A stretch of 64,000 nt of DNA from an uncultured Methylomirabilota bacterium. GTDB lineage: Bacteria > Methylomirabilota > Methylomirabilia > Methylomirabilales > 2-02-FULL-66-22. The notes under the pieces were generated by a model. The model was not told where the DNA came from and did not search any database. It saw only the letters and a program-made list of their open reading frames with translations. A program made the translations under genes and the position numbers. The stretch spans positions 512,001 through 576,000 of the forward strand of contig OY970067.1 in the NCBI GenBank assembly GCA_963705305.1, read 5' to 3'. Positions 1 through 64,000 of this stretch are shown here, piece after piece (within the stretch, counting starts at the first letter, position 1; each line of letters starts with the position of its first letter).

Positions 1-6
1 TTCCGA

Positions 7-35
7 TTGACACCGCCCAAGACCTTCGATACAGT
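7..35 (+). promoter_or_regulatory. sigma70-type promoter (TTGACA-17nt-TACAGT)
   Basis: Perfect -35 at 7-12, 17-nt spacer, TACAGT at 30-35; a near-copy occurs at 19219-19249. Confidence 0.55.
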
Positions 36-112
36 CCTCTAAACTATCTCCTCGCCTTTGATTCTGCGATTCAGGCAGTATTGGCCAGCAATACATATGA
101 GGGCATATCGAG

Positions 113-292
113 ATGTTTTACCACGCTATCCTGAGCCTGAGTTACGGTCCAGCAAAACACTATTGGTGGAACATGTCTAGAGACCACGTTATTACCGACC
201 TGCTCACCCCCTTCGTGAATGGTCAAATCGTATATGTCAATTACCAGAATGGTCACGCCCTCCTCAATATGAAGGACGCGAACCTGGGCTAA
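113..292 (+). pseudogene. short ORF (MFYHAILSLSYGPAKHYWWNMSRDHVITDLLTPFVNGQIV...), probable 5' remnant of a gene ending beside the transposon end
   Basis: Hand-translated; GAGGG RBS and promoter upstream; stops about 8 nt before the left inverted repeat. Confidence 0.35.
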
Positions 293-380
293 CGACCAGA
301 TCATGAGCAAAAGTCCGTGAGGAAAATGGGTGACACTCCGACACCGAGGTTCCCCGGGGGAACCGAAAGGAGTGTGACCC

Positions 381-2267
381 ATGGAGAGGATCGGCAAGGC
401 AGGAGGGAGGCGGAAGCAGAGCCGGGGGCCGCGGAAGGCAACGCGGCGGGCGGGTGGGGCGCACCCCCACGTCCACCCGTTCGAGGTCCGGCGCAAAGCG
501 GTGCAGCTCTGCCTGGAGGAAGGGTTCCCCCCCAAGCAGGTCGCCCGCGAACTCGGCGTCGGCTTCAGTACGCTCGGGGCGTGGGTGCGCCGGTATCGCG
601 CCGAGGGGGAAGCGGGCCTGCAGGCGAAGCCGACACGGCCGCACCGGCAGCGCCCGAAAGTGGCCCCGGCGGTGAAGGCGGAGGTCGTCGCCCTCAAGCG
701 GCGCCACCCCGAGGCGGGGATCCAGAAGATCAGCCAGTTCCTGCGGCGCGTGCTGTGCCTGCCGGTGAGCCGGGAGACGGTGCGCCGCACCCTGCACGCG
801 CACCAGCTCCTCAAGAAGCCACGCCCCAAACCCCAGCGGAACCCGGCCCGACCGCGCTTCTTCGAGCGCGCCACGCCGAACCAGCTCTGGCAGACCGACA
901 TCTTCACCTTCCGCCTGGGCGGCAAGAACGCTTACCTGATCGGCTTCCTCGACGACCACTCCCGCTACGTGGTGGGGCTGGACGTCTTCCGCAGCCAGAC
1001 GGCGGAGCACGTCCTGGAAGTGTACCGCCGGGCGGTGGCGGAGTACGGGGTCCCCAAGGAGCTGCTCTCCGACCAGGGCCGGCAGTTCTCCAGCTGGCGC
1101 GGGACCACCCGGTTCGAGGCGGAGCTCCGGAAGGATCGGGTGCACCACATCAAGAGCCGCCCGCACCACCCCATGACCCTGGGCAAGCTGGAGCGCTTCT
1201 GGAAGACGATCTGGGAGGAGTTCCTGGCGCGCGCCCAGTTCGAGAGCTTCGAGGCGGCCGGCGAGCGGATCCGGCTCTGGGGGACGCACGACAACCACCG
1301 GCGGCCCCACCAGGCCCTGGAGGGGCTCTGCCCGGCGGATCGCTTCTTCGGCATCGCCCAGGAGCTCCGGCAGGTGATCGAGCGGGGCATCCAGGAGAAC
1401 GTGCTCGAGCTCGCGCTCCGCGGGCAGCCCCAGAGCCCCTTCTACATGGTGGGCCGGCTGGGCGAGCAGTCGGTGGTGATCCGGGCGGAGAAGGGCCGCG
1501 TGAAGATGCTCGTCGATGGCGAGGAATCGCGACCACAGCAGGAGGTGACCTACGACCTGGAAGGAGGGGCCCGTGAGCACGGAAATCCCAGCCAAACCGG
1601 ACCCGCTGCGATACAATGCCCAGCAGCGCGTGCAGGCGGTGCTGTCGCTCTGGACCGAGCGGCGGCGCCCGGGGGAGGTCTGCCAGGAGCTGGCGATCAG
1701 CCCGAAGGTGCTCGCCCAGTGGGAACAGCGGGCGCTAGCAGCGATGCTCCAGGCGCTGGCGGCGCCGACGCGCCGCGACCCGGGCCCCGCGCTGAGCCCG
1801 AAGCTGGAGCGCCTGCTCGCGCGGCAAGCCCTGCAGCAGCAGAGCCGCCTGGCCCGACTGGAGCAGCGGCTCACCAAGCTCCAGGAATCGAAAGCCCCAC
1901 CGCCGCCCACCAAGTAGAGAAGGCCCGCGGGGCGGGAGGACGCGATGCGCGAGCCGACGGCCAGTCCCCACCAGCAAGCCCTGGCCCGGCAACGGGCGCA
2001 GCTGATCATGCAGGCGCGGAGCGGGGTGGTGAGTGCCCAGGAAGCCGCCCGGCAGCTGGGGGTCTCCCGCAAGACGGACTCCAAGTGGGAGCGCCGGGCC
2101 CTGGCGGCGATGGTCGCGGCCCTGGGCAACCGGGGCCAGGGGCGGTCGGCGCAGCCGCACGACCTGGAGAAGGCGGCCCTCCGACGCCAGACCCAGGAGC
2201 TGCAGGCCCAGCTCACCGTCCTGCAGCAGACGGAGCGGCTCCGGCAGGTGCTCGCGCAGCCGGATAA
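381..2267 (+). CDS. IS481/IS3-like DDE transposase (folded part ends ~1570, followed by a low-complexity tail overlapping the next ORFs)
   Basis: N-terminal HTH (KQVARELGVGFSTLGAW); WQTD, LSDQG and GKLERF catalytic triad; HRRPHQAL. Confidence 0.85.
   Translation: MERIGKAGGRRKQSRGPRKATRRAGGAHPHVHPFEVRRKAVQLCLEEGFPPKQVARELGVGFSTLGAWVRRYRAEGEAGLQAKPTRPHRQRPKVAPAVKAEVVALKRRHPEAGIQKISQFLRRVLCLPVSRETVRRTLHAHQLLKKPRPKPQRNPARPRFFERATPNQLWQTDIFTFRLGGKNAYLIGFLDDHSRYVVGLDVFRSQTAEHVLEVYRRAVAEYGVPKELLSDQGRQFSSWRGTTRFEAELRKDRVHHIKSRPHHPMTLGKLERFWKTIWEEFLARAQFESFEAAGERIRLWGTHDNHRRPHQALEGLCPADRFFGIAQELRQVIERGIQENVLELALRGQPQSPFYMVGRLGEQSVVIRAEKGRVKMLVDGEESRPQQEVTYDLEGGAREHGNPSQTGPAAIQCPAARAGGAVALDRAAAPGGGLPGAGDQPEGARPVGTAGASSDAPGAGGADAPRPGPRAEPEAGAPARAASPAAAEPPGPTGAAAHQAPGIESPTAAHQVEKARGAGGRDARADGQSPPASPGPATGAADHAGAERGGECPGSRPAAGGLPQDGLQVGAPGPGGDGRGPGQPGPGAVGAAARPGEGGPPTPDPGAAGPAHRPAADGAAPAGARAAG
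1573..1917 (+). CDS. small transposon accessory protein (HTH + coiled coil)
   Basis: GGAGG RBS before GTG; EVCQELAISPKVLAQWEQRAL HTH-like. Confidence 0.7.
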   Translation: MSTEIPAKPDPLRYNAQQRVQAVLSLWTERRRPGEVCQELAISPKVLAQWEQRALAAMLQALAAPTRRDPGPALSPKLERLLARQALQQQSRLARLEQRLTKLQESKAPPPPTK

Positions 2268-2280
2268 AAAAAACCCCTGA
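1945..2280 (+). CDS. small transposon HTH protein (OrfA-like)
   Basis: GGAGGA RBS; SAQEAARQLGVSRKT..KWE HTH; ends just after an A8 run. Confidence 0.7.
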   Translation: MREPTASPHQQALARQRAQLIMQARSGVVSAQEAARQLGVSRKTDSKWERRALAAMVAALGNRGQGRSAQPHDLEKAALRRQTQELQAQLTVLQQTERLRQVLAQPDKKNP

Positions 2281-2290
2281 GGTGGCCGCG

Positions 2291-3355
2291 ATGCTGATCC
2301 CGACCTTCACCCAGCTGAAGCACGACGTGCGCTGGCCCTACGAGCGCCTCTGCCGGGTCCTGGGGGTGCCCTATAGGACCTTCCGGCGGTGGAAGCAGCG
2401 CCTGGAGCGCGGCCAGCCCGCCCGGCTCCGGCCAGGGCCCAAGAAGGTGGCCCCCCTGACCCTCGAGGAGCTGCGCGGGGAGGTAGCCCGCCTGCACCAC
2501 GGCCGCCGGCGCAGCCGAGGCGTCGGGGCGGTGTACCGGCAGTTCCACCCGCAGGTCTCCCGCCGCACGCTGCAGGCGCTGACCGCGACGCTGCGGCGGC
2601 AGCGGGCCCAGCAGCGCCAGGCCGCCTGCCGCCACATCACCTGGCACGTACCCGGCTTGGTCTGGTCCCTGGACGACGCGGAACTGGCGCGAGGGAGTTC
2701 GCCTCTCCTGCGCCTCCAGCAGGTGCAGGATCTCGCCTCGCGCTACAAGTTCCCCCCCTGGGTGGGGGAGCGGATCTTAGGAGAGACCGTGGCGCTTCGC
2801 CTGGAACAGCTCTTCGTGCAGCATGGCCCGCCGCTCGTGCTCAAGCGGGACAACGGGGGCAATCTCAATCAGCACGCGGTCGAGGAGGTGCTGGCCCGGT
2901 ACGGGGTCCTGCCACTCAACTCGCCCCCGCATTATCCGCCCGACACCGGCGGGATGGAACGCGCGGTGCGGGAACTCAAGACGCCGCTGGTGGCGAAGCT
3001 CCGCGCCAGCGGTCCGATCCCGGAGTCCCAAGTGCAGAGCTGGGCGGCCCTCTTGGCGCATGACCTGAACCATCGCCGCCGTCGCTCTCTCCAGGGGGAC
3101 GTGGCCTGCCGGGTGTTTCAGGATGCCAGGCCAGCCCTGAAGGCGTATACTCGCCGCAAGCGACGGGAGGTCTTCGAGGAGATCAATGCCCTGACCCGGA
3201 CGCTCATGGAGGCCCAGACGGATTGCACCCCCCGTCACGCCGGAACGGCCCGGCGGCTGGCGGTGGAAGCCTGGTTACAAAAACACGGGGTCATAAGCAT
3301 CACTCAGAACCACAGAGTGTTACCCATTTCCCTCAAAGAAATCGCTCATAATTAG
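2291..3355 (+). CDS. second DDE/integrase-core (rve) transposase
   Basis: WSLDD, KRDNGGN, NSPP and GMERAVRE motifs; runs into the right inverted repeat. Confidence 0.8.
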   Translation: MLIPTFTQLKHDVRWPYERLCRVLGVPYRTFRRWKQRLERGQPARLRPGPKKVAPLTLEELRGEVARLHHGRRRSRGVGAVYRQFHPQVSRRTLQALTATLRRQRAQQRQAACRHITWHVPGLVWSLDDAELARGSSPLLRLQQVQDLASRYKFPPWVGERILGETVALRLEQLFVQHGPPLVLKRDNGGNLNQHAVEEVLARYGVLPLNSPPHYPPDTGGMERAVRELKTPLVAKLRASGPIPESQVQSWAALLAHDLNHRRRRSLQGDVACRVFQDARPALKAYTRRKRREVFEEINALTRTLMEAQTDCTPRHAGTARRLAVEAWLQKHGVISITQNHRVLPISLKEIAHN

Positions 3356-3651
3356 GTTGGCCCCACAATCTTAACAAGGCCCGTCCCGTCAGCTATTGGC
3401 TTCAGCGCCGACCAGACAGTTTGCCCATCGTCAGCGTCCGATTTGTCTAAGAGAGAGTCAAGTGTAACATCGTCCAGAAGATAAGCCGTCACATTACACT
3501 GTGGATCGGAATCCACCAATAAGACTTTGTATCCAAGATCGCCAAGGGCGAACGTAAGATTAATCGTTAATGTCGTCTTACCGACACCGCCCTTATGGTT
3601 GTAAACGGTAATTCGCTTGGCGTGGTGGCGGCTCGTCTGATTCGTCTTCAT
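3352..3651 (-). pseudogene. parA: ParA/Soj-family ATPase, 3'-truncated by the transposon
   Basis: ITVYNHKGGVGKTT deviant Walker A and VLLVDSDPQCN; only ~100 aa, ending at the transposon end. Confidence 0.8.
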
Positions 3652-3655
3652 TGGG

Positions 3656-4231
3656 CTAATCTTTTGCCTCTGGGGTGGGCGTCTTTTTTGATGCACGTCG
3701 AGGACGTGCCTTTGCCATAGCAGCTTTCGCCGCCTGGCGGTCAGGCAACGCCTGTACAAAACGTTCGCCTGCCGCGCTCAACTGCTTCTTTCCTTGAGGG
3801 GCTGGCACGAGGTAACCACTCTGCATCGCGTTATTCACAGCGTAAGCCGCGTTAGAAAACTTCATCTGGGCTGCTTCGGTGTTGAGCTTGCTTATGTCGA
3901 CAGTCTCAAAGTGTGGCATGCCTTTATAGTGCGTGAGGTAGTAGCTGAGGCATGCTACCTTCTCGACATCAGACGAGGGTTGCTTATCGAGAAGAAAGTC
4001 TTTGGGGGATATTGACCGATCGGCAGAGAAGCTATCCGGGCCAATAGGGGTGGGTTGCTCGATTGTCGAAAGTCTCAGGGGTGCAGGCGCAGTGAGGGGA
4101 ATGCCTAGGAAGGCAGCAACTGCTGCCAATATTCGCTCTTGATTTGGCCGGTCTAGCTTGCGTAAATATGACAGAATACTGGTAAGAACTTCAAGGTCGT
4201 CTGGGGACATCTGGGCACTGTCTGTCGACAT
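3656..4231 (-). CDS. hypothetical protein, probable winged-helix C-terminal domain, upstream of parA
   Basis: Protein-like ORF with GAGGTG RBS; 4-nt gap to parA. Confidence 0.65.
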   Translation of the reverse strand: MSTDSAQMSPDDLEVLTSILSYLRKLDRPNQERILAAVAAFLGIPLTAPAPLRLSTIEQPTPIGPDSFSADRSISPKDFLLDKQPSSDVEKVACLSYYLTHYKGMPHFETVDISKLNTEAAQMKFSNAAYAVNNAMQSGYLVPAPQGKKQLSAAGERFVQALPDRQAAKAAMAKARPRRASKKTPTPEAKD

Positions 4232-4720
4232 GCTTCTCACCTCAGCCGTAAGACGGCACGTCTGTTTGGGAGGACGCCATGGCAAAAAGAAAGGGAAATT
4301 ATTATGGATTTTCCCCCCACGGACGGTTCGAGGAGAGCCTAAGACGTTCTGGAGCGTACTTCAAGGCACGCGAGAAAGTCAAGGAAGATTCGGTGACCGA
4401 AATTCTTGAATCCACTCCCTCGCGCTGCCGCAACTCCCTGTTGGTAACTCCGGTCGTAATGCGGGACGTTGCCAACTTCGTCAACTTGTGGCGGTAACGA
4501 CAACCCCGCACCCACCACTCCCTCACCCTTCGGGGGCATCGCCCCCCAAGAACACAAGAGCCCTCGGGGATCCGGAGATCCACCGGGGGCCGTCAGGTTC
4601 ACACGCCAGGAGCTTTCCGGTCGGCATCTTCGCCTCCTTCAGGCCGCCTAGCTGGGCATCGAGATTATTCGCGCAAGACCCTACGTCTCATCAGGGGGTC
4701 TAGTCAAGATGAAATGAGCG

Positions 4721-4749
4721 GGGACGGGGGAGAGACTCGAACCCTCATG
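4721..4749 (-). repeat. degenerate tRNA-Leu 3' fragment (att relic)
   Basis: GGGACGGGGGAGAGACTCGAACCCTCATG matches the att copy at 4865-4893 at 25/29 positions. Confidence 0.6.
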
Positions 4750-4862
4750 AATGCGGGCCGTCCTTGAAGTCGCAGAAGAATTGACACAGTTCTAGCACAA
4801 TCGGGCAGTTTCGCAGGTCTGGACAAGACTGGCAGAAAGCAGATAACATATTGAATCTAATG

Positions 4863-4917
4863 TGGTGCCGGGGGAGGGAGTCGAACCCTCATGGGGCAAG
4901 CCCCGCGGGATTTTGAG
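4863..4917 (-). repeat. att site: duplicated 3' part of tRNA-Leu(CAA), including CCA
   Basis: Matches 40101-40155 except one T-loop base and the terminal A; 5 nt from the integrase stop. Confidence 0.95.
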
Positions 4918-4922
4918 GATCG

Positions 4923-5966
4923 TCAACTTCCCACATTTTCCGACACCTTACATTGGTATTGTACCACTCTTGTACCGAATCCTTCCATCCTTTCGAGCTG
5001 CTTCCGCTGATAGTCGGGATGGAGGTGCGCATAGAGCTTTGTCACGGTCGGTGAGGTGTGGCCCATGCAGCGGGCAATCACCTCCAAGTCCACACCCGAC
5101 ATCGCGGCGTAGGAGCCGAAGGTGTGGCGGAGTCTGTGGAAGGTGTAGCGCGGGATGCCGGCCCACTTGCAGCGCCACTGGAGACGGTCCAAGAGCGCGT
5201 GGCGACTGGTCGCCCACCAGAAGACCTTTTCAGGGGCGAAGGTGGCCCTCGGAATCTCCTGAAGTGCCACGCGGGCATTTTTGAGAAGGGGCACGATTCG
5301 CTGCTTCCGCCCCTTGCCCCGCTTGACCAGAACGTACCCGTCGCGCAGATTGACATCCTCCCATTTGAGGCTGATGACTTCCGTGATGCGGAGGCCCGTC
5401 CAGACGGCAAACCGGAAGATGGGCCTGTCGCGCCCCGAGACCTTCAGGAGCTTCTCGAACTCCTCGAACGGGATGAAGGCCGCCGGGTCGTCCTGCTTCA
5501 CCGGGAGGGACGGCCGCTCGACCTCCTTCGCCGGGTTCGCGGCCAGGTACCGGAGCTTCACCGCCCACTTCAGGCAGTCGTGGATGGCGGCCAGGTCCTG
5601 CCGGACCGTGGAGGGCTTGATGCCCGCCTTCAGCCTCGAATCGCGGTACGCCTCAATGACCTCGGCGGTGGGTAGCCGCTCGAACGGCATCAGCTTGAGG
5701 GCTCGCATCACCCGCTCGCGGTAGCTGTCGGTGCGCCAGGGCTTCTTCGCCTCATAGATCTCCTGGAACTCCTTGAACGAGGCGTCGAGCAGGACGCCGT
5801 ACTCCTTGGCGTAGCGCTCGCGGATCACCTTATCGCGGAAGAACTCGGCCTCCTGCTTGGTCCTGAACTGCTTCTGGTGGCGCCGGCCCGTCGGATCGGT
5901 CCAGTCCACACGCCAGGCCGTCCGGCGCTCACCCCTCCATTTCCAGGTGCGTTTCCACAGGTTCAT
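4923..5966 (-). CDS. int: tyrosine recombinase / phage-type integrase
   Basis: TGLRITE, K, HRLRH, MGHT and LYAH catalytic residues; N-terminal arm-binding-like region; adjacent to att. Confidence 0.95.
   Translation of the reverse strand: MNLWKRTWKWRGERRTAWRVDWTDPTGRRHQKQFRTKQEAEFFRDKVIRERYAKEYGVLLDASFKEFQEIYEAKKPWRTDSYRERVMRALKLMPFERLPTAEVIEAYRDSRLKAGIKPSTVRQDLAAIHDCLKWAVKLRYLAANPAKEVERPSLPVKQDDPAAFIPFEEFEKLLKVSGRDRPIFRFAVWTGLRITEVISLKWEDVNLRDGYVLVKRGKGRKQRIVPLLKNARVALQEIPRATFAPEKVFWWATSRHALLDRLQWRCKWAGIPRYTFHRLRHTFGSYAAMSGVDLEVIARCMGHTSPTVTKLYAHLHPDYQRKQLERMEGFGTRVVQYQCKVSENVGS
4959..4980 (+). repeat. putative integrase arm-binding repeats (2 x 11 bp, TTGTACC core)
   Basis: TTGTACCACTC-TTGTACCGAAT; the same motif is tripled at the other island end. 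Confidence 0.7.
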
Positions 5967-6028
5967 GTCGGATCACCTCCTTTCGTCTCGTCTCGCCTTC
6001 CAGTCTGGCTGTCCCTGGCGGACGGTCC

Positions 6029-6463
6029 CTACGATTTGCGCTTCTCGCCTCGCCGGAGGATCGCGAGAAAGGCGGATGGACGGACAACCTGGACCCCTCC
6101 GTACGCCTTCACCGCCAGGAGATCTCTGTCGCCGGATACCACGTACTGCGCCCGCCCCTCGATTGCCGCCGCGAGGAACTTGTCATCGGCAGGATCACGG
6201 CTCACCTTCAGAGTCGTGTCTCCCCGAACGAGGATGCTTTCCTCACCGAGGGCTTCAAGGAGCGAGACGATCTCCTCCTCGGACATCCAGCGGAACTTCT
6301 GAAGCTTCTCATAGAGAAGCACCCGCCCGATCTCTTCCAAGATCGGCGGCGAGAGCACCAACTCGAAAGTGCCGCGCTGCCAGGCCCGGAGGAGGCGACC
6401 TTCGTTACCGCCGCGAATGAGCGTGGCCGAGACGACCACATTGGTATCGAGGACCACCCTCAT
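6029..6463 (-). CDS. PIN-domain (VapC-like) toxin
   Basis: MRVVLDTNVVVSA...DPADDKFL..A....A.YVVSGDRDLL. Confidence 0.92.
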   Translation of the reverse strand: MRVVLDTNVVVSATLIRGGNEGRLLRAWQRGTFELVLSPPILEEIGRVLLYEKLQKFRWMSEEEIVSLLEALGEESILVRGDTTLKVSRDPADDKFLAAAIEGRAQYVVSGDRDLLAVKAYGGVQVVRPSAFLAILRRGEKRKS

Positions 6464-6747
6464 GCTTTGACCGGGGGCGTTGCGCGGCGGGCCGCCGCCA
6501 CGGCCTCGCGGACGAGCCGCCGGATCTCAAGCGACGGGACCCCCCGAGTGCGCGCCTGGACGCGGTCCAGGAGGGCCGCGAGCTGCTCCCGCGTGGCTTG
6601 GCGTCGGACCTCACTCGTGTCGATATACAGGCGCAGGGCTTCCCGAACCAGTTCCGACTTGGTCCGATTCTCCTGCACCGCGACGCGCTCCGCGCTCTTG
6701 AGGAGCTGGGGCGGCACTGAAATTGTCATCAGTTTTCGTAGGGCCAT
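6460..6747 (-). CDS. ribbon-helix-helix (CopG) antitoxin
   Basis: TISVPPQL...RTKSELVREALRLY; 4-nt overlap with the toxin; TTGACA upstream at ~6810. Confidence 0.85.
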   Translation of the reverse strand: MALRKLMTISVPPQLLKSAERVAVQENRTKSELVREALRLYIDTSEVRRQATREQLAALLDRVQARTRGVPSLEIRRLVREAVAAARRATPPVKA

Positions 6748-6920
6748 GCGGTCTCCCCCTCTCTTCTTGTAATACATTGTATGAACATCTTACCGCCGGC
6801 GCATAGGCATGTCAAGAGGGCTCCATGACTTCCTTTCGCTGATTCCGCCTTCGCGAGATTTCGTCATCGGGCTTCAAAGGCGGCTCAGGCCGGAGCCCGA
6901 AGACCCCGGCCTGAGTGGTC

Positions 6921-7154
6921 CTAGCGGAGGAAGGGAGACCTCGTGCCGATCGCGCCGGTCCCGGCCATCTGCCGCTTCACCCAGGCCTCGACATCGGCCA
7001 GGTTGAAGCGGTACCGCCGGCCGATCCGGAGGTACGGCAGGCCTTTGAGCTTTCCGGCCTTGAGGAGTTCCCAAAGGCGGTTGCCCGGCCTGCGACCACT
7101 GGAGGTAATTCCGAGAAACTCCGCCACCTCCGCCAGCCCAACGAGTTGGCCCAT
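6921..7154 (-). CDS. xis: excisionase-like HTH (HTH_17) protein
   Basis: LAEVAEFLGI...LPYLRIGRRYRF...VEAWV; near the integrase. Confidence 0.75.
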   Translation of the reverse strand: MGQLVGLAEVAEFLGITSSGRRPGNRLWELLKAGKLKGLPYLRIGRRYRFNLADVEAWVKRQMAGTGAIGTRSPFLR

Positions 7155-7624
7155 GGCCACCTCCGTCGCCGGAGGCGAACTCAGGGTCAACTGCGGCCCC
7201 GCCGCAGCCATCTCTCGGTGAGCGGTGCCGGCGAGACCAGAGTCAGGGGAGCCGCCGGATATCCGGCGGGTGTCCCCGACTCACATCCCAGATACTACTG
7301 GGGAAGAAGGGAGTCAAGGGAAAAGCGACTGACTTTCAGCGTTCGTCGGGGTTGGTTGGAGTGAATGTCAAACGACGAATGAGAGGCATCTTTGACGGGA
7401 CAGCGACCGAGCACGATTATCCACCTGATCAGATACGCACTACACTTTCTCGTACACCTGAGCGACTGCTTTCAGGAGGTTAGGCTTACCTGAGTGAAAG
7501 GATATGCCTGCAACGGAGAATCGCTCGTTGGCCAGCGAGGACAGCGCCCAGTGGCTTCACCCGACCACACTTGCTCGGACAAACCACCCGAGACACTCCT
7601 AATCTTGGAAACTATGCAGGGTCT

Positions 7625-8641
7625 TCATTCAAATTCTAATCCCCCCAAAAGACGCTGCTGCTTTTCAATCTCATACAAGAGTGCAATGAAGATAGCGTAT
7701 GGGTGAAGGAGAGTAGTCAAGGAAGCTTTAGCCTCGATATCCTCACGAAAATACTTGGCCCGATTCGTGTCGATCGTCAAAATCCCAATGATCCTCCGAT
7801 CAGGATCCAGTCTCGGCTTCCCCCTGATAATGGGGTAGCTGAACATAGACTTAAAGTTCGCCGCTTGCCCCGCGTAAAGCTCCATCCACCGCCTGGTGCT
7901 GGGTGGCTCCTTTTTCATCTCTGCTGGAACGTCCTGGATAACTTCCAACTGTTCCTGTCTGAATGCAAGAATCGCCGTCGCTCTAGGATGATCCTCCTCC
8001 TTAATATATTCAGAACCAGGGCTTGGATACATCGCTGGGGGGTAGTAGAAGTTTGTTCGCTTAAGCACAACGTGTCCGCCAGTCTCCGATACTGGCTCAT
8101 AGAAGGTGCTCTTGAAGTAATTGTGCCTGCTCCTCATCTCTCCTGTTGCAGGTGGGTCAGCCGCGAATGTATCAGATAATTTACCCATCAGTCGCCTGAC
8201 AAGCAAATTGACATCTAGCCCTCGATCAGGAGAAGAGGATAGTTCCGCCTTCGTATCCGTCCGTGCCTCTAAACCGGAGTTTGTAGCATGGACGGCTGCC
8301 AAGCTGTCTTTTATCACATCAACGAGACCGTCCAATGCTCGCGACAGTAACATGTACTCTCGTTGTGCTTCGGCTAATTCGCGTTGAGTCTTCTCATGCT
8401 CATATGCCTGCTTCCAAGTCCTTGCTTCTCCTCTTTGAGCCTTCAGCCCTTCATATAGAACTGGGAGGCCGAATAATAGGAGTACATAGCCTGAGACAAA
8501 CACCGCCCAGACGGGCTTCGAAATATCCTGCTCATGAAAAAGATATTCGCCGGCCACTCCTAGGAAAGTAAAGATTCCAAGTATGAACGCTCGCCCACCT
8601 GCCCTTAGAAGCAGAGTAGATTCCAGACTTATCATTGACAC
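7625..8641 (-). CDS. two-TM + coiled-coil + GAF-like domain protein
   Basis: Two N-terminal hydrophobic helices; C-terminal FKSMFSYPI...IIGILTIDT...YF typical of GAF folds; GGAGG RBS; low GC. Confidence 0.65.
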   Translation of the reverse strand: MSMISLESTLLLRAGGRAFILGIFTFLGVAGEYLFHEQDISKPVWAVFVSGYVLLLFGLPVLYEGLKAQRGEARTWKQAYEHEKTQRELAEAQREYMLLSRALDGLVDVIKDSLAAVHATNSGLEARTDTKAELSSSPDRGLDVNLLVRRLMGKLSDTFAADPPATGEMRSRHNYFKSTFYEPVSETGGHVVLKRTNFYYPPAMYPSPGSEYIKEEDHPRATAILAFRQEQLEVIQDVPAEMKKEPPSTRRWMELYAGQAANFKSMFSYPIIRGKPRLDPDRRIIGILTIDTNRAKYFREDIEAKASLTTLLHPYAIFIALLYEIEKQQRLLGGLEFE

Positions 8642-8654
8642 AACCTCCGTCCAT

Positions 8655-9833
8655 TCACCGGATTTTCGCCAGAAGCTCCTCTTTCTCCTCGGCGGGCAAG
8701 AATGCTGCAGTAACCGCGTTCATCGTGACTGCATGTATATCCTGTTTACTAAAGCCAAAATGCTGGACTAGAATGGTGAATTCCTTTGACAGGGTGGTAT
8801 TGCATACAGAAGGATCATCTGTGTTGACTGTCACCACTATGCCGGCATCGTACAGTGTACGAACTGGATGCGACGAAATACTTTGCACAGCGGAAGTCAA
8901 AATATTCGACGTAGGACATAACTCCAGAGGAATCTTCTTCTCTCGAAGAGTACTCATGAGCTCCGGACTCCGAACGGCTGAGAGTCCGTGCCCGATCCTA
9001 TCCGCGGCAATCACTTCAATGGCTTCCTTGATATTTTCCGGTCCAGAGAACTCCCCTGCATGAATTGTCACTGGAAAACCCAGCTGCTTAACCTGGTGAA
9101 AGAAGTCAGCAAACAGCCGCGGCGGATGCCTCTTTTCCTTCCCAGCTAAGTCGAAGCCGACAATGCAATCCTTCTTCATATGCATGACATGGTTCAACAG
9201 CCTCCCGTAGTAGTGCCGTCGCGTAACCTCCGGCACGTACGGAAGATAGTGCCTGGTTAGACTAAGCACCATGCGAACCTTAATCGGCAAGTTGTCCTCG
9301 GCTCGACTGATCCCCATTTCGACGCCCTTGGTGAACTCCTCCAAAGACAAACCCCCATTCAGAACCCCAAAGGGGGACTGCCGGAATTCGACATATAAGA
9401 CGTTGTCTCTTGACGCGTCCTCCGCCGCCTCATAGATGACCCTGGCAATCACTTCTGCATCGACAAATAAATGATTGAGAATGTCTCTCCACGGCCGGAA
9501 AAATTCGGCTAAGCCATTGACGGGCTTGTCAACCTGCATGTAGGTCGTCAGCTGTGTTAGGTTTTCTGCAGGCAATCTTATATTACGTTCCCTAGCGATT
9601 TCTAATACACTTGTAGGGCGAATCGCGCCTGTAAGGTGTCGGTGAAGATCAATTTTGGGAAGGCTCCTCACTTCATCCTCAGAAATCAGGCGCCTCCCGA
9701 AGTTTAGTTGGGGCTGACTATTGTGATTCCGCATACGTTCAAAAACCACTAGGGGTAGCTCTCTGATCGGATGGAGTTTTTCCCTGGGTCGTGGCCATCC
9801 CACGTCAGAGGAGTTAAGCCCATTCTCACTCAC
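8655..9833 (-). CDS. add: adenosine deaminase family protein (start uncertain)
   Basis: PKIDLHRHLTG, GFDLAG.E, TIHAGE, RIGHG, LELCPTSN and NTDDP all intact. Confidence 0.92.
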   Translation of the reverse strand: MSENGLNSSDVGWPRPREKLHPIRELPLVVFERMRNHNSQPQLNFGRRLISEDEVRSLPKIDLHRHLTGAIRPTSVLEIARERNIRLPAENLTQLTTYMQVDKPVNGLAEFFRPWRDILNHLFVDAEVIARVIYEAAEDASRDNVLYVEFRQSPFGVLNGGLSLEEFTKGVEMGISRAEDNLPIKVRMVLSLTRHYLPYVPEVTRRHYYGRLLNHVMHMKKDCIVGFDLAGKEKRHPPRLFADFFHQVKQLGFPVTIHAGEFSGPENIKEAIEVIAADRIGHGLSAVRSPELMSTLREKKIPLELCPTSNILTSAVQSISSHPVRTLYDAGIVVTVNTDDPSVCNTTLSKEFTILVQHFGFSKQDIHAVTMNAVTAAFLPAEEKEELLAKIR

Positions 9834-10467
9834 TTAGAGCAGTCATTACACCTGGGTGCGCTCGATTGTAACCGTAGCTTGGTGGTCACTCTTGATTGCA
9901 GCGACGATGGGAAACGCTCGGTCGATCCAGCTGGGGGAACAGCGATATACGAGGTTCGTTGGTCGGTAGACGAGAAAGGGCTGGAACGTAGGAGCTGCTG
10001 ATTTTCAGGGAGGTGAAACCAGAATAACTCCGCGTCGCCCATGGGTGGCATCTCCCCGGCTTCTCTCGAGGGAAGAAGCCAAACCTCTCGGTTCGGGTCA
10101 AAGCATAGGCATAAGAATATCGAGATCTGCCGGTCTGTCAAGCCGAAAGTTCAGGTCTACCCCGAATCTGTTGCAGCTTCGAATTGGGACCTCGTGATAG
10201 GTTGCGGGAGTCCGACTTCTTTGGACACTTTCCCGAGTCTGTCGCAGGAGCCGCACGGGACTGTTCCGGTTCTAGGCCGCCGGAGGCGATTGGGCGCCCC
10301 GAAGGCACGATTCGAGAGTGCCGGGGGGCCTTCCTGTCCTCCCGACGATCCGAGCAATCGATTCCGCGTAAACTGCTTGGTGTAACGGGGGCAATTTGCT
10401 CAAACACTTCTTCGAAAGGAACCTCTTGCCTCAATCGAATTTCCATTGCGGGCATCTCACCTTTCAT
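9830..10467 (-). pseudogene. multiply frameshifted/degraded coding region upstream of add
   Basis: Protein-like segments alternate between frames (MEIRLRQEVPFEEVFEQIA / PLHQAVYAESIARIVG / LGKVSKEVGLPQP); same low GC as add. Confidence 0.35.
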
Positions 10468-10604
10468 GCTACAAGCTCTCCCATTTTCTCCTTAATACAG
10501 CGGCGCTACGTTTTGTCCCTCCTCCTCGTCATTCTAAGCGTCTTCTCTCATGTCTTTGATTCCGCTGGCTGGCACTTGAGCGGTCCGGGAAGTGCCGCGT
10601 CTTA

Positions 10605-10885
10605 TCACTGGAACTGGCACTGGTTTCCTTCCTTTCGGAGGCGGCCTGCTAGCGGCATATTAAGTGCCACCGCCACCGCATCGAACATGTTCTCGTGGTG
10701 CGCCTGTTTCCATTTCCGGTCCTGCGTCAGATAGACCTTGAGCTCCGGGTACCTGGCCACCACGGCCTTCGCCACGTCGGCCTTGCTCGCGTGGCCGTTG
10801 CCGGTGATGTGTTTCTTGACCCTGCTCGGATTTGGGCTGACGACCTGAAGGCCCTTGCATCGTCCCAGGGTCCGAATCTCACCGT
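10605..10885 (-). pseudogene. C-terminal half of a RuvC-like protein (no start codon)
   Basis: Hand translation EIRTLGRCKGLQVVSPNPSRVKKHITGNGHASKADVAKAVVARYPELKVYL...NMFDAVAVAL; VKK..TG.G.A.K and DA.A.AL are RuvC hallmarks. Confidence 0.7.
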
Positions 10886-10948
10886 TTGAACTCCCAGGCC
10901 GAATCTTACTCTTGCGCTGGCTCCTAGGCCCATGCTATAAGCTCCGTG

Positions 10949-10972
10949 GCGCCGCTTTACAAAGCGACGCTA
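10949..10972 (+). repeat. putative serine-recombinase site, left (dyad around AC core)
   Basis: GCGCCGCTTT-AC-AAAGCGACGC-TA; 22/24 inverted match to 12640-12663. Confidence 0.75.
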
Positions 10973-11006
10973 CCCCCCCTGGTTTTCCACACCCCCCGTC
11001 CCGGCA

Positions 11007-11035
11007 TTGACAGTTTTCGAATCATCCCCTATGCT
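11007..11035 (+). promoter_or_regulatory. sigma70 promoter of the second TA operon
   Basis: TTGACA-17nt-TATGCT. Confidence 0.6.
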
Positions 11036-11087
11036 GAAGGTGGTCAACTAATTGATTGATTAGTCATCTCTCCCCGGAGGGAAGACC

Positions 11088-11393
11088 ATGCCCAAAGCGG
11101 CCAGTGCACCCATGACCAAGAATCTTCCTGCCTTCATCGCCCGGACCCAGTTCGGGCAAATCCTGGAGCGGGTCTCCCAACGGGGGGACCGCTTTGTGGT
11201 GACCAAGAAGGGCGAAGCCAAGGCCGTCATCCTCGGCGTCGAGGACTTCCTGCGGTCCGTGGTCAAGACCCCGAAGTCCCTCGCCGCGCTCCAGGCGCAG
11301 GCGAAAAAGCGCGGGAGCGACCGCCTCACCCTTGAGGAGATCGAGGCCGAGATCGCCGAAGTTCGCCGGGCCAAGACCGCCGCCAAAGCATGA
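11088..11393 (+). CDS. Phd/YefM family antitoxin
   Basis: ARTQFGQILERV....RFVVTKKGEAKAVIL. Confidence 0.88.
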   Translation: MPKAASAPMTKNLPAFIARTQFGQILERVSQRGDRFVVTKKGEAKAVILGVEDFLRSVVKTPKSLAALQAQAKKRGSDRLTLEEIEAEIAEVRRAKTAAKA

Positions 11394-11800
11394 CCCTCCG
11401 GGTGGTCTATGATACCAACGTGATCGTCTCGGCTGCCCTCAAGCCCGGCAGCTTGCCCGCCTCACTCGTCAGCCTGGCCATGACCAGACGAGTGAGGCTT
11501 TTTGTTTCTCTGGCGATTCTCGACGAGTACGCGGCCGTCCTCAGACGGCCTAAATTTCGCCTCGACCCCATACGGATTGACGCCTTCCTGCGGGATCTCC
11601 ACAAAGCCGCCGTCACTGTCCGCCCCTCAGAACGGGTGCGCGAGGCGCCCGACGAGGCCGACAATCGCTTCCTGGAGTGCGCCCTCGCGGCTCAGGCTGA
11701 CTACCTCGTGACCGGCAATAAGAAACACTTCCCGCGGCCGGCCTTTGAACGGACGAAGGTTGTGAGCCCCGCCGAGTTCGCCTTGCTCGTGGTTCGGTAG
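11390..11800 (+). CDS. PIN-domain toxin
   Basis: LRVVYDTNVIVSA...DEADNRFLECA..A.ADYLVTGN.KHF; ATGA overlap with the antitoxin. Confidence 0.92.
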   Translation: MTLRVVYDTNVIVSAALKPGSLPASLVSLAMTRRVRLFVSLAILDEYAAVLRRPKFRLDPIRIDAFLRDLHKAAVTVRPSERVREAPDEADNRFLECALAAQADYLVTGNKKHFPRPAFERTKVVSPAEFALLVVR

Positions 11801-11844
11801 GAGACCTCCGCTCATCCGGCCCTCGGAGCAACCCCCGGCCGCCC

Positions 11845-12609
11845 TTAATCTGACTGCCCCCACAGCTCGAGGCTTTTATTCTGCCCCCTGGCCTCGCCGT
11901 AGCGGAAGACCCCGTCCTGATAGAACCGCGCGCGGCCCAGAATCGCCGCCACCTGCCGCTGGGTCCAGGGTTTCCCGTTCCGCCGCGCCCACCCCGTCTC
12001 GGTCAGGATCTGCGCGATACGCGGGCCACTCTGGCCCCGGCCGGCGAGCGTAAAGATCGTGCGAACGATCTCCGCCTCCGTGGGGTCCACCTCCAGCCCG
12101 TTCCCGTTCCGCCGGTACCCGTAGGGGGTATTGCCTCCCGGTGGGAGCCCGCGGCGTACCCGCTCCTGGCGGCCCTTCCAGAGCCGCTCGATGATCTCCT
12201 TCCGGTTCTCCTCGGCGATGGCGCCCCGGATCTGCCGGATGAGCACGTCCTTCCGGTCTTTCCCGTTGTAGTTCGGCATGTCGGCGATGAGGATGTCCAC
12301 GCCTAACCGTTCGAATTCATAGAACAGGTTCTCGGCCAGCCGGAGATCCCGCGAGAGCCGGTCCAGGGAGGGGAGGACCACCGCCCCGATCCGGCCCCGC
12401 TGGCAGTCCCGGAGGAGCCGCCGGAGGCCCGGCCGATTCTCCGCGATCCCGCTCTCGGCCTCGTCCTTGTAGAACCGCTCAATGAAGATCCCCTGCCGCT
12501 CGGCAAAGAGGGTCACGTCCCGGATCTGGATATCGATGCCGTAGCCCCGCCGCTTCTGCTCCAGGGTGGAGACGCGGCAGTAGGCCACCGTGTGCTTTTT
12601 CCGCTCCAT
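11845..12609 (-). CDS. serine recombinase (resolvase domain + short recombinase domain)
   Basis: AYCRVST catalytic Ser, SLDRLSR, PYGY; GGAGG RBS. Confidence 0.92.
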   Translation of the reverse strand: MERKKHTVAYCRVSTLEQKRRGYGIDIQIRDVTLFAERQGIFIERFYKDEAESGIAENRPGLRRLLRDCQRGRIGAVVLPSLDRLSRDLRLAENLFYEFERLGVDILIADMPNYNGKDRKDVLIRQIRGAIAEENRKEIIERLWKGRQERVRRGLPPGGNTPYGYRRNGNGLEVDPTEAEIVRTIFTLAGRGQSGPRIAQILTETGWARRNGKPWTQRQVAAILGRARFYQDGVFRYGEARGQNKSLELWGQSD

Positions 12610-12639
12610 GCCTCCTCAGAATCATGTTTCGACCTGGCC

Positions 12640-12663
12640 TAGCGCCTCTTTGTAAAGCGGCGC
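12640..12663 (-). repeat. putative serine-recombinase site, right
   Basis: Reverse complement GCGCCGCTTT-AC-AAAGAGGCGC-TA. Confidence 0.75.
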
Positions 12664-12761
12664 TCGACCCGCTTCTCACTCTGCCAGAGGCAGCAGGCAT
12701 GTCAAGTCCGCGGGACCTAGGACCGGAACGGGAACCTCATTCCTCAAGGAGGGCATGTGTC

Positions 12762-13502
12762 ATGAACCTTCGCGTAGTCCTCGTCGGCGCACTCATGGTG
12801 GTGGTGATGATCATCCTGCCGGCTCCCGCCCGGTGTCAAGTCCGGCCGTGGGATGTGTCCCTGGGTGCTTTCGTGGGCGGCGCCCTGCCCTTCGATACCG
12901 ACGTCAAAAGCAGCGGCCAGACCCGGGGCCTCCCGTTCTCGTTCACGGCGAAAGATCTCACTCTGAAGGACTCGGTCTCCTTCGGCGGGAAGCTCACCGG
13001 CTGGTGGACGGGCCTGCGCCCCCGGACCCATCTGGATTTCGGGGCGGGGCTGGATATCACCCGGTTCTACCCGGACATCAAGGCGCAGACGGCCTCCATT
13101 TCGGGGACCATCGGCGGCCTCCCCGTGTCGGGCGTGAGCGCCCCCTGGCCCAAGGTGGGGGTGAGCAGCACGCTCGTCGGGCTCAACGCCCTGGTCCGGT
13201 GGCCCCTGGGGGTCACGCCTGAACTGCCGAATGGCCGATGGTACCCCTACCTTGGCCTGGGCGGGGGGGCGGACATTGCCCGGGCCACCCTGGAGGGGAG
13301 CAGTGACACGGATACCGCCGCCGCACTGCAGGTCCTGGGTGGGGTCACGCTCTTTCTGACCCGGCACCTGGCCCTGTTTGCGGAGTACAAGTTCACCCAC
13401 GCGAGCCACTCCTTCGCGTTCAGCGGCCCGGGCTACCAGGAGACGGACAAGGGTACGGGGGACGTGAATCATCTCGTGGGCGGCCTGGCCTGGCACTTCT
13501 GA
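12762..13502 (+). CDS. outer-membrane beta-barrel protein (OmpA-TM/opacity-like)
   Basis: Signal peptide, PYLGLGGG, LFAEYKF, C-terminal LAWHF aromatic end. Confidence 0.8.
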   Translation: MNLRVVLVGALMVVVMIILPAPARCQVRPWDVSLGAFVGGALPFDTDVKSSGQTRGLPFSFTAKDLTLKDSVSFGGKLTGWWTGLRPRTHLDFGAGLDITRFYPDIKAQTASISGTIGGLPVSGVSAPWPKVGVSSTLVGLNALVRWPLGVTPELPNGRWYPYLGLGGGADIARATLEGSSDTDTAAALQVLGGVTLFLTRHLALFAEYKFTHASHSFAFSGPGYQETDKGTGDVNHLVGGLAWHF

Positions 13503-13538
13503 GAGAAGGGCCGGGGTTGCGGCCTAGGAGGAAGGACG

Positions 13539-13958
13539 ATGCGAACGCTTCTGCTCGTGGTCGTGCTGCTAACGGGGGTCCTGCGCATCGGGGGCATCGC
13601 CGCCGCGCAAACAGCGGGAGGCACGACGGCGCCCCCGCCCCTGGCCGGGGTCTGGAAGGGCACCGCCGCCGGGGGGAGCGCCCTCCAGAACGTCGTGCTG
13701 ACCATCACGGAGACGGGGCAGGTCTCCTACGGGGTGGACGCGGCCTGGGCGCCTCAGATTGCGCTCAACGGCGCGGCCGAGGCCACCGTGGTCGCGCTGA
13801 CGGCCGACACCCTGGTCTTCACGTACCTGTCGCAGCTGCCGAACGGCTCCACGAACACCATTCGGGTGGAGCTGCACCTCGTGGCCGGGCAGCTCGTCGG
13901 CAAACGGGCGGGCGGGGGCGAGGCGCCGCGGTACCTCACCCTGACGCGCACTCCCTGA
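13539..13958 (+). CDS. secreted hypothetical protein (beta-rich)
   Basis: AGGAGG RBS, signal peptide, LAGVWKG motif. Confidence 0.65.
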   Translation: MRTLLLVVVLLTGVLRIGGIAAAQTAGGTTAPPPLAGVWKGTAAGGSALQNVVLTITETGQVSYGVDAAWAPQIALNGAAEATVVALTADTLVFTYLSQLPNGSTNTIRVELHLVAGQLVGKRAGGGEAPRYLTLTRTP

Positions 13959-14004
13959 GGGGGCGCCGGGCTCGCCGCGCCACCCGCGGCACGGAGGGAC
14001 AGCA

Positions 14005-14508
14005 ATGAGACCATGCAGGGGCCGATTGTGGCTCATCACCAGCGTGGCGCTGGTCCTGGCAGGCTGTGCGTCCAGCGGGGTCCTGACCGGCGCCGTCCCG
14101 CCCGCCGGGGGCCTGGGCCGGTTCAAGACGGTCTCCGTCACGGTCGAGTCCCGGCTCGCCGACACCCAGGAGGAGGCGACACGGTTGCAGGCGCTGATCG
14201 TCGCGGGCTTGCAGAAACCGGGACGCTGGCAGGTGGCCGATCAGAACCCGGACCTCGTGCTGACGGCCACCCTGACCGATGTCTATAAAGTCCCGCGGGC
14301 CGCCCGGCTCATCGGGGGCGCGCTGGCCGGTCAGGCCTCCGTCGACGCGGACGTGGTGCTCCGGGACGCGCACGGCGCCGAGGTGAGCCGCTTCCACGTG
14401 ACCGGGAAATCCTCCGGCGGGACGATCTTCGCGGGGACCACGGACCAAGCCCTGGCGCGGGCGGCGGAGCAGGTGGTCGCGTTCATCGAACAGAACGGCG
14501 GCGCGTAA
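14005..14508 (+). CDS. lipoprotein, DUF4410-like
   Basis: LAGC lipobox; ARLIGGALAG motif. Confidence 0.7.
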   Translation: MRPCRGRLWLITSVALVLAGCASSGVLTGAVPPAGGLGRFKTVSVTVESRLADTQEEATRLQALIVAGLQKPGRWQVADQNPDLVLTATLTDVYKVPRAARLIGGALAGQASVDADVVLRDAHGAEVSRFHVTGKSSGGTIFAGTTDQALARAAEQVVAFIEQNGGA

Positions 14509-16023
14509 GCCGCGTTCGGATGTAGGAAAACTTTGCCACCCGCACGGGGGGGAGGGAGCGCGGAGGAACGTCGTTGCCGGGCAGGACTCTCGGGGAGCTG
14601 TTTATGCGGGGAGCCGGATCGAAGGAAGGCACGGTGAACGCTGGAGAGGACAGGCGACGGTTTCCCCGGTGTGCGCGGGTCGGGCCCCCGACAGAACGGG
14701 GAGACGCGGGGGCCAGTCAGCCGCTGCTGATCAACGTGAGCCCCGGCGGGGTGTGTCTGTGGGTGCGCGAGCCGCCCCCCACGGGCCGGCCGTACACGCT
14801 GCATTGGCAGCGGGAGGGGCGGGAGACCGTGGTCCCGCTCCAGCTCGTCTGGCTGCGGCCGTGCCGGCCGGTGCGGGGCACAGAGCCCGACCAGGCCCCC
14901 CAGGGGTGGCTCGCCGGCTTTGCCGTCGCGCCGGCCCCGCCCGGGGCCCCGCGTTCCACGCATCCGCCGGATCTCCCGGTGAGCGGGCCGCTGGAGGTCG
15001 TGTCCCCCGTCGAGCCCGACCGTCCCGCGTCGCCCAACGAGGCGTCCGTTGCGGGGACATACATGATATTCCCCGAGGCGGCCGTCCCCGCGATCCGCGC
15101 GGTGGCGGAGAGTCTCCTCCCTATCCTGGCGCGCCATTTTACGGAGGCCCGCCTGGTCCTCACCCGGGACCGCCTGGAAATTGTGGCCCCCTTTCGGCCG
15201 CTGGCGGAAGGGAGGAGACCCCAGGACCGGGGGCCGGGTCGGCGAGTCCTCCCGGCGGGGACCGAGACCCTCCGCGTGGCCCCCCCGGAGGCGGCCCAGC
15301 CCGCGGCGGCCGGTCGCCTCGCCCGAGCCCGGGGGCGAGGCCGCCCTGGGCGCGTGCTCCTGGCGTCGGCGGGGCTGCTGGCCGTGGTGCTGCTGGCCTG
15401 GCAGATGCTTCCCCCTCTCCGGCAGAGCGATCCGGCCCCCGTCGCCGCGACGGGCGTCCGGCCCCTCCACCGGGCCCTGCCTCCGTGGGCCGCACCCCTG
15501 GCGCCCTCGTCGCCGGAGACGGTGGACCAGTGGAGGGACATCCAGGGCGCGTTCGGCTTGCCCAACGCCCTGATGGCCCCGCTGCTGCGGGTGCTGCAGG
15601 CCAATGATCGATATCCCTCCAGCCACATGCTCCACGATCTGACGGCGTACCCCATGGAGGTGGGACGGGCCTTTCGCATTGTGGCGGGGGCCGGCGCCAC
15701 GGGGCGTCCGGCGCTCGGCCCCCTCACCAAGGACCTGGGGATGCGCCTGGTGACCGGCGCCCGGTTCCCAGACGAACCCGCGGGCGACCGGCATTTGCTC
15801 CTGGACGCGAAGCTGGACGAGAATGCCGTGGTCTTGGCGATTCTTGAGCTGTTGTCGCGGCGGCACGACGACCCGGCGGTGCAGCAGGTCCTCACCGCCC
15901 TCCGGGGCCCGTCGCCCTCTCCCCCGCAGCCGAGGGGCCGTGGGGACCCTGGAGACGCAGCCGACCCCACGCAGCATTAATCATGGACACTCACGCGTTC
16001 ATCGAACAGAACAGCGGCGCGTA
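14478..16023 (+). repeat. 30-bp direct repeats (14478-14507 and 15994-16023) flanking the PilZ gene
   Basis: CGCGTTCATCGAACAGAAC(G/A)GCGGCGCGTA, 29/30 identical. Confidence 0.8.
14634..15980 (+). CDS. PilZ-domain membrane protein
   Basis: DRRRFPR and NVSPGG c-di-GMP-binding motifs; central TM helix. Confidence 0.65.
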   Translation: MNAGEDRRRFPRCARVGPPTERGDAGASQPLLINVSPGGVCLWVREPPPTGRPYTLHWQREGRETVVPLQLVWLRPCRPVRGTEPDQAPQGWLAGFAVAPAPPGAPRSTHPPDLPVSGPLEVVSPVEPDRPASPNEASVAGTYMIFPEAAVPAIRAVAESLLPILARHFTEARLVLTRDRLEIVAPFRPLAEGRRPQDRGPGRRVLPAGTETLRVAPPEAAQPAAAGRLARARGRGRPGRVLLASAGLLAVVLLAWQMLPPLRQSDPAPVAATGVRPLHRALPPWAAPLAPSSPETVDQWRDIQGAFGLPNALMAPLLRVLQANDRYPSSHMLHDLTAYPMEVGRAFRIVAGAGATGRPALGPLTKDLGMRLVTGARFPDEPAGDRHLLLDAKLDENAVVLAILELLSRRHDDPAVQQVLTALRGPSPSPPQPRGRGDPGDAADPTQH

Positions 16024-16209
16024 CGCGTCGGAGGATCGGGATCGCCCCCCGACGGGCGGATGCAGGCCCGCATCTCCGGGGGTCCGGCCATCGGGGAGTC
16101 CCTGAACCAGATCGCCGCCGTGCGGACCGCGATGTCGTACGGGGGACTCTTCCTGAGACGTGCCTGGGGAGCACGGGGCTCAGACGAACGAGCACGGGAG
16201 GATGCCATC

Positions 16210-16386
16210 GTGGCAGAGCTGCTTGTTGTTGGTCTCTGTGTCCCCCTGATCTCCGGCCTCCTCGCCGCGAGGATCGCGGGCGGCGAGGGGCGGAACCCGA
16301 CCCTGTGGTTCGTCATCGGCGCGATCATCCCTATCGTGGCGGTGGCCATCACGTACCTCGTCGCACGAAGAGGAAGGACATCATGA
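16210..16386 (+). CDS. small two-TM membrane protein
   Basis: GGAGG RBS; GRNP.LWF..G motif; ATGA overlap with the next gene. Confidence 0.55.
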   Translation: MAELLVVGLCVPLISGLLAARIAGGEGRNPTLWFVIGAIIPIVAVAITYLVARRGRTS

Positions 16387-17489
16387 ACCGCGTCGTGAAG
16401 ATTTCCGCGTGGACCCTGGCAGCCCTCGCGCTGTCGTGGGTTGTCATCCGGTTCGGCGACTTGCTCTTCGGCTGGGCGCTGTACGGCTGGTTCTTCCGCC
16501 GGATCCAAGGCGTGGGCGTGCTCCCCAACGCCCTCGCCTCGGCCGCCGCCGTCTGGTGCGTCGCCGCGGTCATCATCGCGGGACCGACGGCGTTGCTCTC
16601 CCTGTTCGCCTTCGGCGCACGGCGGCACCGAGCGGTCCTCGCCATCGCGGGCGCCGTGTCGCTCTGGATCGTGTCGCTCTACCTCCTCGCCGGGCTGCGC
16701 CCGGCCGACTACTTCTTCAACCCGGAGAGCGGAGAGACGAACTACTCCTATGGCACGGACCCGACCGGCGCCATCGCGCTCTTCCCGAAGGAGTACCGCT
16801 TCAACCCGCTGACCGGTGCGAAGCTGGCGCCTCTCGATGCCGCCACCGGTGAGGCATACCGCAGGCAACAGGGCGTTCGGGAAGCACAACTGAAGCAGGC
16901 CGAGGTGCTTCGCCAGGAACAAGCCCAGCTCGCGACCGCCCAGGCGGAACTCCACCGGCAGCAAGCGGCGCTCCGCGACCAGCAGGACACGCTTGCCCAA
17001 CGGGAACGGGCGGTTGCCGCGAGAGCCGAGGAGGAAAAAACACGCGCCGGCACGCCCGCCCCGCACACCACAATTCCCGCGACCCCCTCGGAACCATCGG
17101 ACCGCGTGGGGCCCGCCCTCGAGGTGACGCCACCGACGACCATCACCTTCAACCCTGGGGTTGTGTGTCGGGGAGACGAGCGGAAAACCCTGAACTACGC
17201 CGTCGACATCGACAAAGAAACCATCGTCGTTCCTCTGACGGAGGGGTGCTACGGGCCGCTCGTGATCCTCCCGGATACGAATCGCTGGCGGCCCTACTGG
17301 AAGTTTCGGAATGCCACCACGGCGGCAGGATGGGTCGCATTCTTGTCGTCACAGAAAGAGACCGATCCGATCGGCCTGCCCACGAAAAATCCAGGGAGGC
17401 TCTCGACGGGATTCGGCATGGGGTGGTATGGGATCTACGCCTTTCGAGTCCAGGGCCACGGGACCGTGCGCCTGGAAGTCAACAACTAG
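16383..17489 (+). CDS. multi-TM + coiled-coil hypothetical protein
   Basis: Three to four hydrophobic helices, Gln-rich coiled coil, soluble C-terminal domain. Confidence 0.7.
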   Translation: MNRVVKISAWTLAALALSWVVIRFGDLLFGWALYGWFFRRIQGVGVLPNALASAAAVWCVAAVIIAGPTALLSLFAFGARRHRAVLAIAGAVSLWIVSLYLLAGLRPADYFFNPESGETNYSYGTDPTGAIALFPKEYRFNPLTGAKLAPLDAATGEAYRRQQGVREAQLKQAEVLRQEQAQLATAQAELHRQQAALRDQQDTLAQRERAVAARAEEEKTRAGTPAPHTTIPATPSEPSDRVGPALEVTPPTTITFNPGVVCRGDERKTLNYAVDIDKETIVVPLTEGCYGPLVILPDTNRWRPYWKFRNATTAAGWVAFLSSQKETDPIGLPTKNPGRLSTGFGMGWYGIYAFRVQGHGTVRLEVNN

Positions 17490-17736
17490 CCCGGCAGCGA
17501 AACCCAGGGCGCGTTTCACTGGAACAAGGATGAAAAAACCCTCCTGGGGAGACGGGGGGTTGCGTGGCGACGCGCCCCACACCATCTGTGCCGGAGGCTT
17601 GTCTCTTGCATGCGAGTCGGCGCAAACCGCCCAGAGGCAACTGTGCTGGCACGTTGTGCCGGCGTTCGTGAGGTGGTGGCCTTGTACGCGGGGGCGCAGT
17701 AGGACCACGCCAGGATCCTCTGCGTCGTTCGCTTTG

Positions 17737-18291
17737 TCATTCTTTGTGTAAATTCACGGGGTTGGACACGTCCGGGTGGCGCCGGTGCCGGTCTCGCCGA
17801 TGGAAGTCCGCCAGCGCAAAGGCGATCGCATCGAAGATGCTCGTGCGGGAGTCCTCGCTCATCCAGGGCTTCCGGGGCGGGGGGATCCGCGGGTGCAGCT
17901 CCGGGAACCGGGTGGCGATCGCCTGGACAATCTGATACTTGGTGCGGGCCCCACTGGAGGCGAAGGCCTGCCGCACGGCGGCCTGGGACACGCGCTGGGG
18001 CCGGACGTGGCGCCGTGCCGCCCGGACCGCAGCCGCCTGGAGGAGCCGGCGCACCCGGGGGCAGCGCCGGGCCCCGCGGGCGGCGCAGTCCTCCATGACG
18101 AGCGCCTCCGGCTGGTAGCGGGTGAGGAGCGCGTCGAGCTGGCGCAGGAAGGTGTTTTGTTTTGTACCCCGGGTCTCTTTGACGCCCCAGTCGATCAGCC
18201 TCTCCGGCCCTTCGAGGACGGCGAAGCCCACCCCCCGGCTGGTGGGGTCAAGGGCCAGGAGGCGCGTCGTGTTGGCGTGGGACCTCGTCAC
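17737..18291 (-). CDS. RuvC-like (RNase H fold) nuclease
   Basis: LLALDPTSRGVGFAVL, LVME and IFDAIAFAL acidic motifs. Confidence 0.75.
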   Translation of the reverse strand: MTRSHANTTRLLALDPTSRGVGFAVLEGPERLIDWGVKETRGTKQNTFLRQLDALLTRYQPEALVMEDCAARGARRCPRVRRLLQAAAVRAARRHVRPQRVSQAAVRQAFASSGARTKYQIVQAIATRFPELHPRIPPPRKPWMSEDSRTSIFDAIAFALADFHRRDRHRRHPDVSNPVNLHKE

Positions 18292-18644
18292 GATGGTTGG
18301 TCCGGATCGGTCCTGGGGCCAAGGGAGACCACCCTGAGGAACTCCGCCTTCCGGCGGAGGGCCGCGTCGGGAGGGACCTTGCCCAGCCGGCGGCTCAAGG
18401 TTCTGACCCGCCGCCGGGTCTTTCGTTCGATCTGTTGGTAGACCCCGGCGAACAGCTCCCGGGCCGGAATCCGGAAGATCGCCTCGTAGGCGAAGACCGT
18501 CTCCAGCTGCGGCTGCTGGCGGAACCGCTCGTAGCGGGAGACTTTCGCGCCGGTTCGGCCGCCCAGGAGGTAGGCCACCTCCGCCTGGGTGAGGCTGGCG
18601 GCTTTGCGGGCGGTCCGGAGATAATTGGGGAGCTTGGAGGGCAT
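18288..18644 (-). CDS. XRE-family HTH regulator
   Basis: YLRTARKAASLTQAEVAYLLG....VSRYE. Confidence 0.88.
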   Translation of the reverse strand: MPSKLPNYLRTARKAASLTQAEVAYLLGGRTGAKVSRYERFRQQPQLETVFAYEAIFRIPARELFAGVYQQIERKTRRRVRTLSRRLGKVPPDAALRRKAEFLRVVSLGPRTDPDQPS

Positions 18645-19290
18645 GGGGAGGGTATGAGTGAGAGCGGGGCCGGCAGACTTTGCCGGGGTTATAGCCTCAG
18701 CATACGGACAGAGGCCGCAGCTCCAAGACGGGGAAACTTGCCGAGAGCAGCAAACCCAAAAAAGCCGAATCGGGGAGATTCGGCACACAGCGCTTCTCGG
18801 GTCACGGACGGCTGAATCGCCGGACAGCCGTCCTGCTCATCTGTCATGGTCCTACGGGATAGTATACCGCATGTCAGCCGGCCTCTTGAATACGAGACGG
18901 ATCCATGAAAATGTTTCATCAGCAACGGCAGCGTGGTGGACATTGGGGACTTGGGGGATGTTCTACGGGGGTTTCGCCCGGAGGCTAAGTACAGGAAGCC
19001 CAGTGCGTTCTAGCTTGCGCTACTGGAAGGTCGCCTGCAAGCCATCCCGTTTCAAAGTCCCCAACCTCCCCGATGTCCACCCGCGTACTTTGGGCTCGCT
19101 GAGGTGGGTCTCTGGGCAGCCGTGTTTGCCACCGCCAGACGCGGCTTGCGTGCCGAGTGCGTTCGATGCCGCCCCTGTATCTTATGGCCCCGTGTTACTG
19201 AGACGGGAGCGCTCGTTCTTGACAACTGGCAAGGCCTTCGATACCCTCCCGAAGAATGACCGGTGCATGCTGTTACGAAAGGAGGACCGC

Positions 19291-19917
19291 TTGACTATAT
19301 TGCTCAAACAAGAAACCCATTGGCCTGAGGTTAGATGTGAGTATTCCCCAGACCTGAGGACTCAGTACAAGGAAGGTAAACTATTGTCCTCTTGGGTTAA
19401 GAAGTACAATGGGCGCTTCCTGTTCTGTGAACGAATGCTTGCAGATCCACGCTATCCCCGTGACAAGCCTGCGGAGGTGCGAGGCTTCAACGAATTGTTC
19501 ATGGCCATCCGTTATATCGAAGCTGGCTACGAGGTCCTGTGGTACTATCGGAAAGTCGAGGATGAGAGGTCTTACCAAAAACTCTGCCAATTGCTCGGAG
19601 GAGATGAGGCAGTACATGCCATCGCGCCGAACTCCGAACAGGGCGGGATGCCGCCGGACTTGATTGTCTTTGAGCCGGGAACGGGTCGCTTCCGGTTCGT
19701 GGAGTGCAAAGGCAAGTGGGAGGTGTTTACGACGCGCCAAAGAGATCGCTTTGCCGGGATTGAGACCTACTTGAACGACCACCCGCCTGCTCATGCACCG
19801 GCACTGTCAGTATCCGCCGACGAGAACCACCAGGAACTGTTTCCGACACTTGCAACAGGCCAATGGATCCACGTCGCGCGAGTGCTGCCCATGGTCGGGC
19901 CGCCGAATGTCCCGTAG
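19291..19917 (+). CDS. VRR-NUC-like PD-(D/E)XK nuclease
   Basis: GMPPDLIVF...FVECKG......Q; TTG start after AAGGAGG; promoter at 19219. Confidence 0.7.
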   Translation: MTILLKQETHWPEVRCEYSPDLRTQYKEGKLLSSWVKKYNGRFLFCERMLADPRYPRDKPAEVRGFNELFMAIRYIEAGYEVLWYYRKVEDERSYQKLCQLLGGDEAVHAIAPNSEQGGMPPDLIVFEPGTGRFRFVECKGKWEVFTTRQRDRFAGIETYLNDHPPAHAPALSVSADENHQELFPTLATGQWIHVARVLPMVGPPNVP

Positions 19918-19995
19918 AAGCGGACGCGCAGCTCCGGCTTCTCACAGTAACTTTTGCTCAATCGACAGCCTCTCCTCCCAGTGCCCAGTTTCGTC

Positions 19996-20196
19996 CTAGC
20001 CGTTCCACAAAGGTGTTGAAGATCTGATTATCAAGAGGTGCAGCTGCCCAGGCATTGGCGCATGTTACGGTACCTTCGTGCGATGGTGGGGCTGCAAAAG
20101 ATTTCTTCTCTAGTCAGCCGTTCCTTTCCGATCTTTGATTTCGATGTCTTACCAGCGAATCGCAGACAGTTATCAACACCTTTGTGGAACGCCTAG
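19996..20196. mobile_element. 201-bp MITE with ~24-bp terminal inverted repeats and 9-bp flanking direct repeat
   Basis: Ends CTAG(C/G)CGTTCCACAAAGGTGTTGA; AGTTTCGTC at 19987-19995 and 20197-20205. Confidence 0.85.
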
Positions 20197-20287
20197 AGTT
20201 TCGTCCTACCCGCTGCACAAAGGTGTTGATGGTCTGATTGCCAAGAGGGGCGGAGTGGCCGGCCGTCGGAAGCCGATGTTAGCTGGT

Positions 20288-21035
20288 CTACAGAGTTAGG
20301 GGGTAGGTCCGGTAGGCACGCTCCGCCTCCTCGCGAGTGTGGAAGAGACACCTGTTGGCGAGATGATAGGCGACCTTCCTGATCTCGCCGTCCGTGTAGT
20401 CATGCTCTCGGACGAACCCGAAAAAGTTGTAGCCGACCCGCGCGCCCTCGGCGTGGCCGTAGAGGACGAGGACCACCGAGTCGAGGTCGAAGACCAGACT
20501 GCTGCGGGGCCGCGGCCGCGCGAAGACGGCTTGCCGGAGCTGGTCGTGGAGGCGCACCAGTTGGCGGATGTGGCGGGGGCGCATGCGCTTCAGGAAGCGG
20601 CGCAGGGCCGTCGCATCGGGGAACTGGCGGAAGCCCGCGATCCGCTGGAAGGCGCCGTTGTACTGCAGGATCTGGGTCGCATTGATGCGGTCGAGCCCGA
20701 CGATGATGCCGTAGAGGAGCGCGAGGAGCAGGTCGGCGGGGCGGTAGGTGCGGGACCGGGGCCCCGGGCGCAGCGCATTCTGGAGCAGCCGCTTGAGACC
20801 GAGGCGCGCGCAGAAAGCGTGGATTAGCGCCATCCAGGCGAAGTGGGTGAGCTGCGGCTCGTCGAACGCGATCCGCAAATTTTGGAGGCCTCTGGCCATT
20901 GTCCATAAAGCTAACCTAGGGTTAGGGTTGTGGACAAGGAGAAATTCCGCCCGCGCAAGCGAGTTCGTCCATGATAGAAGCGCTCTTGGGCCCTGGTCCT
21001 AAGGTCGTATCGCATCAAATAACGCATCCGTGAGG
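20288..21035 (-). mobile_element. truncated IS1380-family transposase fused to an unrelated C-terminal fragment
   Basis: ORF 20288-20899 with LTHF, PD.T.LRRFL and LVFDLDSVVL.LYGH.EGA.VGYN, after which similarity stops; putative end CCTCACGGATGCG at 21035. Confidence 0.75.
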
Positions 21036-21077
21036 TTCAATAGCACGGGTTCAATAATCATCAATGGTATCGAGTCT

Positions 21078-21583
21078 ATGAACGCACACAATAAGTGGGT
21101 TGCTGTGATTTGTTTCATCGCAGCAATCATTACGATTGAGACTTTCTTAACCGGGATTTTAGTGTGAACGACATCTTTAAGATTTTCAAATCATCTGAAT
21201 CATCTGTACCAGCAAACACCATTCAAGGAAGGATCGTAATCGAGAATGTCACCTTCTCGTCGGGTGGCGGCCAACACTTACAAATTGATGTTCGCGGACA
21301 CGGATTTGGACAGGCTCCAAGGCGGATGCCGTTCACGGGTAACCTTCCTTACTTTGCATTTAATAACGGCAAATTCGAGGCAGGCAATGTCACTGCATCG
21401 AACTGGGACGCCGTGACTTTGAACTACGTTTCTTGGGGGCCAGACAGAATTGTTGTTGCTGGGTTCTCGGGTGCGTATGGGGCAAGATCGTGGGAAGCTG
21501 CGCCGGGGGACCCTGTGACAGTCACCGTCTGGAATCCCGACTCCGGTGGTAAGACGACCTGGAAAGGTGTCCTGCCTCCCTAG
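21078..21583 (+). pseudogene. membrane-anchored/secreted protein split by a frameshift near 21160
   Basis: MNAHNKWVAVICFIAAIITI... hydrophobic leader is out of frame with ORF 21164-21583. Confidence 0.5.
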
Positions 21584-21704
21584 ATTCAATCGGAGCGGTT
21601 CCGAAGCCATCGGCTTGTTTTCTCAGCGCTCCGTGTCGCTGGCCTGGGTCGCGATTGCGATTGACACCCCGCGAACGCATCGATATGCTCCTTTCAAAGA
21701 ACGC

Positions 21705-22272
21705 TAGTGTCCCGTCCCATTTAATACTTGACAATGCGTCCGATCGGTGTTTCTATGGGGCATGTTCATCCCCGCGGCCCCGGTGGCGCTCGACGCTGCC
21801 CAGCGGCAGCAGCTGGAGGCCCTGGTCCGGGCCGGGACCACGCCGCAGCGGCTGGCCCGGCGCTGCCAGGTGATCTTGCTCGCCAGTCACGGGGTGGCGA
21901 ACCACGCCATCGCCCAGCAGACGGGCCTCTCGCGCCCCACCGTGCTCGCCGCGCGAGCCGCCTTCGCCCGGGGCGGCGTGGACGCCCTCGGGCACCGGCC
22001 CCGGCGCCACCGGACCGGCCGGGTGCTGACCCCGGGCGTCGAGCAGCGCATTCTGGACACCACCCTGAAGACGCGCCCCCTCACCGGCACCCACTGGAGC
22101 GTCCGGACCCTGGCGAAGCAGCTCGGCCTGTCCCGCATGATGGTCCAGCGGGTCTGGGAACGGCATGCGATTCAGCCCCACCGAGTGGAGCACTTCAAAC
22201 TCTCCACCGATCCGCGGTTCGAAGAGAAGGTCCGCGACATCGTCGGCCTCTACCTCAATCCGCCGGAGCGCG
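21705..22272 (+). mobile_element. 5' fragment of an IS630-family element
   Basis: TAGTGTCC end; RCQVILL, THWSVRTLA and FKLSTDPRFEEKVRDIVGLYLNPPE; DDE domain missing. Confidence 0.85.
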
Positions 22273-23748
22273 CGAGACAAACGTGTGCACCTCCTCGATC
22301 ACAACAAGGACACGCGGGCGCGTAGCGCCCGTCGACATGGCTTCCCCTGCAGCGGTCTCAATAACCGCATCAAAGAGCGCCTGAAGCGTATAGGCAATCG
22401 CAATGTTTCTGCTCCGGTCGTCCGTTTCCGATACGTCCAAAACCGATAGCCTTCTAGCAACCAGCAGATCCCTAACAGGAAGCTCGGGGACAGCTCGCGT
22501 ACCATTCCAGTCCAACATACCGGAGCGACCAAGGCGGATCAGCTTCGAGCGTAAGGTGTGCGCTGTGGGGCGCTCAGTGTTCCCAACTTGAGGCAAGAGC
22601 GGCATATTTCCATTCCCGTCTTCTGTGAGACCATCGATGAGCGTCTGAAGATCGAATGGCCTTTGCTGAGCCGCTTGCCCAGCGGTGCCGCCGAGAACAC
22701 CAAGCCGTCCAGCCCCCGCACCCTGACCTGCCTGACGCGCCGCACGGGTCGTAATTGCTCCGAACATTCTCATCTGTGGTTCCGAGAACTCAAGGATGTC
22801 GGCGATGACCTCTTCCTGAAGGCTGGAGATTGGCACCTTAAAGGGACGCGGATTGATTGCCTCGGAGTGACCCGACGATGGAACGTACACCCGGAAATCG
22901 GCAACTCCGGCTGGATCGAGGGCGTGGTCCCTGCGGAGAAGTTCGACCATATGGGCGTCGTCGCTGGGCTCGTTCATCCGAACGTATTCGCCCTCCACGT
23001 CGACAACGACAACGGCCCAATTCTGCCTCACCGCCTCTTCCGTTATCACTTGAGTTGTGTTCGATTTACCCGATCCGACGGTACCGAAGATTCCCACGTT
23101 CCGCGGCAGAAAATTCTTGCTCTCAGCATTGGCGTGCACCTGCACGCCCTCGTACCCCATCAAATGGCCGACATAGAAGTTGCCCTCGATACCCAGGTGC
23201 GCCCGAAGGCGATCCGGCGGGAAAATGTATATCTCCGAGTAGGGACGTGGACGCGTCGAAGTCGGAACTACTCGTTCCTCCGGGGTCAATTGGCCGAGGA
23301 TTTCGATGGTTCCATACACATAATAGACGGGGCGAAAACGAGTGCGTTCCGGATGCAATACTGTGGTCCGCGTGATAGCTGAGTCAGGTCCGATCTCATG
23401 GGGTGCGTGAAAGGGTCCCTCGACGATCCGACCCAGAAAATCAATGCCTTGCTCCCGGTCGCGAATGCCGACGTAGACGTCCCGCCGAAAATGCCGTCTC
23501 CGGTCCTCCGAAACCATGGCTCCGGTGGAGGCATTCTCCACGCTTCCGACGTCAAAGTTCACGAAGCCAATGTTCACCAAAGAGCCAAAGACTGCCTCAG
23601 AGGTGCCGGCGGCCGGCTCAATCGTCTGTTCGGCGGCGCCCTGAGCGTCACGTTCCGGAGATTCGATGGCTACGTTGCTTTCAATCACCTCAACGTCTTC
23701 ATCTGGCTCTTCATTTCGGTCATTTTCAACAGATGATCCATTCGTCAT
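22270..23748 (-). pseudogene. herA: HerA/FtsK-like ATPase, 3'-truncated right after Walker B
   Basis: HAS-barrel-like N-terminus, GTVGSGKS, VVVDVEGEY, VVIEEVH, then runs into IS630 sequence. Confidence 0.85.
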
Positions 23749-24881
23749 GCCCTTGCCCTCCGTGGATCGACATCGAAAACCCCAGAGTCGACGCTCAAGT
23801 CATACAATCTGCTCTCGACAAACGAGCGGAATTCTGCCCCCTTAAAGAGGGTCCGCGCGACCTGGTCAGCAAGATCGATGTGGAAGGGGAACCCTCTCAC
23901 GGCGAGGGCGGAGCCATCAGTTGGAAGACCACGGGTCCAGAGAGAATCGATCAAAAAAAGAGATACTGCCTCCTCAATCCGTGTGCTGTGGCACTCCACC
24001 ATAAACGGCTTGTTCGCCGCCTTAACTAAGACCACTGATACCTGAGGTCCAACGGCTCGGAGGAATTCCTCAAATCGCCCCCGATCATTATGAGTAAAAT
24101 TCGCACGCGCCTGACCTGTGGTAGGATCTCCAGTAAGAAACGTAGTCAGCGTGTCAGCCATTGTCCGGATGACGATATATTCGCCAGGCTCGAGTAGGAT
24201 AGCAGCATTGAGAATGTCAATATCGTCCGATCCTTCTGTAACCGCCATGAATTTCTCACTCCGAACGTACGCATTGACGACATCGAAGGCGGGACCGAGA
24301 TTCTGGGCCGGCCGACCAGCGCCGGTCCTCAACTCATGGGGGAACAGTTCGCCGTGGAGCATTCGCCAGTCTGCTTGCTGTTCCAGCAATAGACGACGTT
24401 CACCGAACAACATTATTGCCCGCGACAAGAGATTTGAAAACGATCGGCTGGCACGAAGATTGACAAAATGCTCGGTGGCTGTCGCTGCCTCGGGCGCGAG
24501 CTCGGCCTCGAACACCCTCGTTACAAGGTCCACGACTTCGCCCGAATTGAATACAATGACAACTCCAACTTGGATCTTCGAGCCGCCGAGCAAAGGCACG
24601 GGGGATATAGTTCCGTCCGCCGCAGCAACAGTTCCGGATCGGAGCAAGTTCTCCGCTCGCGCCATCGCCTCGCCCGAGGGACGGGAGACACGCTCCCGTA
24701 AGCCAGGCTGATTCGCTAGCAACTCATCTCGGTACTGCGCTCGGAGATTATTGGAACGATTGATCGAGGCATCTATGCGTTCCCGGAGGTCGTCCAAGTG
24801 AACTTCCAATGGACGCCATGGGGATTGCCGCAATATGTCCTCTATCGAAGGAGCATTTTGTCTCCCAAAATGGTCTGTCAT
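23745..24881 (-). CDS. nurA: NurA-like nuclease
   Basis: VAAADGT and GFPFHIDLADQVAR motifs; ATGA overlap with herA. Confidence 0.7.
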   Translation of the reverse strand: MTDHFGRQNAPSIEDILRQSPWRPLEVHLDDLRERIDASINRSNNLRAQYRDELLANQPGLRERVSRPSGEAMARAENLLRSGTVAAADGTISPVPLLGGSKIQVGVVIVFNSGEVVDLVTRVFEAELAPEAATATEHFVNLRASRSFSNLLSRAIMLFGERRLLLEQQADWRMLHGELFPHELRTGAGRPAQNLGPAFDVVNAYVRSEKFMAVTEGSDDIDILNAAILLEPGEYIVIRTMADTLTTFLTGDPTTGQARANFTHNDRGRFEEFLRAVGPQVSVVLVKAANKPFMVECHSTRIEEAVSLFLIDSLWTRGLPTDGSALAVRGFPFHIDLADQVARTLFKGAEFRSFVESRLYDLSVDSGVFDVDPRRARA

Positions 24882-25094
24882 CCCTACGCCTTCCAATGAT
24901 CTTGTTATGTAAATGCCTTGGTGTTTTTACCGAGGGACTCGGTCCTCGATTCTAACGATGTCGGTAAGCACGAACAAAGTGGCCGCTCTCGAGGCAGTAG
25001 CTGGTGATCTTGCTGGTGGATGCGGTCACCGAGGGGGCTGAAGGACCGCTCGCGGGCCACACCTTAGTCCACCCACGGAGCTAGAAAGCTCGAT

Positions 25095-25664
25095 TTAAAC
25101 ATCCGATGAAAACCGTTCTCGTTGCTGGAAGGGAAGTCCTGGTTCTGGTTGCTGCTGTGCGGCTTCACGAGGGGTCGGCTGCCGGCATCCCATTGGGTCA
25201 TCTTCCGGATGGAGCCTGCGCTGTGAGAGAGCAATGCTACTCCGCAACAAACTCACTGTAAGCCGGCCCACCCGGTACCATGCCGCCATCCCCCCAAGAG
25301 AGAATGCGATGAGTCCTGCGACTGCCACCATCGGCAGTCCACTTGGCAGTTTCGTGAGGTCAGTGATGAAGGCTGCGCTGGCCAGCAGAAGGGCGACGAA
25401 CCACCAATGCAGCACCGCCAGCATGTAGCGCAGGAGGAGATCATAACAGTCCCCCGGCGCTCGACGTAGCCAGGAAATGAGCGGACGATCCTCAATAGCG
25501 ATGAGAATGGTGAGGCCGGTGCCAGTGAACCCGATCGCGATTGCGCCAAGCCCACCAATAAACATGAGCGCATTTTCGCTGTGAAGAAGGCCGGGCGATG
25601 CCCGCAAGAAGGCCGCGATCCCACCGATCAGGGCGATGGCTACCGGGTACCACCGTTCAATCAT
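25095..25664 (-). CDS. four-TM membrane protein
   Basis: Four hydrophobic segments; strong RBS; 17 nt downstream of the preceding gene. Confidence 0.75.
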   Translation of the reverse strand: MIERWYPVAIALIGGIAAFLRASPGLLHSENALMFIGGLGAIAIGFTGTGLTILIAIEDRPLISWLRRAPGDCYDLLLRYMLAVLHWWFVALLLASAAFITDLTKLPSGLPMVAVAGLIAFSLGGMAAWYRVGRLTVSLLRSSIALSQRRLHPEDDPMGCRQPTPREAAQQQPEPGLPFQQRERFSSDV

Positions 25665-25681
25665 GGGACTCCCCTCTCTCC

Positions 25682-26563
25682 TCAGGCCCTACCAAACTGC
25701 CTTCGAAGATCGTCGTCCTGGCGTCGCAATGCCTGAGCCAATTCTTGCCGCACGGCTGGTCCCCGTAGCTGGCGATCTGCGGTTTCGACCCCGAACTCTT
25801 CAACTAAACGATAGCTCAGGAGGTCGATGGTTTCCATGGGTTCGTCTGCAAACCCTCTGCTGCCCCTCACGACGATCTTTTGAACTTCCTGGCCTTGGTC
25901 CCTATGGACGCGGAAGAGTCGCCGAGCAATATCTATGGCCCTCGCTGCGTTAAGTGAGCCCTTCCGCCGCCCCATGCCCATCGACACACTGATGCGCGCA
26001 GCGCCTACATACCGGGCTGTGTTAAGGGCGCCCGCTACGCTCCTCAACCTCCTGTATACACCTGGGTCGGTCGGGGTGGCGAGGCTCAAATCTATGTTCC
26101 TGACCACCTGCATTCGCTGTAACTTTTCGAGGGCATCGGCCTGGATCACAGGCTCCAATAACAAGTCCTCAACTTCGGTCAGCCTGGCGAGGTAGGTTTC
26201 CACGGTGCCCGGACGGACTGCCTGGAAGTTGCGCTGGATGACCATCACGCCATACCCAGGGGTGTAGACAAAGGAGGTCTCCTCGCCCAGCCCCTCATCT
26301 GCCTCAAGCGGGAGGTCGCGCAGCTCTCCGTCGAGTTCTGCCACGTTCGGCAAGTCATCCATACGGATACGGATAAAGCACCCAGACCACAGGTTCCTAA
26401 TCCGCTCCAAGAGATGAAGACGGTACGTGTAGCCGTAGATTTCGATGTTCCGGTCAAGGGGCCTTGGGCGATTTGTCAGGACGCGGTTCAAAAGTTCTGT
26501 GAAGGGTGGGGCACCGGTGGGGAGTTGAACCCGGAAGAAGTCAGCGCGGACTCTCTTGCGCAT
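25682..26563 (-). CDS. DUF6731/DUF4747-like hypothetical protein
   Basis: G.F.RIRMDDLP...DEGLGEET.F.Y....V..IQRN pattern; GGAGG RBS; family recognised from memory. Confidence 0.6.
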   Translation of the reverse strand: MRKRVRADFFRVQLPTGAPPFTELLNRVLTNRPRPLDRNIEIYGYTYRLHLLERIRNLWSGCFIRIRMDDLPNVAELDGELRDLPLEADEGLGEETSFVYTPGYGVMVIQRNFQAVRPGTVETYLARLTEVEDLLLEPVIQADALEKLQRMQVVRNIDLSLATPTDPGVYRRLRSVAGALNTARYVGAARISVSMGMGRRKGSLNAARAIDIARRLFRVHRDQGQEVQKIVVRGSRGFADEPMETIDLLSYRLVEEFGVETADRQLRGPAVRQELAQALRRQDDDLRRQFGRA

Positions 26564-27225
26564 TGGCGTCCTCCCTCAGACGGAACTCTTGGACGTTCAT
26601 CCCCTCACGCGCGATTTGGTCAGGCAGTTCAACGCGCGGTCAATGAGCCGTGGGAAGGTATCGCCGCTCCATGGCCCCAAGTAACGAGACCCCGGGTGCA
26701 CGGCGGCCCGCCAGTACCCATAGCCTCGCAATCAGGGAGGGGGGTCACCCGCCTCGGGACGCATTCGCTTGTAGGCTGCCGTGCTGTCCAACCCTCTCTT
26801 ACTGATGCCGGAGGGCTTTGTCAATTAAAAACCGTGTCTCCCCAGAGGTACGCCCTCAGGGGTCATGGGGCGCGTGCCGGTTGACTTCCGGGTGCCTCCG
26901 ATCCCACCTCGGCGTCCAGGGGAAGCCGGGGCTCCTGGCTAACGTCACCCAGTCCATCCCGCAACAACTTCCGAACGGCCTTCCCTGTTCGTCCTCATGA
27001 AATCCGAATATGATGCCCGACCTCGCCACCAGACCCCTAGCAAGAAGCCCCCGAGGCTGTATTTGCGATGAGTTACGCTGCGACCCACCTAACAACACAG
27101 AAAAGTAGGGGTGGTTGCGCAACGCTTCCAGGTGTACCGTACATGTCCCGCAATTCCCCCCAGGGGGATCTGAATCCGCCATCATCTCCTTCCATGGAAA
27201 GACCTACTTGGCCAGGACAAGAATG

Positions 27226-27255
27226 AAAAAGGGCAGCAATTGCTCATCGCTGCCC
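27226..27255 (-). terminator. Rho-independent terminator
   Basis: GGGCAGCGA-loop-TTGCTGCCC-TTTTT on the minus strand after the nuclease gene. Confidence 0.75.
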
Positions 27256-27277
27256 CGTTGGGGTTGAGTGTTTCTCT

Positions 27278-28054
27278 TTAGTTCCCCGTCCACTCCCGGC
27301 AATCCGCCTCGTACTCGCAGTCCTTGCAGAGCCAGCACCCCCGGTTCGGGATGAACACGTGGGAGGTCACGCCCTTCAGGACTTCCTTGCCGAGGTGGAA
27401 CAGGCGGGCGTAGTCCTGTTCCCCCCGCTCGGCCGGCATCGGCTCGATCTTGACGTTCTTCGTCCGGACGAGATTGATGATCCGGAGTGTCTTGGGCGGT
27501 CGGCCGTAGAGCATCCGGAAGGCGTAGGCGTAGGCCGTGAGCTGGACGTTGTCCGGGAGGTCAGAGACCGACCAGCTCTTCTGGGAGGTCTTGAACTCGT
27601 CGAGGATGTCGCCGTCCTCTACCAGGTCGATCACCCCGCGGAGCGGTATGTCCAGGACCTCGCCGGTCTTGGGGTTCACCAGCGGAAGCTGGAAGCGCAG
27701 CTCCGCCTCCGTCACGGTGCAGGCGAACTGGTGGTAGAACTGGGACAGGAGTTCCTTCCCCTTCCGGACCAGGGCTTCAGCCCCGTCCCCGTTGTCCGCG
27801 AAGAGGATGGACGCACCCAAGATTTGGGCGTTCCAGTCCCCCTCGAAGACCCGGAGGATCTCGTCGAGGGGCGGCTGCCGGCCCGTCTTTCGCGCCTTGT
27901 GGAGCCATTCGAGGGCGGCGTGGATCGCGCCCCCGAAGACGAGGTTCGCGGACTGGGTGAGCTTGGGGAGCCGGTCGATGTACTGGAAGCGGTACTTGAG
28001 CGAGCAGGTGAGGTAGAGGCCGATCTGGCTCGGGCTCAGGCTTTCGAGAGGCAT
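27278..28054 (-). CDS. PD-(D/E)XK (RecB/Cas4-like) nuclease
   Basis: LSPSQI..YL.C...Y, G.AIH..LE, GVIDLV..DEFKT, QL..Y, C-terminal Cys cluster. Confidence 0.88.
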   Translation of the reverse strand: MPLESLSPSQIGLYLTCSLKYRFQYIDRLPKLTQSANLVFGGAIHAALEWLHKARKTGRQPPLDEILRVFEGDWNAQILGASILFADNGDGAEALVRKGKELLSQFYHQFACTVTEAELRFQLPLVNPKTGEVLDIPLRGVIDLVEDGDILDEFKTSQKSWSVSDLPDNVQLTAYAYAFRMLYGRPPKTLRIINLVRTKNVKIEPMPAERGEQDYARLFHLGKEVLKGVTSHVFIPNRGCWLCKDCEYEADCREWTGN

Positions 28055-28055
28055 C

Positions 28056-28388
28056 TCACGCCTCCTTCCGGCCCTTGGCCAGCTGGTCGATGTAGCCGCT
28101 CGCGGCGAGCTTCGGGATGTCCTTGAGGGACGGCACCTTGAAATAGTCCTTCAGGTGCGTCTCCGCCGCCGTGCCCTCGATGCCCTGGGCGGCCAGGAGC
28201 CGGAAGAGGTACCGCTTCTGGGGGTCGGTCATCTTCTCCTCGTTGCTCCCCCCCGAGTTATTCCCGCCGGCCGCCCGGGCCTCTTTGGCCGGAACCGGGG
28301 CGTCGGTGAACTCCTCCACCTCCGCGAGGAGCACGGCAAACGGGGTGCTGTCCGGGTTCTTGAGCGTCACCTTCCAGAGCTTGCCCAT
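28056..28388 (-). CDS. hypothetical protein
   Basis: AGGAGG RBS; MTDPQKRYLFRL motif; in operon. Confidence 0.7.
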   Translation of the reverse strand: MGKLWKVTLKNPDSTPFAVLLAEVEEFTDAPVPAKEARAAGGNNSGGSNEEKMTDPQKRYLFRLLAAQGIEGTAAETHLKDYFKVPSLKDIPKLAASGYIDQLAKGRKEA

Positions 28389-28419
28389 GGGCGTTGTCCT
28401 CCTCTAGGGTTTGGGGTTG

Positions 28420-29154
28420 TCAGTTCGCTGACGCGTGCAGGCCGAAGAACTTGCCAAGCTTCGTCGTGGCCGCGAAGGCCGGGGCCGGCGCCATCTCCCG
28501 GATGGCCCGGGTGAAGGCATTGTGGAGGCCCCAGGCGGTCCGAGGCTCGACATCCGGCATCTGCTCGGGATTGGGCTTGAAGTAGGCGGCCGTCACCCAG
28601 GGGAAGAACCGGATGGGGAGGATCTCCTGGGCGAAGACCTCGAATACGAGGAGCTTTGCCTCCTGGTCCTCCAGGGCTCGCTCGCGGAGTCCCGCAATCT
28701 GCCCCCTGAGGGTGGTGAGATGCTCCTGGTAGCGGTCGATGGCGATGCTGATGTCCGCGTTCAGGTTGAACTTGACGGTGTGCTTCCGCCGGAGGGCGAT
28801 GAGGTCCCCGGAAAAGCAGAGGTTATCGCAGACGAAGACCTTGACCCCTACGGCGATTTCGAGCGCCATAGAGCGGTCATTCGCCGTCCGGATCCCCATG
28901 GCGGCGCAGCACTCCGGCGTGTCGCCCTCGATGGAGAGGTCGAGCACCCCGAAGAGCCGGGCGCCGTCCCGTTGGATGGCGAACTTTTCATTGAGAATCG
29001 AGATGCGCCGCACCATGAGCTGCCGGTCGATCGCCTCGATGAGGTCCCCATGGGCGACGGGCTTCCAGGTTGATGTTCCTACGGGCGGCGGGATGGTCAG
29101 GAGTTCCGTCCGGGTGACGAGCTGGCTGTTGCTGTGGGACAGGGTTCCGTTCAT
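28420..29154 (-). CDS. DUF932/DUF945-family protein
   Basis: VFVCDNL...RRKHT and TAWGLHNAFT. Confidence 0.8.
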   Translation of the reverse strand: MNGTLSHSNSQLVTRTELLTIPPPVGTSTWKPVAHGDLIEAIDRQLMVRRISILNEKFAIQRDGARLFGVLDLSIEGDTPECCAAMGIRTANDRSMALEIAVGVKVFVCDNLCFSGDLIALRRKHTVKFNLNADISIAIDRYQEHLTTLRGQIAGLRERALEDQEAKLLVFEVFAQEILPIRFFPWVTAAYFKPNPEQMPDVEPRTAWGLHNAFTRAIREMAPAPAFAATTKLGKFFGLHASAN

Positions 29155-29363
29155 CGGCGTAATCCTCCTTGTTGTGCTGATCGGATCGGGGTCGGGACTC
29201 TCTCGCTGGCGACCGTCGTCGCGTCTTCACCTCCTGTCGGCTGCCGGTCGGCGAGGGCCGCCTCGACCACCCGGTTCACCCAGGTCGTCATGGCGACGCC
29301 GGCTGCCCGGGCCGCGTGATAGATCCGAGGAATCAGGTCGTCTCGAATCTGGGGGCTGTACAT
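29151..29363 (-). CDS. small DNA-binding-like hypothetical protein
   Basis: AAAGGAGG RBS; MYSPQIRDDLIPRIYH; overlaps the next start. Confidence 0.7.
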   Translation of the reverse strand: MYSPQIRDDLIPRIYHAARAAGVAMTTWVNRVVEAALADRQPTGGEDATTVASERVPTPIRSAQQGGLRR

Positions 29364-29508
29364 GTGACCTCCTTTCTAAGTGGTGGGTTGTGAAAGATCT
29401 GCCCTCAGGGTAGGGAATGGACAGGAGGCCACAAGGCGGGGAAAGGTGCCGGCGGCGGCCAGATTGAGCGACTTGGCAGGCGTTTGATTGGATTAGACGA
29501 TTGACGGA

Positions 29509-30711
29509 ATGGCCACCCAGGACACAAACCCGATTACCGCCCTCGCCCGCACGGACTTCCGTGGCGGGGGCAAGGTGTTTGGCATCAAGCAGGCGGACCG
29601 GCGCGCACACATGTACCTCATCGGGAAGACGGGCACAGGGAAATCCACGCTCCTGGCGACGCTGGTCCGGCAGGACATTGAAGCCGGCCGCGGGCTGGCG
29701 CTCCTGGACCCCCATGGTGACTTGGTCGAAAAGCTTCTGGGGGCGGTCCCCGGGAGCAGGAAGGAAGATTTGATCTACTTCAACGTCCCGGATGCGTCCC
29801 GCCCCCTGGGCTTCAATCCCCTGGAGCGGGTCCCACCCCGGAAACGGTCCCTGGCCGCGGCCGGGCTCCTCGAAGTCTTCAAGATGATCTGGGCCGATTC
29901 TTGGGGCCCCCGGCTGGAGCACATCTTGCGAAATGCCCTCCTCGCCCTCGTGGAACAGCCGGAGGCGACGCTGGCGGACATTCTGCGCCTGCTCGATGAC
30001 CGCGCCTTCCGACGGCTAGCGGCTTCCCGAGTCGCCAGCCCGCAGGTCCGGGATTTTTGGCTCCGGGAGTACGAAAACTACCCTCCGCGCTTCCGGGCGG
30101 AGGCCATCGCGCCGATCCAGAACAAGGTGGGGGCGTTCCTGGCCGACCCGCTCCTACACCGGATCCTGACGCAACCCCGGAGTGCGTTTGATCTCCGACA
30201 GGCGATGGATGAAGGGAAGATCTTGCTGGTCAATCTGGCCAAGGGGAAGATCGGCGGGGATACAGCCGCGCTGCTCGGCGCCCTGTTGGTGGCCAGGATC
30301 GGGCTGGCCGCCGTGAGTCGGGCGGATGTGCCGGAGGAGGAACGGCGGGACTTCTACCTGTACCTCGATGAGTTCCAGAGCTTCACCACGCTGAGCCTCG
30401 CGAACATGCTGTCTGAATTGCGCAAGTACCGGGTCGGAATGATCCTATCCCACCAGTACCTCTCGCAGCTCGATCTTCAGGTGCGAGATGCCATCCTGGG
30501 GAACGTGGGGACGATCATCTGCTTCAGGGTGGGACTGGCGGATGCGGAGATTTTGGAGAAGGAGTTTCGGCCGGAGTTCTCGGCGCTGGACTTGGTCGGG
30601 CTCCCGAATTACCACATCTACCTGAGACTGATGGTGGACGGAGTGGTCTCGAAGCCGTTCAGTGCGAAGACGGTGCAATCCTTTGTCGGGACCCCGTCGG
30701 CGTCAAGATAG
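29509..30711 (+). CDS. VirD4/TraD-like coupling-protein ATPase (no TM anchor)
   Basis: HMYLIGKTGTGKS, LDPHGDL, YLDEFQSF, LSELRKY, HQYLSQL, ILGNVGT. Confidence 0.9.
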   Translation: MATQDTNPITALARTDFRGGGKVFGIKQADRRAHMYLIGKTGTGKSTLLATLVRQDIEAGRGLALLDPHGDLVEKLLGAVPGSRKEDLIYFNVPDASRPLGFNPLERVPPRKRSLAAAGLLEVFKMIWADSWGPRLEHILRNALLALVEQPEATLADILRLLDDRAFRRLAASRVASPQVRDFWLREYENYPPRFRAEAIAPIQNKVGAFLADPLLHRILTQPRSAFDLRQAMDEGKILLVNLAKGKIGGDTAALLGALLVARIGLAAVSRADVPEEERRDFYLYLDEFQSFTTLSLANMLSELRKYRVGMILSHQYLSQLDLQVRDAILGNVGTIICFRVGLADAEILEKEFRPEFSALDLVGLPNYHIYLRLMVDGVVSKPFSAKTVQSFVGTPSASR

Positions 30712-30983
30712 CATAGCCCGTCTATCCTGGGAGGCTGCCTCGCGCCCACGTGCACGACGCGCCATGACGATCCGGGGCAGCGAGGTCCGCGCACCACAAG
30801 CTCCTTCCCCGGGAGCGACCAACCCCGACGACTCCCGACCGGCGCGCATGTTGCGTATCGCGCCCCCTCTACCTTCCCCGTCGCCTGGGCGATGCTCGGT
30901 CTTGGCGGCGACGTCCAGCGCCAGCAGCGCAGAGAGCCGGAGCCGCCTGCGCTCTCAGGGGGCGGGGCATAACCTACAAAACT

Positions 30984-31427
30984 ATGAAAGGAGAAACACA
31001 AACAACCATCACCACTGAGCAGCGGAAGGCGTTTGCCGAACTGCTCAAGCCCAACGGCGCAGCGAGGGAACGCGCCATGTCGGCGCTCCGCGAGGCGGAA
31101 GCTGACCTGCGCAAATCGCTCATCGATGAGGAAGCGAAGAAGTGCGGTGCGGTCGAAATCGCGCGGGAGATCGTCGACTTGAAGAAGCGTCAAGCGGACC
31201 AAGAGCACACGCTCGAAGGGTTCGGCTTCAACGCTGACTCCGATGACGGCGAAGTCTCGCTGCGATACGATGCGCCACGCACCCTCAAGGACTCCATCGA
31301 CGGGCGCGTGCGCAAACAGCTCGGTACGGAGCGCGACATCGAGAGGAAGTACGACCAAGCCATGACAAAGGTCTTGACGGCGAACACGGCCGAAGAAGCG
31401 GCGAAGATCGTCGAGTCGCTTCTCTAA
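30984..31427 (+). CDS. hypothetical helical protein flanked by inverted repeats
   Basis: Protein-like charged helical ORF; inverted repeats at 30948-30968 and 31446-31465. Confidence 0.7.
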   Translation: MKGETQTTITTEQRKAFAELLKPNGAARERAMSALREAEADLRKSLIDEEAKKCGAVEIAREIVDLKKRQADQEHTLEGFGFNADSDDGEVSLRYDAPRTLKDSIDGRVRKQLGTERDIERKYDQAMTKVLTANTAEEAAKIVESLL

Positions 31428-31664
31428 CGGCGAAAGTAACTTAGCGCCCCGCCCCCGAAAGCGCACCAAGGAACGCGCACGAGCTGAACAGTTGAGGCGC
31501 AGGCGGTCGCCGAGCCGCAGGCGATCGGCGACCAGTTCAAACGTCAACCGTCTCGGACGTGACCCGCTTTCCAGAGCCCCCCACCGAGCGCTCTCGCCGG
31601 AGGGCGCGGCCAGGGAACGCCACGGCAACACGAAGGTGGCGGCTGCGACGACCGCTCCCGGTGT

Positions 31665-31886
31665 CTACACCATGTGCTCCCGCACATAGCGGAGGATCTC
31701 GGAGCCCTGGATCCGACGGCTCTCATACACGCGCCGGCGCACCGACGACTTTCCAGGCAGCACAAAGGCCTTCAGGAGGCCCGTGCGGATCTGCCGGATC
31801 ACGGTGTCCCGGGAAAAGCCGAGCATCCCCGCGACCTCCTTGACGCTGTACCACGTCTCCGGACTGAAGGAATCCAGGGTAGGCAT
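31665..31886 (-). CDS. HTH_17 (xis-like) DNA-binding protein
   Basis: YSVKEVAGMLGFSRDTVIRQIRTG.L.A. Confidence 0.75.
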   Translation of the reverse strand: MPTLDSFSPETWYSVKEVAGMLGFSRDTVIRQIRTGLLKAFVLPGKSSVRRRVYESRRIQGSEILRYVREHMV

Positions 31887-32224
31887 GACCGCCTTCCCCG
31901 CGGATTCCGCCCCCCGTTCGGGGAGCCTCCGGATAAACCGGCCTTCGTTCGGCACCGTCGACCCTTGGCCCCCCCTACCCCGACGCGGTAGAGGGGAGAG
32001 GGAGAGTGCGCCCGTTACCTGTTGAGCGTCAGGAGGTATCGAGACTTCCAAAATCTCGTCTCACCCCGGCCGCCCTGGCAGGCGGTAACGGCCGCCAAAT
32101 CCTCGCCAGCCGCCCTCCGAAATCGCCTGCTTACGTACTTTCTTCGCCGCGGCGTTCAGGTCGGTCACTGCACCGTGGAATTTCGGCTAGCAGGAGGAGG
32201 AGCTACCGACGTGAGGCCGCCTGT

Positions 32225-33742
32225 TCATTCTAGGAAGTCGTCACCTGTTCCCGGTGTCGGCTTCTTCTGATCATTGCGCGCCTGGGACTCCACGATCGGC
32301 ACCGCCCCGTAGGTCCTCCACGAGGCCTCCCGGATCTTCTCCCCCCGCCACGCCGGCGGCTCCTCCATCGGTTCCGGCGTCCGGAGGGGTATCGCAAAGG
32401 CCCCGCCACCGAGCCGGGCCATCGCCTGCCCGGGCCGCAGTGCCACCAGGTTCTCTAGGGGGACCGGCCGCGCGAGATCTCCCGTCAGCGGATCTTCCAG
32501 GAATTCTTTCCGCACCGCCGTGGCATCCTTGGCGCTCAGGGTGAAGGCGACGATGGAGGCCACGTTGCCGAAGATCTCATCCTGGAGCCCTTGCGGGAGT
32601 TGCGAGGGAAATTGATGCGCAAGCGTGAGGGCGAGGCCGTAGCGCCGGCCCCGCGACAGGAGCTCCCGCCAGGTCCCCTCAGCCACCCCGGCAAAGGTCT
32701 GGAACTCGTCGGCGTAGAGGTAGAAGGGGGTGCGCGCCTCCTGGGGGATGCTCTCCCGCCGCATCAGCTCCAGCTGGAACTTGGCGAGGAGCATCTGACC
32801 GAGGAGGAGCATGCTGTCCGGGGCGAGGCCGGAGAGGTCGAAGAAGAGGATCTTCCCCTCGGCCAGGGCCTCCCGGAGGGAGAAGCTCGATGCCGGGGAA
32901 CAGAGGGCCCGGCGCACGGGGAGCGGCCGGAGGAACTGGTCGAGGCGGTTCACGAGGGGGAGGTGCGCTCCCTTCGGGTAGCTGGGGTAGGTCTTGAGCC
33001 AGAAGTCCCGGAGGTACTCGTCGGGCATGCCTTGGGCGATCTCGGTCCGGTACGCCGAATCTTCCAGGAGCCGCTTCACGTCCCAGAGGGTGGCCTCCGG
33101 CCTGCCCGTGAGGCAGGCGAAGGCGTTGGCCAGGATCGGGGACATCCGGGCGCCGAACTCGTCCTCCCCCACCGCCCGCTTGAAGATGGCGAAGAGGTCC
33201 TCCCCGGCCCGCCCGCGGTCATCCCCATTCTCCACGGCGAGCGGGTTGAACGTGACCGGGTTCTTGGGGTGCCCCGGCGCGAAGTAGATCACCTCCGCCG
33301 CCCGGTCCGCCGGGACGAGGGGGAGGAGCCAGTCGCGGAAGAGCTCGGCCTCCGGGGCGATGACCCCGACCCCCCGGCCTTCCTCCAGATCCTCCGCGAT
33401 CAGGTGCAGGAGGAGGGTCGTCTTGCCGGAGCCGGTCTTCCCCACCACGTACAGGTGCTTCCGCCGCTCGTCGAGGGGGAGGAGCGCCGGGAAGCGGTAG
33501 AAGGTCGTCCCGAGCCGGATGGCGGGGACCTCGGAGAGCGCATCCACGAACGCGTCTTCCGGTTTCTTGCCTGCCTCAACTCCAGCACGGAAGGGCGCCC
33601 GGAGGAAGGGGAAATAGCGGTCCAGGTCGACGAGGATCGCCGCCGTTGCCTTCTCCTGCTCTTGTCGCTCGTAGGCGTCCCGGGCCTGCTGGCGCCGGGC
33701 CGCATCCTCTCTCTCGCGCTTCGCCCAGAAGTGAAAGTGCAT
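32225..33742 (-). CDS. second VirD4/TraD-like ATPase
   Basis: HLYVVGKTGSGKT, YADEFQTF, LSRGRRYG, AHQFPSQL, IFGNV. Confidence 0.88.
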   Translation of the reverse strand: MHFHFWAKREREDAARRQQARDAYERQEQEKATAAILVDLDRYFPFLRAPFRAGVEAGKKPEDAFVDALSEVPAIRLGTTFYRFPALLPLDERRKHLYVVGKTGSGKTTLLLHLIAEDLEEGRGVGVIAPEAELFRDWLLPLVPADRAAEVIYFAPGHPKNPVTFNPLAVENGDDRGRAGEDLFAIFKRAVGEDEFGARMSPILANAFACLTGRPEATLWDVKRLLEDSAYRTEIAQGMPDEYLRDFWLKTYPSYPKGAHLPLVNRLDQFLRPLPVRRALCSPASSFSLREALAEGKILFFDLSGLAPDSMLLLGQMLLAKFQLELMRRESIPQEARTPFYLYADEFQTFAGVAEGTWRELLSRGRRYGLALTLAHQFPSQLPQGLQDEIFGNVASIVAFTLSAKDATAVRKEFLEDPLTGDLARPVPLENLVALRPGQAMARLGGGAFAIPLRTPEPMEEPPAWRGEKIREASWRTYGAVPIVESQARNDQKKPTPGTGDDFLE

Positions 33743-33818
33743 GCCCGTCCCTCCGGCGAGGACCACGGCCCGGAGGACGACGACCCCCGCGGCCCCGGGG
33801 TCCCGCGCGGGGAACCCG

Positions 33819-34340
33819 CTACGAGAGGCCGAATATCCCCTTCGATTTCCAGTCGGTCGCGACCTCCAGGTGGCGCTTCGCCTTGATCTCTTCCACGGCG
33901 CTGCGGACCGCCTCGTGGACGACGGTCGTCCACGCCTTGAGGTCTTGCAGGTCGAACACATCCGGGTTCCGGAGGATGCCCAGGAGGTTGAGGAGCCGGT
34001 TCAGGATAGGGATGCGGGCCAGGAGGGCGAGGATCAATCCCCGCGTGGAGCCCGAGAGGTGCCAGCAGACGTCGAGCGTCGCGCCGTAGTCGCGCGCGAA
34101 GACGCACAGGAGGTGGTCCCGGAAGCGCGCGTTCGCGACGACGAGGCCGTCGCGGCGTTTCCCGGCGAGGCCCTTCACGGCGTTCGGGGCAATACTCTCC
34201 CGCCGCCAGGCCGCGTCCGGGGGGTGGAGCCGCGTGAGGTGGGCCTCCACGGCCTGGAGGAGGCCCTCCCCTTCCCCGTTGCATTCCTCCAGGATCGTCC
34301 CCCACTCTTCCTGGACCTTCTGTCGCATCAGGGTGATCAT
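33819..34340 (-). CDS. hypothetical protein (central hydrophobic segment)
   Basis: GGAGG RBS; protein-like; upstream of the VirD4-like gene. Confidence 0.65.
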   Translation of the reverse strand: MITLMRQKVQEEWGTILEECNGEGEGLLQAVEAHLTRLHPPDAAWRRESIAPNAVKGLAGKRRDGLVVANARFRDHLLCVFARDYGATLDVCWHLSGSTRGLILALLARIPILNRLLNLLGILRNPDVFDLQDLKAWTTVVHEAVRSAVEEIKAKRHLEVATDWKSKGIFGLS

Positions 34341-34651
34341 GCCCGGCCCTCCACCCCTACCTGGGGCCAAGAGTGAAGTGAATATACCCCACCCGATTGA
34401 GCCAATGTCAAAGGAACTCCGCCGCTTGCTGGCAACCGGCGCGCGGGATTCGGCAGCAAATCCCGGCGCTTGCCGAAGACGCCCCTGGGCCAGCCGCATG
34501 CGACACGCTCGCGGCGCCCGGTTCGGTTGGGGGCGTTGTGCTTCTGGAGGTTCCCCTCGATGGCCTGGAGCATCCCTTCGGCCTGGCCTTGGCACGGCTC
34601 CAGCACGGTCGGCCACTGCCCGACGATTCGGCCTCTCTTGAGTGTAATCAT
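34337..34651 (-). pseudogene. truncated paralogue of 33819-34340
   Basis: MITL...W.T.LE.C.G..EG.LQA.E..L...GKRRD shared by both. Confidence 0.65.
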
Positions 34652-35037
34652 GGCGCCCCCTCCTCCGCGCTGCGTCGTTCCCCGTTCGCATCAGCCTGGC
34701 GTCCCAGGCGTCCGACGTACAGCCGATGGAGGAGCGTGTCCTCCTTGCTGCCAAATCCGGTCAGCATGACGCCGTGGAGCACGCCCCCGGCGAGTCGCTC
34801 GGCCCACACCACCACCCCGCGGAGCCGGAGGCCGAGGCCGTGGAGATTGCACCGGGCCTCGATCAGGCTCTCCGGCGGCACGAGGGTGTCCAGGAAGAGG
34901 CAGCAGCCGCTCCCCGACAGGTCGTAGAGCACCCCCCGGAAGGCGAGGGGCGGGCTCACCGAGACCCCGTCCACGCGGTGCCGTGTCACATAGCGGGGGA
35001 GCCGGCGACGCTCCGAGTCTGAGCTGTTACCCACCAT
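34648..35037 (-). CDS. single-domain PilZ protein
   Basis: ERRRLPR and DLSGSG. Confidence 0.8.
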   Translation of the reverse strand: MVGNSSDSERRRLPRYVTRHRVDGVSVSPPLAFRGVLYDLSGSGCCLFLDTLVPPESLIEARCNLHGLGLRLRGVVVWAERLAGGVLHGVMLTGFGSKEDTLLHRLYVGRLGRQADANGERRSAEEGAP

Positions 35038-35163
35038 CAAGGGCTCCCGCTCTCCAAAGTCGGAATCGACGCTCACGCCGTCCGGAACAGGCGGATGCGT
35101 TCTCCGTCTCTGACATTGTTTCGCACCGCAGGAATCCAGTCTTCTCGCCCATCGCTCTCCCTG

Positions 35164-35640
35164 TCAACGGGCCATCCCGCTGAGACCTGATCCTTCCTGC
35201 CGGGTCTCGGAGGACGGTCGCGGCCGAAGTGCCGCGATGGCTCGGCGTAGCTCCTCGGCGTCGACCGGCTTCTTGAGCACGCCGTTGGCCCCCGCCTCCA
35301 TTCCAGCGAGGAAGCATTCGTCCCCCGCTCCCGTGAGGAGGAGCACGGGAATGGCCTTCGTGCGCGGGTCTCCCTTGAGCGCCCGGCACACATGGAGACC
35401 GTCTAAGCCTGGCATGGCCACATCGCAGAGGAGAAGATCGGGCGAGCGAGCGGCTACGGCAGTAAGGGCGCTCGGACCGTCGCGCACCATCTCGCTTTCG
35501 CAGCCGAGAGTCCGGATGAGCTCCGCCAGGAGCGCCCGGAGGAGCGGGTCCTCCGCCGCGATGAGGATGCGGAGCCGCCGGAGGTTGTCACCGGGAGGCA
35601 GCCCGGGACCATCCGGACGCTCGTCGGGCGGGGACTGCAC
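35164..35640 (-). CDS. single-domain response regulator
   Basis: PDLLLCDVAMPGLDG...IPVLLLT...KP. Confidence 0.85.
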   Translation of the reverse strand: MQSPPDERPDGPGLPPGDNLRRLRILIAAEDPLLRALLAELIRTLGCESEMVRDGPSALTAVAARSPDLLLCDVAMPGLDGLHVCRALKGDPRTKAIPVLLLTGAGDECFLAGMEAGANGVLKKPVDAEELRRAIAALRPRPSSETRQEGSGLSGMAR

Positions 35641-35663
35641 GCGGAGACCCCCCTGCTCCGCCG

Positions 35664-36233
35664 TCAGCGGAGGCGGTCGTCCTTGAAGACGATCTCCAGG
35701 ACGGCGTGGATGTCCGTGAGCTTGATCGGCTTCCGGAGGAGCATGGCCGGCCCGTACTCCAGGGCCGCGAGAGTTTTCTCATGATCCGGGAAGCCGGTTA
35801 TCAGCACGACGAGGGCATCGGGGTCTCGTCGCTTCACGGCTTGGAGGAGGGAGGCGCCGCTGATCCCAGGCAGGAGGATGTCGAGGAAGATGAGGTCGAA
35901 GTGCGCCTTGCGGAGGCACCGGAGAGCCTCCCGGCCGTCGGTCGCCAGGGCCACCTGGTACCCCCGGGCGGTGAGGGCGGCCTCGAAGGCCTCTCGGACC
36001 ACCGCCTCGTCATCCACCACCAGGATGCGCTTGGGGGGCGGACCCGTCAGCGTGGCGGGGATGCGGCGCGCGGCGAGGAAGGTGCGGAGGGCGGGCCGGG
36101 GGATCCGGTACCGGCCCCGCGGGACCCGGTAGGCTCCGAGCTTCCCGGTCCGGACCCAGTCGTAGACCACGACTCGGGTGACGTGCAGGAGCCGGGCGAC
36201 CTCCCCGGTGGTCAGGGGCTTCTCGTCGGACAC
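35664..36233 (-). CDS. excisionase-type HTH + receiver domain regulator
   Basis: LTTGEVARLL...G.YRI followed by ILVVDDE...FLDILLPG...KP. Confidence 0.88.
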   Translation of the reverse strand: MSDEKPLTTGEVARLLHVTRVVVYDWVRTGKLGAYRVPRGRYRIPRPALRTFLAARRIPATLTGPPPKRILVVDDEAVVREAFEAALTARGYQVALATDGREALRCLRKAHFDLIFLDILLPGISGASLLQAVKRRDPDALVVLITGFPDHEKTLAALEYGPAMLLRKPIKLTDIHAVLEIVFKDDRLR

Positions 36234-36426
36234 GCTGTGAGCCCCCCTCTACACTTCTTTAGAAAGTTAAAGTACTTCCTGTCTCCCCTCGCTGTCAACC
36301 AAAAAGTCCGGCAGAAAATCTGGCGGTGGGACCCGGTTGCTGGTAATCTCCAGCTCGGATGGGTCACCTGCCTGCGGCCCAGCCCAAGTATCCAACAACC
36401 GAAGGTCCGCACCTACAGGAGGACGC

Positions 36427-36702
36427 ATGGCCATCAATCTGAGACCTACCTTGCGGAAGGTGTTGGCGGAACTCCAGGCAGAGCGGACAAAGATTTCGCG
36501 CCAGATCGCAACCATCCAGCAGGTGCTAGCCGCTGAGCGGTCAGGGCGTCCGCGGGTCAGGGGGCGGGCCGCGTCGCGGCCCAAGCGGACCAGCAAACCC
36601 ATGAGCGCGGCAGCCAAGAGGGCCTTGAGTCAACGGATGAAGGCCTACTGGGCGAAGTGGAGGGCGGAGGCGGCAAAGCGCAAGGCCCCAGCCGGGAGGT
36701 AA
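36427..36702 (+). CDS. small basic coiled-coil protein (possible nucleoid-associated)
   Basis: AGGAGG RBS; MSAAAKRALSQRMKAYWAK. Confidence 0.65.
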   Translation: MAINLRPTLRKVLAELQAERTKISRQIATIQQVLAAERSGRPRVRGRAASRPKRTSKPMSAAAKRALSQRMKAYWAKWRAEAAKRKAPAGR

Positions 36703-36795
36703 CCTGACCCTACATTCCTCATCCCGGTGGCCCTCTCGGAGGCGGGCACGAAGCTCGGACCCATATCCACGGCATTCAGACCCCGGAGATCCCCC

Positions 36796-36918
36796 ATGGC
36801 GCAGCACAATTCAAAATGGGATAGTGAACACGTGGCGATGGTGTGCATCGCCCTGGGCGCAATCTTGACGCTCGTGTGGCTCGTTTGGAAGGTGCTCGCC
36901 TGGTGGATCGCCCGGTGA
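36796..36918 (+). CDS. small single-TM protein
   Basis: GGAG RBS; 40 aa with a hydrophobic helix. Confidence 0.4.
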   Translation: MAQHNSKWDSEHVAMVCIALGAILTLVWLVWKVLAWWIAR

Positions 36919-37251
36919 GATGCCGGAATGATGAGAGGTCGGTGAGGTCCGGAAAGAGAGAGGAACGCAGGCCAGAAGAAGCCGGGGGCGTGCGCTGCCC
37001 CAGAGCATTCGAGAGAGTGGACTCTCCCAACCGACCGGGGAATGTCCTTGACGCGGCCATCATCGGGCAGGCATCCTGGACAATGTACGCTCGGTTTCAG
37101 ACGGCTCTGGCGGCCGACGAGGGCACGAACGCGACGACCCGGGCTCTCTTCGCGGCTCTGCGGACCGGGGGCGGGGTGGCCGGCCCCGTCCAGAGTGGGG
37201 CCGCAGTCTCCTGTCGCCACCCCTGCCGAGATACATCCACGGAGACCGCCC

Positions 37252-37704
37252 ATGTTCCGCAAGCGACCGGGCGAGGAGCCCCCGGAGCTCCCCCAGCGTA
37301 CACGGGAGGCTGAGGTCGACGTGCCGGAGACGGTGATCGCCCACGGCTCGACGGTTCACGGGAGCATTCAGGGGCGGAACACGGTGCGCATCGCCGGCTT
37401 TCTGGAAGGGCAGATCAGTATCGGAGGCCTGGCCTGGATTGAGAGGCCCGGAGAGGTCCAGGGCACGGTCACGGCCCGCGAGGTGATCGTGGAAGGCCAG
37501 GTCCGAGGGGATATCGAGTCCTCCGGGAAGATCGACATCCGGGCCAGCGGCCGGATCCTCGGCAACCTGCGCTGCGTCACGCTCATCATGGCCGAGGGTT
37601 GCTTCGTCCACGGGGAAATCAGGATGCCGGGGGATCAGACTCCGCCGCTGACCCCTGTGAAGAAGGGGCAGAGCGCGGAGGACGAGCCGAAAACCGGTGC
37701 CTGA
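37252..37704 (+). CDS. bactofilin (polymer-forming cytoskeletal protein)
   Basis: [14 protein letters not shown]...VRIAG.LEG.I beta-helix repeats. Confidence 0.88.
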
Positions 37705-37793
37705 CTCCGGGTAAGCGGGCACCGGGTCAACGTCGTCGCTGGGTTCCCGCCGATGCCACGATCGCGCTTGCGGGGGAGGGGAAAGACAGGTCC

Positions 37794-38261
37794 ATGGGGT
37801 ACACGAAGATCGCGATGGAGCACGACAAGAAGATCGCCCTGGTCGCCCACGACAACAAGAAGCGGGAGCTGGTGGAGTGGGCCAAGTATAACCGGGATCT
37901 CCTGGCGCACCACACGGTGTATGCCACCGGCACGACCGGCAAGATCCTGGAAGAGGAGTTGGGCTTCAAAATTACCAAGCTCCAGAGCGGGCCCCTGGGC
38001 GGGGACCAGCAAATCGGCGGCAAGATTGCGGAAGGGAGCGTCGATTTCCTCATCTTCTTCTGGGACCCGCTCGAACCGATGCCCCATGATCCCGATGTCA
38101 AGGCGCTCCTGCGGCTGGCGGTGGTCTGGAACATTCCCGTGGCCTGCAACCGCGCCACGGCCGATTTCATGATCTCCTCCCCCCTCATGGATGGAGAATA
38201 TGACCGGCTGATGCTCGATTACGAGGAGTATCGCGCCCGGAAGGTGCCGGGGGCCGAATGA
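37794..38261 (+). CDS. mgsA: methylglyoxal synthase
   Basis: [38 protein letters not shown]. Confidence 0.97.
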
Positions 38262-38898
38262 GCGGGCCAGACCGCAGCCCTCGATGTGCGCGAGGGGCCG
38301 GAGGTTGACGTGCGCCCTCCCCGGCCTGGCCGGCCGCTTCGGGTCACTCCCCGCGGGTGATTGGACCGGTGGTTCCCTGGGAGTGGTTCCCCGAGGGCTC
38401 CTCCCGATGGCCCGCCAAGCAGGCCTCGGCGATCCGGCGGAACAGGGGCTCGCTCGCGAGCGCGGGGCGCGAGGCCAATGCGTCCAGAATCTCTGCCGCC
38501 CATTCCAGACTGACCCCGGTGAGGTCCGCAATTTCCTGGAGGACCGCGCCGCGGCTCACGTCGGGGGCCGCGAGAAGCGGATCTTGGCGCGTGGCGAGAC
38601 GCGATGGCGGAGCCGTGCCTACCTCGCCTTCTCGGCTCCGGGGGGTGGCTCCATTACTCATCATGCCCATCTCTCTGCCGGATGGTGGGTAGTGTCCCCG
38701 AAATCAATCCGAAGAGAGGACCCGTCCGGCCCCATCGCACTAAGCTCTCACGCACGACTGGGGGGCCGAACGTCTTGCTCGGAGCCATGGCGCCGGGCAG
38801 TAGACGATCACGCTAGTGAACGGCTCTCCAGATGTCAACCGAGAAGCGCGTCATGAGCCTCCGCTTGCCAGAGATGGGGCCGAGCTAGGCACAGCGGT

Positions 38899-39951
38899 TC
38901 AAGCATCAGAACCTGCTGAGTCGCCCCTGATGGACACCATTGGAAGGAGGGACTGACCGGCTTCTCCCTGATCCACGGTTTTCCAGATCGACTCAAAAAC
39001 TGATTGTGGCCGCTCAGAACGAAGCCGCTTTTCGCTGGTGAACCAGAACATCCGAAGACCGTCGCGGAGCGACCCCCGTTCAGCGGCTGCTATGAGGAGA
39101 CTCCTCATCCGTTCTTCGGACTTCGTCACTGTCAGCACGCGGAAGCTCTTGATCCCGAGCTTCCTGATGTGCCCGCCCTGCGAGTACCACTCCCAGTATC
39201 CGAGGAGCTTCTGTAGGAACCGCCCCCGGGTCATCGTGGACCGATCGGCCTCCAGGAAGAAGAAGGCGCGGTTCCGGCCTTCGGGCAGCTCGGGGAACTG
39301 GAGGCCGAAGAAACCGTCCGGGTTGATCGGGAGAGTCTGGGATCTCCCGCTTGTGCCCACGGTCACGCGATCCTGGAGGGCGTGGCTTTCCGGCGTGAAG
39401 AAGAGAAGCCGAACATCCGGCCGCTCTCGGATCGCGAGCGTGAGCGCGATCCGGAAGTTCGCGATCATCGTTTGGTGCGCGATGTAGCGCTCTTGGAGAT
39501 CCTGGTTCTTCTTCCGCCACTCCCCGATGTCTTGCAGAACTCCCCGCTCCACGAGGATCTCCGCTCCTCTCCGACCCAGGGCGTAGACCATCGGGGCAGT
39601 TGGGTCTCCTCTCAGTCGGTCCAGATACCCGTGATGGAAGAGAAGCTGGAGTCGTCGATAGACGGCATCCCGGCTTTCCGGGAAAAGGAGAAGGTATTGA
39701 GGAGTGGACAAGAGACGATACTCGGCCGCGGCCTGGAGGAAAGTGAAGTCGCGTTCCTGGAGGACGAGCGGTGGCCGCCAGGAGGACTTCGCGCGGGTGA
39801 ATTTCGGGAGCCGACGGGAAGGAAGCAAAGCGGAATCCAGTCGGGGGGCAGAATATGTGGCAAACCCTCCGGGATAAAAAGGGTTGCCGGCAGAAACGGT
39901 ATCTGGAGACGTTTCGGGGGCGGTTTCCGGGACCATGCCCTCGCTCCTCAT
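38899..39951 (-). CDS. replication-relaxation (Replic_Relax) family relaxase
   Basis: RD...L......R.L...Q, RRLQLLFHHGYL, YALG..G, INPDGFF, FFLEADRST. Confidence 0.85.
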   Translation of the reverse strand: MRSEGMVPETAPETSPDTVSAGNPFYPGGFATYSAPRLDSALLPSRRLPKFTRAKSSWRPPLVLQERDFTFLQAAAEYRLLSTPQYLLLFPESRDAVYRRLQLLFHHGYLDRLRGDPTAPMVYALGRRGAEILVERGVLQDIGEWRKKNQDLQERYIAHQTMIANFRIALTLAIRERPDVRLLFFTPESHALQDRVTVGTSGRSQTLPINPDGFFGLQFPELPEGRNRAFFFLEADRSTMTRGRFLQKLLGYWEWYSQGGHIRKLGIKSFRVLTVTKSEERMRSLLIAAAERGSLRDGLRMFWFTSEKRLRSERPQSVFESIWKTVDQGEAGQSLLPMVSIRGDSAGSDA

Positions 39952-39977
39952 CGGATCGCCTCCCGGGGGCAGTTCTC

Positions 39978-40010
39978 TTGTACCACTGTTGTACCATTCT
40001 TGTACCAAAC
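39978..40010 (+). repeat. putative integrase arm-binding repeats (3 x 11 bp)
   Basis: TTGTACCACTG TTGTACCATTC TTGTACCAAAC. Confidence 0.75.
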
Positions 40011-40054
40011 CGGGCCTGACGAACGGAAACGACTGTTGACGAGTCCTGAAACAT

Positions 40055-40098
40055 AAAGCCGGTAACCCATCGTCTTGTCGTGGGTTACCGGCTTTTTT
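40055..40098. terminator. hairpin/terminator downstream of tRNA-Leu
   Basis: AAAGCCGGTAACCCA...TGGGTTACCGGCTTT. Confidence 0.7.
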
Positions 40099-40101
40099 CG
40101 G

Positions 40102-40187
40102 GGTGCCGGGGGAGGGAATCGAACCCTCATGGGGCAAGCCCCGCGGGATTTTGAGTCCCGTGCGTCTACCAGTTTCACCACCCCGGC
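40102..40187 (-). tRNA. tRNA-Leu(CAA)
   Basis: GCCGGGG acceptor stem, CGGGA-CTCAAAA-TCCCG anticodon arm, long variable arm, GTTCGATTC; TTGACA promoter at 40226-40231. Confidence 0.97.
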
Positions 40188-40377
40188 GTGAAAAGCGATA
40201 CCTTTTTAAGCCAGCCCCCCGAAGGTGTCAAGGCGAATCAGGCCGCCGGCGCCGCTGCCGCGCCCGAGCGGATTTTTCCCTTGACGCGCCGGGTTCTGGC
40301 TGGGTATAAGATGTTTGGGCTGAGGGCGAAGCGGCCGCGGCTGGACGCCGAATGACCTTCAGCTCTTTGGCATTTCT

Positions 40378-40453
<76 letters not shown>

Positions 40454-40563
40454 CGATCGCTCGAGGAACGGGATCGGTCCGCCGATCCCGTTCGGTTTTT
40501 CCGGGCGCCCCCGTCCCGTCCAGCCGCCGGACCCCGGCCGGGACCGGCCTGCCTCTTGCCGCC

Positions 40564-42546
40564 TCAGCCTTTCGCGGTTTCCAGCAGACGCCGCACCCGC
40601 TCGATCAGCACGTCCGGGTTGAACGGTTTCTGTAGGAAAGCCGACTGGGCGTCCATGCCACCCTGCTGGTCGGTAAACGCCTCGGGGTACCCGGAGATGA
40701 AGAGCACTTTCAGGTCAGGGCGCATGGCGCGCAGACGAGTCGCCAGCTCCGGCCCGCTCATCTCGGGCATCACCACATCGGTGATCATGAGGTGAATCGG
40801 ACCGGTGTGCCGGCCGACCAGCGCCAGCGCCTCGTCTCCTCGGCCGGCCCCCAGGACCTCGTACCCGAACATCTCCAGAACCTGGCACACCACCCCGCGC
40901 ACGCCGGGATCATCCTCCACGACCAGGATCGCCTCCTGCGTCGCGGCCGAGGGGACGTGAGGAACCCGGACGGCGGCTTCCGGAGCGGCCGGCGCCTCTA
41001 TGCCGGGCAGGCAAATGGTAAAGGTGCTGCCCACACCGGGGCGGCTGGAGACCGTAATCCGCCCCCCGCTCTGCTGCACGATGCCGTACACCGTCGCCAG
41101 CCCGAGCCCCGTCCCCCTCCCGCGCTCCTTCGTCGTGAAGAAGGGCTCGAAGAGATGGTTTTGGATTTCGGCATCCATGCCGCAGCCGGTGTCGCAAATC
41201 GTGAGGCGCACGGTGGGCTTCGCCGGACCGGGCGGGGTCTCCTCCGAATCGAGGACCGCCGTTTCCAGTCTCAACCTGCCGCCCTGGGGCATGGCATCCC
41301 GAGCGTTGACGGCCAGGTTCAGGATGACCTGCTCCAGCTGGCCCGGGTCCGCCAGCACCCAGGCGGGGGTCGGGGTCAGGAAGGTTTCCACCCGGATGTG
41401 TTCGCCCAGCAGCCGCCGCAGCATCTTCTCCAGGCCGGCGATCAGCGTGTTCAGGTCCAGCGCCTTCTTCTCCAGCACCTGCTTCCGGCTGAAGGCCAGG
41501 AGTTGCCGGGTGAGCGCCGCGCCCCGATCCGCCGCCTTCAGGATCTCTCCGATCAGCTCTTGGGAGGGGTCGCCCGGCGGGAGGCGGAGCTGGAGCAGGT
41601 CGCACTGGCCCAGGATGGCCATCAGGACATTGTTGAAGTCGTGAGCAACCCCGCCGGCCAGGCGACCCATGGCCTCCATGCGCTGCGCCTGGCGAAGCTC
41701 GGCCTCCATCTGGCGCTCGCTCGTCATGTCGGCGGCGATGCTCATGATGCCACACACGTTTCCCCGGGCGTCCCGCAGGGGGGCGGTGGACAGGCGGATC
41801 AGAACGGACGTCCCATCCTTCCGGCGGCGCTCCAGCTCCCTCCCCGTGAAACCTTCCCCGGCCAGGACCTGCGCCCGCAAGGACCGGAATTCCTCCTGCT
41901 TGTCGGGCGGGACGATCGGATTGGGACGGCCAAGCACCTCCTCGGCTCGCCACCCGAACAGCCGCTCGCAGGCGGGGTTCCACAGCCGCACGATGCCGTC
42001 GGGGTCCACGGCGTAAATCGCCAGGGGCGAGGCGGCGACCAAGGCCTGGAGGGACTCGTTGCTCTGGCGCAGCGCCTCCTCCGTCCGCTTCCGGTCGCTG
42101 ATGTCCCGGATCACGCTGAGGAGAACCCGTTCACCTGCGCAGGTCGTCCCGCACGAGCTCACCTCCACCGGAAAGACGCTGCCGTCTTTTCGCCGGTGGA
42201 CCGTTTCGAACAAAATGCCTTCCCGGTCGGCTTGGGCCATTTGATGGGCGGTCGCGGCCCGCGTTTCGGGGGCTCGCAGGTCATCGATCGTGAGGGAGAG
42301 CAGCTCTTTCAGAGAGTAGCCGTAGGCTTGAACGGCGGCGGCGTTGGCCTCCCGGATTCTCCCATCGGGTCGGACGAACAGCACGATATCCCGCGCCCCA
42401 TCCTTGAGGATCTGGTAGCGCTGCAGCTCCTCTGCGGTCGCAGCGCGGCCATGTTCGGCAAGCAGGCGCTCCAGCTCGGCAACGCGCGCGTGGAGCGAAT
42501 CCCTTCGCATGCTCTCCGGCTCCGGCTGCATTCGGTCAGTCCTCAC
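40564..42546 (-). CDS. PAS-PAS hybrid sensor histidine kinase/receiver (CckA-like)
   Basis: Two PAS domains, GGVAHDFNN, NARDAM, FEPFFTTK, GTGLGL, C-terminal REC. Confidence 0.95.
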   Translation of the reverse strand: MRTDRMQPEPESMRRDSLHARVAELERLLAEHGRAATAEELQRYQILKDGARDIVLFVRPDGRIREANAAAVQAYGYSLKELLSLTIDDLRAPETRAATAHQMAQADREGILFETVHRRKDGSVFPVEVSSCGTTCAGERVLLSVIRDISDRKRTEEALRQSNESLQALVAASPLAIYAVDPDGIVRLWNPACERLFGWRAEEVLGRPNPIVPPDKQEEFRSLRAQVLAGEGFTGRELERRRKDGTSVLIRLSTAPLRDARGNVCGIMSIAADMTSERQMEAELRQAQRMEAMGRLAGGVAHDFNNVLMAILGQCDLLQLRLPPGDPSQELIGEILKAADRGAALTRQLLAFSRKQVLEKKALDLNTLIAGLEKMLRRLLGEHIRVETFLTPTPAWVLADPGQLEQVILNLAVNARDAMPQGGRLRLETAVLDSEETPPGPAKPTVRLTICDTGCGMDAEIQNHLFEPFFTTKERGRGTGLGLATVYGIVQQSGGRITVSSRPGVGSTFTICLPGIEAPAAPEAAVRVPHVPSAATQEAILVVEDDPGVRGVVCQVLEMFGYEVLGAGRGDEALALVGRHTGPIHLMITDVVMPEMSGPELATRLRAMRPDLKVLFISGYPEAFTDQQGGMDAQSAFLQKPFNPDVLIERVRRLLETAKG

Positions 42547-42581
42547 CAGGTCCCAGGCTCAGCCGCGGACCCCGCCTGCTC

Positions 42582-42800
42582 TCACCGGGGCGACCGATTA
42601 TTTTCCCCCTGCCATTCCAGCCGCACCTGCGCCACATCGAAGGCGACGCCGCAGCGACGACAGAGGAACTTGGGGTGCCCCCACTCCGGCAGGTAGCCAG
42701 CTTCGACATCAGCCTGCCCGCACGTGGGGTGGACGAAAACATACCGGACGCCGCGCCCCTTGCCCCAGACCCACCGCTTGAACCGCCACCGGATGTCCAT
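42582..42800 (-). CDS. small Zn-ribbon-like protein
   Basis: HPTC...CRRC; fits the intergenic space in the same orientation. Confidence 0.45.
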   Translation of the reverse strand: MDIRWRFKRWVWGKGRGVRYVFVHPTCGQADVEAGYLPEWGHPKFLCRRCGVAFDVAQVRLEWQGENNRSPR

Positions 42801-42806
42801 GTTTCT

Positions 42807-44090
42807 TCAACTTCGAACTTCGAACTTCGAACTTCGAACTTCCCGAGTATACAGGCCCACCGCTGCAAACGTCACCACGGCATGCGGGTCCGGCGACTGG
42901 GCATAGCGGAGGAGGCGCCCCCGCGCCCCCCCGAGGACCCACAGGGCCGAATAGATGGGAGGCAGCCCGCAAATCCGCCGCCGGTTGCCGTCCCGGGCGA
43001 CCGCCGCAAAGAACATCCCGGCGTCCCCGGTTTCGACCGCCGCCAGGGCCTCCCGATCGGCGTCTGCGATCTCCCGCAGCTGTCCCGGCGTCACCGGCGA
43101 GGGGTCGCCGAACTGCGGGCCGATATGGGCCAGATCGGCGCTGGCGAGAATCATGGTCCGCCCTCCCGACTCGTCCAGCGTCTCTCGCAGCCCCGCCAAA
43201 AGCCGGGCCACCCCCGGGTCGTCCTCCGGGGATCGCCGCTCTTCCACGAAGCGATGGAACGAGCCGCAGAGCACCGGGACGATCTGCAGGGGCCGGTTCG
43301 GTGGGGTTTGATGCCGAAGAAATACGGCCTGGAGCTCGATGGAATGCTCCCCCCGATGGGCAAATTCGTCTTCCAGGTATCCCGCTCCCACCCTGGCCAG
43401 CAGTCGGTCCACGAAGCTCCGGTCGGTTTCCGCCCGCCCCAGCGGCGTCTCGAAGTCTTTCCGCGTCAAGGCGAACGGCTTCTCGATGGGGGCATGAGCC
43501 GTGCCCAGGATGACCCAGCGATCCACTGTCGGGAGCGCTTCCGCCTCCCGATACCCCCATGCGTAGCAGGCGCCACCCCGCGCAAAATCGATGTGGGGGA
43601 GGATCAGCCCCGCCAGGCGCTCGGCTGACGGGGTCGGGCGGGTTTCCCCGGGGCCTTCCGGGGCGCGGAAATACGCATCCAGCATGGTTGCCAGAGCCTC
43701 GGCCTCCGCTGGATAACTCTTCTCAGCCAGCCTGGCCGGCCGGGACTGGGCACGAAGGAATTCCGCCCGGATTTCTGCCTGGTGGGCGGCAAAGCGTGGA
43801 CTGTCCAGAAACAGCTGTTCATCCAGCGTGTGGATGACCTCCAACAGCTGTTCCCGGAAGAGCAGCGTTCCGAAGTGTCGTGCGAAGGCGGCCTGGATAT
43901 CCAGGAGCGAGTGCCTTCCGTCGAGTAACCCAAGAATGGCGGCTACTTGCATCCCAACGGAGACAACCGAGTCGGAATAGTGGAGTGGGTCTCGGAGGCA
44001 TAGGTGCCGCCGGCCTTCGATGTCGACCGGGAAGGCATCTACGGGGCGAAGGCGAGGGTATTCAACCCATTCGCCTGATTCATGGGTCAT
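42807..44090 (-). CDS. amrB: AmmeMemoRadiSam system protein B (MEMO1 family)
   Basis: SYP, ILPHID, LGTAH, TPLG, EHSIELQ, SADLAH.G..FGD, ICG..P. Confidence 0.92.
   Translation of the reverse strand: MTHESGEWVEYPRLRPVDAFPVDIEGRRHLCLRDPLHYSDSVVSVGMQVAAILGLLDGRHSLLDIQAAFARHFGTLLFREQLLEVIHTLDEQLFLDSPRFAAHQAEIRAEFLRAQSRPARLAEKSYPAEAEALATMLDAYFRAPEGPGETRPTPSAERLAGLILPHIDFARGGACYAWGYREAEALPTVDRWVILGTAHAPIEKPFALTRKDFETPLGRAETDRSFVDRLLARVGAGYLEDEFAHRGEHSIELQAVFLRHQTPPNRPLQIVPVLCGSFHRFVEERRSPEDDPGVARLLAGLRETLDESGGRTMILASADLAHIGPQFGDPSPVTPGQLREIADADREALAAVETGDAGMFFAAVARDGNRRRICGLPPIYSALWVLGGARGRLLRYAQSPDPHAVVTFAAVGLYTREVRSSKFEVRS
42811..42842. repeat. heptamer tandem repeat (CTTCGAA)x4
   Basis: Direct reading; translated as the amrB tail EVRSSKFEVRS. 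Confidence 0.85.
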
Positions 44091-44600
44091 GATGTTGAGC
44101 CGGGGACGATCTGTCCGTCCCGCCCCCCCCCTTTCCACGCTGGTCCGCATACCCAGGACGAGCAGACGGAGGAACCCGGGATGATGTCCCACAAAGGCAA
44201 ATACCGGAAAATACAACCTCTTGTGGATAATAAGGCCCAAAAATACAAGATAAAGTAGAGAAAGAACGCAAAACGAACAGTTTTTTCTTGACGACTACTC
44301 TCTGACCGAGTACATTGCCGTCCGTCCGGGAAGAAGCCCCGGGCCTCCAATCAAAGCGATCTACCACGCAGGGCTGCCTCGTCAACGTTCGAGTATTTCT
44401 AGGATTTATCCCGTCCTTTCATCCAGTTGAGGCACCCGCGCAAGGAGTATCCCGGCGACCCGAACCCGGGATACCGACTGATTCGCGGGATACACCCGGT
44501 AGAAACGCCACACGCCAACAGGCAATGCCCCCCTCAGGGCTCCCCCGTTCGCCCCTTCGGCGAGCAGGAGCCAGCCTTGGAGGGACAGGAGACGTTGGCC

Positions 44601-44864
44601 ATGCCCATTGAAACGACTCCCCGCAGGACCCGGATCAACCTTGCCAACACGGGCGATCGGCCGGTTCGGACCGTCACGCTCACTCGGCACAGCTGGACGC
44701 TCGCTCAGATCATTCTCACAGGCCTGTTGATGACCTATCTGGTTGGATGGGTGCAGGATCTGGAGCGGATTCACAATCTGAAGGCGGATCTGTCGCCTCC
44801 AACCAAGGTCATCATCACCAAGTACGAGGCCTGGGACCGAATCTACCACCTGCACGGACGCTGA
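44601..44864 (+). CDS. small single-TM hypothetical protein
   Basis: AGGAG RBS; one hydrophobic helix. Confidence 0.5.
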   Translation: MPIETTPRRTRINLANTGDRPVRTVTLTRHSWTLAQIILTGLLMTYLVGWVQDLERIHNLKADLSPPTKVIITKYEAWDRIYHLHGR

Positions 44865-45024
44865 CGGCCCCTCGCCGCAATTACCACACCATACGGGCAG
44901 CGACCACCCTCGCTGTCGGCGGTCGGCCATCCGTGATCGGCCCGGAGACTGCATTCTGCCGCCTGCCCTCGCTCTCCATCGCCACGGCTGATGGCAAAAG
45001 GCCGCCGTATGCGCCGCTCTCTCA

Positions 45025-46026
45025 TCAGAGATTCTGCGCGTCCACGGTGACTTTCGTCTCCTGGCGCAGCTGGCTCAGCCAGTCCGCCATGAGCGCCTGG
45101 CGCTTGACCTGCAGGTACTGCGCCCGAAACGCCTCCTTGTCTTTGAGGAACTCGGCCTCCGGCGGGGCCTCTTGCCCGATCAGGTGGATCAGATACATCG
45201 ACTTCTGCCCCGTGACCAGCGGGCTGGTCTCGTTCATCTTGAGAGCGTTCACGGCTTGTCGAAAGGCGTCCGGATCCGGGATCTCCTTGGGCGGAACGGC
45301 CGCAGGGAACGGTCCGTAGCGCTCGACCGAAACGCCGGCTTCTGTAGCCGCGTCGCCCAGGCTCTTTCCTTTGCCCATCGCCACGGTGATCGCGTCGGCC
45401 AGCTTCTTGCCGCTCTCGTCCGTCGGAAGCTCGACGACCTGGACCGTCAGCCGGCGCTCAACACGGTCGAAGGCATCCCGCAGCTCCGGATCCGAGACCT
45501 TGACCGCGCCCTCGACCAGGGCCTCCACCTTCTGCACGATCAGCTCCTGGCGCATCTCGGCCTCGAATTGTTCGGGGCTCAAGCGATTGGCCCGCAGGAC
45601 GTCGAGATACCGCGCCCGGCTGAAGCCCTCTTTGCTCTGGAAGACCGGTATGCTGCGTATATGATCCGCCAACTCTTCCGGGCTGACCCCGATCCCCTGG
45701 TCCGCGGCGTAGTGGAGGATGAGCAGTTGACGGACGAGACCCTCCAGCACCTGCCGTTTGACGTTCAGGGCGCTGATCAGCTTGTCATCCAGCTTGTCCC
45801 CGAAAACCTGCTTGTAGGATTCGATCTGCCGTTGCAGCGCTTGCTGGTACTCCTGCATCGAGATGTCCGTTCCGGCGACGGTGGCTACCACGCCGCGGCT
45901 GGCCAGATCTCCCGGCGTGGATTTCACTCCCCAGACGACGAAGATGGTCCCGATGAAGGTGATCACGATGACCAGCATCACCCCTTTGATGAAGTACGCA
46001 CTGCCTTCTCGCATGGTCTTGAGCAT
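45025..46026 (-). CDS. SurA/PpiD N-terminal domain chaperone
   Basis: ML..MR + TM + WG, VATV.G..I, IP.FQ..GF...Y...L. Confidence 0.85.
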   Translation of the reverse strand: MLKTMREGSAYFIKGVMLVIVITFIGTIFVVWGVKSTPGDLASRGVVATVAGTDISMQEYQQALQRQIESYKQVFGDKLDDKLISALNVKRQVLEGLVRQLLILHYAADQGIGVSPEELADHIRSIPVFQSKEGFSRARYLDVLRANRLSPEQFEAEMRQELIVQKVEALVEGAVKVSDPELRDAFDRVERRLTVQVVELPTDESGKKLADAITVAMGKGKSLGDAATEAGVSVERYGPFPAAVPPKEIPDPDAFRQAVNALKMNETSPLVTGQKSMYLIHLIGQEAPPEAEFLKDKEAFRAQYLQVKRQALMADWLSQLRQETKVTVDAQNL

Positions 46027-46152
46027 GCCTTTACCCTCTCCTATGACAGGAATGTCCGACCGAGACCATACTGCATTGGAGGCGACGTTGGCAAGGGGTT
46101 TCGGGGCTGCGGAAACGCAAATTTACTTGTCTTTTCTCCTACCGTATGTTAA

Positions 46153-47250
<1,098 letters not shown>

Positions 47251-47344
47251 CCTCCTCCCGGTCGCCCGTCCGGCTCGCGGGGGAATGCGACCCTGCCGAT
47301 GAGGGAATCGGGACGGCCCGGGAGCAGCGCACGGGGCGAGGCTT

Positions 47345-48214
47345 GTGAGCGGTCTCTGGCGCCTCCTGACCCGGCATCGTCGGGCGGCCATCCTGGCCTC
47401 CGCCCTCCTCCTGTCTTTTCTCCTCATGACCCTCCAGGTGCGGCACGAGCAGGCGGTGGTGAGCATCACGCGGCAGGCGATCCTGCTGGTCGTCTCCCCC
47501 TTCCTGAAAATCACGACCGTTACGGTGGCCAGCGTCGGCCAGGTCTGGCATGACTACGTGGATCTCCGCCATGTCCGGGAAGAGAACATCCGCCTGCAGA
47601 GCGAGGTGACCCTGCTGCAGCGGCGCATCGATCGGCTCACGGAGCAGGCGCTGGCGACACAGCGGCTGCAGCGCCTGCTGGATCTGCGCGCGGCATCTCC
47701 CACCAGTTTTCTCACGGCCCGGGTCATCGGCAAAGATGCCACCAACTGGTTCCAGACGCTGCTGGTGGATCGGGGCAGCCTGAACGGGGTGCGCCGCAAC
47801 ATGCCGGTGGTGGCCCCGGACGGGCTGGTGGGTCGGGTGGTGGAGGTGACGCCGACCTCCTCCAAGGTCCAGCTGCTCACCGACCCGCTGAGCGCCGCCG
47901 GGGGGCTGATACAGCGGACGCGCGTCACCGGCATCGTCTCCGGCAACCTGGGGGCCGGCCTGCACGTGCAGTACCTCCCCCTCATGGCCGATGTCGTCGT
48001 GGGGGACGAGGTGATCACCTCCGGTATGGGCGGCGTCTTTCCCAAGGGAATCCCCATCGGCTGGATCACCGCAGTGGAGCGGCGGAGCGGCGCCCTCTTC
48101 CAGGAGGCGACCCTGCGCCCGGCCGTGGACCTGTCCCGGTTGGAGGAGGTCCTGCTGCTGACGCAAACCGAGACGCGGGAGGGGCTCGAAACGGGGGGCG
48201 GGGGGCGGCCATGA
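47345..48214 (+). CDS. mreC: MreC
   Basis: TM + coiled coil, GLVGRV, TSG.GGVFPKG. Confidence 0.97.
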   Translation: MSGLWRLLTRHRRAAILASALLLSFLLMTLQVRHEQAVVSITRQAILLVVSPFLKITTVTVASVGQVWHDYVDLRHVREENIRLQSEVTLLQRRIDRLTEQALATQRLQRLLDLRAASPTSFLTARVIGKDATNWFQTLLVDRGSLNGVRRNMPVVAPDGLVGRVVEVTPTSSKVQLLTDPLSAAGGLIQRTRVTGIVSGNLGAGLHVQYLPLMADVVVGDEVITSGMGGVFPKGIPIGWITAVERRSGALFQEATLRPAVDLSRLEEVLLLTQTETREGLETGGGGRP

Positions 48215-48687
48215 AATGGTTCCTGCCGGGCCTCCTTGGGGGGGCCGCGGCACAGGTCGCGCTCTTGCCGGCCGTGGGTGTCTGGGGGCTCCGGCCCGAC
48301 CTGTTCCTGCTGCTGGTGTTCTTCCTCAGCCCCGGTGCGAGCCCCGAGCTTGCCACCCTGCAGGGATTCGCCATCGGCCTGACCCAGGATGCGCTGTCTG
48401 GGGGCCCCCTGGGCCTTCGCGCCTTCACGTACAGCCTCCTGGGCTTCCTCATCGCGCGGCTCAGCCACAAGCTTTACACCGACAAGGCCCTGGCGCAGTT
48501 CTGGCTGCTGCTGGGAGGCTGCGCCGCTACCGGCGCCCTGACCTTGGCGCTGCTGACATTTTTTCTAGGCCCGCCGCCGCTGCTGTCGACACTGACGTGG
48601 GTGATTCTGCCCGAGGCGCTCTACAGCGCAGTGGTCGGCCTGGCGCTTCTCTGGGTGCCCCGGATGTATCGAGCAGTCTTCCCGTAG
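48211..48687 (+). CDS. mreD: MreD
   Basis: RPDL, G...D..SG..LG; hydrophobic; operon position. Confidence 0.93.
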   Translation: MKWFLPGLLGGAAAQVALLPAVGVWGLRPDLFLLLVFFLSPGASPELATLQGFAIGLTQDALSGGPLGLRAFTYSLLGFLIARLSHKLYTDKALAQFWLLLGGCAATGALTLALLTFFLGPPPLLSTLTWVILPEALYSAVVGLALLWVPRMYRAVFP

Positions 48688-48692
48688 ATCCG

Positions 48693-50543
48693 ATGAGAGC
48701 GAAGTTTTTTTCCTCGCCCCCGTCCCAGGGATTGACGCAGCGAATCCGAAAGACCATCCTGCTGATCGGGATCGCCTGCCTCGTTCTCCTGCTGCGACTC
48801 TGGTACCTCCAGGTCCTGGAAGGCAATCTCTACCTGACCCTGTCCACCAACAACCGGCTGCGGGTCCGTGCGGTCGAGGCTCCCCGCGGATACATTCTGG
48901 ACCGTCATGGCGATATCCTGGTGGAGAATCGGCCGACCTTCGACCTGTACGCCACGCCCGAGGACGTCAAGAACCCGCGAGAGGTCGCCTCCATCTTGGC
49001 CGGCATCCTCCATACGGATGCGGAGAGCATCCTGGAGCGCCTGGCGGAGGGACAGGGACGGTCGTACCAGCCGCTGCTTCTCCGCAAAGACCTGGACGAG
49101 GCCATGATGGTGGCCGTGGAAGAGCGCCGCCTGGATCTGCCCGGGGTCAACCTCCGCATCCGGCCTGTGCGGGCCTATCCCGGGGGGGGCATGGCGGCCA
49201 ACCTCCTGGGGTACGTGAGCGAGGTGAATCAGAGCCAGCTGGAGCGCGAGGAGTTCCGGGATTTCCGCCCGGGGGACAACATGGGGCAGGCCGGGGTGGA
49301 GCGCCGCTACGACGCCTTCATCCGCGGCGTGGACGGCGGCGAGCAGATCGAGGTGGACGCGCGCGGACGCGCCGTCCAGCTAGTCAGCCGGACCGACCCC
49401 CGCTCGGGCTCCAACGTCTACCTGACGATCGACAAGCGGATCCAGGAGGCAGCCGAGGCGGCCTTCGCCGGGAAGAAGGGGGCCGTGGTGGTCATGAATC
49501 CGACCACGGGCGAGATCCTGGCGATGGTGAGCCGCCCCTCTTACGATCCCAACCTCTTCGCCCAGCACCTGACCGGCCAGGAATGGCAGGCCATCGCCGA
49601 CAATCCCAGCCACCCCCTGCAGAACCGGGTCTTCCAGGCGCAGTACCCTCCCGGATCCATCTTCAAGCTGGTCGTCACCGTGGCGGGTCTGGAGAGCGGG
49701 GCGCTGACGCCCGAGACCAAGTTCTACGACCCAGGGTATTTCTACCTGGGGAACCACCGCTTCGACGACTGGAAGAAGGGCGGCTTCGGCTGGCTGGACC
49801 TGCGGCAGGGCATCATCCACTCCGCCAATGTCTACTTCTATCAGGCCGGGCTCCGGGTGGGCATCGACGAGATCGTGCGCTGGTCCCGCCTGTTCGGCCT
49901 GGGGGAGCCGCCGGGGCTTGGCCTGGGGGACGAGGCGAAAGGACACCTTCCCAATCCGCAGCCCAGACGTCACGGTCAGCCCGGCTGGACCGCCGGGAAC
50001 ACGGTGATTTCCAGCATCGGCCAGGGGCCGGTGGTGACCTCGCCCATGCAGTTGCTCCTCATGGTCTCTGCCATCGCCAACGGGGGCACGATTTACCGAC
50101 CGTGGATCGTCAAGAAGATCACCTCGCTCTCGGGGGAGGTCCTGGACGAGTACGAGCCCCAGGTGGTCCGGCGCCTCCCCGTCCATCCGGAGACCCTGGC
50201 GTTCGTCCGTCAGGCCATGGTCGGCGTGGTGGACCAGGGGACGGCAATGCAGGCCAAGATTCCGGGGATCCCCATCGCGGGGAAGACCGGGACGGCCCAG
50301 GTGGTGAGGAAGAGCGATGCCAAGGGCCACCCCGAGCTCAAGGACCACGGCTGGTTCGCGTCGTTTGCGCCCGCCGACAACCCGCAGATCGCCATGGTGG
50401 TCCTGGTGGAAAATGGAGGGTTCGGCGGCCTGGTCGCCGCGCCGGTCGGCAAGGCGATCTACCAGGCCGCCTTCGGGATCGGCTCGCCCTCCCCCCGCAC
50501 GACGGGAGTCGCCCACGCCAAGGAGTCGGATATCCACGACTGA
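48693..50543 (+). CDS. mrdA: penicillin-binding protein 2
   Basis: APRG.I.DR, PGSIFK, SAN, AGKTGT. Confidence 0.97.
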   Translation: MRAKFFSSPPSQGLTQRIRKTILLIGIACLVLLLRLWYLQVLEGNLYLTLSTNNRLRVRAVEAPRGYILDRHGDILVENRPTFDLYATPEDVKNPREVASILAGILHTDAESILERLAEGQGRSYQPLLLRKDLDEAMMVAVEERRLDLPGVNLRIRPVRAYPGGGMAANLLGYVSEVNQSQLEREEFRDFRPGDNMGQAGVERRYDAFIRGVDGGEQIEVDARGRAVQLVSRTDPRSGSNVYLTIDKRIQEAAEAAFAGKKGAVVVMNPTTGEILAMVSRPSYDPNLFAQHLTGQEWQAIADNPSHPLQNRVFQAQYPPGSIFKLVVTVAGLESGALTPETKFYDPGYFYLGNHRFDDWKKGGFGWLDLRQGIIHSANVYFYQAGLRVGIDEIVRWSRLFGLGEPPGLGLGDEAKGHLPNPQPRRHGQPGWTAGNTVISSIGQGPVVTSPMQLLLMVSAIANGGTIYRPWIVKKITSLSGEVLDEYEPQVVRRLPVHPETLAFVRQAMVGVVDQGTAMQAKIPGIPIAGKTGTAQVVRKSDAKGHPELKDHGWFASFAPADNPQIAMVVLVENGGFGGLVAAPVGKAIYQAAFGIGSPSPRTTGVAHAKESDIHD

Positions 50544-50614
50544 GCGGCAGCCGGATGACCGGGCTCGGGAATGCGGGCCGCCCCGCGCGCGGGTCTCACG
50601 CCTGGAACTGCACG

Positions 50615-51712
50615 ATGTTCGATCGACGCCTCGTCACACACTTCGAGTGGCCCTTCGCAGCCTCCATTCTGGGGATGGCGATCCTCGGCATCCTCACCAT
50701 CTATAGCACCAACATCCTGGCCACCTCCGCCTTCCGCAAGACCCTGTACCTGCGGCAGCTCACCTGGGTGGGGGCTGGCACCCTGGTCCTCTTCTTGACC
50801 TGCACGGTCAGCTACCGGAGCCTGGCCCGCTTCGCGTACGTGATCTACGGGCTGAGCGTCGCCCTGCTGCTGGTGGTCTTCGTCATCGGCAAGACCGGGC
50901 TCGGGGCCCAACGCTGGCTCCACATCGGCGGCATCACCATCCAGCCCTCGGAATTCACCAAGCTGGCCCTGGTTCTTTTTCTCGCCAGGTACTTCGACGA
51001 TCACCGGGACGCCCTCCACCACCCCCGAACGATGCTCGTCCCGGCCGGGGTCACGCTGGGAACCGCCGTCCTGGTGTTGAAACAGCCCGACTTGGGAACC
51101 GCCCTCCTTCTGGTCTTCATCGGGCTGGCCACCATGCTGCTCCTCGGTCTCAACTGGCGCTACCTCGTCCCTCCCATCCTGGGCGGGGGTCTGCTGACCC
51201 CCATCCTTTGGACGTTTCTCAAGGATTACCAGCGGCGGCGCATCCTGGTCTTCTTCAATCCCGACCTCGACCCCCTGGGCGCCAGCTACCACATCGCGCA
51301 GTCCAAGATCGCCGTGGGCTCCGGTGGCCTGCTGGGGAAGGGCTGGCTGGGGGCCACGCAGAGCCAACTGAATTTTCTTCCCCTCAACCACACCGACTTC
51401 ATCTTCGCCGTCCTCGCCGAGCAGTGGGGCTTCGTCGGGTGCCTGGTCATCCTGCTGGCCTACTTCTACCTCATCTCGAAGGGCCTCCAGATCGCCCAGG
51501 AGTGCACCGACCTCTTCGCCACCCTGCTGGCGGCCGGGATCTCCACCATGCTCGCCCTGCAGGTCCTCATCAACATCGCCATGGTGGTGGGCCTGCTGCC
51601 CGTCGTCGGGATCCCGCTGCCGCTCTTGAGCTACGGCGGCTCCTCCTTCCTCGTCACCATGCTGAGCTTGGGGCTGCTGCTCAACATTCGCATGCGGCGG
51701 TTCATGTACTAG
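50615..51712 (+). CDS. rodA: SEDS glycosyltransferase RodA
   Basis: GAQRW, QPSEF.K, QPDLGT, HTDFIF, SYGGSS. Confidence 0.97.
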   Translation: MFDRRLVTHFEWPFAASILGMAILGILTIYSTNILATSAFRKTLYLRQLTWVGAGTLVLFLTCTVSYRSLARFAYVIYGLSVALLLVVFVIGKTGLGAQRWLHIGGITIQPSEFTKLALVLFLARYFDDHRDALHHPRTMLVPAGVTLGTAVLVLKQPDLGTALLLVFIGLATMLLLGLNWRYLVPPILGGGLLTPILWTFLKDYQRRRILVFFNPDLDPLGASYHIAQSKIAVGSGGLLGKGWLGATQSQLNFLPLNHTDFIFAVLAEQWGFVGCLVILLAYFYLISKGLQIAQECTDLFATLLAAGISTMLALQVLINIAMVVGLLPVVGIPLPLLSYGGSSFLVTMLSLGLLLNIRMRRFMY

Positions 51713-51727
51713 CCCCATTCCGGAATT

Positions 51728-52100
51728 ATCCCACCGCCAAGGCGCCAAGACCGCAGGGTCAAATAGGGCCCGGGGCCTCGGACCGGATTCCATCATCGCA
51801 CTTCAAAGGCCCTTCGGCCGGCGAATACCCACGCCCGCCTTGGCGATCTCGGCGTGGGATCAGAGGGGGATTTCCTCACGCAAAGCATGCGAGGGGCGCG
51901 AAGGAGAGCCGGGGCGAAGGGGAGACGGAACAATTCGAATTTCGAAGTTCGAAATTGAAGTGCTTGTCTTGGCGAGCTTTGCGTGAGATCAGGCCCGGAT
52001 TCTTCCTCACGCCAAGACGCAAAGGGCGCAAAGGGGAGCAAGGGGAAGGGGGGGAAGGGAGAACCGGGAATTTCGAATTTGAGAAGTCTTGGCGTGAGAT
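51728..52100. repeat. cluster of three REP-like inverted-repeat units between convergent genes
   Basis: Pairs CTCACGCAAAGC/GCTTTGCGTGAG (51875/51976) and CTCACGCCAAGAC/GTCTTGGCGTGAG (52006/52086), plus an imperfect pair at 51728/51838. Confidence 0.7.
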
Positions 52101-52876
52101 CAGATCCGCCCTTGCAACTCGGCAAAATGGCCGATCGTCAGGTCCGGCCGCACCTCACCCGGGACGGCCCCGGGCGGGGCCAGCCAGATCGTTCGCATCC
52201 CGACGCTCTGCGCCCCCTGGATATCCGAGATGGGGCTGTCGCCGATCATGGCCGCCTGCTCCGGCAGCACGTGCATTCGGTCCAGCGCCACCCGGAAGAT
52301 ATGGGGCCGGGGCTTGCCGATCACCTCGGGCCGAACACCGGCTGCGGCTGCGACCGCCGCCACGATTGCCCCGCAGCCCGGATAGAACTCGCCCCCCTCG
52401 ACCGGAAGCCGGGGATCCTGATTGACCGCCAGGAAGGCGGCCCCCGCCGCCACGGCGCGCGCGAGGCCGATGAGCTTGCGGTAATCGAAGTCGAAGTCGT
52501 GGCCCACGACCGCCACCCCGGCCTCCCGGGGGGTCTCCAGCGGCACCAGCTCGTGTCCGCCCTCCGTCAGCAGCCTGCGCAGGGTCACGGATCCGACCGC
52601 CAGAATCCGCGAGGCTCCGAACCGATCACGGACATAGGGGGCCACGATCTCCGCCGCAGAGAGGATCTCTTCGGTCCCGGTTTGGATGCCCAGCGAGTGC
52701 AGCTTGGCCTGCAGTTCCGCTCCCGCCTCCCGCGAGTTGTTGGTGAGGAAGAGGATGCGCCGTCCGCCCTGCCGCAACTCGCGCAGGAACTCCCGGATGC
52801 CGGGAACCAGGGTGTTCCCGGTATAGACACAGCCGTCTAGGTCAAAGACAAAGGCTCGGAGCGACGTCAGATCCAT
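52100..52876 (-). CDS. HAD-IIA (NagD-like) hydrolase
   Basis: FDLDG, LTNNS, GKP, MIGD...DI. Confidence 0.93.
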   Translation of the reverse strand: MDLTSLRAFVFDLDGCVYTGNTLVPGIREFLRELRQGGRRILFLTNNSREAGAELQAKLHSLGIQTGTEEILSAAEIVAPYVRDRFGASRILAVGSVTLRRLLTEGGHELVPLETPREAGVAVVGHDFDFDYRKLIGLARAVAAGAAFLAVNQDPRLPVEGGEFYPGCGAIVAAVAAAAGVRPEVIGKPRPHIFRVALDRMHVLPEQAAMIGDSPISDIQGAQSVGMRTIWLAPPGAVPGEVRPDLTIGHFAELQGRI

Positions 52877-53026
52877 GCGTCCTCGCGCCTCCGGATGGTG
52901 GGTTCTCGACGGACCGCTCGGCGCCTCTCCCCCTGCCCGCCAGGACATGCCGCGGCACGCATCCGCATGCGCCGCTGCAGCGGCGACGGCAAGGGAAGGC
53001 GCGCCTGATGGTGCGGCTGGAATCGG

Positions 53027-53800
53027 TTACAGGCTGTATCCGCCGTCCACGACCAGATTGCAGCCGGTGGTGAAGCTGGACGCGTCGGAGGCCAGATACA
53101 CCACGGCGCCCCCCAGGTCCTCATAGGCCTGCCCGTACCGCTTGATCACCCCCTGGTCCACCCGGATGGCCCGGATGGCCGGATTATCGGAGCGCGCGGC
53201 GTTTCCGGGGGTCCGGAAGTACCCCGGGCTGATGCTGTTCACGTAGATGCGGTGCCGGGCCCACTCTACCGCCAGGGTTTTGGTCAGCATCACCACTCCC
53301 GCCTTGGCGGCATTGTAATGGCAGTAGTCGGCGTCGCGGTTCACGTGGAACGCGGACATGGAGGCGATGTTGATGATCTTCCCCCCGCTTTGCTGGATCA
53401 TCCGCGGCGCCACCACCTTGCAGCAGACGAACACTCCTTTGAGATCCACCGCCAGCATCCGCTCCCAGTCCTGGATACCCATCTCCAGCGCCGAGAGGGG
53501 CTGGGCGTACCCGGCATTGTTGACGAGGATGTCGAGCCGGCCCGCGTCCGTCATCACGCTGGACACCATGCTCTCCACCGACTCCGGATCGGTGACGTCC
53601 GCCTTGAACGGCAAGGCCTTTCGCCCCCGCTTCCGCACCTCCTCGGCCGTCTCCTCCGCTGCCGGAAGGTCAAGCTCTGCAATGGCGATGTCCGCCCCTG
53701 CTTCTGCCAGAGCCAGGGCCATGCCCTGCCCCAGTCCCCTGCCGGCGCCGGTCACCAGCGCCATTCTTCCCGCCAGCGAAAATCGATCCAGGATACCCAT
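53027..53800 (-). CDS. SDR oxidoreductase (KduD/sugar-alcohol dehydrogenase-like)
   Basis: TGAGRGLG, NNAG, YNAAK. Confidence 0.93.
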   Translation of the reverse strand: MGILDRFSLAGRMALVTGAGRGLGQGMALALAEAGADIAIAELDLPAAEETAEEVRKRGRKALPFKADVTDPESVESMVSSVMTDAGRLDILVNNAGYAQPLSALEMGIQDWERMLAVDLKGVFVCCKVVAPRMIQQSGGKIINIASMSAFHVNRDADYCHYNAAKAGVVMLTKTLAVEWARHRIYVNSISPGYFRTPGNAARSDNPAIRAIRVDQGVIKRYGQAYEDLGGAVVYLASDASSFTTGCNLVVDGGYSL

Positions 53801-53940
53801 CGGGCTTCCTCCCTCAGCAGGCGTGCTGCCGGTTGGACAAGTGAATCCGAAGGACCGAGAAAACTCCTTGTGCAGCGGCTATTCCGGACATAATATACAG
53901 CGTTTCCTGCGTGAACGTCTGTGAACCAGGGAGATCAGCC

Positions 53941-54378
53941 ATGGCCAGGGCCACCATCCTCATCGTCGATGACGACCCGGGTGTCTGCCGGCCGCTGGCC
54001 GAAGCGTTCCGCCTGGCGGGGTTCGCCGTTCTCCAGGCTGCCGACGCGGTTCAGGGCCTCCAGATTGCGAGCGAGCATCGCCCCGATCTGATCTTCATGG
54101 ACATCCAGCTTCCGGACCTGGACGGCATCTCGGTGGTAGAGACCCTGAAGAGCGATCCGACCGTCCGGCACATCCCCGTGGTGGCCATGACCGGCTACGA
54201 CATCATGGGTGAGCAGGCCCGATCCATGGGGCGCAACTGTGCGGCCTACGTCCAGAAGCCGCTTCGCCCCCGCGACCTCATCAACCTGGCCACGGCCCTC
54301 CTCAAGCTCCCGGCCGAGCCACCGGACCACACCCCCCGCCGGACGGAGCCGCATTCGGACCCCCCCGTCTCGCATTGA
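53941..54378 (+). CDS. single-domain response regulator (DivK-like)
   Basis: ILIVDDD, PDLIFMDIQLP, IPVVAMT, KP. Confidence 0.9.
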   Translation: MARATILIVDDDPGVCRPLAEAFRLAGFAVLQAADAVQGLQIASEHRPDLIFMDIQLPDLDGISVVETLKSDPTVRHIPVVAMTGYDIMGEQARSMGRNCAAYVQKPLRPRDLINLATALLKLPAEPPDHTPRRTEPHSDPPVSH

Positions 54379-54434
54379 CGGCGAGGCGGACAGAAGGGGA
54401 CGCCTGCCGGCTCGACCGGATCGACGGACACCTC

Positions 54435-55601
54435 TCACCTTCGGAGATCGACCCGCCGGCCTTCCGCAGCGGAGACGTAGCCGGCGTAGATCACCTCGAC
54501 CGTCTCCCGGGCCAGGAGGAGGCCCGACAGCGGCTCCCGGTCCTCGCGGACGGCGTTCACGAAATCCTCCATCTCCTGCGGGTACCCTCGCATCCAGTCC
54601 TCGTCGGGACTGGGGAATTGCCATCCTTCCTTGGTCTCCACTTTCTCGGTGAGGTACTCGTCTCCCCAGATCCCTCCGTCCGGCGCATAGACCTGGAGGC
54701 TCGTGTTCGGATTGATGCTCACCTGGACGACGGCATTTGTGAGGTAGGCGGTGACCAAGTTCTTCACGCCTCCCAGGCTCACGTCGGTCGAGAAGACCGT
54801 CGCCTTGGTCCCGTCCTCGAAGGTCAGGATGGCTGCCGACCAGTCCTCGACATCCTCCCAGGCGGCGACCACCCACTGCTTTGGCGCCGCCTGTACCGCC
54901 GGCAGCTTCGTCAGTTGGGCCGTATCGGCCAGGACCGATTTCACCCGGATAGGCTTCCCCGTTCTTTTCATCCCCTCATAGTGTTTGAGATGAATGACCG
55001 CCCCGATGGGATGCGACCCCATGCGCAGCATGGAGCCGCCGCCCGCCGTGGCCCAGCGCCGGGAGTAGGCGGCATGCGAGCCGGAATGGCTCTCCTCGGC
55101 CCGCAGGTCGAGAAGCGTCCCCCCGCTGGCATCCATCAACCGCCGCAGCTTCGCCACCGGAGGGGCATACACGAAGTTCTCGGCATACCCCAGGCGGACG
55201 TTGTTCCGCCGGCAGGCCTCCGCCACGCTGTCGGCGTGCTTCATGGCCTCGGCGAACATGACCGGCCGGGACATAGCCCGGGCCTCGGCGAAGCAGCCGG
55301 TGAGCGGCTTCTCCACGATAATGTGCTTGCCGGCATCGGCCGCATCGACGGCCAGCACGTGGTGGAGGCTGGTCACCACGGGCAGGGTAACCAGCTGGAT
55401 GTCCTTCCGCTCCAGCAAAAACCGGTGATCCGTGTACGCGTGCGGCACATTGAACTTCTTGGCAAAGGCCTCCGCGCTCTCCCTGGTCTTGGAGCAGACG
55501 GCGACGATCTCGCAGCTGCTCCCACGCAGCCTGCTCAGCGCGTGCGCGTGCAGGTCGGCCGCAAAGCGCGAACCGATGAAGCCGATGCCGATCTTGTCCA
55601 T
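54435..55601 (-). CDS. Gfo/Idh/MocA oxidoreductase
   Basis: IGFIGS.F, GKHIIVEKP, GGGS. Confidence 0.92.
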   Translation of the reverse strand: MDKIGIGFIGSRFAADLHAHALSRLRGSSCEIVAVCSKTRESAEAFAKKFNVPHAYTDHRFLLERKDIQLVTLPVVTSLHHVLAVDAADAGKHIIVEKPLTGCFAEARAMSRPVMFAEAMKHADSVAEACRRNNVRLGYAENFVYAPPVAKLRRLMDASGGTLLDLRAEESHSGSHAAYSRRWATAGGGSMLRMGSHPIGAVIHLKHYEGMKRTGKPIRVKSVLADTAQLTKLPAVQAAPKQWVVAAWEDVEDWSAAILTFEDGTKATVFSTDVSLGGVKNLVTAYLTNAVVQVSINPNTSLQVYAPDGGIWGDEYLTEKVETKEGWQFPSPDEDWMRGYPQEMEDFVNAVREDREPLSGLLLARETVEVIYAGYVSAAEGRRVDLRR

Positions 55602-55670
55602 GATCGCCTCTCCGGAGCAATCCGCTTTCCGTCGCCGCTGCCCGGCTTCTGCCGCCGGGGCCCCGGCCCG

Positions 55671-55753
55671 CTACAGCTTGAACACCGTCGGCAGGTACAG
55701 GATCAGCCAGGGCCAGAAAGCAATGACGATCAGGTCGATTGGAACAGGAGCAT
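55671..55753 (-). pseudogene. TRAP dctQ/dctM deletion remnant
   Basis: RBS + ATG CTC CTG TTC joined out of frame to IDLIVIAFWPWLILYLPTVFKL*, a DctM-type C-terminus. Confidence 0.7.
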
Positions 55754-55825
55754 GGCGAGGTCCTCCCTACAGAAAGAAAAAGGGAAGCGGTGCCGCGCCC
55801 GACACCGCTTCCCTTCCGAGCGCCT

Positions 55826-56836
55826 CTACTTGGCCTTGACCGCTGCCTGAACCTCGCTCAGCAGCTCCTTGCCGAAGGGGTACTTCTTGATGAACGTCTC
55901 GTACACCGGCTGGATCCGCTTCTCGAACGCCGGCTTGTCCACGTCCGTGATCACGGTTACCCCTTTCTCCTTCAACAGACCGATGGCCTTGTTCTCCAAG
56001 GACACGTACTCCTTCCGGAAGTACTGCTCTGCGTCCTGGCCGGCCGCGGCAATCCCGCCCTGGACGTCCTTGGGCAGGCCGTCCCACCACTTCTTGTTGG
56101 CCACGAAGGTGCTCACCGACCAGAACTGCTCGGTCAAGGAGTACACTTTGGAGACCTCCCACTGCTTGGAGGTCCAGTAGAGAACCGGGGAGTTCTCGGC
56201 GCCGTCGAGGACGTGCTGCTGCAGGGCCAGGTACACCTCGCCGAAAGCCAGGGGGGTGCCGATCCCGCCCATCTCGTTCATGGCCTGGATCTGGATGTCG
56301 CTGGGCTGCACCCGGATCTTCAAGCCCTTCAGGTCTTGGGGCTCGCGCACCGGCTTGTTGGTGAAGATGCTCCGGCCGCCGTCGTCCACCCAGAACACGC
56401 CCACCAGCCCGTGCTCGGGAAAAATTTCGTTGACGAACTTCTTCCCCACCTTGCTGCGGATAACCCGCCAGAGATCGTCCCGGCTGTTGAACAGGTAGGG
56501 CAGATCCCAGACCTTCTCCTCCGAAATCCATTCGCCGGCGAAAGAGGCGGGAATCTTGGCCATCTCGATGCTGCCGGTCTGGACCCCCAGGAACAGGTCC
56601 TTGGTCTGCCCCAGCTGGGCGCTGTCGAACACCTGGAACTCCACCCGACCCTTGGTCCGCTCCTTCACCCGCTCCGCGAAGAACCGCATGGTCATGGAAT
56701 GGGGATGATCCGGCGACAGGATGTCCGCGATCTTGGCGATGATCTTCTTGTCCTGAGCCGCCGCACTCCCCGCTGCGCAGGCGAAGGCCGCGAGGACCGC
56801 GATGGCCACCACCATGAACCGCCAGCATCTTTTCAT
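55826..56836 (-). CDS. dctP: TRAP substrate-binding protein DctP
   Basis: Signal peptide, DLKGLKIRV, F.EVY.ALQ..V.DG.EN; hairpin at 55780-55815 downstream. Confidence 0.95.
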   Translation of the reverse strand: MKRCWRFMVVAIAVLAAFACAAGSAAAQDKKIIAKIADILSPDHPHSMTMRFFAERVKERTKGRVEFQVFDSAQLGQTKDLFLGVQTGSIEMAKIPASFAGEWISEEKVWDLPYLFNSRDDLWRVIRSKVGKKFVNEIFPEHGLVGVFWVDDGGRSIFTNKPVREPQDLKGLKIRVQPSDIQIQAMNEMGGIGTPLAFGEVYLALQQHVLDGAENSPVLYWTSKQWEVSKVYSLTEQFWSVSTFVANKKWWDGLPKDVQGGIAAAGQDAEQYFRKEYVSLENKAIGLLKEKGVTVITDVDKPAFEKRIQPVYETFIKKYPFGKELLSEVQAAVKAK

Positions 56837-57084
56837 CGAAGAACCTCCCATAGTAAATACTGCGATTTATCGCGCGCCGCTCCGCGACCGCGACGCCCGT
56901 CCCCAGACGCAGCCTATGTTGGTGGGCATTCTAGTCCTTCCAATTACCCGGAGCAGGGCCGGGGGTCAAGAGGAAGGGCCTGAACGTCTGTTTCCTCGAA
57001 CATGCCGCCGGAGGGTGTCGGGGCAGTTCACTGCCTCCGTCGACTGGACCCTCTCGCCCCCCCATCCCTTTTCCCATCGACACA

Positions 57085-57891
57085 TCAGGCCGGAATGAAC
57101 CGGAGCGCCGGAACCGCCGGCAGCGCGCCGGCATCGGCCAGCATCTTCAGGAACGTGCGCAGGCCGTCCAGGTGGCGCAGGCTCAGATCGAACGAGAGCC
57201 GCTCGGTCAGATACCGGCGGCAGGCCTCAGGCGAGAGGCCGGTCCGTGCCCGCGCCAGGTCCAGCATCGTCTCCGGGTGCTCGCGCGTATAGGCCTTGGC
57301 CAGCAGCAGGGCGCGATGCAGCGCCCGGACTTCCGCCTCCGCCCTAGCCCAGGCCTCCGCCCGGACGGCCCACACGGCGAAGACGAAGGGAAGCCCCGTG
57401 AGGTCCCGCCACGCCTGCCCCAGGTCCAGGCAGTGGGCTGCCTGCGGCCGGCGGCGCAAGGCCTCGTCGCCGATCACTAGGTGGGCCGGCGCATCGTCGC
57501 CCGGTAGGTCGGGGACAAACCGGGGCCGGAGGTGGTAGACCTTCTCCAAGAGCAGCCTCACCAGGTACACGGAGGTCAAGGAGTGGCGGCTGAGGGCCAC
57601 CGGAGCGTCCCCGAGCTCCTCCAGCGGGCAGCGGCTCAAGAGCAGCACGCTCTCCACCGGCCCGTCGCACGCGATGGCAAGGTCAGGAAGCAGCCGGTAG
57701 GCGTCCGGGCGGAGGGCCGCCTCCATAACCGAGATGACCGAGATATCCAGCGCTCCGCTGCGCAGCTGCTCGTTCAACTCGGCTGGCGTTCCATCGCGGA
57801 TCTCGCAGTCGGCGGCGACCACGCCGCGCTCCAGGGCGTAGTAGACCGGCTCGCAGTTGATGTATCGGACCCGTCCGAGCTTCAGTGGCAT
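57085..57891 (-). CDS. mqnA: chorismate dehydratase MqnA
   Basis: LGRV.YINC.P, P..LN, V.SV.L, IGD.AL, DLG..W...TGLPFVFAVW. Confidence 0.92.
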   Translation of the reverse strand: MPLKLGRVRYINCEPVYYALERGVVAADCEIRDGTPAELNEQLRSGALDISVISVMEAALRPDAYRLLPDLAIACDGPVESVLLLSRCPLEELGDAPVALSRHSLTSVYLVRLLLEKVYHLRPRFVPDLPGDDAPAHLVIGDEALRRRPQAAHCLDLGQAWRDLTGLPFVFAVWAVRAEAWARAEAEVRALHRALLLAKAYTREHPETMLDLARARTGLSPEACRRYLTERLSFDLSLRHLDGLRTFLKMLADAGALPAVPALRFIPA

Positions 57892-59153
57892 GCCCGGCCC
57901 TCCAGCCGGCGGTGCCGGACTTCCCCGTCGATCAGGATGAGCAGCACATTGTCTCCCCGCGTCGTCTCGAGCAGCGACCTCTCCGGGTCCGCAGCGGTCA
58001 CGCCGGCCGCGGATACGGCGACCAAGTCGGCCCGCTTCCCAGGCTCCAGACTTCCGACCTGGGCTCCCAGTCCCAGCGCGCGGGCTCCCCTCAGCGTTCC
58101 CAGGGACAGGATGTCGGCCGCCGTCAGGCTCCCGGCATGCAGCGCCAGCGCAGCGCGCATCTCGTCCCAGAGATCCAGGCTGGGGGCGCTGGCCAGCGAG
58201 TCCGTCCCCAATCCGACCGGCAGACCGCGGGCCAGGCAGGCGGGCACCGGCGCCGTCGCCCCGGAAAGGCGGAGGTTGCTCCGGGGGCAATGAGCCACGC
58301 TGACGCCTCGGCGGACCATCAGCAGGATGTCCTCCGCATCCACGTGCACCGCGTGCACCAGGAGCGGGCGCCATGCCAGCGCCCCCACCATCTCGAGATA
58401 GGCCGCCGGGCTCCTGGCCCGCCTCCTCGGCGGCGGGTCCGGACAGCCCACCGCCGGATACAGGCGTCCGGGAATCGCCCCGCCTCCCGTGGCCAGGAAC
58501 TCCACCTCCTCCGGCGACTCGGCGGCGTGGATGCACACGGGCATGCCGGTCTGGAGAAGCAGGCTGTCGCAGCCGCGAAACAGCAGCTCGCTGAGCCCGT
58601 ACGGGCTGTGGGGCGAGAGGCCGATCCGCAGGCGCCCTTCGGCCGCCTGCGCCTGCATGGCCCGGAGGTCTTCCTGCGCCGCCCGGAGCCGATGCTCCGC
58701 CGCGTCCGGATGGAGCCCCAGGATCTCCCGGTACACGACGCCGCGGAGACCGAGGCGTCGGAGGGCCGGGATGCTCTGGCCCGCCGTGCTCACATCGCCC
58801 ACGCTGGTCGTCCCGCAGGCGAGCAGCGCCCCGGCGCCGCTCCCGGCGATCGCCTCCCGAGCCTCCGGAGTGATCTCGCGCCGGCCCTCCACCAGCGCCA
58901 CGACCCAGGGGACGAAACCCGCCTCCCCCACCGGACGCGGGAGGCTCGCCAGCTCCAGGTGGGTGTGGCAATTCACCAGCCCGGGCAGGAGGGCGGCCTC
59001 CCCCAGATCCCAGCACTCCGCCTCCGGCCGGGCCGCCGTCACCGCACGGGCGGGGCCGACCTCGACGATCGCCCCCGCCTCGACGGCCACCGCCCCGCTC
59101 GGAATGGGGGGAGACGCGACCGGAAACACCCAGCGGGCCGTCAGGATGCGCAT
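57882..59153 (-). CDS. amidohydrolase (probable aminodeoxyfutalosine/5'-deoxyadenosine deaminase)
   Basis: PGLVNCHTHLE, SPHSPY, HAAES, CPRSN, GTDS; adjacent to mqnA. Confidence 0.85.
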   Translation of the reverse strand: MRILTARWVFPVASPPIPSGAVAVEAGAIVEVGPARAVTAARPEAECWDLGEAALLPGLVNCHTHLELASLPRPVGEAGFVPWVVALVEGRREITPEAREAIAGSGAGALLACGTTSVGDVSTAGQSIPALRRLGLRGVVYREILGLHPDAAEHRLRAAQEDLRAMQAQAAEGRLRIGLSPHSPYGLSELLFRGCDSLLLQTGMPVCIHAAESPEEVEFLATGGGAIPGRLYPAVGCPDPPPRRRARSPAAYLEMVGALAWRPLLVHAVHVDAEDILLMVRRGVSVAHCPRSNLRLSGATAPVPACLARGLPVGLGTDSLASAPSLDLWDEMRAALALHAGSLTAADILSLGTLRGARALGLGAQVGSLEPGKRADLVAVSAAGVTAADPERSLLETTRGDNVLLILIDGEVRHRRLEGRACH

Positions 59154-59785
59154 GATTCCCCGACGCCCTCTGCCGCCACCAGCCGCCGGACCGCCTCCAG
59201 CTCTTCGGGGGTGTTCACGTTGACGAAGCACCGGAGCTCCGGATCCAGCGTCCGGAGCTCCTCCTCCGACACCTCCCGCACCCGGACGTCGGCAAACAGC
59301 TCCTCGACCTTCAGCCGCCCCAGTCCGAGCATGGCCTCGATGCGGGGGAGGCAAGCCCGGCCGTACACGGCGTGCAGGGGCTCGTAGCCCCGGCCCGACC
59401 GGGCCACCACCACGTCGTATCCCGGCGCAAGATTGCAGAGGTGTGCGACCACGGCAGGGTTGACCAGGGGCATATCGCAGCCGATACAGAAGGTCTGCGG
59501 AAGCCGGCTGTAAAAGAGCGCGGCGTGGATGCCCCCCAGGGCCCCCCTTCCCTGGAGCCGATCCGGCCGGATGGGCACCTCCAGCTCGGTGAAGGCCTCG
59601 GCATCGTTGCTGATGACCAGGAGTTCCGCGAAGAGAGGCTGGAGGGCAGCCAGGATCGTCTGAATGATCGACCGTCCGCCGATGGAGAGCAGGGCCTTGT
59701 TCCTGCCCATGCGCCGGGAGTCCCCTCCCGCCAGGATGGCCCCCGTCACAGCCGGAGGCTCTCCGGGGGGCGTCGGCCCCGTCAT
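59141..59785 (-). CDS. mobA: molybdenum cofactor guanylyltransferase
   Basis: ILAGG.SRRMG.NK, G.LGGI, CDMP, EPLHA.Y, NVNTPEE. Confidence 0.95.
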   Translation of the reverse strand: MTGPTPPGEPPAVTGAILAGGDSRRMGRNKALLSIGGRSIIQTILAALQPLFAELLVISNDAEAFTELEVPIRPDRLQGRGALGGIHAALFYSRLPQTFCIGCDMPLVNPAVVAHLCNLAPGYDVVVARSGRGYEPLHAVYGRACLPRIEAMLGLGRLKVEELFADVRVREVSEEELRTLDPELRCFVNVNTPEELEAVRRLVAAEGVGESCAS

Positions 59786-60438
59786 TGCGTCCGCCCGCGG
59801 ATGCGGAGTGCGATCGGCGGGCCGCCGCCCGGATCGGCGCCGCCAATCAAACTGCGCACGGTCCGAGCCAGGACTTCCGCCGTGGCCTCGTCCAGAACCA
59901 CGCGCTGCCCTCCTACCAGCACGTCCACGGGCGGGGGACAGAGGTCCGCGAGGAATTCCCGCTGGATGAATTCTGCCAGCGGACCGATCTCCTCCAGGCC
60001 GAAGTGGGGGACCGGCACCGGCGTGGGCGCGTCCGAGACCACGGCCACCAACCCGTCTTCGGTCCCGCACAGCGGCGGCCCTCCCGGGGGTGTCCGGATC
60101 ACCTCGATCTTGGGCGTGGAGGAGGATTTGAACCCTTCGGCGAGAAGCAGGTCAACCTCGAGCAGGGGCAGGCACGCGATGGCCTCGAGGGACCACTCCT
60201 TTTCCGTATCGCTGACCACAAAAAGGCTGTCGCACGAGACCAGGCCCGCCGTGCGGGCTCCGGCCCGCTTGTGGCGCCAGGAGTCCTTCCCGGGAGTATC
60301 GACCGCGACCGGTCCGCGGGAATGGTGCTTGATCGTCCCGAGCGTATAGCCGCGACGGCGCAGCTCCGGAATGAGCTTTTCCAGTAGGGTGGTCTTGCCG
60401 GAATTGGACCGGCCGACAATCGAAAGGATGGGAATCAC
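59782..60438 (-). CDS. mobB: molybdopterin-guanine dinucleotide biosynthesis protein B
   Basis: GRSNSGKTT, IKH, D.PGKDS.RH, EGFK. Confidence 0.95.
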   Translation of the reverse strand: MIPILSIVGRSNSGKTTLLEKLIPELRRRGYTLGTIKHHSRGPVAVDTPGKDSWRHKRAGARTAGLVSCDSLFVVSDTEKEWSLEAIACLPLLEVDLLLAEGFKSSSTPKIEVIRTPPGGPPLCGTEDGLVAVVSDAPTPVPVPHFGLEEIGPLAEFIQREFLADLCPPPVDVLVGGQRVVLDEATAEVLARTVRSLIGGADPGGGPPIALRIRGRTQ

Positions 60439-60485
60439 GGGCCGCTCGCGCTGCAGCGGTGACGGGTGGCAACCGCCTGCCGGGA

Positions 60486-60932
60486 CTACTCCTCTTCCTC
60501 CTGTTCCATGATATCGATCTCGCCCAGATCCTCCAGCCCCTCCTCCTCGAACTCGTTCATAAGGAGGTCCTCGGCCGCGCTCTCCGCCGCCGGGGCCTCC
60601 GCGACCGGCTCTTCCTCTTCGGTGGCCACCTCCGCCTCGGCCAGCACCTCCTCCGCCACCACCTCTTCGGCGCTGAGACTGCGGTACCAGGTGGGCTTGG
60701 CGGCCGCCTCGCTCAGCTCACGCGCCATGGTGCCCTCGATAGGCTCGATCTCGTAGCCCAGCTTGCCGGCGGCCATCTCTTCCAAAGCCTGGTAGGTGGG
60801 CTTGACGTTGCGCGCCTGCACCAGGGAAGCGGCCCCGCGCCCCAACTGCTTGGCTCGCTTGGCAGCCACGATGACCAGTCGATACTTGCTGTCCACGTGC
60901 TCCATCAGATCCTCGATCGGTAGCTGCGCCAT
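60486..60932 (-). CDS. rpoZ: RNA polymerase omega subunit with long acidic tail
   Basis: [15 protein letters not shown]...KP...ALEE. Confidence 0.93.
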
Positions 60933-60968
60933 GCCTGCGACTCCCCTCGTCGCCCCCCGTCGGGGGGC

Positions 60969-61593
60969 TCACGTGTCCAGGAACCCCAGGTCCACCCGGC
61001 TGCTCCGACGGCGCTCGGCCACCAGAATGGCTCGCAGCTCCTCGGCGGCCCGGGCGAACACATCGTTCACGATGATATATTGGTACTCGCGATAGTGCCG
61101 GACTTCCTCCCGCGCCCTGCGGAGCCGGCGCTGAATGTCCGCCTCCGCATCGCTCTCGCGCCGGCGCAGTCGCTCTCCTAGCTCCTGCCAGGACGGCGGC
61201 ACGACGAAAACGAGAACCCCGTCCGGGTGCTTCTCCCGCAGGATCGAGGCGCCTTGCGTGTCGATGTCCAGGATGACATCCCGCCCCGCGCGCCAATGCT
61301 CCTCCAGGAGCGCCCGCGACGTCCCGTACAAGTGCCCGTGGACCTCGGCCCACTCTTCGAACTCGCCCCGCTCGGTCATCCGCCGGAAAGCGGCTTCGGT
61401 CACAAAACGGTAATCCCGGCCGTTCTCCTCGTGCGGACGGGGCGGCCGCGTGGTGTAGGAGACCGAGTGGGCGATCCCCTGCACCTCGTGAACCAGCCAC
61501 CGGCAGAGAGAACGTCTTCCCCGCACCCGACGGGGCCGAGACCACAATCAGCAACGGCTGGGGTCTCACGCGTTCCGCCTCTCCCGCACCCAC
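60969..61593 (-). CDS. gmk: guanylate kinase with a 1-nt frameshift at ~61511
   Basis: VVSAPSGAGKT in one frame; SVSYTTRPPR..E..G.DY and YGT in another. Confidence 0.92.
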
Positions 61594-61594
61594 C

Positions 61595-61894
61595 TCAGCC
61601 GCGGTCCCGTGGTTCCTCCACCCCTCCCAGGCGCTGGGCCAGGGTGCTCGACTGGATGGCGGAGAGAATGATGTGTCCGCTGTCGGTCACGATCAGGGTC
61701 TGAGTCCGGCGACCGCAGGTGGCGTCGACCAGCCGTCCCCCCTCCCGCGCGTCGTCCCGCAGGCGCTTCATCGGCTCGGAGAAGACGGCCTTCGAGTCCT
61801 TGGAGGAGCGGGCGCTCAGGATGGCCACGACCCGGGAGCGGAGGACCACGTTGCCGAATCCGATATTGAGAATCTCCCCGGACAGCGCGCTCAT
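61595..61894 (-). CDS. remA: DUF370/RemA family protein
   Basis: LNIGFGN.V...R, L.DAT.GR.T......DS.H.ILSA. Confidence 0.9.
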
Positions 61895-61975
61895 CCGTGT
61901 CTCTCCGCGCCCCCCTGCCGACGGCCCATCGCCCGGCGCATCCGCATCCCGGCTCCCTCCGGACCTCCGGGCCGA

Positions 61976-62842
61976 CTACTCGATGTTCTGGACCTGCTCC
62001 CGCAGGCGCTCCAGGGCGGCCTTGAGTCCCACCACCTCGTGCGCCAGCGCCGCGTCACCGACCTTCGAGCCGGTTGTGTTGGCCTCCCGGTGCATCTCCT
62101 GCAGCAGGAATTCCAACCGGCGGCCCTGCTGCCCGGCCTGGCCCAGGGCTTCCCGGAACTGGGCCACGTGGCTCCGCAGTCGCTCGCACTCCTCGGCGAT
62201 GTCGCTCCGCTCTGCCAGGAGAGCCACCTCTTGCTCCAGCCGCACGGGATCCGGGAGGCGCCCGTCCAAAAGCTCCGCCACCCGCTCGCGCAGCCGGTCC
62301 CGCTGGATGGCCACCAAAGACGGGGCCCGGGCAATCAGGCGAGCAACGGTCGCTTCGACCTCCCCCAGGTGAGCCTCGAGGGCCGCCGCCAGGGCCGCGC
62401 CCTCCCGCTGCCGCATGGCCTCCAGAGCATCCAGGGCGGCGGTCACGGCCGGCGCCAGCTCGGTCCAAGCCCCCTCCAGGGACTCCTCCGGCTCCTCCAC
62501 GGTGATGAGCTCCCGCTGGGCCGCCAGCTGCTCCAGGGTGACATCGCCGGGAAGATCGAGTTCGCGTTGCAGCGTGCGCAGGGCCTCAACGTACTGGCGG
62601 GCCAGGGTCAGATCCACCCGCAACGTCCGCCCGGAGCCCTCCAGGGCCTGTTCCTGCACCGCCACCTCAAAGTGGCCGCGGGCAAAGCGCTGCTGGATTG
62701 CCCGCTGGACACGCGGCTCCAGGCTGAGCAGGCGCTTGGGAAGCCGGCAGCGGACCTCCAGGAATCGGTGATTGACGGACTGGACCTCCACGGTGAAGCT
62801 CCGCCGGGCCCCGCCGGCCTCCCCGCGACCGAAGCCGGTCAT
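61976..62842 (-). CDS. yicC: YicC/YloC family endoribonuclease
   Basis: MTGFGR, SVNHRFL, GRRL.FL.QE..RE.NT, REQVQNIE. Confidence 0.95.
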   Translation of the reverse strand: MTGFGRGEAGGARRSFTVEVQSVNHRFLEVRCRLPKRLLSLEPRVQRAIQQRFARGHFEVAVQEQALEGSGRTLRVDLTLARQYVEALRTLQRELDLPGDVTLEQLAAQRELITVEEPEESLEGAWTELAPAVTAALDALEAMRQREGAALAAALEAHLGEVEATVARLIARAPSLVAIQRDRLRERVAELLDGRLPDPVRLEQEVALLAERSDIAEECERLRSHVAQFREALGQAGQQGRRLEFLLQEMHREANTTGSKVGDAALAHEVVGLKAALERLREQVQNIE

Positions 62843-63011
62843 GCTGCATCGTCTTGCAGTTCCGCCGCTTGCCGTATGGCCTCCCGCGATTGCCCTGAAC
62901 CAGACCTGATACCCTAACCCGGGCGATCAGGAAAGTCAAATACCTTGACAAATACCCTCTCCTCCAATATCGTTCATCGGATGTCCCTGGATGAGAAGGA
63001 GGGTGATGCAC

Positions 63012-63296
63012 GTGCCGATTTACGAATACGAGTGCGAGTCCTGCCAGCACCGATTCGAAGTCATCCAGAAGTTCAGCGACAAACCCTTGAAAAAGTGCAG
63101 CCAGTGCGGCGGACCCATCCACCGGGTCCTGTCTCCCCCCGCCCTGATGTTCAAAGGCAGTGGCTGGTACGTCACCGACTACGCCAAGCCGGAGAGACTG
63201 AAGAAGGAGCGGCAGGCCGGCAGCGACGGTAACGGCTCGAAGGCTGAATCCTCCGCTTCCAAGACCACCACCCCAGCCAGCAAATCCGAGGTCTAA
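63012..63296 (+). CDS. FmdB-family zinc-ribbon protein
   Basis: MPIYEYEC..C.H.FE...C..CG...FKGSGWY.TDY; TTGACA promoter at ~62945. Confidence 0.92.
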   Translation: MPIYEYECESCQHRFEVIQKFSDKPLKKCSQCGGPIHRVLSPPALMFKGSGWYVTDYAKPERLKKERQAGSDGNGSKAESSASKTTTPASKSEV

Positions 63297-63353
63297 CCGC
63301 GGCGCGCCACTCCTCGGCTCCCCGGTCCTACGGCCCGCCCCCCGTCCTGGTTT

Positions 63354-64000
63354 TCAGGCAGAATGCGCCAGGAGCGCTTGGACGTGCGGGACCAGATTCG
63401 CCGGCGCCGCGGTGCTCTCCTCCCCGGTGCGGCGGCGGGCCTCCACCACCCCTTCCTTCACCGCCCGACCGCCCACCGTCACGCGCAGGGGAATGCCCAG
63501 CAGATCTGCATCCTTGAATTTCACGCCGGGACGCTCATCGCGATCATCGAAGAGGACCTCCAGGTTGGCGCGGCACAGGTCGGCGTAGGCCCGTTCGGCC
63601 AGCGCATTCATCGCGGCATCCCGGCTGTTGACCACCAGCAGGTGGACCTGAAACGGGGCGATGGCGTCCGGCCAGATGATGCCGTGTTGGTCGTGCCCCT
63701 GTTCGATGGCGGCAGCGGCGATGCGTGCCGGTCCGATGCCGTAGCTCCCCATGACGACGGGCCGCTCCTGCCCCTGCTCATCCAGGTAGACCGCCCGCAG
63801 CGGGACCGAGTACTTCGTGCCGAGCTTGAAGATATTCCCCACCTCGATGACCGGCTCCACCCTGAGCTTCGCCCCGCACGTAATGCAGCCGTCCCCGGCC
63901 TTGGCGGCGCGCAGGTCGACGAACTCCGCCTGGAAGTGCTGGCCAGGAACCACGCCCCGCAGGTGCGTATCCGGCTTGTTGGCCCCCGCTACGTAGCAGC
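63354..64000 (-). CDS. proS: prolyl-tRNA synthetase, 3' part (continues beyond the window)
   Basis: IEVGNIFKLGTKYS, MGSYGIG..R, DDRDERPGVKFKDADL.G.P. Confidence 0.97.
   Translation of the reverse strand, partial: CYVAGANKPDTHLRGVVPGQHFQAEFVDLRAAKAGDGCITCGAKLRVEPVIEVGNIFKLGTKYSVPLRAVYLDEQGQERPVVMGSYGIGPARIAAAAIEQGHDQHGIIWPDAIAPFQVHLLVVNSRDAAMNALAERAYADLCRANLEVLFDDRDERPGVKFKDADLLGIPLRVTVGGRAVKEGVVEARRRTGEESTAAPANLVPHVQALLAHSA

Follow-up and report, generated by a model that had tools for sequence, protein, structure and literature searches.

An adenosine deaminase paired with a membrane-anchored GAF protein: a candidate two-gene anti-phage signalling module on an integrative element of a Methylomirabilota bacterium

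The window (the whole stretch of 64,000 nucleotides analysed here, from an uncultured Methylomirabilota bacterium) carries, on the reverse strand, a gene for an adenosine deaminase (ADA) and, directly downstream of it, one for a protein in which two hydrophobic helices (2TM) and a long helical stalk precede a GAF domain. The pairing recurs in distant lineages, the GAF domain is retained while the N-terminal module is exchanged, and the paired deaminases form a separate clade that has lost the equivalent of Asp19 of mouse ADA. We see about an even chance that the two genes make up a mobile anti-phage signalling module, which would follow the logic of the Kongming system with different receiver parts.

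The cassette and the element that carries it

The two genes, their parts and their surroundings are as follows.

4864-4917, no strand assigned: left direct repeat, copied from the 3' end region of tRNA-Leu(CAA), 53/54 bases identical to 40102-40155
4923-5966, reverse strand: tyrosine integrase, at the element's left end (Pfam Phage_integrase, 1.7e-27)
6029-6777, reverse strand: RHH antitoxin and PIN toxin (RHH_1, 1.5e-05; PIN_3, 7.4e-23)
6921-7211, reverse strand: excisionase-like HTH_17 protein (Pfam HTH_17, 1.6e-08)
7625-8635, reverse strand: 2TM/coiled-coil/GAF protein, 336 aa from ATG 8635, with an alternative start at GTG 8641
7637-8212, reverse strand: GAF domain, residues ~142-333 (model, fold search and alignment)
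8252-8452, reverse strand: long helical stalk, residues 62-128, continuous with the second transmembrane helix (model)
8453-8611, reverse strand: putative membrane anchor/effector, two hydrophobic helices at residues ~9-33 and 41-61 (Kyte-Doolittle scan and model)
8644-8648, reverse strand: ribosome-binding site GGAGG, 8 nt before ATG 8635 and just after the ADA stop codon (sequence)
8655-9833, reverse strand: ADA of the GAF-paired clade, longest open reading frame (ORF) 392 aa from GTG 9833
10114-10141, reverse strand: promoter-like site, TTGACA, 16-nt spacer, TATTCT (10/12), ~280 nt upstream of the ADA ORF (consensus scan only, which found 6 sites where 3.0 were expected)
11088-11800, forward strand: Phd/YefM antitoxin and PIN toxin (PhdYeFM_antitox, 2.2e-09; PIN_3, 5.9e-25)
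11845-12609: serine recombinase (Pfam)
40102-40187, reverse strand: tRNA-Leu(CAA), whose 3' 54 nt (40102-40155) serve as right direct repeat (ARAGORN and repeat alignment)

The original prediction, made from the sequence, had placed a low-GC cassette beside integrase and excisionase genes and between two toxin-antitoxin (TA) modules, and both the GC scan and the Pfam matches of the neighbours agree with it: the cassette has ~50% GC (0.44-0.55 over positions 7600-10200), against 0.65-0.73 in the flanks and ~70% in the genome. The element measures 35.2 kb, is inserted in tRNA-Leu, holds the ADA-GAF cassette among its cargo, and also carries excisionases, a relaxase-like gene and coupling-protein-like genes. 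A search for Rfam families over positions 1-20000 of the window returned none.

The ADA stop codon occupies positions 8655-8657. The distance of 13 nt to the second gene that had been given earlier is correct for the start at GTG 8641 and becomes 19 nt for the better-placed ATG 8635. For the ADA itself, the start at ATG 9734 (M34; 359 aa) may be likelier than GTG 9833; it would put the HxH motif at residue 30 (residue 63 if counted from GTG 9833), matching the other 14 members of the clade, in which the motif lies at residues 27-38. The span first proposed, 7625-10467, had also taken in two small ORFs (9830-10141 and 10138-10467), and it was in this respect too wide: they are probably not genes, since they have neither a family match in Pfam, NCBIfam or PADLOC nor a counterpart in the related loci. 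A conserved third gene was sought across these loci and not found, and the ORFs downstream of the pairs in L002 and L003 are unrelated to each other.

The GAF protein, its N-terminal modules and its pairing with deaminases

We modelled the second protein with AF2 on alignment A1 (a single-sequence AF2 fold, with a pLDDT of 37, was discarded). The model, with a pLDDT of 91.2, has helices at residues 4-34 and 40-128 and an alpha/beta domain at residues 174-333. Two transmembrane helices and a coiled coil had been foreseen, and the scan picked out hydrophobic stretches of 19 residues at 9-27 (weak; Kyte-Doolittle 1.53) and at 42-60 (2.21), the second of them within the long helix 40-128. The C-terminal domain, whose likeness to GAF had been put up as a test, turned out to have the GAF fold: the best Foldseek matches were all GAF domains (E 4e-6 to 1e-4; 112 matches at E<=0.001), and VIA-align superposed 157 of 158 residues on 5hl6 with a Z of 16.8 and an rmsd of 2.2 A. 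The best matches were small sensor or fRMsr-type GAFs (Z 15-16.8); the cAMP- and cGMP-binding GAFs (5w10, PDE6) share the fold and were also among the matches, but not among the best (Z 12.8-13.5).

The residues K175, Y198, P199, W250, Q257, Y261, S263, D289, T290, Y295 and F296 of this domain are near-invariant in the family. The window protein matched no profile in Pfam, NCBIfam or PADLOC, while Pfam GAF or GAF_2 was recognised, weakly, at E<=1e-3 in 20 of 62 family members, 10 of which reached the gathering score. Neither Pfam nor the model revealed a DNA-binding, kinase or cyclase output. Complex prediction for the ADA and residues 66-336 of the GAF protein returned no answer (score 0.00), which speaks neither for nor against binding.

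At least one hydrophobic segment is present in 51 of the 55 family members of at least 290 aa, and two are present in 33. In the proteins of L002 and L003 the 2TM module is replaced by a TIR_2 domain, with the GAF domain kept. The N-terminus of the former matched PADLOC 'TIR-TM' (2.1e-56), two further family members (P0042 and P0056) matched PADLOC CBASS 'Effector TIR' (7.5e-9), and the TIR forms are nested among the 2TM forms in the family tree. This swapping of 2TM and TIR around a constant GAF domain and a constant ADA argues that the GAF protein is a receptor-effector and not a pure sensor.

As had been expected of a genuine add plus TM-GAF pair, the arrangement recurs in distant lineages: an ADA gene is the immediate neighbour in seven of the nine loci that could be judged on both sides (the window, L002 with its copies L005 and L006, L003, L004, L010, L013 and L024), and these come from at least three phyla and are diverged, their GAF proteins being only 28-40% identical. 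The ADA gene precedes the GAF gene in five loci and follows it in two, and paired members are spread over most of the main branches of the GAF tree. Both sequences were available for six pairs, one GAF fragment being only 78 aa long. Neither L012, which is identical to P0056, nor the distant L016 has an ADA nearby, and both were counted against the pairing; in L011 the upstream neighbour is adenylosuccinate-synthetase-like, and the locus ends 225 nt after the GAF gene. The proposal that such pairs sit in defence islands held in part. Five loci have long flanks. Two of them, the window and L004, show this context clearly, the cassette of L004 having an IS110 transposase on one side and a Type IIG/ISP restriction enzyme on the other; in L024 the context is weak, and L002 and L003 have housekeeping and metabolic genes around them, which was counted against it.

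The GAF family is rare, with 74 representatives in a set of 1.8 billion proteins, and a word-indexed protein search matched the window's own GAF protein only. Two of the 251 genomes of the phylum have it, the window's own (G000) included, as do none of the 20 other genomes of the genus; two other phyla gave two credible matches in 401 and one in 401, and the sample of Actinomycetota gave none in its 400 other genomes. One match in an Acidobacteriota genome (G458; E 2.2e-6) was not counted, because it was limited to stalk positions 10-118, within a frame of 869 aa. A fused form of 666-2000 aa was sought and not found, a result of little weight. In its distribution the cassette is accessory and mobile. 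The family was, however, not found in the viral_contigs collection (33 pattern matches, none confirmed), the plasmid collection or the phage collection, and this absence is a point against an anti-phage signalling module.

Many GAF proteins are ordinary sensors. Such a role would suit a pair outside immunity, an accessory one for purine salvage or sensing, in which a membrane GAF sensor of adenosine or inosine had come to lie on mobile DNA by chance. We regard this as very unlikely. The metabolic surroundings of L002 and L003, the purine-biosynthesis-like neighbour in L011 and the score of the ADA against a housekeeping model (see below) are what it could draw on, but G000, G251 and G252 each already have a separate ADA of the housekeeping type, the family is rare and patchy in the phylum and the genus, and the cassette has a foreign GC content and is located in an integrative element. 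The match of the TIR variants to defence-effector models and the absence of a DNA-binding, kinase or cyclase output from the GAF protein also speak against it.

The deaminase clade and its substrate

The ADA matched Pfam A_deaminase (PF00962) at 5.7e-89 and, as had been proposed, is catalytically intact: the metal-binding and catalytic residues H64, H66, H258, E261, H282 and D339 are all present, and they are invariant across 129 aligned ADAs. The six genomes checked have one or two PF00962 genes each. In the tree, all six paired ADAs (6/6) form, together with nine database proteins, a clade of 15 rows with 100/100 support. Outside it fall the second ADA that each of G000, G251 and G252 carries, the only ADA of G049 and a further 47 ADAs. 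The window ADA, in agreement with the prediction that it differs from housekeeping Add, groups neither with the second ADA in its own genome nor with those of the two other host genomes.

Position 68 of the ADA is the equivalent of Asp19 in mouse ADA (alignment with 2ada). All 15 clade members have T, L, S or V there (T68 in the window ADA, in place of the acidic residue), and 112 of the 114 others have E or D. Asp19 contacts the 5'- and 3'-hydroxyls of adenosine, and the ATP-deaminating TaqCad1 has at this position a glycine (Gly264) that touches ATP, as described in PMC12669630. Position 340 of the window ADA is Asp, its counterpart in TaqCad1 being Asn549. In our proposed reading, the clade most likely prefers a phosphorylated adenosine over adenosine as substrate. 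Against a signalling module stand the score of the ADA above the cut-off of the housekeeping Add equivalog TIGR01430 (292.8 bits vs 216.55), the nearest solved relatives, which are canonical bacterial Add (2e-53, with Cad1 at ~1e-26; PDB 9ebt, 9c67), and the active site, which is canonical except at position 68 and in a few further columns.

We also considered that the ADA might itself be the effector, which would exhaust ATP or dATP or swamp the cell with ITP or dITP in the manner of Cad1 and RADAR, while the GAF protein would sense another infection cue and act beside or upstream of it. ADA domains are described as effectors in both Cad1 and the RdrB of RADAR, the window ADA matched PADLOC CARF_ADA at 9.6e-59, and the loss of the Asp19 equivalent is common to Cad1. 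This match, the outcome of the PADLOC check that had been called for, concerns the ADA part of the model only (positions 233-593 of 605; protein residues 25-391), and the GAF protein had none. We consider an effector role of the ADA quite unlikely, for the partner is already equipped with a killing module of a usual type (2TM or TIR), exchanged while GAF and ADA remain constant, and the ADA has an N-terminal extension of at most 55 aa and no regulatory domain beyond it. Its sequence is moreover closer to canonical Add than to Cad1, and it reached 33.8 bits against NCBIfam RdrB, which has a cut-off of 800, with only residues 331-356 matching.

GAF domains are classical cyclic-nucleotide binders, and the deaminase could conversely be an off-switch or guard, removing an adenine nucleotide (cAMP, or an adenylate made by phage or host) that activates the GAF effector, until infection overwhelms or inhibits it. 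The presence of cAMP- and cGMP-bound GAFs (5w10, PDE6) among the fold matches would agree with this, and a 3',5'-cyclic substrate would also suit an enzyme that lacks the residue contacting the 5'- and 3'-hydroxyls; a degrader and an effector alone, however, require an outside source of the signal. The known host-encoded signal degraders are optional accessories, not constant partners, as with the ring nucleases of type III CRISPR, and this pattern speaks against a degrading role for an ADA that is a constant partner. CadD of Leptospira, a cAMP deaminase that quenches cAMP signalling (cited in PMC4398509), sets a precedent for activity of the ADA family on cyclic nucleotides, but KomA, the sole characterised defence ADA with a separate sensor, is described as a signal maker. 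We therefore hold an off-switch to be unlikely.

Comparison with known immune systems and the proposed mechanism

In Kongming, KomA (PF00962) deaminates dAMP and dADP, a phage kinase and the host NDK complete the synthesis of dITP, and dITP is bound by a separate sensor-effector complex to which KomA does not physically bind, as described in the preprint (10.1101/2024.12.20.629578). As far as that description goes, the two systems share a stand-alone PF00962 deaminase beside a separate ligand-sensing effector (the likeness to KomA being at the family level only), the absence of a dedicated infection sensor and a location on mobile DNA; the messenger proposed here would likewise be a base-modified purine nucleotide. 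They differ in the number of genes, three in Kongming (KomA, the catalytically dead HAM1-like dITP sensor KomB and the SIR2 NADase KomC) and two here, and in that the receptor (GAF) and the output (2TM or TIR) are here fused in one protein. Neither a HAM1-like KomB (PF01725) nor a SIR2 (KomC) was found among the ORFs at ~260-45,300 or in the flanks of L002, L003, L004 and L024, and plasmids searched with the ADA by tblastn yielded nothing but housekeeping add genes, carried by large replicons. The association survey in section 11 of the preprint is built around HAM1 and does not mention a GAF partner (10.1101/2024.12.20.629578).

Cad1/CAAD has a homologous ADA domain that, as described, has also lost the Asp19 equivalent. 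In Cad1 a CARF domain is fused to the ADA, which is the effector, whereas the window ADA has no CARF domain and would more likely be a signal maker; no cas genes were found among the window ORFs scanned, ~260 to 45,300. RADAR likewise has as a component an ADA-family enzyme, described as producing inosine nucleotides in phage defence, but its RdrB is ~850 aa long and assembled in giant complexes, against 359-392 aa for the window ADA, and no RdrA-like AAA+ ATPase gene adjoins the cassette, whose neighbours are xis, TA modules and recombinases. The receptor-effectors of CBASS, Pycsar, Thoeris and type III CRISPR also fuse a small-molecule-binding domain to exchangeable 2TM or TIR modules; there the domain is SAVED, STING, CARF, SLOG/Macro or cNMP-binding, whereas it is GAF here, and the partner enzyme here is a deaminase. 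No cyclase, CD-NTase, pyrimidine cyclase or Cas10 was found with Pfam or PADLOC in the window cassette or the related loci. The earlier statement that the known partner genes are absent was thus correct for HAM1/SIR2, RdrA, CARF and cyclase. The full-text literature searched, which excludes most subscription journals, gave no description of a defence system of ADA and GAF, nor of the GAF fold as an immune receptor.

Since the C-terminal domain is GAF-like, the pairing is conserved and the deaminase stands apart from housekeeping Add, which are the three points on which computation could have contradicted the original prediction, its interpretation that a nucleotide made by the deaminase may gate a membrane effector is supported. 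The exchange of 2TM for TIR in relatives and the loss of the Asp19 equivalent in the clade, neither of which the original prediction had to hand, strengthen it further. We infer a role in defence in which the ADA would deaminate a phosphorylated adenosine (dAMP or dADP, ATP or dATP, or a cyclic AMP). Upon infection, an inosine-type nucleotide would build up, its synthesis perhaps finished, as in Kongming, by a phage nucleotide kinase. This nucleotide would be bound by the GAF domain on the cytoplasmic side, and the long helical stalk would relay the signal to the N-terminal module. In the window protein this module consists of two transmembrane helices, which would disrupt the membrane; in relatives it is a TIR domain, which would destroy NAD+. 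The infected cell would die or arrest before the phage cycle is completed. Two points speak against the proposed mechanism: IMP occurs in normal metabolism, which would call for a rarer species as the signal, and no feature that would make the signalling infection-dependent was seen in the sequence.

We know of no system other than Kongming that signals infection by a base-modified rather than a cyclic nucleotide. The chance that ADA-GAF is a second, independent lineage of such signalling, in which GAF would read the inosine mark and fire the 2TM or TIR module, seems to us slightly less than even. The lost Asp19 equivalent offers a testable marker for telling immune from housekeeping ADAs in annotation, where both are now labelled 'adenosine deaminase'. 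If the proposed reading is true, deamination-based messengers would be a general principle of bacterial immunity and not a peculiarity of Kongming, with deaminated purine nucleotides as a recurrent immune currency; GAF would be a new receptor fold for bacterial nucleotide immunity, and the pair would provide a minimal two-gene model of how immunity comes to draw on a family of metabolic enzymes.

The gene pair and its products

The host genome of the window is a single 5.65-Mb contig of ~70% GC. Two co-directional minus-strand genes form the cassette (~7600-10200), whose GC content is 0.44-0.55 vs 0.65-0.73 in its surroundings; the upstream one encodes an adenosine deaminase (ADA) and the adjoining one a two-transmembrane-helix (2TM), coiled-coil, GAF-domain product (the GAF protein).

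8655-9833, minus strand: ADA (Pfam PF00962, 5.7e-89; TIGR01430, 292.8 bits, cut-off 216.55)
7625-8635, minus strand: GAF protein gene, 336 aa, opened by ATG 8635
10114-10141: promoter-like site, called from a consensus match alone

The metal-binding and catalytic residues of the ADA are complete (H64, H66, H258, E261, H282, and D339). The longest open reading frame begins at GTG 9833, which places the HxH motif at residue 63; since every other member of the ADA clade described below (14 proteins) has the motif at residue 27-38, ATG 9734 is the likelier start. Small open reading frames upstream of the ADA gene (9830-10141 and 10138-10467) were rejected as genes, having neither a family match nor a counterpart elsewhere. 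The second ADA of the genome is encoded away from the cassette, at C1:1465820-1466767.

A GGAGG motif (8644-8648) directly follows the ADA stop codon (8655-8657), and ATG 8635 comes a further 8 nt on. The original prediction had the GAF gene begin at GTG 8641, 13 nt past the ADA stop; the gene stands, and its start is moved here to ATG 8635. Its product had no match in Pfam, NCBIfam, or PADLOC. Two hydrophobic segments (residues 9-27 and 42-60) were found in it, and an AlphaFold2 model from a 50-sequence alignment (pLDDT 91.2, pTM 0.81) predicts a helix at 4-34, a single unbroken helix at 40-128, and an alpha/beta domain at ~142-333. The best Foldseek matches to the model were all GAF domains (E 4e-6 to 1e-4), including 1f5m, fRMsr, 2qyb, PDE6, and phytochromes, with 112 matches at E<=0.001. 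VIA-align gave Z 16.8 against the GAF sensor protein 5hl6 (rmsd 2.2 A, 157/158 residues) and Z 12.8-13.5 against cAMP- and cGMP-binding GAF domains, and the ESM Atlas neighbours were clusters of similar length automatically named 'GAF domain-containing protein' (score 0.97). The hydrophobic scan, the model, and the fold matches thus bear out the layout first read from the sequence, that is, two transmembrane helices, a coiled coil, and a GAF domain with no enzymatic output.

Nearly invariant in the family are K175, Y198, P199, P204, W250, Q257, Y261, S263, D289, T290, Y295, F296, and P312. The best-conserved stretch, residues 289-299 (~7739-7771), reads D-T-N-R, two residues, Y-F, one residue, E, and is perhaps reminiscent of the NKFDE motif known from GAF domains that bind cyclic nucleotides.

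The integrative element carrying the pair

The left repeat (4864-4917) duplicates 54 nt from the 3' part of tRNA-Leu(CAA) and is 53/54 identical to 40102-40155 within the tRNA-Leu(CAA) gene (40102-40187). These direct repeats bound a 35.2-kb integrative element, 4864-40155, in which the following genes were found.

4923-5966: integrase, at the left end of the element
6029-6777: RHH/PIN module
6921-7211: HTH_17 excisionase
10608-10934, minus strand: start-less RuvC-like remnant just upstream of the cassette (Pfam RuvC 6.6e-4, below gathering score)
11088-11800: Phd/PIN module
11845-12609: serine recombinase
22255-23748: HerA-like DUF87 ATPase, element cargo
23745-24896: 383-aa open reading frame with no Pfam match, overlapping the start of the HerA-like DUF87 ATPase gene
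25682-26563: DUF6731 protein, element cargo
27278-28054: PD-(D/E)XK nuclease, element cargo
29509-30711 and 32225-33961: two TrwB/TraG-like coupling-protein genes
31665-32051: second HTH_17 gene
38899-40137: Replic_Relax protein, adjoining tRNA-Leu(CAA)

Since the tRNA-Leu repeats enclose these mobility genes, the pair is cargo of an integrative element, which is probably mobilisable or conjugative. The cargo at 22255-28054 could be a further defence module.

Several smaller features were seen in and around the element. The 3' end of the tRNA occurs once more at 4720-4749, in a more degraded form (28/39 bases) beginning 144 nt to the left of the left repeat; an older integration event may have left it behind. 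The Phd/PIN module and the serine recombinase are flanked by an inverted repeat of 24 nt (10949-10972/12640-12663; 92% complementary) and look like a small mobile unit. A fuller RuvC-like open reading frame (17737-18291, minus strand; Pfam 1.1e-4) adjoins an HTH_31 gene, and just outside the left repeat lie IS481/rve-type transposase genes (381-2267 and 2033-3355) and a truncated ParA-like open reading frame (3352-3759).

Distribution of the GAF family and recurrence of the pairing

When 1.84 billion cluster representatives were scanned in full with HMMER, 74 GAF family proteins came up at E<=1e-3 (52 at <=1e-10 and 9 at <=1e-30), two of which are fragments of the window protein or of a near-identical one. 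Most members are 300-370 aa long and share the same plan: among the 55 of at least 290 aa, at least one strongly hydrophobic N-terminal 19-mer occurs in 51 and two occur in 33. Weak Pfam GAF or GAF_2 matches were found in 20/62 members scanned, 10 of them at or above the gathering score. The family is rare and patchy. It occurs in 2/251 genomes of the window's own phylum (the window genome included) and in 0/20 other genomes of the same genus (completeness 68-100%). The Acidobacteriota sample gave matches in 3/401 genomes, one being the centre genome and one matching through the stalk only, which we discounted as a family member; the Actinomycetota sample gave 1/401, namely, the centre genome itself. 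The plasmid, phage, and viral-contig collections yielded no match.

Pattern scans confirmed 3 loci (of 62 pattern matches) in genome_contigs and 9 (of 52) in metagenome_contigs. Two loci, in genomes G049 and G494, were added from the genome search, and L005 and L006 are copies of locus L002 (identical tblastn figures); the distinct loci outside the window therefore number 12. In half of them (6/12) an ADA is encoded directly beside the GAF gene.

L002: ADA, then TIR-GAF protein
L003: ADA, then TIR-GAF gene with one interrupting TAG
L004: ADA, then 2TM-GAF gene
L010: ADA C terminus at the contig edge, then GAF gene
L013: GAF gene, then ADA
L024 (G494): GAF gene, then ADA, 5 nt apart

Both sides are visible and no ADA is present at L012 (a 421-aa form identical to family protein P0056) and at L016 (G049), whose GAF protein is a distant family member matched over its C-terminal part only. 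A further four (L007, L008, L009, and L011) are truncated at one side, and L007 and L009 are uninformative. At L008 a nucleoside 2-deoxyribosyltransferase-like open reading frame (472-951) lies just downstream of the GAF gene, and at L011 an adenylosuccinate-synthetase-like gene (2-970) lies 54 nt upstream. An ADA on the other side of these two cut contigs is conceivable; that of L011 stops 225 nt past the GAF gene, and L013, next to L011 in the tree, has its ADA on the downstream side.

Whether the pairing recurs had been asked at the outset, and an ADA turned out to adjoin the GAF gene in 7/9 informative loci, the window counted. Among the hosts are members of the window's own phylum, two lineages within Acidobacteriota, and a MAG from Actinomycetota, and the GAF proteins of the other loci are only 28-40% identical to that of the window. 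Because the six genomes checked carry 1-2 PF00962 genes each, chance adjacency would be negligible. ADA-paired members fall on most major branches of the family tree (74 rows, quick IQ-TREE), and the ADA-GAF association is therefore old. No conserved third gene was found around the related loci.

At L004 the pair has an IS110 transposase on one side and a Type IIG/ISP restriction-methylase (PADLOC 1.8e-247) on the other; these neighbours are at 5326-8406 and 73-1311. The neighbours at L024 (1517-2527 and 3748-4761) weakly match capP (7e-7) and mad2 (4.4e-8). The TIR-GAF gene split by a single in-frame TAG at L003 (5298-6642; Acidobacteriota MAG) reflects either decay into a pseudogene or a mistake in the assembly.

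The N-terminal module differs among members. L002 and L003 carry a TIR domain in place of the 2TM module (Pfam TIR_2 1.7e-6 and 1.5e-7), and residues 14-260 of the former match PADLOC 'TIR-TM' at 2.1e-56 over model positions 3-251 of 293. Family proteins P0042 and P0056 are without a hydrophobic segment; at the N terminus both hit the CBASS 'Effector TIR' model of PADLOC (7.5e-9), and P0042 has in addition a weak Nuc_deoxyrib_tr match. In the family tree, the TIR forms are nested among the 2TM forms. The receptor-effectors of CBASS, Pycsar, Thoeris, and type III CRISPR join an unchanging ligand-binding domain to killing modules that can be exchanged, and the GAF family shares this design, a constant ligand-binding-type domain with swapped 2TM and TIR modules.

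The deaminase clade and a possible signalling pathway

The ADA tree (LG+G4; 66 rows, several long-branched) comprised six paired ADAs, the second ADAs of the window genome, G251, and G252, the single ADA of G049, and 56 database relatives drawn from the 119 nearest (the first 24, then every third). The paired ADAs and nine database proteins formed a clade of 15, pairing being established for the six, with full support in both trees (quick, SH-aLRT 100; careful, 100/100). The deaminase, which might have grouped with housekeeping Add, thus belongs to a separate clade, apart from the second ADA of its own genome.

Position 68 of the window ADA is T/L/S/V in 15/15 clade members and E/D in 112/114 other ADAs; further otherwise conserved columns that differ are K114 to P, R120 to N/S, R285 to S/A, Q312 to L/I, and V167 to F. 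In mouse ADA the residue aligned with position 68 is Asp19, and in two bacterial Add structures it is likewise Asp. According to PMC12669630, Asp19 forms hydrogen bonds with both the 5'- and the 3'-hydroxyl of adenosine, and ATP-deaminating TaqCad1 has Gly264 at that site and Asn549 for Asp296, residues that contact ATP and set Cad1 apart from canonical ADAs. Given that the Asp19 equivalent is lost in the paired clade, we infer that its substrate carries a modification at the ribose 5' (or 3',5') position, i.e., is a nucleotide. A caution is that the window ADA passes the housekeeping equivalog TIGR01430 and is closer to canonical Add (6n91, 2e-53) than to Cad1 (1e-26). It also differs from Cad1 in being without a CARF domain; unlike in RADAR, no RdrA accompanies the pair, and the ADA scores 33.8 bits on the RdrB model, whose cut-off is 800. 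That the ADA acts as a co-effector, as in Cad1 and RADAR, is improbable.

The reading we favour, with an even degree of confidence, is by analogy that the ADA makes an inosine-type nucleotide, the GAF domain senses it, and the 2TM or TIR effector aborts infection. The nucleotide would rise only in infected cells and bind the GAF domain, whose stalk would relay the change to the 2TM helices, damaging the membrane, or to the TIR domain, depleting NAD+; either would abort the infection. An ADA that instead quenches an adenine-nucleotide ligand such as cAMP is unlikely, its precedent being the ADA-family cAMP deaminase CadD cited in PMC4398509. Least probable among the readings considered is a non-immune purine-sensing pair, and the remaining probability belongs to readings outside these.

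Unlike CBASS and Pycsar, the pair has no cyclase with it, and unlike Kongming it has no KomB and no KomC. A full-text literature search found no description of an ADA + GAF defence system, and the GAF protein is not covered by any PADLOC 2.0 model. The Kongming preprint (10.1101/2024.12.20.629578), in its available text, surveyed partners of the HAM1 sensor and not of the deaminase, and does not mention GAF. As described there, KomA belongs to PF00962 and deaminates both dAMP and dADP; dITP is then completed by the host NDK together with a dNMP kinase of the phage and is bound by the sensor-effector complex, which makes no contact with KomA. By analogy with KomA as described, the pair would work like a nucleotide-signalling abortive-infection system, specifically like Kongming.
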